Assembly (NCBI GenBank): GCA_048939015.1
Contig: JBHLPW010000060.1
Location: 1 to 28,349 of the forward strand
Length of the DNA: 28,349 nucleotides
Source of the DNA: Promethearchaeota archaeon
GTDB taxonomy: Archaea > Asgardarchaeota > Lokiarchaeia > Sigyniarchaeales > SOKP01
Direction of reading: 5' to 3'
In this document: in pieces, positions 1 through 28,349 of the stretch
How positions within the stretch are numbered: the first letter of the stretch is position 1
How the letters are laid out: each line of letters opens with the position of its first letter
The notes under the pieces: generated by a model
Seen by the model: the letters and a program-made list of their open reading frames with translations, nothing else
Databases searched by the model: none
Told to the model about the DNA's origin: nothing
Program-made: the position numbers and the translations under genes

Positions 1-3000
1 AGTCTGTTCACCAAATATTGTAATTGCTTGAATGAAGCCTGAAATGAGAATATTTTCTTCAAAATTGAATTCAGAAACATTTTTTGTGTAAATAGGCATT
101 CCACTATTTTTTTGAATAAGCATAATTCCTTGAATATTCTCTAAGTCTTTAAAGACTTGAATCTTATCTAGAAATTGTCTTTCTTTTTCTCTTTTCCTTG
201 GTAAATATATATAACTTCTTGCAATTAAGGCACCAAGAACTCCTATTATACATAATGCTATTATCGAGATAATCAAAACTAAACTATAATCTCCACCTGA
301 TTCTTGTAATACTACAATAAGAAAAGAAGATTCTGTATTTCTATAATATCCTCCTTCAACTGATATTAAAAGATTAATTCTAAGACTTCCCGATGCTTTA
401 CTTGGAATATCTAATTGAATTAGATAAGTCCCATCGCCTAAATTTTCAAATTCACCAAAACCGTACCTCCAGGTAAAAGTTATATTAGCATTAGTAATTA
501 AATCACCAGAATTTTGTTCACTCAAATTTATTTTAACTAATTGTGTGCTTCCAGCATATACATCTAGAGATTCTTCAAAACCTATAGTCCTCATTGAAAG
601 CTCTACTTGTTCTACTACTATTTTAATAATCTCTGAAAGAAAAACGTAGTTTTCTTTTTCAATGGAAACTGTTAAAAAATGAATCCCAATAGGCAGGAGT
701 CCTATACTTAGGATTGTATAATATTGTTGTCCATTTTCGTCTAAGATTCTTGAAATTCCTGATCCATTCAAATTTACTATCGCCCCAGAAATAAAAACAT
801 GAGTTAAAGAATCTTTATACAAAATAGTAATATTTAATATCTCATTCCATTGCATAGTTATAGTTTTTTCAGTTGTTTTGTCTTCTTGATTCAAATATAC
901 TTCTATATAAGTTGGATTCTCCTCTATTATTACATAAATGCTTTCAAATGCTGTTTGATATTCTGGATGACTTAATTGAAAGAATATTGCATAATTATCT
1001 ATCGAAAGTCCAACAGTTGAAAAATATACAATAAAACCATCAGTTACAGGAAAAATCGTATAGGATGATAGCCATGTGACATTTAATGTAGCTCCAGTAA
1101 TAATCTCACTTGTAGCTGCAATTGTAAAATTCACCTTTATATAAAAGCCATGATTTAACAATACATTAACAACCGTCTCATTTAAACTTACTGTTGTAGT
1201 AATAGGATTTACAATCACGCTAATAATTTCTGAAAGAAACAAAAAATCTTCTTTTTCAATTGTAATTGTTAAGAAATGAATTCCAACAGAGAGGGCCCCT
1301 GCGCTTAAATTAGTCTCATATTGTTGGCCACTTTCATCTAAGAGTCTTGAAATCCCTGAACCATTCAATGCCACTGTAGCACCCGGAATAAAATCATTGG
1401 TTAATGAATCCTTATACATAATAGTAATATTTAGATCCTCATCCGATAAAATTGTGATTGATTTTTGCATTGTCTTATCTGCTTGATTCAAATATAATTC
1501 GATATAAGTTGGATTTTCCTCTATAATTACAAATATGCTCTCGAAAGAGGTTTGATATTCTGGATGGCTTAATTGAAAGAATATTGAGTAGAAATCTACT
1601 GAAAGACTACTAGTAGAAAAGTGCACTATAAAACCATCAGCAACAGGAAAAATCGTATAGGATGATGGCCATGTGACATTTAAAGTAGCTCCACTAATAA
1701 TCTCACCCGTCGCTGCAATTGTATAATTCACCTTAATATAAAAGTCCCGATTTAATAGGACATTAATAATCGTCTCATTTAAACCTACCATTGTAGTAAT
1801 AGGATTTACAATTACGCTAATAATTTCTGAAATAAACATATGATTTTCTTTTTCAATTGTAATTGTTAAGAAATGAATTCCAATAGGTAAAGACCCTGCG
1901 CTTAAATTAGTCTCATATTGTTGGCCACTTTCATCTAAGAGTCTTGAAATCCCTGAACCATTCAATGCCACTGTAGCACCAGGAATAAAATCATTAGTTT
2001 TAGAGTCTTTAAAAAAAATAGTAACATTTAAATCCTCATTCGATTGGATTGTAATCGATTTTTCCATTGACTTATCTTCTTGATTCAAATAGATTTCAAT
2101 ATAATTTGGTTTTGAGGTTACACTTACAAATATACTTTTAAAAGCAGTTTGATATCCAGGATGACTTAATTGAAAAATTAACGTATAAATATCTATTGAA
2201 AGCCCACTAGTAGAAAGAAAAACTATGAAACCATCAGCAACGGGAGTAATCGTATAGGATGATACCCATGTCACATTTAATACGGCATCACTAATTATTT
2301 CGCCCGTTCCTGTTTCGGTATAATTTACTTTTAAATAAAAATTTTCGTTGAATACCACATTTACTTGAGATACATTTACTTTCACTGTGGCAGCTAAAGG
2401 TGTTATTTGCAAAGAAATATAACCTGTTATACTTCCATAATCAGTTTTATTAGCAAAAATAGTAACTGTATAAACTTCTGTAATACCTAAAGTTGGGAGA
2501 TTATATGTTGAAAAGTTAAGTTCATATACACCAGTACTAATATTTGTTACGGAATATGGATTCATCCAATCAGTAGTAATATTTGTATCACCCGGTAATA
2601 ATGCTCCTGAAATCGCTCCAGTAACATTTATCTGACAAATAGCATAATCATTTGCTATTGCATTGATAATATTATGCGGAACCTCTAATGCCAATGGTTG
2701 ATTTACTATTTTTAAATGTATTAGATTTCTTATTGATTGATTCTCATAGTAGCTTTTTGAAGCATTGAATGAAAAATAATAATCTCCAATTCCTAATCCA
2801 CTTGAATCAACATCGATAACATAGACTCCTGAACCAGTATAAGCCATATTTCCAGAAGTCCCGAAAGTCGAATTATAAGTTATTGTCGCAAAATCAATAT
2901 TTTGATTAAAATCTGAATCAACATATTTCACTCTAATTAAAAGGGGTTCTCCAGAAACCCTTTCTATATATGAATTTATAGCAGTGAGATTTGTATGATG

Positions 3001-4677
3001 CCATACATTAAAGGAAAATTGAGAAAATCCGATTTTATTTCTACTTAAATAAGATTGATCATTTGCCCATATTATACTTACTTGATATGTACCGACCGAC
3101 ATGTTATTTCCAACTATAAACTCGCCAAAATCTACATCATATAATAATGGTTCTTTTTGAATTTTCTTGAAAATTGTACCATTAGGATATTCAATTGTGC
3201 AGTTAATTTGCGTATTTGTTAAAGAAATTGTATTGTTTAAAGTTGCATCAATACGAAACTTATCACCATATGAAACACAGTATTCTTCATTATAGAATGT
3301 TCCATTCCAAACAACTATACTCCCTTTAGTAATATAATTTCGTCCATTTGCTTGAATCGACCATAAGCCAGGACCAAAACAATCCTGAGGAATTTTCAAA
3401 CTTGTTGATCCAAACTTACTTCCCGTGCAGCATCCTATTTTTTCCGTGTTATATCCATCTAAAATAGAAGTGATATTCCAGTCGTTTGGTTTATTTATCT
3501 TAGCCCAGTTATTTAAATAACCATAAGGAATTGAAAAAGAGCATTCTGTTTGCCAAATTATTTCATTATTTATAATATAAGTAGAACCTATTTGACCATC
3601 AATTGTAGAATTAAAAATTTTAACTGCTTCCGAAGTAATTGTTATATTATAAATTTCTAAATCTTCTACACCTGTAACATTTTCAGAAATCGTAAAAATT
3701 ACATCTGAAGTTCCTGTTCTTTGATGTTCAACATCAATAAAACTATACCCTTCTCCATATGTAGTTGGAGTGTAGCTATAATTCTCACTAAATTCGACAT
3801 CATAAGCCTTTACTAAATTAGAACTAATGGGTTTAGTCCAGATTTTAAATTCAACATTGTCAAATCGAATAAAATGATCTGCTGCTAGAACGGTAGTATC
3901 ATCATCAACAAAAACTCCCATTCTCACTGTAGCATTATCTGGTAAGGATTGACCTAAAACAATTGGATCATAGGTTATACTAGTTTTTGTCCAAGTATCT
4001 TGAACTAAATCTTTAAAGAGAATAGTATTATTAATCTCTTGTTCATTTATTTCTACTGAAAAAAATAGGCTAATGTTGTCTGGTATAGTTGGTCCGCCTT
4101 TTATATAATAATAGTCTAATGAAATTGAAGCTAATTTTTCTTCAGCAAACGTATCAGGAATGCTAATATTTTGTTCAAAATACGCAGATGTTTTAGCTGT
4201 TTTATCAAGAGTGTCTATTTGGATTTGAACATAACCTCCTGATTGCCATGGATTAATGGTGAGTTCGACTGGATCTTCGCTAAAATTACCCCACCCAGCA
4301 TCATTAGCAGTAAATGCTCCATTTGAGATCCAATCTTTTTGTTGGGCCACACCTTCATAAAGTATTGTTATATTTTTCGAAGTCCAGTCCTCTACTAAAG
4401 TGAAACTAACATTTCTAGGTAAAGTTGAGGGAAAAAAAGTATTAGAAATTGTGGCATGTTGATATATTAACAAAGGTTTTGCGTTTGGGGTATTTGAATT
4501 TATTTTAAGGTTTTTAAAATCATTAGTATTATCTTTAAATTGACTTTTATCATTTGAATTAATTACCGAAATTAAGGAATTATTAAAGTTTATAAAACTT
4601 AACAAAATTAAAATTGAAAATATAACAACTAATACGTGAATCCTTTTATTCTTTGAAGAATTGAGATTATAATTCAT
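1..4677 (-). CDS. Large single-pass membrane-anchored surface protein (>1559 aa, 3' end outside the window): N-terminal signal/anchor, beta-rich Ig-like ectodomain, TM helix, cytoplasmic longin/roadblock-like domain
   Basis: Hand-translated; absent from the ORF track because the stop lies beyond base 1. ATG at 4675-4677 (MNYNLNSSKNKRIHVLVVIFSILILLSF, basic then hydrophobic); upstream in-frame stop at 4693-4695; no stop seen in my reading of the frame. Many N-x-S/T sequons. TM YSLVLIISIIALCIIGVLGALIA (~223-288), then basic PRKREKER and tail IQGIMLIQKNSGMPIYTK...ENILISGFIQAITIFGEQT. Confidence 0.92.
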   Translation of the reverse strand, partial: MNYNLNSSKNKRIHVLVVIFSILILLSFINFNNSLISVINSNDKSQFKDNTNDFKNLKINSNTPNAKPLLIYQHATISNTFFPSTLPRNVSFTLVEDWTSKNITILYEGVAQQKDWISNGAFTANDAGWGNFSEDPVELTINPWQSGGYVQIQIDTLDKTAKTSAYFEQNISIPDTFAEEKLASISLDYYYIKGGPTIPDNISLFFSVEINEQEINNTILFKDLVQDTWTKTSITYDPIVLGQSLPDNATVRMGVFVDDDTTVLAADHFIRFDNVEFKIWTKPISSNLVKAYDVEFSENYSYTPTTYGEGYSFIDVEHQRTGTSDVIFTISENVTGVEDLEIYNITITSEAVKIFNSTIDGQIGSTYIINNEIIWQTECSFSIPYGYLNNWAKINKPNDWNITSILDGYNTEKIGCCTGSKFGSTSLKIPQDCFGPGLWSIQANGRNYITKGSIVVWNGTFYNEEYCVSYGDKFRIDATLNNTISLTNTQINCTIEYPNGTIFKKIQKEPLLYDVDFGEFIVGNNMSVGTYQVSIIWANDQSYLSRNKIGFSQFSFNVWHHTNLTAINSYIERVSGEPLLIRVKYVDSDFNQNIDFATITYNSTFGTSGNMAYTGSGVYVIDVDSSGLGIGDYYFSFNASKSYYENQSIRNLIHLKIVNQPLALEVPHNIINAIANDYAICQINVTGAISGALLPGDTNITTDWMNPYSVTNISTGVYELNFSTYNLPTLGITEVYTVTIFANKTDYGSITGYISLQITPLAATVKVNVSQVNVVFNENFYLKVNYTETGTGEIISDAVLNVTWVSSYTITPVADGFIVFLSTSGLSIDIYTLIFQLSHPGYQTAFKSIFVSVTSKPNYIEIYLNQEDKSMEKSITIQSNEDLNVTIFFKDSKTNDFIPGATVALNGSGISRLLDESGQQYETNLSAGSLPIGIHFLTITIEKENHMFISEIISVIVNPITTMVGLNETIINVLLNRDFYIKVNYTIAATGEIISGATLNVTWPSSYTIFPVADGFIVHFSTSSLSVDFYSIFFQLSHPEYQTSFESIFVIIEENPTYIELYLNQADKTMQKSITILSDEDLNITIMYKDSLTNDFIPGATVALNGSGISRLLDESGQQYETNLSAGALSVGIHFLTITIEKEDFLFLSEIISVIVNPITTTVSLNETVVNVLLNHGFYIKVNFTIAATSEIITGATLNVTWLSSYTIFPVTDGFIVYFSTVGLSIDNYAIFFQLSHPEYQTAFESIYVIIEENPTYIEVYLNQEDKTTEKTITMQWNEILNITILYKDSLTHVFISGAIVNLNGSGISRILDENGQQYYTILSIGLLPIGIHFLTVSIEKENYVFLSEIIKIVVEQVELSMRTIGFEESLDVYAGSTQLVKINLSEQNSGDLITNANITFTWRYGFGEFENLGDGTYLIQLDIPSKASGSLRINLLISVEGGYYRNTESSFLIVVLQESGGDYSLVLIISIIALCIIGVLGALIARSYIYLPRKREKERQFLDKIQVFKDLENIQGIMLIQKNSGMPIYTKNVSEFNFEENILISGFIQAITIFGEQT
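610..2400 (-). repeat. Three in-frame tandem repeats of 597 bp (199 aa), each two ~100-aa Ig-like modules
   Basis: Matching landmarks recur at a 597-bp period (taggatgat at 1061, 1658, 2255; ttgttg at 724, 1321, 1918). An 87-bp stretch is identical between 1297-1383 and 1894-1980. Protein motifs LNVTWxSSY, FQLSHPxYQT and GIHFLT occur in each unit. Confidence 0.93.
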
Positions 4678-4971
4678 TGCTAAATTCTTGCTTTAATTCT
4701 ATATTAATGATACCTATTATATTGCTAATCGTGATTTGAACCTTTAAATTTAATTTTTTTAATCTAATATTTTATAAATCGGAAATTGAAATATTAAAAT
4801 ATGTAGATAATATTTTATACGAATTCCTCACCTACTTTGAGTTTAAAAAAAGAATTTAATTTACTTGATAAAATCGTTCCTCAAATTCAGTATTTTCTTT
4901 TTGTCAAAGTTTTAAATAGGTCTAAGCATTTTCTTATAATTCAAATAAGATTAAAATGTAGAAAAAAAATT

Positions 4972-6093
4972 TTATTCTTTAAAATATTCTACTACTTTCT
5001 TTATACATCCAAATGAACTTTTTACTTTACTAATATCACAATTATAGGTTATATTATAAAGAACAATATGTTTTAGCCCAGCTCTAGCATATTCTTCAAG
5101 TTTAGAGATGATCTCATCTGGAGTACCATGTAAAAAGCTCTCATTGCATAACTTTGCAGGGACCTTACTCAATGCGTCAAGCATAGTTTCTCGATCGTAT
5201 TCTGTTGGGAAATAATGAAGAAGACCATAAAATTCTTTTCCAAATGGGTGTGAAAGCCCAAATTTTTCAAAATATTCATTTGATAGAATTAATAAATAAT
5301 TTTTTGCGTAGGCGGATTCTAATAACTCATCACATACACCATGATCTTCATCAATAATTATATTACACCATAACCCAGGTGTTATATCGTCAGGATTACG
5401 TCCAGCTTTTTTCGCTGAATTCTGAATAATTGCAAGTTTTTCTCTGTATGTTTTTGGATCAAAATTAGAAGGTAACCATCCATCTCCTAATCTACCAGTC
5501 ATTTCGCACATTTGAGGACCGTGTGCTGCAATCCATATAGGTGGATATTTTCCTTCTTCATAAGGTTTTATAGATAGAATAGCGTTTTTTAATTTCCAAA
5601 ACTTGCCGTCAAAATTAACTTTTTTTTCATTTTCCCAAAGAAGTTTTATAATTTTTATTGCTTCTTCCAATCTACTTACAGGTTTATCCCATTTTATACC
5701 ATAAGGAACTACATTTTCTCCTTCACCAGTACCAATCCCAAGAATTGCTCGTCCTTTTGATATATGATCTAAAGTTAAAAAGGTTTGAGCAAGAACAGCT
5801 GGATGTCTTCTAAATGTTTCAGTTACACTTGTACCTAATTTAATATTTTGGGTATTCCAAGCAGCAACTGACATTACTGGATAAACGTCGTAAAAATCAT
5901 GGGGACTATTTTGAATATTTGCCATTTCAATAAGATCTGGAGTCCAAATTGATTCTGGAATCCATCCCATTAAATGATCTGCAAACCATACTGAATCATA
6001 ACCACTATTTTCGATTCTTTTTATAGTTTCAATCCCTCTATCAAAAGGAGGGATAAATGTACCCTCTGTACCAATTTTTATATCTATGTCCAT
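4972..6093 (-). CDS. LLM-class flavin/F420-dependent oxidoreductase, phthiodiolone ketoreductase (Rv2951c)-like
   Basis: DSVWFADHL, RRHPAVLAQTFLTLDHISKGRAILGIGTGE, PIWIAAHGP, GDGW and GTPDEI are LLM motifs. ENVVPYGIKWDKPVSRLEEA and HPFGKEFYG match my recollection of the Rv2951c subfamily. Confidence 0.88.
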   Translation of the reverse strand: MDIDIKIGTEGTFIPPFDRGIETIKRIENSGYDSVWFADHLMGWIPESIWTPDLIEMANIQNSPHDFYDVYPVMSVAAWNTQNIKLGTSVTETFRRHPAVLAQTFLTLDHISKGRAILGIGTGEGENVVPYGIKWDKPVSRLEEAIKIIKLLWENEKKVNFDGKFWKLKNAILSIKPYEEGKYPPIWIAAHGPQMCEMTGRLGDGWLPSNFDPKTYREKLAIIQNSAKKAGRNPDDITPGLWCNIIIDEDHGVCDELLESAYAKNYLLILSNEYFEKFGLSHPFGKEFYGLLHYFPTEYDRETMLDALSKVPAKLCNESFLHGTPDEIISKLEEYARAGLKHIVLYNITYNCDISKVKSSFGCIKKVVEYFKE

Positions 6094-6255
6094 TTTCTCA
6101 CTCTTATGTATTTTAGTATTATAATAAAGAAATTCTAAAGATTTTATAAACCTCTAGAATTTTTACATTTATTAAAAGAAGTAAATTAAACCATAAATTC
6201 TGATAAATCAATTGTAAAATATATTAAAACATAATAAAAGAGTTTGATTTAAGTC

Positions 6256-7299
6256 ATGAAGTTTAGTTTCCATATCCCTGTCCCTACACCTCGGCTTGAA
6301 TATATGTTTCAAGGAACAAAAATGGCTGAAGAATGTGGGTTTTTTGGTGTTTTTTATGCAGATCACACCGTAATGTTACCTCCGGGTCCAGGAACATGTT
6401 ATGATGCTTATTGCTTTTTAACTTCATTAGCAATGATAACAAAAAAAATAAAATTATGTACAGGTGTTTCTGATTGTCATCGATTTCATCCAGCATTAAT
6501 GGCACACAAAGTTGCAACTTTAGACCAAATATCTAATGGAAGAGGCATGATAGGACTTGGAGCGGGAGAAGCAATGAATATTGACATGTACGGTATCGAA
6601 AGAAAGAATTCTGTATCAAAATTGCGAGAATATATTATCTTATTGAGAGAATTCTGGACGAAGAAAAAAGTAAGTAAAAAAAGTGAATTCTGGGGAGAAA
6701 TTAAAAAAGCTTATATTCAGATAAAACCTGTTCAGAAGACACCTCCTATTTATGTCGCTGCCAATGGCCCAAAAACCCGTAAACTGACTGGAGAATTAGC
6801 AAATGGTTGGTATCCACTTTATCAACCCCCTTGGCTCTATAAAGAGAAACAAAAAGAGGTTTCTGATTCAGCAAAAGCAACAGGTCGAGATCCAAATGAA
6901 ATTGATTATGTATACGATTGTTTTGTGGCTATTGATGATAAGGACCCTGATAATGCTATTAAAAGATGTGAATTCTTTAAAACCTCTTATCTATTGAATT
7001 CGTTCATTACGAATGAAGCCTATCCAAAATTAGATTTACCGGAAGATTTTAGTGTTCATGATTTTGAAATGACTAGTGTCAATTCAATGGATTACCTAAA
7101 CAATTTAGATAAATTACCTGATACAATTTTACAAGATACGAATTGCCTAGGTACTGTTGATGATGTAATTGCGAGTATAGAAAAATATAAAGAAGCAGGA
7201 GCGACACATATGAGTTTGATGAATAGAGGACCTGATACTAATAAAGTATATGAAATTTTTCGAGATAAAATAATACCTTATTTTGAAGAATTAGACTAA
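6256..7299 (+). CDS. LLM-class flavin/F420-dependent oxidoreductase
   Basis: YADH, HPALMAHKVATLDQISNGRGMIGLGAGE, PPIYVAANGP, ANGWYP, GTVDDV. Divergent from the first LLM gene; 4-bp convergent overlap with the GNAT gene. Confidence 0.88.
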   Translation: MKFSFHIPVPTPRLEYMFQGTKMAEECGFFGVFYADHTVMLPPGPGTCYDAYCFLTSLAMITKKIKLCTGVSDCHRFHPALMAHKVATLDQISNGRGMIGLGAGEAMNIDMYGIERKNSVSKLREYIILLREFWTKKKVSKKSEFWGEIKKAYIQIKPVQKTPPIYVAANGPKTRKLTGELANGWYPLYQPPWLYKEKQKEVSDSAKATGRDPNEIDYVYDCFVAIDDKDPDNAIKRCEFFKTSYLLNSFITNEAYPKLDLPEDFSVHDFEMTSVNSMDYLNNLDKLPDTILQDTNCLGTVDDVIASIEKYKEAGATHMSLMNRGPDTNKVYEIFRDKIIPYFEELD

Positions 7300-7841
7300 A
7301 TCTTCTCCTTTTTTTTCCATTCTTCGGCTAAAATACTCATTATAATTGCATCATGATATGCTCCCTTGGAAAACATAAATTTCCGTCTTCGCCCCTCTTC
7401 AATAAATCCGATTTTTTTATAGGTTTTTATTGCTCTTACATTATAATCATAGACTTGTAATTCGATTCTGTTTAAATTTACTGTGTTAAAACCATATTCT
7501 AATAAAAGTTCAATTGCCTCAGTACCATATCCCTTGTTTTGATACTCTTTTTCTCCAATTGTAATTCCAATTTCTGCCGATCTATTCTTCCAATCTATTC
7601 TATGTATCCCACAGTTGCCAATTAGCTTCTCTGACCCATCTTCATTTGGAAGTGTAATAGCTAAATGAATAGTATCCTCTCTATCTTTTAATTTCTCTAG
7701 CCAGTCCTCTTCTTCCATTCTCGTCATTGGACGATACATGACCAGATATTGAATGATTTCTGGATCATTGAACCACTTTAGGAAAGAATCTATATAATTC
7801 TTTTTAATCGGTCCCAACCTTACTCTCTCTCCCTTTAACAT
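7296..7841 (-). CDS. GNAT N-acetyltransferase, RimJ/RimL family
   Basis: AEIGITIGEKEYQNKGYGTEA (acetyl-CoA motif A), LNRIEL, NVRAIKTYKKIGFIEEG. Confidence 0.92.
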   Translation of the reverse strand: MLKGERVRLGPIKKNYIDSFLKWFNDPEIIQYLVMYRPMTRMEEEDWLEKLKDREDTIHLAITLPNEDGSEKLIGNCGIHRIDWKNRSAEIGITIGEKEYQNKGYGTEAIELLLEYGFNTVNLNRIELQVYDYNVRAIKTYKKIGFIEEGRRRKFMFSKGAYHDAIIMSILAEEWKKKEKI

Positions 7842-7919
7842 GAAAATTGTAAATTTACATTACAATAAAAAATTATGCTTTTTAATTACTTTTAATTTTA
7901 AAAAGAGAAAAAATGAGGA

Positions 7920-10835
7920 TTAAAATTCAATACTTCTTCTACGAGCTATCCATTTTACTATCTCAAATGAAACGATGCAGATTAAAGAAATCAAGAAGCA
8001 TACCAACCAATCCATTCCTGTTAAAGGTATAAACATAAAATTGATTCCTAATTCTTCGGCTAAGAAAATTTGCACTCCAGGAATGTATAGTAAAGCAATA
8101 AACAGAAAGAATAATAAGCCAATTAGCACATACATAAATTTATTACTATCTTCGATAAGACTCTTTATTAAAGATTTATTTGGTCTTCTAATCTGGAATA
8201 CTAGAAAACTTTCACAGAAGTATAGAACACACATCATCATTGTCAGGCTTTTACCTATAGTTCTAATCACATTTAATTGTTGAGCGGCCTCGGCATACAT
8301 GACTGCTGGAATATCATATACATGCGGTGGTATTAAAGTATCATCATAATATAGATATCCTGGGACAAGGTTTTCGGGAAAAACAGGATATACTCCTGTT
8401 ATAGTTAAAAAGTAGACTATCATCATGCTTAGAGACAGAAAAGCACCGAATATTAATAAAAGTCTAGATGTATTTTTTGAGAGAATCTCTTCTGAATCTC
8501 TAGGTTTTTGCTTCATCACATCTTTTGAAGTTGTATCAAATGTTAGTATTAAACCGGGAAATATATGCAAAGTCAATGAAAGAAAAGCCCACTGATAATA
8601 AAACGCTTCATCTAAGAAATAGGGTAAATCTAATATAATTGCTAAGATAAACTGAACAATACCTTCAAACACATTGATACAAATATAAAAAAACACAACC
8701 GCACGAATCCTCGCGAATATTCCTCTCCCTTGTTCAATACCTGAAACGATAGAATTAAAAGAATCATCTGAAATTACCATATCTGAAGCTTCTTTTGCCA
8801 CATCAGTTCCTGTGATACCCATAGCTACTCCCGCATCAGCCATATTTAATGCTAAAGCATCATTTACACCATCCCCTGTCATAGCAACAACTTTCTTCTG
8901 CTCTTGATATTTTTCTACAATATCTTCCTTGTGTTCGGGGGATACACGAGCAAAAACCTTAATCCGGCTGAACTCATCATATGTTTTAATGTTTTTAACT
9001 TCTTTCCCTTCTACAGCTATTTCACTAGGATCACTTATTATAGAAATTTGTGATGCAATAGCTCTTGCCGTAGCGGGGGAATCCCCTGTAATCATTACTA
9101 CATCAACTCCTGCTTCATGACACTCTTCTACAGATTCTTTTACTCCTTCCCTTGGAGGATCTAAAATTGTCACAAAACCAATATAAGTCAAATTTGATTC
9201 ACTTATTTTTCTTCCCTCATCTCCTTCTGGAGGTATCTCCATCATTTCTTTGTAGCATAAACTTAAAATTCTATAACCTTGACTAGCATATAAGTCTACA
9301 ATCTCTAAGATTTTCTTCTTTATTTCATCTGTGAATGAGATTTCGCTATCATTATATAATACTTTTGAACAGAGAGGTATTAGAATTTCACTTGCTCCCT
9401 TTGTATAGGAAAGATATACTTGATCTTTTTTATATACCTTAGACATTCGTTTCAAAGAAGAATCAAACGGATATTCGGTAATAGCCTCATAATCTTCAAG
9501 AAGATAATCGCCCATTCCTTTTTGAAATAATACCATTAGTGCTCCTTCTGTGGGAGAGCCAATCACATTCCAATTATAGATTGTTTTTCCTCCGATTTCA
9601 ATTTCATTTTTTACTAAAGCAGAATTATTATTTAAAAAACCAGCTGTTAATAGTAGTTTAAGATGTGGGTATTCATTAATATGTTTAACATAAATATGAT
9701 TTTTAGGGTCATCCATAAGTACAATATCTCCATCAGGAGTGTACCCACTGCCTGTGACTCTAAAAATCGATCCATTTGTCCAGACATGTTGAATACTCAT
9801 TTGATTCTTAGTTAATGTGCCTGTTTTATCTGAACATACAACACTTACACGCCCTAAACTGTCAACTGAAGCAAGGTTCCTTATTATCACACCACGATGA
9901 GCCATTGCAAGAACTCCAGTTATTAAAACTATAGTAACTAATAATGGTATATTGATCGGCATAAGATCAAGTGCAGAATTTAAACTTTCAACAATTTCGG
10001 GTGACCCTCTAGCACCCCAGATAATCAATAATGTAATAAACCAAAAAATGAAAACAATAATCCCTAACCATTTGCCAAAATTATTCATTTTTTGCCGAAT
10101 TGGAATCTCACTTGTTCCCGCTTCTTCTAAACCATGAGAAATTTTCCCAATTTCTGTATTTCCACCAGTTTTTACTACAATCGATTTTCCTGTCCCTGTA
10201 GAAATAAATGTGCCATAAAATACCATATTGTTCCGTTCTCCTATAGAAATTTCACTTTTTTTCAACGCATCTCCTGATTCTAATTTTCTTACAGGTTCAC
10301 TTTCTCCCGTTAAAGATGCTTCATTTACCACAAGATTAAACGACTTTATTATTCTGGCATCAGCAGGGATTTTATCCCCTTGACTTAATACTAGTAGATC
10401 ACCTACAACAATCTCTTTGGTTGGAACCTCTATCTTCTGTCCATCTCTTACTATCGTTGATGTAAGAGCCGTTAATTCGCGTAAAGCCTTAAGCTTTTTA
10501 GTAGCACGATATTGTTGGATAATTGCAACCACACAATTTAGAAGAACGATGAACAAAGTCAATGCAACAGTAATTAAATCTCCCTCTCCACCAATAGCCC
10601 ATGCCAAAATTAGAATTAACGCCCCAATAAGGTATATGACTATTAACCAATTAAATAACGGCGCAAGATATATTTTAATAAAACCTTTAGAAACTTTGGG
10701 GATTTCATTCAAACCGTATTCGTCTAATCTATTCGCAGCTTCTTTTACAGATAAACCCTTCTCAGGATCTGTTTGAAATTCTTTATAGATTTCGTTTAAT
10801 TCAATATTATAATAAGCCTTTTCTGTAGATTCCAT
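7920..10835 (-). CDS. P-type ATPase, P2-like scaffold with non-canonical transport site (M4 PINIP)
   Basis: TGES, CSDKTGTLT, KGASE, DPPR, MITGD, AMTGDGVND, ~10 hydrophobic helices. M4 LMPINIP in place of AIPEGLP; M6 LTLHIFP in place of LVTDGLP. Confidence 0.95.
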   Translation of the reverse strand: MESTEKAYYNIELNEIYKEFQTDPEKGLSVKEAANRLDEYGLNEIPKVSKGFIKIYLAPLFNWLIVIYLIGALILILAWAIGGEGDLITVALTLFIVLLNCVVAIIQQYRATKKLKALRELTALTSTIVRDGQKIEVPTKEIVVGDLLVLSQGDKIPADARIIKSFNLVVNEASLTGESEPVRKLESGDALKKSEISIGERNNMVFYGTFISTGTGKSIVVKTGGNTEIGKISHGLEEAGTSEIPIRQKMNNFGKWLGIIVFIFWFITLLIIWGARGSPEIVESLNSALDLMPINIPLLVTIVLITGVLAMAHRGVIIRNLASVDSLGRVSVVCSDKTGTLTKNQMSIQHVWTNGSIFRVTGSGYTPDGDIVLMDDPKNHIYVKHINEYPHLKLLLTAGFLNNNSALVKNEIEIGGKTIYNWNVIGSPTEGALMVLFQKGMGDYLLEDYEAITEYPFDSSLKRMSKVYKKDQVYLSYTKGASEILIPLCSKVLYNDSEISFTDEIKKKILEIVDLYASQGYRILSLCYKEMMEIPPEGDEGRKISESNLTYIGFVTILDPPREGVKESVEECHEAGVDVVMITGDSPATARAIASQISIISDPSEIAVEGKEVKNIKTYDEFSRIKVFARVSPEHKEDIVEKYQEQKKVVAMTGDGVNDALALNMADAGVAMGITGTDVAKEASDMVISDDSFNSIVSGIEQGRGIFARIRAVVFFYICINVFEGIVQFILAIILDLPYFLDEAFYYQWAFLSLTLHIFPGLILTFDTTSKDVMKQKPRDSEEILSKNTSRLLLIFGAFLSLSMMIVYFLTITGVYPVFPENLVPGYLYYDDTLIPPHVYDIPAVMYAEAAQQLNVIRTIGKSLTMMMCVLYFCESFLVFQIRRPNKSLIKSLIEDSNKFMYVLIGLLFFLFIALLYIPGVQIFLAEELGINFMFIPLTGMDWLVCFLISLICIVSFEIVKWIARRRSIEF

Positions 10836-10956
10836 AATAAGTCTTCCATGATTTTTTAATATAAAGAAAGCATAATTACAGTTGAAATTTCAATGTAATA
10901 AATAACCTATAATAATCATAATTTAAAAAATTAGATATTTATTTTCAAGAAGGATA

Positions 10957-13827
10957 TTAGAATTGTATATTCCTTTCTCGAGCAATGTATTTAAATATTT
11001 CAATACCAATAATTCCAGGTAAAGCAAATAATATGCAGATTATCCAATCTGTTCCGCTAAGGAACATAAAATTTATTTGTAAATCTAGCCCGAAAACATC
11101 ATTTACATAGTGATTAACAAGATATGAAAATGTAATATAGAGAATATGCAATATAAACGTAAACAAACATATGAACAGTAAAGAAAAGCTAAATTCTTCC
11201 TTCAGACTTCTATAGAGAGATTTATTTGGTCTTCTAAATGTCCAAATAAAATTGGTTTCGAGGATGAAAATTGTAGTAATAAACATAGTTCTTGCTTTTT
11301 GTGCTACCAATTCAGAATAAGGACTGGCTGGATTAATATAACTAATAACAGGATTAAGATTCCAATTATTCAATGGTATTATTTGCCATAACGTTAATTG
11401 TAAAACTAAAACTAATCCAAGTCCCATAAGAAAGGCTTGAATTAATAACATTATCCACATATTTTTATTTAATATTTGTTCTTCATCTCTAGGTGGTTCA
11501 AACATAATATCCTTAGGGTGAGTATCAATTACTAATGCTAAGGAAGGAAGAGAATGCACAACTCCGAAGATATAAATATGTTGCCATTCTGAACTAAAAA
11601 GATCAAATGTCGGTATGAATTCATATGTAAAAAAGATAATAGCTTCCATTATATTTAAACATATAAAAAAATAGATAATTGTCCTAATTTTTGAAAATAA
11701 ACCACGTCCAATTCTAACACCTTTTTCAATAGAAGTAAAGTTATCATCTGAAATGACCATATCAGCCGTTTCTTTTGCCACATCTGTTCCAGTAATACCC
11801 ATAGCTATGCCTGCATTAGCCAGTTTTAAAGCTAGTGAATCATTAATTCCATCACCTGTCATAGCAACTACCTGTTTTTTATTTTGATAATATCTGACGA
11901 TGATTTCCTTATCTGTTGGCTCTACACGAGCGAAAACTGAGACCTTTTCAAGATCTAAATTTGTGGAATCTTTCAATTGAGAACCTTCGACAACAGTATC
12001 TCCTTCTTTGAAAATACCCATTTGTGATGCAATAGTCTTCGCAGTAGCCGGATGATCACCGGTAATCATAATGACTTTAATTTTTCCATTTTGGCATTGT
12101 TCTACAGATTCTTTAACACCATTTCTTGGAGGATCCATAATCGATACAAATCCTAATAAAATCAGATCCTTTTCTACATCTTCTCTTGTAGGTGTATTAA
12201 TATCAGAAAGTTTATTGTAAGCTAATGCAAGAGTTCTATAACCTTCATTTGCACGAAATTCTATCAAATCCAATATGTCTTTCCTTAAAATAGAATCTAA
12301 TAATTTTATGTTTCCATTAATTTCAATTCTTGACGATAGGTTGATGAGCTTTTCTGGTGCTCCCTTAGAAAATACAAAAACATCATCTGTATTGTTATTG
12401 GATCTACAAATGGTACTCATACGTTTTAATTCCGAGGTAAATGAAAATTCATTAATAAATTCATATTTCTTTTTTATATCGTATGGGATATATCCTGCTT
12501 TCTCAACAAGTACTAATAGAGAAGCTTCAGTTGGTGATCCTAATGCTCGCCTTACCGCCATTTCTTTTTTATCTTTCAATTTAATTTTAACATCTTCAAA
12601 TATAAGTTGAGCATTATTATTTAGCACCATTGAATCTATTAAGTTAACAAATGAAGGATTCTCTTTCAAACTGATAGGACTACTATTATAATAGATTTCT
12701 CCTTCAGAATCGTACCCAGAACCTGAAACATTATATTCATCTTCATTGATCCAAAATTTTTCAACTGTCATTTCATTTTTGGTTATTGTCCCTGTTTTAT
12801 CTGAACAAATTACAGATACTCGACCAAGTGATTCTATTGATGACAGATTCTTGATAATGACTCCTCTTTGAGCCATGTTAAGAACTCCAGTTATCAATAC
12901 TAATGTTGATAATATAGGGAGATTAATTGGCAAAATATTAGTAGCCCTTAATATAGAACTAACGAGAGCACCACTTATTTCTGATTGAATAAAATTGCCT
13001 TCAATTGCCAACAAAGAAAATTTGTAAATAATCAAGATTATCAAATTAATTAGAACAATTGTTCCTAAAATATACCCTAATCTATTTAATTTTCTCGTAA
13101 GTGGGATATCTTCAATACTTCCCATTTCATTAAGTGTTTCAGATATTCTTCCGATCTCTGTATTAATACCTGTGCCAGTAATTAATGCTTTTGCTCTCCC
13201 TGTATATACATATGTTCCCATAAATAGCATATTCGATTGTTTTTGTATTAAAACATTTTTTTCTTGAATTTCCTCAGTTGTTTTTTCTACTGGTTCACTT
13301 TCTCCAGTCAGAGGAGCTTCATCAACTGAAAGATTAATGTGACTTATAATTCTCCCATCCGCGGGAACTTTATCTCCTTGTTCTAATACCATAATATCTC
13401 CTGGAACTAAATCTCTATTAGGTACTTCGAGTTGATTTCCATCTCTAATTATTGTTGCTTTTAGTGCGGAAATCCTATGTAATGATTCTAATGCTTTCTG
13501 AGCGCGAAATTGTTGAATAACAACCGTTGCAGAATTCAAAAATACAACTGTGAACGTAATAATTGTGTCTTCAGCGGAACCCAAAATTACTATAATTACA
13601 CCTGTTATAATAAGAATTAGAATTAAGAAGTTGAAAATCGGAGCTAAATATATTTTCCAAATTGATTTTTTTATCTTTGGTAATTCATTATATCCATATT
13701 TTAAATAAATTTCATTTAATTGTGATGATTTTAAACCATGGCTTACATCAGTATTGAAAATTTTAATTAGGTTTTCAATAGGTTGATTATAATAAGGGAT
13801 TTCACTTCGTATATCTGATAATGACAT
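10957..13827 (-). CDS. P-type ATPase paralogue, P2-like scaffold with non-canonical transport site (M4 PINLP)
   Basis: TGES, CSDKTGTIT, KGAPE, DPPR, MITGD, AMTGDGIND, DDNF. M4 NILPINLP; M6 GVVHSLP. Confidence 0.95.
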   Translation of the reverse strand: MSLSDIRSEIPYYNQPIENLIKIFNTDVSHGLKSSQLNEIYLKYGYNELPKIKKSIWKIYLAPIFNFLILILIITGVIIVILGSAEDTIITFTVVFLNSATVVIQQFRAQKALESLHRISALKATIIRDGNQLEVPNRDLVPGDIMVLEQGDKVPADGRIISHINLSVDEAPLTGESEPVEKTTEEIQEKNVLIQKQSNMLFMGTYVYTGRAKALITGTGINTEIGRISETLNEMGSIEDIPLTRKLNRLGYILGTIVLINLIILIIYKFSLLAIEGNFIQSEISGALVSSILRATNILPINLPILSTLVLITGVLNMAQRGVIIKNLSSIESLGRVSVICSDKTGTITKNEMTVEKFWINEDEYNVSGSGYDSEGEIYYNSSPISLKENPSFVNLIDSMVLNNNAQLIFEDVKIKLKDKKEMAVRRALGSPTEASLLVLVEKAGYIPYDIKKKYEFINEFSFTSELKRMSTICRSNNNTDDVFVFSKGAPEKLINLSSRIEINGNIKLLDSILRKDILDLIEFRANEGYRTLALAYNKLSDINTPTREDVEKDLILLGFVSIMDPPRNGVKESVEQCQNGKIKVIMITGDHPATAKTIASQMGIFKEGDTVVEGSQLKDSTNLDLEKVSVFARVEPTDKEIIVRYYQNKKQVVAMTGDGINDSLALKLANAGIAMGITGTDVAKETADMVISDDNFTSIEKGVRIGRGLFSKIRTIIYFFICLNIMEAIIFFTYEFIPTFDLFSSEWQHIYIFGVVHSLPSLALVIDTHPKDIMFEPPRDEEQILNKNMWIMLLIQAFLMGLGLVLVLQLTLWQIIPLNNWNLNPVISYINPASPYSELVAQKARTMFITTIFILETNFIWTFRRPNKSLYRSLKEEFSFSLLFICLFTFILHILYITFSYLVNHYVNDVFGLDLQINFMFLSGTDWIICILFALPGIIGIEIFKYIARERNIQF

Positions 13828-13919
13828 CTTAATTATTTAAATAATAAATCTAATATAGATATTATTTAATATAGTTTTAAAGGTATAAATGTATTTAATT
13901 TGGGAAAAATGCATTTAGA

Positions 13920-14882
13920 TTATACTTTAAGTTCTTGAGGGCTTCCCAATAAATCTTTTAAAACATGATATTTCTTTCTAATAGTGGTACTTGAAAATTT
14001 ACTAGTTTTTTCTACTAGACTTTGAGTGAAAATCTTCCTATTGTCAAGTGTTTGTCCAATATAATAGATTAAGCCCGCAGTAAATGCTTTATAGTTAAGA
14101 TTCTGAATTTGGCTATACGGAATTTTATTCAATATTTTATCTGCTAATAATAACATTTCGATTTTAATTTTTTCATATTCAATCTTTTCAGAAAAGAACT
14201 CCTGAACTTCATTGTATGGTATATTATTTATATCTTTTTGAAAAACAATCTTTATTCTACTTTTTATCTCATTTTCGATATCTGCAATTGTTTTTTTCTC
14301 CTTTAACATATTCTCAGTTCTTTTCACTTTCAGCATTGCATTATTCAACATCTTTTTATTTATCTTGTGTCCCAATTCTCTCGAGACTTTAATGAATTGC
14401 TCTATTCTAATGTGAGTAGTATCCTTTATACGCATCCATACGATTGCGAGAAAAATTATTATCATATTTTGGTAATTATGTCGATGGTATTTATTATATT
14501 TTAGATATCTATCCTTAATTTCTTTAAATATTACGTTATCTATGTTCAATCCGATACTATGGCTCTTTAATAATTCAATAGTCTTCTTTTGCTCAGTAAA
14601 TTCACTTTCATAATCACGGAACCATTTTTCAAGAGTCTTAATTCTCTCATATTTTTCTTTAATCACAGGATCTTGGAGAGCTTTAGAATCACTTATCCTA
14701 ATTCTTCTTTCATAGTCTCTTTGTGAATCTGTAAAGAAGTCACTTGTAGAACTAGTATTTTCAAAAGTTTTACCATCCATTATTAGACCACAATCTTGAC
14801 AAACAACAAATCCTTTGTCTTGTTTGACGTTTCTATGTGGACATTCAGAGATTTCTGGTGCTAAATTCTTCTTATTCTTCAA
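13920..14882 (-). CDS. Highly divergent TFIIB/TFB-like protein (Zn ribbon plus cyclin-fold repeats)
   Basis: N-terminal CPH...VCQDCG zinc ribbon. C-terminal AFTAGLIYYIG...FTQSLVEKTSKFSSTTIRKKY parallels the TFB second cyclin repeat/HTH (AAAxxYIA...TQxxVA...EVTIRxRY). TTG start. Confidence 0.75.
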   Translation of the reverse strand: MKNKKNLAPEISECPHRNVKQDKGFVVCQDCGLIMDGKTFENTSSTSDFFTDSQRDYERRIRISDSKALQDPVIKEKYERIKTLEKWFRDYESEFTEQKKTIELLKSHSIGLNIDNVIFKEIKDRYLKYNKYHRHNYQNMIIIFLAIVWMRIKDTTHIRIEQFIKVSRELGHKINKKMLNNAMLKVKRTENMLKEKKTIADIENEIKSRIKIVFQKDINNIPYNEVQEFFSEKIEYEKIKIEMLLLADKILNKIPYSQIQNLNYKAFTAGLIYYIGQTLDNRKIFTQSLVEKTSKFSSTTIRKKYHVLKDLLGSPQELKV

Positions 14883-15034
14883 AAAATAATCAATTTAAAT
14901 TGTTTAATTATGATTAACTAGAATATGGGTAAAAAACAATAATATTAAAAATTTTTATTAATTTCAAAAACAATAATAAGATTAATTGCATAAAAAATTT
15001 TCTTGCTTTTTTAAAGAATTTAAGTGTATTAAAT

Positions 15035-15595
15035 ATGATATATGAAAAAGTGTTGAAATTTCTCAAAATCATTGGTTCTATATTCATTCTTATTTCTTTG
15101 GTCGAAATCATCTTTATTATTTTGATGAATTTTGTTTATTTTTCTATTGATGGGAGTTTTTACTTACTAACTGAAATAGTTTATTCTTCTACATTGTTTT
15201 CATTTTCAGGAACTTTATTATGGTTATTTCTGATAAGTGCTATGGCTTGCTATGCAATTATAGGCCTATTTATGTTCAAAACAGGATCGAAGAGTGATAT
15301 CGAAAGTATTCCATTAGCAAAGTTTCTTGTTGTTATTGGCATGGTAATTTTGTTAGCGGGATTTGTCAAAATGAACTATTTAGTAAATTTAGGAAAGACA
15401 AGAATTACTTCAACTATAACTACTGTTACTTTTCAAACTGCTCTCTATGATATGAATATTACACCAATAATGCCTGGTGTATTTTGGGTGTTTTTCATAT
15501 CAGCAAATATCGCTATTCTAATTTCTGGATTAGCTATAACCGCTATTGGCATAAAATATACTCTTCAGCAAGAGCAAGAAGTTAAAGAAAAATAG
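15035..15595 (+). CDS. Hypothetical integral membrane protein, about 4 TM helices
   Basis: Four long hydrophobic segments and a short charged C-tail; no recognised motif. Confidence 0.8.
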   Translation: MIYEKVLKFLKIIGSIFILISLVEIIFIILMNFVYFSIDGSFYLLTEIVYSSTLFSFSGTLLWLFLISAMACYAIIGLFMFKTGSKSDIESIPLAKFLVVIGMVILLAGFVKMNYLVNLGKTRITSTITTVTFQTALYDMNITPIMPGVFWVFFISANIAILISGLAITAIGIKYTLQQEQEVKEK

Positions 15596-15621
15596 ATATT
15601 TTAAAAAATATAAAAAATATA

Positions 15622-16557
15622 TTAAATTAGTTTACTTTTAATCTGTTTGGCACGACTTCGCAAAGTCACTTCCGTAATCTTTGCAATCTCTGCTACGCGT
15701 GATTGAGTCTTGCGAATGCATCCATTCTTAGCAGCTATGTAAATACAAGCTGCGGCTAGTCCCTTCGGATCTTTTCCTGTTCGTTTAAGACCATTTTTAG
15801 AAGCATCTCTAAGCATATTAATTGCATTTTTCTGAATTTGAATTGGAAGGTCTAACTCATTACCAAATCGAAAAACTAAACTTTCAGCAGTAATTGGTTG
15901 ATATCTTAAATTTAGCTCTGGTAATACTTCACGAATAATCATAGCTAAACTTCTATGAACTGTTCGCCGTGGTGTTAATGATGCTTCACATATCTCATCT
16001 AATAATCGTGGGAAATCATGAACTCTAATTGCAGCATATAAAGATCCAGATATAAAACCATTGATAGACCTTCCCATGGTTAGTTTCTTTTTTGCTACAA
16101 TACTGTATATTTTCCATGCTGTTTCAGCTATATACTCAGGAATGTTAAGTTTTGAAGTCAGCATTTTTAGTTTTGGTTTTGCTTCCCAAAAATTGCGCTC
16201 TATACTTGAAATTAATGAATTTTGAATTTTTGAAAGGCGAGAAAAAAGGGCTTGTTCTTTTGCGCCAATTGATTTACCTTTACTATCTGTTTTTGTGTTC
16301 GGAAGCATTGTCCTCGGTCCAAAGTCTCTCCAACGCGGTTCAGTCCTACGCCTGTTTTGAATCTCTTCTATTGTATACGCACGTCTCTCATTACCCACAA
16401 ATGTTCTTTCAAAAATTACACCGCAGTTTAAACATACTTTATTTCCATCTCGTGACTCAATAAATGGATTACTACAGCACTCTGTTTGGGGTAGTCGATT
16501 TTCATCAAAATTTTTATTTACAAGACGAGATCGATACTGTTCATATTGTTCATTCAT
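15622..16557 (-). CDS. tfb: Transcription initiation factor IIB (TFB) paralogue
   Basis: Zn ribbon CCSNP...CLNCG, B-reader-like GNERRAY, SIERN linker, GRS and GKDPKGLAAACIYIA cyclin repeats, TQSRVAEIAKITEVTLRSR HTH. ATG at 16557 preferred over the GTG at 16599. Confidence 0.92.
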   Translation of the reverse strand: MNEQYEQYRSRLVNKNFDENRLPQTECCSNPFIESRDGNKVCLNCGVIFERTFVGNERRAYTIEEIQNRRRTEPRWRDFGPRTMLPNTKTDSKGKSIGAKEQALFSRLSKIQNSLISSIERNFWEAKPKLKMLTSKLNIPEYIAETAWKIYSIVAKKKLTMGRSINGFISGSLYAAIRVHDFPRLLDEICEASLTPRRTVHRSLAMIIREVLPELNLRYQPITAESLVFRFGNELDLPIQIQKNAINMLRDASKNGLKRTGKDPKGLAAACIYIAAKNGCIRKTQSRVAEIAKITEVTLRSRAKQIKSKLI

Positions 16558-16660
16558 AATTAAATTCAAGCAAAAATTTTCTAAAAGACGATTTATCACA
16601 GATATTAAAAAATCTTAATAATGTCTTAATATACGTGATATGCTTATATACGAAAATCGA

Positions 16661-16696
16661 GTTTATAAATCTTTGTATATATCACTTATGTGATAT
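16661..16696 (-). promoter_or_regulatory. Putative BRE-TATA promoter of tfb with adjacent palindromic operator ATATCAC-N4-GTGATAT
   Basis: Minus strand reads ACAAAGA-TTTATAAA (TATA at 16662-16669). Perfect 7-bp inverted repeat at 16679-16696; extra half-sites GTGATAT at 16635-16641 and TATCAC at 16594-16599. Confidence 0.5.
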
Positions 16697-17026
16697 TATG
16701 CTCCCATCATTATCCCACTGAAATTGAATAAGACACCAGTAAATTAGAATACATTTTTATCCGATTCTATAAACAGAATCAATCTTAAAACATATAGGAT
16801 ACCTTCGGAAACAATTCTTATAATCAACAATTTGGAAATTGTAATATCTAAAGGGAATTGTATTTGAATTATTTCCATGAGTGTAAACTATCTAAGATCA
16901 TTTAAGCTCTGAAAATTTTAATGATAACAAGACTTAAAATGATAGTTCTTATCAAAATTATTCTAATTTTAAAGCTGTGTAGGATACTTATTTAAAAAAT
17001 AAATAAAAAAAAAGGGATGTTTCTTT

Positions 17027-17177
17027 CTAACTTAGAGCTAAGTTTTTTATTTTTAAATTATTTTCTATAACTTTATTATAAATTTTTCTAATATACTTTA
17101 TGAATTTCATTAAAAGAATTATTCCTATAATCGCCATTATGAATAAAATCAATGTACTGTAGGGTGCAAATGAACAG
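17027..17177 (-). pseudogene. 5'-truncated paralogous remnant of the small membrane-protein gene at 18533-18859
   Basis: Translates CSFAPYSTLILFIMAIIGIILLMKFIKYIRKIYNKVIENNLKIKNLALS*, against CSFTPYSTLILFAMAIIGTILLLKLIKYVKRQYTKFIEAKPTIKAFNKN* in the intact gene. Homology stops at 17177; in-frame TAA upstream at 17198-17200. Confidence 0.82.
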
Positions 17178-17363
17178 AATATCAAAATTGATGTGCGTTA
17201 TGAAGAATATTTTCAACTTAAAAATAAAAAGATTCTAGATTTGTTATTTGGTCAATTCATTTTTAGTTGATAAAAATCATTAATTTCTAAGATTATTTAA
17301 CAAAATCTTAAATTAGAGAATAACATATCTAGATTTTTATTGTATTAAAACTAAATACCATTT

Positions 17364-18497
17364 ATGATCTCCAAAAATGAAGATGATATATATCACAAAC
17401 TTCAGAAATATTTAGATTCTCTTCCTGTAGATTACCCTGAAACAGAATCTGGAGTTGAAATTAGGATCCTAAAACAATTGTTTACTCCTCAAGAAGCTGA
17501 AATTGCCTTAAATCTAAAGATGATTCCTCAGGAACCAAAATCAATGTTCCGACCTTTTAAAAAGAAAGGATGGACGCTCGAGGAATTTTCTGAAGCTCTA
17601 TTAACTATGGCGAAAAAAGGATCAATAAATTGGATTCGGAGAAGACATGGGACAAATTATTACTCTATTGCTTTTTTAATAGCAGGATTTTATGATTATC
17701 AAATAGACATGCTTACAAAAGAACTTGCAGATGATTTTTTCCAATATCTGGAAGAAGGGTTTATAGATGCGATGTTAGAAAATGGAATTTTGCAAATGAG
17801 AACAATACCTATTGAAAAAAGCATTAGTGTAGAATATAATGTCTCTAACTACGATGAGATTAAAAAAATTATAGAAAACGCCAATAAAACGTTATATTTA
17901 AGCCCATGTATTTGTAGACAATCAAGAAAGGTTCAAGGAAAAGGTTGTGACCATCCTATAGAAACCTGTATTTCAATTGGTGTCAATCCAAGAATTTTTC
18001 TAGAACAAGGTCGTGAAATTACAAAGGAAGAAGCACTTGAAGTATTACGCATGACACAAGATAAGGGAATGGTCATAAGTCCTAGTAATGCTCAAAAACC
18101 TTTTATGATTTGCAGCTGTTGTGCATGTTCGTGTTTTGTTCTGGATAATCTTAAAAAATATGCAAATCCCGCTCAATATATCAATTCTAATTTTTTTGTA
18201 GAAATTGATAAAGATTTATGTTCGGGTTGTGCCGAATGCATTACTAATTGTCATATGGAAGCTAATACGATCAATGATGAAGGAATTTGTGAAGTTGATC
18301 TTGGCTACTGCATAGGGTGTGGAGTCTGTGTCCCTTCTTGTCCCGAGAATGCACGAAAATTAGTAAAGAAATCGACAGAAACTATTCCGCCTGAGAATTT
18401 TACAGAGTTGTATCAAGCTATTGCTAAGAGTAAAACTTCTCTGCTAGAAAAAAGAAAAGTTGATAGTAATTATCGTAGAATTAAAAGGATCAAATGA
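17364..18497 (+). CDS. 4Fe-4S dicluster (polyferredoxin-like) protein with N-terminal helical domain
   Basis: CICR...CDHPIETC, ICSCCACSC, CSGCAECITNC, CIGCGVCVPSCP; N-terminal TESGVEIRILKQLFTPQEA. Confidence 0.87.
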   Translation: MISKNEDDIYHKLQKYLDSLPVDYPETESGVEIRILKQLFTPQEAEIALNLKMIPQEPKSMFRPFKKKGWTLEEFSEALLTMAKKGSINWIRRRHGTNYYSIAFLIAGFYDYQIDMLTKELADDFFQYLEEGFIDAMLENGILQMRTIPIEKSISVEYNVSNYDEIKKIIENANKTLYLSPCICRQSRKVQGKGCDHPIETCISIGVNPRIFLEQGREITKEEALEVLRMTQDKGMVISPSNAQKPFMICSCCACSCFVLDNLKKYANPAQYINSNFFVEIDKDLCSGCAECITNCHMEANTINDEGICEVDLGYCIGCGVCVPSCPENARKLVKKSTETIPPENFTELYQAIAKSKTSLLEKRKVDSNYRRIKRIK

Positions 18498-18532
18498 ATA
18501 TTTAGGTTAATAAAAAAAAATTGTTTTGTATT

Positions 18533-18859
18533 TTAGTTTTTATTAAAGGCTTTTATGGTTGGTTTTGCTTCTATAAACTTTGTATATTGTCTTTTAACAT
18601 ATTTTATAAGTTTTAAAAGTAAAATTGTTCCAATTATAGCCATTGCAAATAAAATCAATGTACTGTAAGGTGTAAATGAACAGTGTGCGTAATAACCCAG
18701 ATAGCATGGTTTACTTGCTTCATCTGGTATTAAAGTCATAATTCCTGTTGATAATCCACCTGCTATCAAACCTATGATAAGACTTATATAGATTATAAAT
18801 AAAAATGATTTTATTATCGTTCTTGATACACGCTTTATTGAGTTTTTATTTATTTCCAA
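18533..18859 (-). CDS. Small 2-TM membrane protein with a Cys-x7-Cys loop (SKPCYLGYYAHCSFTP)
   Basis: Two hydrophobic helices; GAGGTGA RBS with GGTGA 6 nt before the TTG start; a diverged duplicate exists at 17027-17177. Confidence 0.82.
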   Translation of the reverse strand: MEINKNSIKRVSRTIIKSFLFIIYISLIIGLIAGGLSTGIMTLIPDEASKPCYLGYYAHCSFTPYSTLILFAMAIIGTILLLKLIKYVKRQYTKFIEAKPTIKAFNKN

Positions 18860-19141
18860 AAATTTTCACCTCAATTATTTTTGAGTTAATTTATAGGTCT
18901 TCATTCTACTCATATATTTCCATGTATACTGAAAATTGAACAAATTAACAATAATAAGGTAAAGGAAAATTAGAATTTTCAATTAAAATGCAAAAAAATT
19001 ATAGATTTGATAGATAATTTATCAACCAACTTGTTGAAAAACTAACTAAATCTGATATTGAAATGAGTTAATTCATCTACTCTCATTTAAACTTAGAATT
19101 ATATTTAGCTGCTTTCTATAAATAAATTAAAAATATTTGAG

Positions 19142-19339
19142 GTGATACTTATTAGTTTTAATTGTCCATGCCCTAAAACAGGATGTTCGAATCATGGTAA
19201 TTGTGAGGAATGTAAAAAATATCATTCAGCTTCAAATGGTTTGCCTTTTTGTCAACGTGAACATGGATTTTTTACGAAAGTCTTTTATCGAAAAAGTTAT
19301 GAAATGCTCCAAACATTAAAAAGAGAGGGGAAAATATGA
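19142..19339 (+). CDS. Small Cys/His-rich putative metal-binding protein (DUF6485-like pattern)
   Basis: CPCPKTGCSNHGNCEECKKYH...LPFC; ATGA overlap with the flavodoxin gene; GAGGTGAT RBS at its 5' end. Confidence 0.75.
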   Translation: MILISFNCPCPKTGCSNHGNCEECKKYHSASNGLPFCQREHGFFTKVFYRKSYEMLQTLKREGKI

Positions 19340-19830
19340 AAAAAGCAATAATTCTATATGATACTGTATTCGGGAATACAAAGAAAGTAGCAATGTCATT
19401 AAGCCGAGGTTTAGAAGCGGGAGGCCTTTATGTAGATAGTAGTTCTATAGAAGATTTTAATATAATAGATTTGAATAACTATGATATTATAGCAATAGGA
19501 GGTCCTACTCACTATCATGGAGCTTCAAAAAAGATGAAATCATTTTTAAGTAAAATTAAACATCTCAAAATGGATAATAAATTTGGGTTTGCTTTTGAAA
19601 CAAAAGGAGAATTTCGATTAGCTGGATCTGCTGCTAAGAGGATTACAAGATATTTAAATAAAATTAAAATTAAGATAATTCATCATATAGTTACAGGGAC
19701 AGTGCTTAATCAAAAAGGTCCATTAAAAGACAGAACTCTAGATTTGATGGAACAGATTGGATTAGATATTTCAGATAGAATAAATAATATCAATTCTGAA
19801 TCAGAACTTAAAAGAGGGATAAAAAGTTGA
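19336..19830 (+). CDS. Flavodoxin-family protein
   Basis: ILYDTVFGNTKKVA phosphate-binding loop, DIIAIGGPTH, AFET...GSAA. Confidence 0.9.
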   Translation: MKKAIILYDTVFGNTKKVAMSLSRGLEAGGLYVDSSSIEDFNIIDLNNYDIIAIGGPTHYHGASKKMKSFLSKIKHLKMDNKFGFAFETKGEFRLAGSAAKRITRYLNKIKIKIIHHIVTGTVLNQKGPLKDRTLDLMEQIGLDISDRINNINSESELKRGIKS

Positions 19831-20168
19831 ACAATTCTAGAGTTAAGATTTATTTAAATCAATTGAAATGGATTCTTTTAGGAGGAGGTCCTATTTTTTT
19901 CCTTGTACGAGCAATATTTCTTGCAAGCACTGGAGGGGATACTTTTAGTACAATAAATCCCATTTTTTCTTGGACTCTCCTCTTTTCAGAAATATGCTTA
20001 TCAGGAATTGCTGGATTTACAGGAATTATAGGAGTAATATCATGGAAAAGAGATACAAATAAAATAAAATTACTATACATAAATATTTTGAAGAAGACAG
20101 TCTTGTTTGTTGGTATAAGTACATATATTATACATTTTATAAGAGTCGCGATTTGGTTAAGTTTATGA
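19827..20168 (+). CDS. Small 3-TM hypothetical membrane protein
   Basis: TTGA overlap with the flavodoxin stop (translational coupling); three hydrophobic segments. Confidence 0.7.
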   Translation: MNNSRVKIYLNQLKWILLGGGPIFFLVRAIFLASTGGDTFSTINPIFSWTLLFSEICLSGIAGFTGIIGVISWKRDTNKIKLLYINILKKTVLFVGISTYIIHFIRVAIWLSL

Positions 20169-20209
20169 GTGAAAGAGGAGTTTCTCACAAAAATCTTATT
20201 AACCTTTTT

Positions 20210-21133
20210 TTATTTATACAATAGTTTTTCTTTCCAAGTGTCAAAGTAATATACTTTGTACATGATATCGAAAATTATTGAATCAATATTTTCCTTTTTT
20301 ATATTCTCAACTAATTCTGTAAGTTCCTTAGTATTATTCACCCATACCCAACATAGAATTATATTTGGGAGATTGCTAAAAGTCCAACAATAAAAGAGAT
20401 TTGGATGGTATTTTTCATTTAATAGTTTAGCAACTTCATTTTTATCAACTGAAGGTTTTACAGTTATTTGAAATGTAGCAAAAATATCATTCGAAGCTTC
20501 AGGATTAAAATTAATGGATAAATCAATGATACCTTCATCATTCAATCGGGTTAAACGTCGTCGAATAGTATTTGGAGTGCTTTTGACTTCATCTGCTATT
20601 TCTGATATGGGTTTTCTTGAATCATTATGTAGTGATCGTATAATTTCTAAATCAAGTTTATCATAAGTCATTGATCTTGACTTTGGTACAATATATGGGA
20701 TTGGTGCGGTATAGTGGACTCCTGAAAGTAATCCTATTTTTGGAGATTGAATCTTAAGAGTTTGAGATACATAAGAAGAGTACTCATCTAATTGATGAAT
20801 ATTCTCTAACATAGCTCCAATATATGCATAATTTCTACTTGATAATACAATCTGCCAGGTAATATCATGCTTTCCTAATTCTATTATTGCTTTATCCATA
20901 TCTTGAGCATTACATTGACCAAAAATAAATGTATATATAGCATTTATGGCGTATGGTTTCAACTTTGCAGTAAATTTTTCTATAGTTCTTATATCTATAA
21001 GAATTTGAATTCTTTTATATACAGCATTGACAGATAACCCTAAATGGTCTGCTATTTCTCGATAAGTTAATCGTGAATTATTCATTAAAAGCAGAATAAT
21101 TTTGAGATCGACTTCATCCATATTATAATACAA
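20210..21133 (-). CDS. Lrp/AsnC-family transcriptional regulator with two tandem wHTH modules
   Basis: DEVDLKIILLLMNNSRLTYREIADHLGLSVNAVYKRI and DKLDLEIIRSLHNDSRKPISEIADEVKSTPNTIRRRL. Confidence 0.9.
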   Translation of the reverse strand: MYYNMDEVDLKIILLLMNNSRLTYREIADHLGLSVNAVYKRIQILIDIRTIEKFTAKLKPYAINAIYTFIFGQCNAQDMDKAIIELGKHDITWQIVLSSRNYAYIGAMLENIHQLDEYSSYVSQTLKIQSPKIGLLSGVHYTAPIPYIVPKSRSMTYDKLDLEIIRSLHNDSRKPISEIADEVKSTPNTIRRRLTRLNDEGIIDLSINFNPEASNDIFATFQITVKPSVDKNEVAKLLNEKYHPNLFYCWTFSNLPNIILCWVWVNNTKELTELVENIKKENIDSIIFDIMYKVYYFDTWKEKLLYK

Positions 21134-21269
21134 TTAAATTTCGATTAAATTTATTTAGTAGATATAGCAATTTAAGTGTTAATCTCCACACTATAAAACA
21201 AAAATTAAATAGCTATTAAAAATTTGGAAATTAAATCAGACATAGAATTATTTTAAGGAAGCTTGTAAT

Positions 21270-22112
21270 ATGGTTGTAAATAAAGCATGGTTCGTCAATA
21301 AAATTAATGAATTCCTCGGAAATGATGTAAGCAATAAAATGAGTAAGGTTGATGGCTCATTTATATTTGAACCGAATGTAATCGTTGGTATTGCTGATGG
21401 AAACGATGCTATTTATACTAAATATAAAGATATTATTGGTGAATTTCATCTTACTCCTTCTGAGGCTTATAAGTGGTATTGTGAAAAAGAAAATATAGAA
21501 TTTGACAATAAACATCTAAGTGTAGTCGCTTATATTCTACCTATCAATCAAAAGACTAAGCTAGAGAATTTTGGATATTCGAAAAAGATGCCTTCTAAAA
21601 GATGGGCTCATACAAGGCTTTTTGGGGAACAAGTAAATATGAACATCCAGAGTTTTTTAATAGAGGAATTGAAAAAAATAGGAATTCATGCATTTGCCCC
21701 TACTCTTGATAAGAAATTATTTAGAATTAACAGGAAAATATGGGCATCAAACTGGTCTCACAGACATAATTGTTATGCAGCAGGTTTGGGCTCGTTTGGA
21801 TTATCCGACGGATTTATCAACCCACGAGGAAAAGCAATGAGATGTGGTAGTCTGATTGTTGATATAAAGCTCTCTTCTGATGCTCCAAATCGACCTTCTG
21901 ATCCTTATGAGTTCTGTATTAAATGTGGAGATTGTATTTCAAGATGTCCTGTAAATGCTATATCCTTCGAAAATGGGCATAATAAAATGATTTGTGCCCC
22001 ACACGTAACAAGCACAATTCCATTTATAAATCAGACTTATGGAATCAACATATATGCCTGTGGATTATGTCAAGTTGGTGTTGCTTGCTCGAATGGTATT
22101 CCAAACAAATAA
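21270..22112 (+). CDS. QueG/reductive-dehalogenase superfamily protein (putative cobalamin, 2x[4Fe-4S])
   Basis: WSHRHNCYAAGLGSFG cobalamin-proximal motif; CIKCGDCISRCP and C...CGLCQVGVAC clusters. Confidence 0.8.
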   Translation: MVVNKAWFVNKINEFLGNDVSNKMSKVDGSFIFEPNVIVGIADGNDAIYTKYKDIIGEFHLTPSEAYKWYCEKENIEFDNKHLSVVAYILPINQKTKLENFGYSKKMPSKRWAHTRLFGEQVNMNIQSFLIEELKKIGIHAFAPTLDKKLFRINRKIWASNWSHRHNCYAAGLGSFGLSDGFINPRGKAMRCGSLIVDIKLSSDAPNRPSDPYEFCIKCGDCISRCPVNAISFENGHNKMICAPHVTSTIPFINQTYGINIYACGLCQVGVACSNGIPNK

Positions 22113-22231
22113 TTGAATTAAAGAATAATTAGTTTTTGATGTTTAAGTGATTTACATCCCAAAAATTTTCATTTTAGTTTTAAATTTTACTAGAGGGTAA
22201 TAAAGATCTCCAAGTTTCTTTTTTAATTTAA

Positions 22232-22492
22232 TTAATGATCTTTTTGTATTGTTCTACTTTTCCTTAGCCTTACTTTCTTGAAGTCCCATTTAAATAATAT
22301 ATTGTAGACTAATGCAAATAGTCCTAAAAACAAAATAAATGAAAAAAATCCCCAAATTTCACCTGATGGTAATAGGTCCCATACTGGATATGTTATACTA
22401 AAAATGATTATCAGAATTATATATACAAGATGCCCTTCATAATGCCAAAATTCTTCTCTTTCAACTTTATGTTCCTTTTTATTATTAGCCAA
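22232..22492 (-). CDS. Small 2-TM hypothetical membrane protein
   Basis: GGTGA RBS 6 nt before the TTG start; two hydrophobic helices with charged termini. Confidence 0.7.
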   Translation of the reverse strand: MANNKKEHKVEREEFWHYEGHLVYIILIIIFSITYPVWDLLPSGEIWGFFSFILFLGLFALVYNILFKWDFKKVRLRKSRTIQKDH

Positions 22493-22740
22493 GAATTATC
22501 ACCAATTAATTCATTAGTATCTCAGATATATAAATCTTATCCAAGATTAATTAGTCCTCTTGAATATTGTTAAACTTTTGTAATTTCATTATTGAAGCAA
22601 AATTGAGCAGAAAGTATTCCCATTTTTATTCCTATTGAAAATTTATAGAACTTGTAACGATTCCAATTATTCACGTTTAACAAATCAAGTAAATAGTAAT
22701 AAAGAAAAAGTAAAATATTTTCAGCAATTATTATTAAACT

Positions 22741-24471
22741 ATGAAAATTGTAAGAATAAATGTAGAGAATGAAAATATTCGATTTGATGAAATAACTCTA
22801 GATTCAAAATATTTCCTACTTGGAGCAAGGGGTCTCAGTTCTCAGATTGTTCACGATGAGGTTCCTCCCTTATGTGATCCTTTAGGAAAAGAAAACAAAT
22901 TAATTCTTGCTAATGGTGTTCTAGCAGGTAGTCCCTTTCCCTGTTCTGCTCGTACTTCAGTGGGAGCAAAAAGTCCCTTGACCAATGGGATTAAAGAAGC
23001 CAATGTTGGTGGAAGACCTGCCATGATGCTAGCAAGACATGGCATAAGAGCACTTGTCTTAGAAGAAAAAGCCTCAACTCTAAAATATATCTTAATTGAT
23101 GAAGAAGGGATTAAAATTCTACCTGCAAATGAATATAAGGGTCTAGGGAATTATGAACTTCATTCCAAATTAAAAGAAAAATATGGAGAAAAAATTGGTA
23201 TTTACTCTATTGGACCAGCAGGTGAATATCTGATGAAATCTGCAACTATTGGAGCAAATGATTTGGAAGGATACCCCAGTAGACATGCTGCGAGAGGTGG
23301 TATAGGGGCGGTAATGGGTTCTAAAAAAGTTAAAGCAATAGTGACCACACCCCCAAAAACTTCCAAAGTAGAAATGTATGATATTAAAAGATTCAGAGAA
23401 GTTTCGACTCCTTTTTCAAAAGAATTAGCGAAAACTAAGGAGAGATTTTCAATATTCGGCACACCTATGATGATGGCAGCTATGAGTGGATATGGAGGTA
23501 TTCCAACTATGAACTTTCGTAGGGGATCATATGATAAAATTGAAAATATATCCGGAGAAAAACTCCATGAACTTGTAACTACGAGAGGAGGCAAAAAGAG
23601 ACTAGCTTGTTCTCCCACATGTGTAATAAAATGTTCAAACTTAGTTGTTAATGAGCAAGGGGATCATATAACATCAAGTTTAGAATATGAAACTATGGCT
23701 TTAAATGGCAGTAACTTGATGATTGATGATTTAGATAGTTTAGCTAAAATTGATCATTTATGCGATGATTTGGGTATTGATACAATCGAGTTTGGTGGAA
23801 CTATGGGTGTAGCTATGGATTGCGGTAAAATTGAATGGGGAAATGCTGTAAAAACCTTCGATATTTTAGACAATCAAATTCGAAATAATACAGAAGAAGG
23901 ACGTTTATATGGCAATGGCGTTAAAATAATTGGAGAGAAGCTTAATGCAAAACGAATTCCTCAAGTTAAAGGACAAGGAATTTCGGCTTATGATAGTAGA
24001 GTTTTTAAAGCGATGGGAGCTACTTATGCTACATCACCAATGGGAGCAGATCATACTGCGGGAGCAGCAATCGCCAACCGAGTCCCAAGTTTGCATAAAG
24101 ATTATGGAGAATTAACAAAAAATGAAAATAAACTCGATTTATCATTTGAACTACAAATTTACACAGCAATAATGGATTCAATGGGATGTTGTTATTTTAT
24201 TGGACCAAGCTACGAAAACATGGAAATATTGGCAAATGCAATTAATGCTATGTATAATTTGTCTCTTACAAGAGACGATGTAATTAAAATTGGTATTGAC
24301 ATCATAAGAACTGAACTCGCATTTAATGAAAGAGCAGGTATTACTCCAGAAATGAATGATCTTCCAAAATTTTTCAGAGAAGAAGCGTCAGATCCAATTA
24401 ATTTGAAATTTACTTTCGAAGTAGATGAATTAAAATCTTTTTGGAACAGATTGAACAAACATACGTTTTAA
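22741..24471 (+). CDS. aor: Tungsten-pterin aldehyde:ferredoxin oxidoreductase family protein
   Basis: KSPLTNGIKEANVGG, IGPAGE, RHAARGGIGAVMGSK, CSPTCVIKC, EYET, DDLGIDT, GADH, DSMGCC. Confidence 0.92.
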   Translation: MKIVRINVENENIRFDEITLDSKYFLLGARGLSSQIVHDEVPPLCDPLGKENKLILANGVLAGSPFPCSARTSVGAKSPLTNGIKEANVGGRPAMMLARHGIRALVLEEKASTLKYILIDEEGIKILPANEYKGLGNYELHSKLKEKYGEKIGIYSIGPAGEYLMKSATIGANDLEGYPSRHAARGGIGAVMGSKKVKAIVTTPPKTSKVEMYDIKRFREVSTPFSKELAKTKERFSIFGTPMMMAAMSGYGGIPTMNFRRGSYDKIENISGEKLHELVTTRGGKKRLACSPTCVIKCSNLVVNEQGDHITSSLEYETMALNGSNLMIDDLDSLAKIDHLCDDLGIDTIEFGGTMGVAMDCGKIEWGNAVKTFDILDNQIRNNTEEGRLYGNGVKIIGEKLNAKRIPQVKGQGISAYDSRVFKAMGATYATSPMGADHTAGAAIANRVPSLHKDYGELTKNENKLDLSFELQIYTAIMDSMGCCYFIGPSYENMEILANAINAMYNLSLTRDDVIKIGIDIIRTELAFNERAGITPEMNDLPKFFREEASDPINLKFTFEVDELKSFWNRLNKHTF

Positions 24472-24474
24472 AAA

Positions 24475-26454
24475 TTAAAGATTTTTTAATTTTTCTTGTT
24501 CTTTTTTCTTCTTTTTTTCTAATTTTTTCTTTTCCTTTTCTAATTTTTTTCTTCTTTTTACTTCTTGCTTTGCTTCCTTTTCTTTTTGTTTTCTTTCTTG
24601 TTTTAATCTTTCAAGCTCTTGTTTTTCTTTTTCAATGGCCTCTAATTCTTTTCTTTCTTTTTCTATTCGTTCTCGTTCTAATCTGATTTCCTCTTGTTTT
24701 TCTCTTTCTATTTTTTCTATCCTTGCTTTTTCTAGTTGTTCCTGTCTCAATCTCTCTTTTTCTTTTCGAACTCTTTCTTGTCGCTCTCTTTCTTGCCTTA
24801 TCTTTTCTTGTCTTTCTCTTTCTTCTCTCTCTCTCTCCAATTTTTCTTTTCTTTCTTTCTCTAAACGAGCTTTTTCTATTCTTTCTTTTTCCTTTCGTTC
24901 TTCTTCCTCAATTTCAAATATCCATTCATTAACCTTTTGAAGTAATTCTTGTTTTTCTTTTAAAGGTAATCCAAAATTTGGTTCCTTTTTCGTATAGATA
25001 TTAGCATACTTACTCATTTCCCAAATTTTTGTTTGCTCAGTTGTAGTTGCACTTACTCCTATTTGTCTCATACTTTCCCTAGCGATTTCAAATGCTTGTC
25101 CAATAGATCTCATTTCATAATCACCATCTATAACATTTCTTAAATATATAAAAATTTCTTTAAAACTAGGATTAGGAGGATTAGGTAAGGGTTTAAATTC
25201 TACTTTTTTTGATTTTAATGTTTCTAACTCAAATTTTTCTTGTTTTTCATCTGATATTTTTGTAGTGGTAAGACTAGGTTTCTCGACATCATTTTCAATA
25301 AGGTATTTGGGGTATTGTTTGATTTTAGTTAATTCTGGAGGTTCCTTCTTTCCTTTTCTTATAAATTGGACTGGCCAACTAACAAATGCATACAATCGGT
25401 CTTCTGCAGAGGTAAATATTGTTCCTTTAGATGACTTTTTATTCATTGATTCTATTTTATTCGAAGAAATTTGTGGAATATTAGAATTAAGTGTTATTGA
25501 TGCCTTTTCTAAAATAGAAAACAGATACATTGGATCAAATTCAAGATTAGAATAAGTATTTTTCAAATAATCAATATTACCATCTATAATACTTATATTT
25601 ACGTTAGATATTGTTTCGTGTAATAGCTGATCTACTCCGAAAATAATCCCATTTATTCCTGCTGTTGAATTTAGGTAAGCATTATCTGTATTTCCCTTCA
25701 TCTTTTCAGAAATTAAAATCTGATTATAATTATCCCAATGAGTACTTAATAACATATGACCTTCTTTAGCAATTTGATATGAGTCATCTTGGCGGATTTT
25801 TTCCATCATCTCTAAAAAAATGTCTTTATTTGGAATGAAAACATTTCTCATTAATGCTCCCTTTATGAAAGATAAATGTTCTTCCGATTTATAAGACAAA
25901 TTAACGGGGACTTTAATCACTTTTTCTGCTATAATAACTTCTCTATCCTCTTCTAGAGTTATATCTCCAGAGGTAGCCATATGGTCATAAACAAAGTCAG
26001 GAAGCACTAATCCTGTTAAGATTCTATTGTCGGTAATATATTTACCAGATTCTAATTCAAATTTTAGATAATAGTAACCTAAACCAAAGAGGAAATAAAG
26101 TGTTCCTTGTGGAGTTTCAATTGAATAATCATAGCCAGTTAGAAAGATAACTGGATCTGAGACTATTTTTATGACTGGATGATGAACATAAGTTCCTAAT
26201 GTTGGATAACCTAATAGATCACTCCAACTAGGGATCATAAAAAGAGAATCATGGGGATATAGTTTATTCTCATTTCTTTGCTTTTCCATTCGTTCCTTTT
26301 CAAGTCGTTCTTTCTCAAGCCGTTCTTTTTCAAGCCGTTCCTTTTCAAGCCGTTCCGTTTCAAGTCTTTCTTTCTCAAGCCGTTCCTTTTCAAGTTGTTC
26401 TTTCTCTTGCCTTTCTTTTTCTAATTGGTCCGCATTCGTTTTTTCCATTCCCAT
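24475..26454 (-). CDS. Hypothetical protein: N-terminal (LEKER)n repeats, globular core, Pro-rich linker, helical domain, long E/R/K-rich C-terminal helix
   Basis: 659-aa ORF with extreme charged composition at both ends; no recognised family for the core. Confidence 0.85.
   Translation of the reverse strand: MGMEKTNADQLEKERQEKEQLEKERLEKERLETERLEKERLEKERLEKERLEKERMEKQRNENKLYPHDSLFMIPSWSDLLGYPTLGTYVHHPVIKIVSDPVIFLTGYDYSIETPQGTLYFLFGLGYYYLKFELESGKYITDNRILTGLVLPDFVYDHMATSGDITLEEDREVIIAEKVIKVPVNLSYKSEEHLSFIKGALMRNVFIPNKDIFLEMMEKIRQDDSYQIAKEGHMLLSTHWDNYNQILISEKMKGNTDNAYLNSTAGINGIIFGVDQLLHETISNVNISIIDGNIDYLKNTYSNLEFDPMYLFSILEKASITLNSNIPQISSNKIESMNKKSSKGTIFTSAEDRLYAFVSWPVQFIRKGKKEPPELTKIKQYPKYLIENDVEKPSLTTTKISDEKQEKFELETLKSKKVEFKPLPNPPNPSFKEIFIYLRNVIDGDYEMRSIGQAFEIARESMRQIGVSATTTEQTKIWEMSKYANIYTKKEPNFGLPLKEKQELLQKVNEWIFEIEEEERKEKERIEKARLEKERKEKLEREREERERQEKIRQERERQERVRKEKERLRQEQLEKARIEKIEREKQEEIRLERERIEKERKELEAIEKEKQELERLKQERKQKEKEAKQEVKRRKKLEKEKKKLEKKKKKEQEKLKNL
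26291..26395 (-). repeat. 15-bp coding minisatellite, about 7 copies, encoding LEKER
   Basis: Plus-strand units cgttccttttcaagt, cgttctttctcaagc, cgttctttttcaagc, cgttccttttcaagc, cgttccgtttcaagt, ctttctttctcaagc, cgttccttttcaagt. Confidence 0.9.
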
Positions 26455-26518
26455 AATCTAAACACTAAATATAGTTTTGTATTTTTAAATAACAAATATT
26501 TTTTACATAAGCTATCCA

Positions 26519-26560
26519 CTTGCTAATAACTTATATTTTTTTCCATAAAAGTTATGCAAG
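26519..26560. promoter_or_regulatory. Imperfect inverted repeat in a divergent intergenic region
   Basis: CTTGC-ta-ATAACTT ... AAGTTAT-GCAAG, between the 659-aa gene and nfo. Confidence 0.35.
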
Positions 26561-26652
26561 CAAATAAGTTGAGACTACATAATAATAAAAGAGTAATAAA
26601 AAAGAAAATAAAGTATATGAGATATAATAATCAAAAAGCACTATTTAATTAG

Positions 26653-27531
26653 GTGATAATATTGAGAATCGGTGCGCACATGAGTGTTTCAGGCGGTAAA
26701 TATATGGCATTTGAGAGTGGTAAAGAATTAGGGTGCGAAGCTATTCAAGTATTTGTTAGAAATGTGCGAGGTTGGACTTCTGGACCTTTAAAACAAGAAG
26801 AAATCGATGATTTTATAAATAAGAAAGATGAAATGAAAGATGAAATATGGCCCGTAATAAGTCATAACTCCTATCTAATTAATTTGGCTTCTATCGATGA
26901 TGAAAAATTAGAAAAATCCTATAATGCTATGCTTGATGAGCTTACTAAAGTTGACCAGTTACAAATAGAATATGAGAATATGCATCCTGGAGTCATCCCA
27001 ATTAGTGATAAGAAAGAAATTACTAAATTGGAAGCACTAACGCAAATTGCTGAACATTTAAATAAATTGATGGAAGCAACAAAATCATCAAATGTTATAA
27101 TATTACTTGAAACCACTGCCGGACAAGGTAAAGGTTTAGGGAATAAATTCCATCATTTTAAAAAAATAATAGATAAAATACAAAATAAAGAAAGAATTGG
27201 AATTTGTTTTGATACTGCTCACTCCTTTGCTGCTGGATATAATTTTACAACAAGAAAAGGATACGAGGAAATGTGGAATGAATTTGATGATATTCTTGGT
27301 TTGAAATATCTATTTGCATTTCATTTAAATGATACTGATAAAGAATGTGGCTCAAGAGTGGATAGACACACTCATATTGGCCAAGGAAAAATTGGGAAAG
27401 AACCATTTGGCTTTTTTATTAATGATGAGAGATTTAAAGATATGCCAGGAATTTTAGAAACTCCTAAAAGCACAGATTTGAAAGAAGATATTATGAATTT
27501 AAAAATATTAAAATCATTGAGGAAAACCTGA
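26653..27531 (+). CDS. nfo: Endonuclease IV (AP endonuclease family 2)
   Basis: IGAHMS, HNSYLINLAS, HPG, LETTAGQG, CFDTAH, HLND, DRHTHIG, ILETP. True start probably TTG at 26662 after an AGGTGAT RBS. Confidence 0.95.
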   Translation: MIILRIGAHMSVSGGKYMAFESGKELGCEAIQVFVRNVRGWTSGPLKQEEIDDFINKKDEMKDEIWPVISHNSYLINLASIDDEKLEKSYNAMLDELTKVDQLQIEYENMHPGVIPISDKKEITKLEALTQIAEHLNKLMEATKSSNVIILLETTAGQGKGLGNKFHHFKKIIDKIQNKERIGICFDTAHSFAAGYNFTTRKGYEEMWNEFDDILGLKYLFAFHLNDTDKECGSRVDRHTHIGQGKIGKEPFGFFINDERFKDMPGILETPKSTDLKEDIMNLKILKSLRKT

Positions 27532-27532
27532 A

Positions 27533-27937
27533 TTATTCAATGTTGAACCAGACAGGATCCTTACTTGTTGCCTTACCACCATAGTTTATTGTTAGTTCTT
27601 CATTTTTATTAACATGTTTTATAGTTTTAAATTTAATTGTATCATTTCTATAATTATATTCATAGGTAACATTTGGACTATAAGAGTGGTTCATAAATTG
27701 ACAAATGCTCATAGCAAGTGCTGTTTTATTTTCTGACTTATATTTTGGATTTTTCCATTCAAAACAATAATTAGACAATAGTGTTTTATCAATTAACTTG
27801 TAATCATTATTCGGAATTAAAACTACATGAGCAACATCAATTATTTTACCTTTCCGAATATCTTCTTTGGCAAATAAACCTCTCCCTTTTTTTAATGATA
27901 TGAATTTCACTTTTAGAAAAGGATTCATAAAATTCAC
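27533..27937 (-). CDS. Minimal SET-domain protein-lysine methyltransferase
   Basis: KGRGLFA, FMNHSYSPN, EELTINYG, C-terminal PVWF. Confidence 0.92.
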   Translation of the reverse strand: MNFMNPFLKVKFISLKKGRGLFAKEDIRKGKIIDVAHVVLIPNNDYKLIDKTLLSNYCFEWKNPKYKSENKTALAMSICQFMNHSYSPNVTYEYNYRNDTIKFKTIKHVNKNEELTINYGGKATSKDPVWFNIE

Positions 27938-28033
27938 AAATAAAAATAAAATTCAACTTCGATATTAAATAATAGTAATTATAATATTAAAATTAAAAGA
28001 AGTTATTTTATAATATCGATAATAAAATGGATA

Positions 28034-28348
28034 TTACTCTACCTCAAACCACATAGGACTCTTATCTTCAACTAAAGCATTGTAATTCACTGTTATTTCT
28101 TCTCCTTTTGAAATATCTCTTATAGCAGAAAATTCAATTGCTTTATTTTCATAATCATATAGATATTTAGAATTCGGATCGAATGAATGATTTATAAATT
28201 GGCTTACACTAAGAGTTATTGCATTTGTAAAAGCAGGCATGTGTTCCGGATCCTCCCAAATATAGCAATAATTATACAAGATTGTTTTATAGATCTTTTT
28301 ATAATCTTTATTGGGTATAGGTACTACGTAAGCAATATCAATAATTGT
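28034..28348 (-). CDS. Second minimal SET-domain methyltransferase (5' end outside the window)
   Basis: Frame stays open past the track's TTG to the window edge (TIIDIAYVVPIPNKDYKKIYKTILYNYCYIW, aligning with KIIDVAHVVLIPNNDY of the neighbour); FINHSFDPN, GEEITVNY, PMWF. Confidence 0.9.
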   Translation of the reverse strand, partial: TIIDIAYVVPIPNKDYKKIYKTILYNYCYIWEDPEHMPAFTNAITLSVSQFINHSFDPNSKYLYDYENKAIEFSAIRDISKGEEITVNYNALVEDKSPMWFEVE

Positions 28349-28349
28349 T

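Follow-up and report, generated by a model that had tools for sequence, protein, structure and literature searches.

Paired P2-type ATPases of an Asgard archaeon with a P-x-N-x-P motif in M4 and a histidine in M6: a putative new pump subfamily

What would a P-type ATPase transport when residues by which calcium pumps hold their ion have been replaced? This question is raised by two adjacent genes in a genome of a Promethearchaeota archaeon, located within the window analyzed here (the whole 28,349-nucleotide stretch of contig JBHLPW010000060.1). The first-pass annotation of this DNA regarded their products as a possible undescribed class of non-cation pumps, perhaps related to the lipid flippases of eukaryotes. 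We examined the two genes, their relatives and their genomic surroundings, and we propose that they belong to a subfamily of P2-type pumps with a rebuilt ion-binding site.

Two intact pump genes and their surroundings

Checked on the minus strand, both reading frames are full length, open and intact, and the encoded proteins (P0001 for gene 1, P0002 for gene 2) are 42% identical to each other. Gene 1 carries the Pfam domains Cation_ATPase_N, E1-E2_ATPase, Cation_ATPase, Hydrolase and Cation_ATPase_C, and its AF2 model has a pLDDT of 82.5. The four catalytic motifs that define membership in the P-type ATPase superfamily (DKTGT, TGE, KGAxE and TGDGxND) occur once each in either gene and vary little or not at all within the family; the threonine of the A-domain TGES, for example, is present in 156 of 157 members. 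All of these motifs were located and their coordinates recomputed (Table 1), in agreement with the initial observation that both paralogues keep them. Because DKTGT, TGES, KGAxE and TGDGxND are intact, a normal E1/E2 phospho-enzyme cycle is expected, and to judge by their sequences both genes look like working P-type ATPases.

Table 1. Positions of the two ATPase genes and of their catalytic and membrane motifs within the window.
Feature	Position	Strand	Description	Basis
Gene 1 (P0001)	7920-10835	minus	P2-type P-type ATPase, PxNxP/His subfamily; 971 aa	open frame
Gene 2 (P0002)	10957-13827	minus	paralogue, placed in another, old subclade of this subfamily; 956 aa	
Spacer between genes 1 and 2	10836-10956	minus	AT-rich, 121 bp	sequence
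Gene 1 TGES	10299-10310	minus		recomputed coordinates
Gene 1 DKTGT	9816-9830	minus	phospho-Asp D336	recomputed coordinates
Gene 1 KGASE	9387-9401	minus		recomputed coordinates
Gene 1 TGDGVND	8859-8879	minus		recomputed coordinates
Gene 2 TGES	13297-13308	minus		recomputed coordinates
Gene 2 DKTGT	12787-12801	minus	phospho-Asp D343	recomputed coordinates
Gene 2 KGAPE	12352-12366	minus		recomputed coordinates
Gene 2 TGDGIND	11839-11859	minus		recomputed coordinates
Gene 1 M4 PINIP	9945-9959	minus	Ile294 at SERCA E309 position, Asn295 at G310	HMMER alignment
Gene 2 M4 PINLP	12916-12930	minus		sequence, recomputed coordinates
Gene 1 M5 NVFE	8664-8675	minus	N721/E724 aligned to Na,K-ATPase N776/E779, both retained	
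Gene 1 M6 LHIFP	8556-8570	minus	H757 replacing the M6 Asp (Na,K-ATPase D808)	
Gene 1 M8 FCES	8208-8219	minus	E875 aligned to Na,K-ATPase D926	
Gene 2 M5 NIME	11644-11655	minus	N725/E728	
Gene 2 M6 VHSLP	11545-11559	minus	H758	
Gene 2 M8 ILET	11254-11265	minus	E857	

The AT-rich spacer between the genes, as judged by eye, suggests that each of them probably has a promoter of its own. Neighbors of the pair in the window encode luciferase-like monooxygenases, a GNAT and TFIIB-like proteins. The neighborhood check, together with an Rfam scan of positions 7000-15700 in which no element was matched, revealed no metal-responsive regulator, chaperone, riboswitch or beta subunit near the pair, and no metal-binding tail is evident in the sequences of the two pumps. 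Across 17 loci of other Asgard genomes the ATPase itself is the sole gene common to all, and those neighbors that are conserved within one family are unrelated (ketopantoate hydroxymethyltransferase, subtilase, MFS and others). The host genome also encodes a canonical P2 pump (PEGL/N..D), a P3A-type pump with a PVALP motif and a CPC-type P1B pump; genes 1 and 2 are therefore additional to the standard set.

A conserved set of altered and retained membrane residues

Residue equivalences in the membrane domain were derived from HMMER alignments, with which an alignment of 64 sequences agrees. When aligned with the Listeria Ca2+-ATPase, P-I-N-I-P of gene 1 lies over P-E-A-L-S, which puts Ile294 on the Ca2+-binding Glu, and H757 falls on the M6 Asp. 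The first-pass assignment of Ile to the E309 position is thereby corroborated; the coordinates of PINIP and PINLP came out the same upon recomputation, and the distance of 43 residues from the M4 proline to the phospho-Asp, originally described for gene 1 (P293/D336), holds in gene 2 as well (P300/D343). Alignment with the Na,K-ATPase 4xe5, a PDB match obtained with residues 640-971 of gene 1 (residues 700-971 alone gave none), equates N721/E724 with N776/E779, S753/H757 with D804/D808, and E875 with D926. We take Na,K-ATPase N776/E779, D808 and D926 to correspond to SERCA N768/E771, D800 and E908, respectively.

Conservation was determined for 157 family members, using the numbering of gene 1. 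Their M4 signature is P-[ILVFW]-N-[ILF]-P, in which P293 is conserved in 100% and N295 in 98%; position 294 is I, L, V, F or W in 157/157, whereas Glu occupies it in 97/97 sequences of the PEGLP comparison group, and 150 of the 157 have the second proline. Given this conservation, the M4 motif is a family signature rather than a product of chance, and it defines a real clade. Similarly, in a search of a library clustered at 50% identity, almost all of the first ~35 places are taken by clusters with PxNxP-type M4, and the PEGLP clusters come after them. The Asn/Asp noted three residues before the proline is indeed present (Asp in gene 1, Asn in gene 2) but it does not extend to the family, where position 290 varies among D, S, N, K, T and A.

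The replacements in M4 are linked with changes in M6, where the Asp has become His and the Asn is lost, while the N..E pair of M5 and the Glu of M8 are retained. Among the 157 members N721 is conserved in 96%, E724 in 100%, E875 in 99%, and Q748 and H757 in 99% each, with His at the latter position in 156/157; the M6 position equivalent to SERCA N796 is taken by S, T, A, Y, F or G. Positions 294, 747 and 753 are repeatedly occupied by aromatic residues (Y/F/W) in several subclades. There is one clear deviant, P0147, in which N295, N721, H757 and E875 are all lost together, as would be expected if these four residues act as one unit.

Relationship to known P-type ATPases

In a tree inferred under LG+G4 with a quick search, rooted with the host genome's own P3A and P1B pumps and built without P4 or P5 sequences, the PxNxP/His proteins form one clade with support of 100 inside the P2 radiation, and all P2 sequences, this clade included, are split from P3A and P1B with support of 97. 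In another tree, 99/99 PEGLP rows are separate from 35/35 rows of PxNxP type. Gene 2 groups with P0137, P0135 and P0136, and not with P0001, in both trees. Together with the Cation_ATPase_N and Cation_ATPase_C domains, the position in the tree, in which P4 and P5 are not represented, assigns the proteins to P2 (type II) ATPases. Among NCBIfam models those of P2A rank first, with 434-487 bits, yet both proteins score below every equivalog cut-off (445-487 bits against 798 for TIGR01522; 434-450 against 703 for TIGR01116). The best 50 Foldseek matches are all SPCA1, SERCA, H,K-ATPase or Na,K-ATPase, and look-alikes in the ESM Atlas come only from prokaryotic P2-type clusters.

The closest known pumps are thus those of P2A (PMR1/SPCA, SERCA and Listeria LMCA1), which provide the best HMM, sequence and fold matches and belong to the same P2 radiation. 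What the family has in common with them is its domain order, a ten-helix C-terminal layout, TGES, KGAxE and an M4 of P-x-x-x-P form. However, neither the two genes nor the family have the P-E-G-L motif with its Ca2+-binding Glu or the M6 Asn and Asp (SERCA N796, D800) of P2A Ca2+-ATPases: in M4 a hydrophobic residue replaces Glu and Asn the following Gly, in M6 the Asn is lost and Asp has become His, and the QE pair of M2 has Gln in place of its Glu. A hydrophobic residue after the first M4 proline and a single protonatable residue at the M6 Asp position are features in common with P3A H+-ATPases. In contrast to the present family, those have Asp in M6 and Arg in M5, where we find His and Asn/Glu; moreover, the scores with the P3A model TIGR01647, 327-341 bits, lie below its cut-off of 615, and the host's P3A pump lies outside all P2 in the tree. 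A prokaryotic P2-like relative without the M6 Asp is also known in P6, represented by CtpE of M. tuberculosis, but CtpE has retained PEGL, with Ile in its M6 (PMC10654040), while in our family PEGL is lost and M6 has His.

About two thirds of the Asgard genomes searched (~200/301, counted by eye) contain a match above about 1000 bits, and those members that carry a taxon name come from Asgard archaea, a single MAG with the label Korarchaeota being the exception. A profile search of genome contigs with the family alignment gave at least 80 loci, all of PEGLP type among the matches listed; since this search used generic patterns, it has no bearing on the taxonomy of the family. Databases name these proteins 'cation-translocating' or 'Ca2+-transporting' ATPases. 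No description of the PxNxP/His clade was found in the literature searched, where the motif strings match no relevant paper, and the clade is apparently undescribed so far.

Candidate substrates and their implications

We consider it probable that the two genes represent a new P2 subfamily, in which site II has been dismantled and site I rebuilt around His, and which putatively pumps a small cation other than Ca2+, or a proton. Such a subfamily would have arisen from ordinary PEGL-type (PMR1/SERCA-like) pumps. Site II has been lost through the replacement of E309 by I/L/V/F/W, of N796 by S/T/A/Y/F and of D800 by His, with the unwound P-x-x-x-P form of M4 retained. The site-I ligands, the Asn and Glu of M5 and the Glu of M8, remain and are joined by the invariant M6 His and M4 Asn. 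While the intact genes, the conserved motifs, the clade with its place in the tree and the fold class are observed, we infer that these two Glu, one His and two Asn form one internal binding site; what the pumps carry, and in which direction, is likewise inferred. The cation carried by a site of this kind would be small and not Ca2+; the His/carboxylate chemistry of the site would best fit a divalent transition metal (Mn2+, Fe2+, Zn2+, Co2+ or Ni2+), or else a proton on the His/Glu cluster, and Na+ or K+ would be possible but less likely substrates. The lack of a metal-responsive regulator, chaperone or riboswitch near the genes, and of an evident metal-binding tail, counts against this reading.

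The rival that the database names imply is an ordinary Ca2+ (or Ca2+/Mn2+) efflux pump with unusual ligands. It agrees with PMR1/SPCA and SERCA as the top HMM and fold matches, and 'putative Ca2+ ATPase' orthologues were reported in five of five proteomes of the Asgard transportome (PMC7997004), which may or may not belong to the PxNxP/His subfamily. We nevertheless regard it as unlikely, given that 99-100% of members have other residues in place of the M4 Glu and the M6 Asp, both of which are found in nearly every PEGL-type pump of the comparison, that the scores are far under every Ca2+-ATPase equivalog cut-off, and that a canonical PEGL/N..D pump is already encoded in the host genome. In addition, His is a poor ligand of Ca2+. 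A pump of organic cations such as polyamines, in which by analogy with P5B the two buried Glu would bind amines and aromatic residues would give cation-pi contacts, is suggested by the acidic residues kept in M5 and M8 together with the loss of a metal-type site II, as well as by the aromatic positions described above. We hold it to be very unlikely: M4 reads MPINIP or LPINLP instead of the PP(D/E/A)LP of P5, the scores with the P5 model TIGR01657 are 240-253 bits and its cut-off is 618, the best fold matches include no P5 structure, and no polyamine genes lie nearby. As for a non-transporting ATPase (a sensor or scaffold) or a decaying pump, the non-canonical substrate site would agree with it, but the strong conservation of both the catalytic and the new-site residues in 157 sequences, the two intact frames and the occurrence of the family in most Asgard genomes searched make this extremely improbable.

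The remaining rivals concern large or non-ionic substrates, including lipids. The first-pass annotation considered the pumps unlikely to move Ca2+, Na+ or K+ canonically; with the equivalents of E309 and D800 both replaced, the canonical Ca2+ route is indeed gone, but the further step to a non-cation substrate is not upheld, as the site-I residues are retained, and conservation of N721, E724 and E875 at 96-100% fits binding of an ion or proton. Its suggestion of a stem relative of P4 flippases conflicts with the tree (rooted with P3A and P1B, without P4/P5), where the clade is nested in P2 and does not branch off as a stem. In our opinion it is improbable that the family consists of flippase-like pumps, whether convergent with the eukaryotic P4 or ancestral to them, that move lipids or some other bulky or hydrophobic substrate. 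M4 of P4 flippases is of the P-I-S-L type, with a hydrophobic gate residue and a single proline. The family resembles it in that a hydrophobic residue replaces the gating Glu and is followed by a small polar one (P-I-N, P-I-S); the M6 Asp is absent from both, and the family is located in the archaeal group nearest eukaryotes. However, the family retains the second M4 proline, 99-100% of its members have the buried Glu of M5 and M8, the upstream Asn varies, and hydrophobic residues at the E309 position are not confined to P4, as PVALP of the host's P3A-type pump has one too. With the P4 model TIGR01652 the matches are fragmentary and reach 105-110 bits, below the cut-off of 431 and no higher than those of the host's own PEGL pump or of 12 control prokaryotes, and no P4 structure is among the 50 best fold matches. 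The P4 A-domain motif, which contains Asp (DGET type; PMC10654040), is absent from the family, which has TGES instead. The Cdc50 subunit (PF03381) was not found in the host genome, and control genomes were equally silent; since P4B flippases need no Cdc50 (PMC10654040), the missing partner is no argument against a flippase.

There is also a variant of this reading that concerns the charged residues themselves and that counts against the proposed ion site. The His between two Glu could, by analogy, act as a built-in counter-charge that silences the site and leaves room for a non-ionic substrate; built-in counter-charges are known from Lys791 in H,K-ATPase and from the Arg in LMCA1. In that case no inorganic ion would be carried; the His and Glu would be a network of internal charges, and the hydrophobic gate in M4 would admit the head group of a lipid or some other large substrate, which we think quite unlikely.

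The clade is large, and a new combination of residues is strongly conserved in it: a hydrophobic residue followed by Asn in M4, His in M6, and the retained Glu residues of site I. The specificity of P-type ATPases is set by a few residues in M4, M5, M6 and M8, and the clade can be seen as a natural experiment in retargeting a Ca2+-type pump. According to a 2023 review, prokaryotic P-type diversity is still undescribed, and only one family has been added since 1998 (PMC10654040); the clade would be a further orphan subfamily, with a clear and testable signature. Because the family is common in Asgard archaea and annotated as a Ca2+ pump, inferences on an Asgard 'Ca2+ signalling' transportome may draw in part on proteins that are unlikely to bind Ca2+. 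Should the substrate instead be large or non-ionic, the archaeal lineage nearest eukaryotes would have in this family an analogue, perhaps even a precursor, of the P4/P5 'large-substrate' pumps that only eukaryotes possess, and a non-ionic substrate would make the family bear on the origin of eukaryotic flippases.

The tandem pump genes and their membrane-site signature

The two pump genes are arranged head-to-tail with an AT-rich spacer of 121 bp, and their products, P0001 and P0002, share 42% identity over their full length. Both products carry the Pfam domains Cation_ATPase_N, E1-E2_ATPase, Cation_ATPase, Hydrolase and Cation_ATPase_C, which constitute the full type-II P-type ATPase architecture. 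What the first-pass annotation had read from the sequence was recovered in full: TGES, DKTGT, KGAxE and TGDGxND occur once in each protein, and PINIP and PINLP are located as described. The first M4 proline precedes the phospho-Asp by 43 residues in both.

Locations of the pump genes, their M4 motifs and other loci discussed in the text
Feature	Sequence	Positions	Strand	Description
Gene 1 (P0001)	window	7920-10835	minus	P-type ATPase gene, 971 aa
PINIP	window	9945-9959	minus	M4 of gene 1, DLMPINIP
Gene 2 (P0002)	window	10957-13827	minus	P-type ATPase gene, 956 aa
PINLP	window	12916-12930	minus	M4 of gene 2, NILPINLP
TFIIB-related gene	window	13920-14882	minus	320 aa
TFIIB-related gene	window	15622-16599	minus	
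Large open frame	window	1-4677	minus	>1559 aa, extends past window edge
Aldehyde:ferredoxin oxidoreductase gene	window	22741-24471		
ORF	window	24475-26454	minus	659 aa
P3A-type ATPase (L084)	own genome, G000:C72	45152-47194	plus	821 aa
Korarchaeota-labelled member (L110)	GCA_012974725.1, JABAHQ010001742.1	12548-13129		PINIV variant, M6 His

A search for relatives among 1.84 billion cluster representatives recovered about 40 clusters with M4 P-[ILVFW]-N-[ILF]-[PV]; these take up almost all of the first ~35 places, and the ordinary PEGLP clusters come after them. Alignments of 32 PxNxP clusters against 97 PEGLP proteins, and afterwards of 157 family members, revealed a coordinated signature across M2, M4, M5, M6 and M8 (P0001 numbering). 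In M4, P293 is present in 100% of sequences, position 294 is hydrophobic in 100% and N295 is present in 98%. The PIN-type motif is a signature of the family; the Asn/Asp three residues before the proline, which had been likened to P4 flippases, varies within it. The other conserved positions are N721 (96%) and E724 (100%) in M5, Q748 (99%) and H757 (99%; Asp in the PEGLP group) in M6, and E875 (99%) in M8. Additionally, Q108 in M2 corresponds to Glu in the PEGLP group, and the M6 Asn of that group is replaced by S/T/A/Y/F/G. HMMER aligns I294 with the Ca2+-binding Glu and H757 with the M6 Asp of Listeria LMCA1; the Na,K-ATPase equivalents of N721/E724, S753/H757 and E875 are N776/E779, D804/D808 and D926, which we take to be N768/E771, N796/D800 and E908 of SERCA.

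The sole clear deviant is P0147, a JGI metagenome protein of 993 aa, which keeps the catalytic motifs and has M4 PVSIP, Ser for the M5 Asn, Phe for the M6 His and Gln for the M8 Glu. This joint loss hints that N295, N721, H757 and E875 function as a unit; the protein may have been retargeted anew or be a copy in decay.

Relation to known pump classes

In a FastTree phylogeny a long, fully supported branch splits all 35 PxNxP-type rows from all 99 PEGLP rows. In an IQ-TREE tree (LG+G4) rooted on the P1B (CPC) and P3A-type (PVALP) pumps of the window's own genome and built without P4 or P5 sequences, all P2 sequences cluster (support 97), and the PxNxP clade is monophyletic (support 100) within a P2 radiation that is otherwise poorly resolved and also holds Na,K-like archaeal sequences. 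Both trees place P0001 and P0002 in separate, old subclades. Among NCBIfam models, the PMR1- and SERCA-type rank first for the pair (434-487 bits), far below every equivalog cut-off; the P5 model gives 240-253 bits and the P4 model only 105-110, no higher than it gives the canonical PEGL pump of the same genome or 12 control prokaryotes. For an AlphaFold2 model computed from the family alignment (pLDDT 82.5, pTM 0.76), the 50 closest PDB structures are without exception SPCA1, SERCA, H,K-ATPase or Na,K-ATPase.

The first-pass annotation had raised possible kinship or convergence with the P4 flippases. The position inside P2 in the tree lacking P4 and P5, the weak P4 score and the P2 ion-pump fold all argue against such a link. 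Of the flippase-like M4, the Ile at the E309 position stands and, together with the absent M6 Asp, is all that is shared; none of the other P4 criteria tested came out positive. According to a 2023 superfamily review, P4 and P5 are eukaryote-only and prokaryotic P-type diversity is still undescribed (PMC10654040). With P3A pumps the family shares the hydrophobic position that follows the proline in M4, and with P6/CtpE the loss of the M6 Asp (PMC10654040), but overall it matches neither. It probably works most like P2A pumps, from which it descends, yet its site lacks the features that define them and its scores miss their curated cut-offs; it is therefore not to be filed as a Ca2+-ATPase.

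Other unusual P-type ATPases were encountered. P0172, P0222, P0234 and P0244 (1549-1706 aa) match an entire P2 pump in their C-terminal half, their first DKTGT is preceded by an M4 without PEGL, and they look like two ATPase modules fused in one polypeptide. The own-genome pump L084 (M4 PVALP, M5 Arg, M6 Asp) belongs to the 'H+-ATPase-like' type of archaea, to which no function has yet been assigned according to PMC10654040. Locus L025 and protein P0247 form a small, strongly supported bacterial clade in the Na,K-like group (M4 PQALP, M6 ...LLAE.LP), by its motifs apparently another non-canonical P2 site.

Proposed site and substrate

The catalytic motifs are intact and the new polar set in M4, M5, M6 and M8 is under strong purifying conservation; the PxNxP enzymes would cycle as other P2 pumps do. 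SERCA site II would be lost, since other residues stand in place of its Glu (E309), its Asn (N796) and its Asp (D800), while three of the five site-I ligands (equivalents of N768, E771 and E908) would be kept and the M6 His and M4 Asn added. Two carboxylates, one imidazole, two amides and main-chain carbonyls of unwound M4 could plausibly form a divalent transition-metal site; alternatively, the same residues might relay protons through His and Glu. The M6 His may instead be a built-in counter-charge neutralising the Glu pair, in which case the site would not fix the substrate. Ca2+ is an unlikely substrate, and we somewhat favor a small cation other than Ca2+, or a proton.

Distribution and genomic context

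Mapping the homologues by taxonomy, as the first-pass annotation had suggested, shows an Asgard family: taxon-named members carry Loki-, Thor-, Hel-, Hod-, Odin-, Heimdall-, Hermod- or Promethearchaeota labels, the sole exception being a cluster labelled Korarchaeota. An Arf/Ras/Roc-family small GTPase encoded two genes away on that contig suggests an Asgard origin, and the label of this MAG (L110) may be wrong. Roughly 200 of the 301 Asgard genomes searched, counted by eye, have a profile match above about 1000 bits; the count was restricted to very high scores because PEGLP pumps of other archaea reach 864 bits. The tandem pair was found again in the window's own family (L108, L109), five closed or nearly closed genomes of other families have one copy apiece, and ten other families, sampled by one genome each, yielded PEGLP-type pumps only.

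Neighbors of PxNxP genes vary by lineage and are unconnected with transport. Rfam found no riboswitch in 7000-15700 of the window, and no Cdc50-like or beta-type partner was evident, the Cdc50 model being silent also in control genomes; gene context gives no help on the substrate. Directly upstream of the pumps lie two TFIIB-related genes, the farther encoding a clear TFIIB by Pfam; the nearer product has no Pfam match and an N-terminal C-x-H...C-x-x-C zinc-ribbon-like motif, and may be a divergent TFB paralogue. The large open frame has a faint Ig-like domain (Big_11) as its sole Pfam match and may encode a surface protein. The 659-aa ORF, without Pfam match, adjoins the aldehyde:ferredoxin oxidoreductase gene.

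A study of the Asgard transportome reported a 'putative Ca2+ ATPase' with orthologues in each of the five proteomes that it covered (PMC7997004). Motif-string and keyword searches of the literature returned no account of the PxNxP clade, which we therefore regard as an undescribed subfamily. The window's genome also encodes a canonical PEGL/N..E/N..D/E P2 pump, a P3A-type pump and a P1B pump; the P0001/P0002 pair is thus an addition to the standard set and not a replacement.

What the first reader, a model, noticed from the sequence alone, without database searches (positions are those of the whole stretch)
8545..11580. Coordinated remodelling of the remaining membrane site: His replaces the M6 Asp in both pumps
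Seen: M6 is SLTLHIFP (His at 8565-8567) and FGVVHSLP (His at 11554-11556), against SERCA NLVTDGLP, so N796 and T799 are lost and D800 becomes His. M2 has QQxRA instead of QExxA. M5 N-x-x-E (INVFE, LNIME) and an M8 Glu (FCES, ILET) are retained. The paralogues are otherwise well diverged, so the shared changes imply selection for a new site rather than decay. Inference: a His/Glu/Asn site could suit proton coupling, an anionic headgroup or a soft metal. It differs from true P4 pumps, which have an M5 Lys-Asn.
Basis: partly seen in the sequence, partly recalled or inferred. Interest (0 to 1): 0.7.

Follow-up and report, generated by a model that had tools for sequence, protein, structure and literature searches.

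The report
Asgard ion pumps with rebuilt binding site
Two neighbouring membrane pumps in an Asgard archaeon belong to an undescribed branch of the calcium-pump family in which one ion site has been erased and the other rebuilt around an invariant histidine, so they almost certainly pump something other than two calcium ions, but what they pump is not yet known.

Summary
His757 of the 971-aa pump (window 8565-8567) and His758 of the 956-aa pump (11554-11556) sit three residues before the conserved M6 proline. That is where canonical P2 pumps have the Ca-binding Asp (SERCA D800).

The change is a family signature, not a quirk of two genes. A clade with support 1.0 is sister to canonical prokaryotic P2A-type pumps. 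It carries M4 P-[I/F/W/V]-N-[I/L/F]-P instead of PEGLP, M6 His, M5 N-x-x-E, M8 Glu and M2 QQ.

In more than 300 checked sequences the states are strictly two: non-E/N/H/E/E, or E/G/D/E/(E/Q). No intermediates were seen.

The clade is centred on Asgard archaea, in about 10-11 of 18 sampled families. A few copies occur in Nitrososphaeria, Bathyarchaeia and Dehalogenimonas.

The same genome also has a canonical Ca pump, a true P3A H+ pump and a Cu pump.

Best reading: active pumps in which Ca site II and the acidic entry funnel are removed and a single site-I-like centre (Asn, Asn, Glu, His, Glu) is kept. The substrate is untested. A borderline divalent metal is my first guess and proton coupling the second.

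No paper found describes the clade. The scan noted the same gene pair under another first-reader finding on this window.

The parts
7920..10835 (-). P-type ATPase gene 1 (P0001, 971 aa), member of the His clade
   Evidence: ORF and translation. Pfam E1-E2_ATPase, Cation_ATPase_N/C and Hydrolase. Best NCBIfam match is IIA, but 487 bits against a cut-off of 798. AF2 pLDDT 86, P2-type fold.
10957..13827 (-). P-type ATPase gene 2 (P0002, 956 aa), a paralogue from another subclade of the His clade
   Evidence: It is 42% identical to P0001 and sits in a separate subclade in the tree.
8556..8579 (-). M6 motif SLTLHIFP of P0001; His757 codon at 8565-8567, replacing the canonical Asp
11545..11568 (-). 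M6 motif FGVVHSLP of P0002; His758 codon at 11554-11556
9945..9959 (-). M4 motif PINIP of P0001, replacing PEGLP: Glu to Ile and Gly to Asn. It lies in the unwound stretch of M4.
   Evidence: The AF2 model has a helix break at residues 290-295.
12916..12930 (-). M4 motif PINLP of P0002
8664..8678 (-). M5 INVFE of P0001: Asn721 and Glu724 retained (SERCA N768/E771 positions)
   Evidence: Glu is invariant in all 62 rows of alignment A1.
11644..11658 (-). M5 LNIME of P0002: Asn and Glu retained
8208..8219 (-). M8 FCES of P0001: Glu875 retained (SERCA E908 position)
   Evidence: (aligned to the SPCA1 Asp).
11254..11265 (-). M8 ILET of P0002: Glu retained
10503..10517 (-). M2 QQYRA of P0001: canonical Q-E becomes Q-Q
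   Evidence: Q 27/31 in the clade against E 94/98 in canonical pumps.
13501..13515 (-). M2 QQFRA of P0002
9816..9830 (-). Phosphorylation motif DKTGT of P0001, intact
12787..12801 (-). Phosphorylation motif DKTGT of P0002, intact

Best explanation
The two genes encode active ATP-driven pumps of a distinct, mostly Asgard, sister branch of the P2A (Ca2+-pump-like) P-type ATPases.

Shown:
- The side chains that make Ca site II in canonical pumps are replaced by hydrophobic or neutral residues: the M4 Glu and the first M6 Asn.
- So is the M2 Glu that I recall lining the cytoplasmic acidic entry funnel.
- Site-I-type ligands are kept under strict selection: M5 Asn and Glu, and M8 Glu.
- The bridging M6 Asp is always His, and a new Asn appears in the unwound part of M4.

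Inferred:
- The pump has a single occlusion centre made of Asn295, Asn721, Glu724, His757 and Glu875 (P0001 numbering).
- It binds one cargo per cycle from the cytoplasm in E1 and releases it outside in E2P.
- His acts either as a nitrogen ligand or as the protonatable switch that helps release.
- Two carboxylates plus one imidazole plus amides balance one divalent ion. As I recall, they resemble the transmembrane sites of ZIP and CDF transporters. My first choice of cargo is therefore a borderline divalent metal (Mn2+, Fe2+, Zn2+, Co2+ or Ni2+).

Rough odds: about 0.85 that the pump is functional with a changed, non-'two Ca2+' site; about 0.35-0.4 that the cargo is such a metal.
For: The clade:
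- It is a clean split with support 1.0.
- It is sister to 101 canonical representatives when rooted with the genome's own P1B and P3A pumps.

Signature counts:
- Clade against canonical representatives.
- 128 proteins picked from species genomes by the M4 motif alone: His 115/115, M5 Asn and Glu 116/116, M8 Glu 114/114.
- Strict two-state pattern with no intermediates: 189 against 31.
- M8 Glu 30/31 in the clade against E 36 and Q 57 of 98 in canonical pumps. This fits a pump that depends on the site-I position.

Functionality and fold:
- Catalytic motifs are intact.
- The AF2 model has pLDDT 86 with M4 unwound at the motif. The fold matches SERCA, SPCA, H,K-ATPase and Na,K-ATPase.

Genomic setting:
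- The same genome has a canonical Ca pump with PEGL / N..E / NIATD, a P3A pump above its equivalog cut-off, and one CPC copper pump. It has no Zn/Co/Fe-type P1B pump and no Nramp.
- The tandem pair is kept in all 8 sampled genomes of the same family and in a 2.3-Mb complete genome.
Against: - No substrate evidence of any kind exists.
- No metal regulator, chaperone or riboswitch lies next to the genes, either in the window or in 118 other loci.
- The genome already has 4 ZIP genes, 6 CDF genes and FeoB.
- About 7 of 18 sampled Asgard families lack the clade, so it is not essential.
- A hydrophobic residue at the M4 Glu position is also typical of proton pumps and flippases.
Confidence: 0.6

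Rival explanations
1. Proton pump, or proton-coupled monovalent-cation pump. The His/Glu pair acts as the proton acceptor and donor, by analogy with the Asp/Asn/Arg centre of P3A H+-ATPases.
For: - The M4 Glu is replaced by Ile, Val or Phe, as I recall for P3A pumps. The genome's own P3A has PVALP.
- The acidic entry residues are neutralised.
- The M2 Asn100 is conserved, 29/31.
- His is a classical proton carrier (general knowledge).
- A complete Promethearchaeota genome has only the tandem pair as pumps of this class at E<=1e-30.
Against: - This genome already has a bona fide P3A pump (973 bits against a cut-off of 615).
- P3A pumps keep the M6 Asp (NDLP), whereas this clade never does.
- Two conserved Glu plus two Asn are more than a proton relay needs.
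- K+ coupling gained no support. TrkH and KdpA were not found in any of 61 sampled Asgard genomes, whether or not they carry the clade.
Confidence: 0.2
2. Still a Ca2+ (or Mg2+) pump, but with one ion per ATP bound at the site-I position. His serves as a built-in counter-charge, like the basic residues that fill a lost site in other single-site pumps.
For: - The closest solved and profiled relatives are Ca pumps.
- M5 N-x-x-E and the M8 Glu are kept.
- The review PMC10654040 notes a His acting as internal counter-ion in a P1B-4 pump, and a Ca-uptake pump (CtpE, P6) that lacks the M6 Asp.
Against: - Known single-site Ca pumps, as I recall, keep site II (M4 Glu, M6 Asn/Asp). Here exactly those residues are removed.
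- Imidazole is a poor ligand for Ca2+ and Mg2+.
- A canonical Ca pump coexists in this genome and in others.
- Scores fall far below both Ca-pump equivalog cut-offs.
Confidence: 0.12
3. Non-metal cargo: an organic cation such as a polyamine, or a lipid headgroup, handled as in eukaryotic P5 and P4 pumps. The M4 motif P-hydrophobic-polar-hydrophobic-P would form the gate.
For: - PIN(I/L)P resembles the PISL motif of P4 and the PPELP/PPALP motif of P5 (motifs from memory).
- The acidic funnel is lost.
- The clade is centred on the archaea closest to eukaryotes.
- P4 pumps are thought to be unique to eukaryotes and their origin is open (PMC10654040).
Against: - P4 and P5 profile scores (105-110 and 240-253 bits) are about the same as for the canonical Ca-pump paralogue (99 and 214). 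All are far below the cut-offs.
- The tree places the clade next to P2A-like pumps.
- The M5 Lys of P4 pumps is absent.
- Two membrane Glu are conserved.
- No conserved partner subunit lies beside the genes.
Confidence: 0.06
4. Decayed or non-transporting relic of a Ca pump.
For: The canonical Ca ligands are lost.
Against: - The new residues are invariant over a deep clade.
- All catalytic motifs are intact.
- The reading frames are full length in hundreds of genomes.
Confidence: 0.02

Closest known systems
P2A Ca2+-ATPases (SERCA, SPCA1/PMR1, Listeria LMCA1)
   Same: - Ten-helix architecture with N- and C-terminal cation-ATPase domains.
- Best sequence, profile and fold matches.
- M5 N-x-x-E, the M6 Pro and the M8 Glu position are shared.
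- Sister position in the tree.
   Different: - M4 Glu becomes a hydrophobic residue and M4 Gly becomes Asn.
- M6 Asn and Thr are lost, and M6 Asp becomes His.
- M2 Glu becomes Gln, and the M1 Gln becomes Pro.
- The hinge GDGVNDAP becomes GDGVNDAL.
- Scores lie below both equivalog cut-offs.
- Known single-site Ca pumps keep site II; this clade keeps the site-I side instead.
P6 ATPases (CtpE of mycobacteria; PMC10654040, PMC5615198)
   Same: A prokaryotic P2-like family defined by loss of the M6 Asp, with an unexpected function (Ca uptake).
   Different: CtpE keeps PEGL in M4 and has Ile, not His, in M6. This clade loses PEGL and always has His.
P3A H+-ATPases
   Same: A hydrophobic residue at the M4 Glu position, a conserved M2 Asn, and few acidic residues in the membrane.
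   Different: - P3A pumps keep the M6 Asp and have an M5 Arg.
- The genome's own P3A scores 973 bits on TIGR01647, whereas the two pumps score 327-341 against a cut-off of 615.
P4 lipid flippases
   Same: The M4 motif has Ile at the Glu position followed by a small polar residue.
   Different: - There is no M5 Lys.
- Two membrane Glu are kept.
- No Cdc50-like partner is seen.
- The profile score is 105-110 against a cut-off of 431.
- The overall similarity is to P2.
P1B-4 metal pumps (His in the M6 HEGxT motif)
   Same: A His in M6 next to a carboxylate, discussed as ligand or internal counter-ion (PMC10654040).
   Different: The architecture is different: P1B topology, an SPC motif in M4, and no M7-M10 of the P2 type. 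The His is adjacent to the acidic residue, not in its place.

Membership tests
P-type ATPase superfamily | DKTGT phosphorylation motif, TGES, MxTGD, GDGxND; E1-E2_ATPase and HAD domains | tested here: met
   TIGR01494 scores 298 and 281 bits against a cut-off of 62.
P2A Ca2+-ATPase (SERCA/PMR1 type) | M4 PEGL with the Ca-binding Glu | tested here: not met
   PINIP / PINLP. Glu 0/31 in the clade against 98/98 in canonical representatives.
P2A Ca2+-ATPase (SERCA/PMR1 type) | M6 N-x-x-T-D with the bridging Asp | tested here: not met
   S-L-T-L-H and F-G-V-V-H. His 31/31 in the clade against Asp 91/98 in canonical pumps.
P2A Ca2+-ATPase (SERCA/PMR1 type) | M5 N-x-x-E and M8 Glu (site I) | tested here: met
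P2A Ca2+-ATPase (SERCA/PMR1 type) | NCBIfam equivalog score cut-off (TIGR01116 703 bits, TIGR01522 798 bits) | tested here: not met
   434 and 487 bits for P0001; 450 and 445 bits for P0002. The canonical paralogue is also below cut-off, at 597 and 609 bits.
P3A H+-ATPase | M6 Asp proton site and TIGR01647 cut-off of 615 bits | tested here: not met
   His replaces the Asp. Scores are 341 and 327 bits. The genome's own P3A scores 973 bits.
P4 lipid flippase | TIGR01652 cut-off of 431 bits; M5 Lys; Cdc50 partner | tested here: not met
   110 and 105 bits. M5 is N-x-x-E. No conserved partner lies next to the gene in 118 loci.
P5 ATPase | TIGR01657 cut-off of 618 bits; PP(E/A)LP in M4 | tested here: not met
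   240 and 253 bits against 214 for the canonical paralogue. The M4 motif has Ile, not a second Pro.
P6 (CtpE-like) | PEGL kept, with M6 Asp replaced by Ile (PMC10654040) | tested here: not met
   PEGL is lost and M6 has His. No CtpE sequence was aligned here.
His clade described here (unnamed) | M4 P-[IFWVL]-N-[ILF]-P, M6 H-x-x-P, M5 N-x-x-E, M8 E and M2 Q-Q together; monophyly | tested here: met
   Both proteins carry all five features. The clade has support 1.0.

The most novel reading that the evidence does not exclude
The clade is a new P-type ATPase family with a cargo unlike that of any P2 pump. At the far end of this reading, it is the archaeal relative of the lineage that gave eukaryotes their large-substrate pumps (P4/P5).
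- Its M4 motif already has the form P-hydrophobic-polar-hydrophobic-P.
- Its acidic cation funnel is gone.
- It would move an organic cation or a lipid headgroup across the Asgard membrane.
Probability: 0.06. Interest if true: 0.9.

Novelty: new variant of a known kind. Interest (0 to 1): 0.6.

Why it matters
P-type ATPases are among the best understood pumps, and their ion specificity is read from a handful of membrane residues. This is a deep, well conserved branch in which those residues are swapped as a block: site II erased, and site I kept but with His for Asp.

It sits in the archaea closest to eukaryotes and is annotated everywhere as a 'Ca2+-transporting ATPase'. Those annotations are probably wrong. 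Ion budgets inferred for Asgard archaea, including claims about Ca2+ signalling based on these genes (PMC7997004), then need revising.

A recent review expects further prokaryotic P-type families (PMC10654040), and this is a concrete candidate. The cultured Lokiarchaeum ossiferum carries three members, so the clade is open to experiment. Finding the cargo would also test how far the 'site residues predict substrate' rule extends.

Tried and rejected
1. Gene neighbourhood as a clue. In the window and in 118 loci the recurrent neighbours are a subtilase, PanB, a GNAT, a luciferase-like oxidoreductase and a UFM1-ligase-like protein. This looks like lineage synteny with no transport or metal link.
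2. Riboswitches or other known RNAs. None were found in the window at E<=1.
3. K+ uptake role by complementarity.
   - The genome has no TrkH, no Kup, and no KdpB-like hit in the own-genome P-type search.
   - TrkH and KdpA were also not found in any of 61 sampled Asgard genomes, including the families that lack the clade.
   - So there is no complementarity.
4. 'Extreme conservation'. The first 120 hits were all above 70% identity, but complete genomes show 58% (Lokiarchaeum) and 48% (Thor). That is close to the 42-44% of the canonical Ca pump. The idea was dropped.
5. P4/P5 kinship by profile scores. The scores are no better than for the canonical paralogue.
6. Long CtpH/CtpI-like proteins of about 1,550-1,700 aa among the hits. 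They are canonical PEGL / D types.
7. ESM Atlas look-up. It returned only generic P-type clusters.
Context came from genome-contig loci instead.
9. Pocket geometry. Structure prediction returns no coordinates, so distances and side-chain orientation could not be measured.
Full report
**What is there.** The window has about 30% G+C. Near-identical homologues are labelled as Asgard archaea. It carries two tandem minus-strand genes for P-type ATPases:
- P0001, window 7920-10835, 971 aa
- P0002, window 10957-13827, 956 aa

Both have the full domain set of P2-type cation pumps. Their best NCBIfam matches are the two Ca-pump equivalogs, but far below the curated cut-offs: 487 against 798 bits and 450 against 703 bits. 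The two proteins are 42% identical.

**Check of the observation.**
- SLTLHIFP is at 8556-8579, with the His757 codon at 8565-8567.
- FGVVHSLP is at 11545-11568, with the His758 codon at 11554-11556.
- QQYRA and QQFRA are in M2, INVFE and LNIME in M5, and FCES and ILET in M8.
- HMMER alignments to solved pumps put the His on the M6 Asp of the Listeria Ca pump (nLvnDslP) and of ATP12A (dLgtDiiP).
- The M5 Asn and Glu fall on the canonical N-x-x-E.
- The M8 Glu falls on the SPCA1 Asp that corresponds to SERCA E908.

SERCA residue numbers in this report are from my memory of the literature. The alignments themselves are tool results.

**It is a family, not two odd genes.** I aligned 132 full-length representatives (50% identity clusters) from a search of 1.84 billion proteins.
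- Thirty-two of them form one clade, as an exact split with FastTree support 1.0.
- Rooted with the genome's own P1B and P3A pumps, this clade is sister to the 101 canonical representatives and is not nested among them.
- P0001 and P0002 lie in different subclades, so the duplication is old.

Clade against canonical representatives:

| Position | Clade (31 His-bearing representatives) | Canonical (of 98) |
|---|---|---|
| M4 Glu position | I/F/V/W/L 31 | E 98 |
| Next M4 residue | N 29 | G 88 |
| M6 | H 31 | D 91 |
| First M6 Asn position | Y/F/V/I and others | N 92 |
| M2 | Q 27 | E 94 |
| M1 | P 27 | Q 88 |
| M5 | N 28, E 31 | N 92, E 93 |
| M8 | E 30 | E 36, Q 57 |

The last row matters. 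The site-I ligand on M8 is more strictly kept in this clade than in ordinary prokaryotic Ca pumps.

**Independent samples.**
- I scanned one genome per prokaryotic species with a degenerate DNA pattern for MPINIPLLxT[IVM]. It gave at least 119 loci.
- In the 128 proteins found, M6 His was 115/115, M5 Asn and Glu 116/116 each, and M8 Glu 114/114.
- In 220 further proteins from two homology searches the pattern was strictly two-state. There were 189 with non-Glu/Asn/His/Glu/Glu and 31 with Glu/Gly-or-Ala/Asp/Glu/Glu-or-Gln, and no intermediates.

**Who has it.**
- Loci from the scan are almost all Asgard: Thor-, Prometheo/Loki-, Heimdall-, Odin-, Hod- and Hermod-labelled MAGs, Atabeyarchaeum, and the cultured Lokiarchaeum ossiferum.
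- A few are Nitrososphaeria, one is Bathyarchaeota, and one is a complete Dehalogenimonas genome.
- One 'Aerophobetes' contig shares the window's synteny and is probably misbinned.
- In a sample of 61 Asgard genomes the clade is all-or-none per family, present in 10-11 of 18 families.
- The tandem pair is present in 7 of the 8 sampled genomes of the window's own family; the eighth has its only copy at a contig edge. It is also present in a complete 2.3-Mb Promethearchaeota genome that has no canonical P2A pump.
- Lokiarchaeum ossiferum has three members, at 58, 45 and 38% identity.

**The rest of the genome.** The same genome (about 95% complete) also encodes:
- a canonical Ca pump with PEGLI, N-x-x-E and NIATDGIP (contig C87)
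- a true P3A H+-type pump, 973 bits against a cut-off of 615 (C72)
- a CPC copper pump (C85)

So the two pumps are not the cell's only candidates for Ca2+, H+ or Cu+.

Other ion transporters found: 2 CorA, 4 ZIP genes, FeoB, 6 CDF and a K+ channel. MgtE, Nramp, TrkH and Kup were not found, and no KdpB-like hit appeared in the own-genome P-type search.

**Structure.**
- The AF2 model has mean pLDDT 86 and pTM 0.81.
- It has the ten-helix P2 fold, with M4 broken exactly at LMPINI (residues 290-295).
- Its best matches are SERCA2b, SPCA1, H,K-ATPase and Na,K-ATPase in E2-like states, with TM-scores of 0.73-0.78.
- Coordinates are not returned, so I could not measure the pocket.
- That His757 lines the site is inferred from its exact positional equivalence to the bridging Asp.

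**How it most likely works.** In canonical pumps, as I recall from the SERCA literature:
- Site II is built from the M4 Glu, M4 carbonyls, the first M6 Asn and the M6 Asp.
- Site I is built from the M5 Asn and Glu, the M6 Thr and Asp, and the M8 Glu.
- Acidic residues on M1 and M2 line the entry.

In this clade every site-II side chain and the M2 acid are replaced by hydrophobic or neutral residues. The site-I ligands on M5 and M8 are kept. The bridging Asp is His, and a new Asn sits in the unwound M4 stretch. The only conserved polar residues inside the membrane helices are Asn100, Asn295, Asn721, Glu724, Gln748, His757 and Glu875.

I therefore read these as single-site pumps working from the site-I position, which is the opposite solution to known single-site Ca pumps. 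Two carboxylates, one imidazole and two amides balance one divalent ion. From memory, they resemble the ZIP and CDF transmembrane metal sites. My first guess is a borderline divalent metal (Mn, Fe(II), Zn, Co or Ni), exported in the usual E1-to-E2P direction. The genome has no Zn/Co/Fe-type P1B pump and no Nramp. This last step is inference only.

**Rivals.**
- A proton or proton-coupled pump with a His/Glu relay is the main rival. A hydrophobic M4 residue and loss of the acidic funnel fit it. Against it, a real P3A pump is present, and P3A pumps keep the M6 Asp.
- A one-Ca2+ pump with His as built-in counter-charge is possible but chemically awkward. It is also redundant with the canonical pump.
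- A P4/P5-like large-substrate pump is the most exciting reading and is not excluded. However, profile scores for P4 and P5 are no higher than for the canonical paralogue. The tree puts the clade beside P2A, and the two membrane Glu argue for a cation.
- Decay is excluded by the conservation.

**What gave nothing.** Neighbouring genes, riboswitch search, K+ complementarity and the Atlas look-up were uninformative.

**Literature.**
- An Asgard transportome study lists these genes as orthologues of a putative Ca2+-ATPase and takes them as support for Ca2+ signalling (PMC7997004).
- A 2023 review of P-type ATPases describes P1-P6 and says P4 pumps are unique to eukaryotes.
- The same review notes that CtpE (P6) lacks the M6 Asp, and that a His acts as internal counter-ion in a P1B-4 pump. 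It expects more prokaryotic families (PMC10654040).
- My four full-text searches found no paper describing this clade. That is not proof that none exists.

**Verdict.**
- The inference of selection for a new site is supported.
- The substrate remains open.
- This is a new variant (a candidate new subfamily) of a known kind of pump. It is of real interest to P-type ATPase and Asgard biologists, and it can be tested directly.

Noticed in passing
The genome search sample of 61 Asgard genomes; own genome: TrkH and KdpA were not found in any of 61 sampled Asgard genomes of at least 85% completeness. The same searches ring in 11 and 6 of 14 control genomes. Kup was also not found in this genome. How these archaea take up K+ actively is unclear; only a K+ channel was seen here (contig C12).
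   Followed up: partly
window 8853-8855 (P0001 Leu661) and the matching position in P0002: The highly conserved hinge motif GDGVNDAPAL reads GDGVNDALAL in this clade: Leu 27/31 in the clade against Pro 93/98 in canonical pumps. This is a clade-specific change in the P domain, outside the membrane site.
   Followed up: no
G000 contigs C87:30009-32852, C72:45131-47596, C85:41218-44046: The same genome holds a canonical P2A Ca pump, a P3A H+-type pump above its equivalog cut-off, and a CPC copper pump with an N-terminal metal-binding domain and a long Cys/His-rich tail.
   Followed up: partly
L089 (Dehalogenimonas complete genome), L015 and L027 (Nitrososphaeria), L054 (Bathyarchaeota): Full-length members of the His clade occur in a few non-Asgard genomes, all of the IF(T/M)TAH(A/S/T)IPP subtype. 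This suggests horizontal transfer out of, or into, Asgard archaea.
   Followed up: partly
L022 (contig labelled Candidatus Aerophobetes bacterium): This contig carries the same arrangement as the window (two tandem His-clade pumps and a luciferase-like oxidoreductase), and its P0001-like protein has matching M4-M8 site motifs. It is probably an Asgard contig binned wrongly.
   Followed up: no
window 7296-7841 (-) and 4972-7299: A GNAT acetyltransferase lies directly downstream of P0001 on the same strand, followed by two luciferase-like oxidoreductases. The GNAT recurs downstream of the pump in 10 other loci and the oxidoreductase in 6. No functional link is evident.
   Followed up: partly
window 13920-14882 (-) and 24475-26454 (-): Two sizeable ORFs (320 and 659 aa) have no Pfam match at E<=0.01. 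The first lies directly upstream of the pump pair, next to a TFIIB-domain gene at 15622-16599.
   Followed up: no
representatives P0147 and P0130: Rare clade members have lost parts of the signature. P0147 has VS/SE/…F/Q and no His, and P0130 has Ile for the M8 Glu. They may be decaying copies or a further change of function.
   Followed up: no
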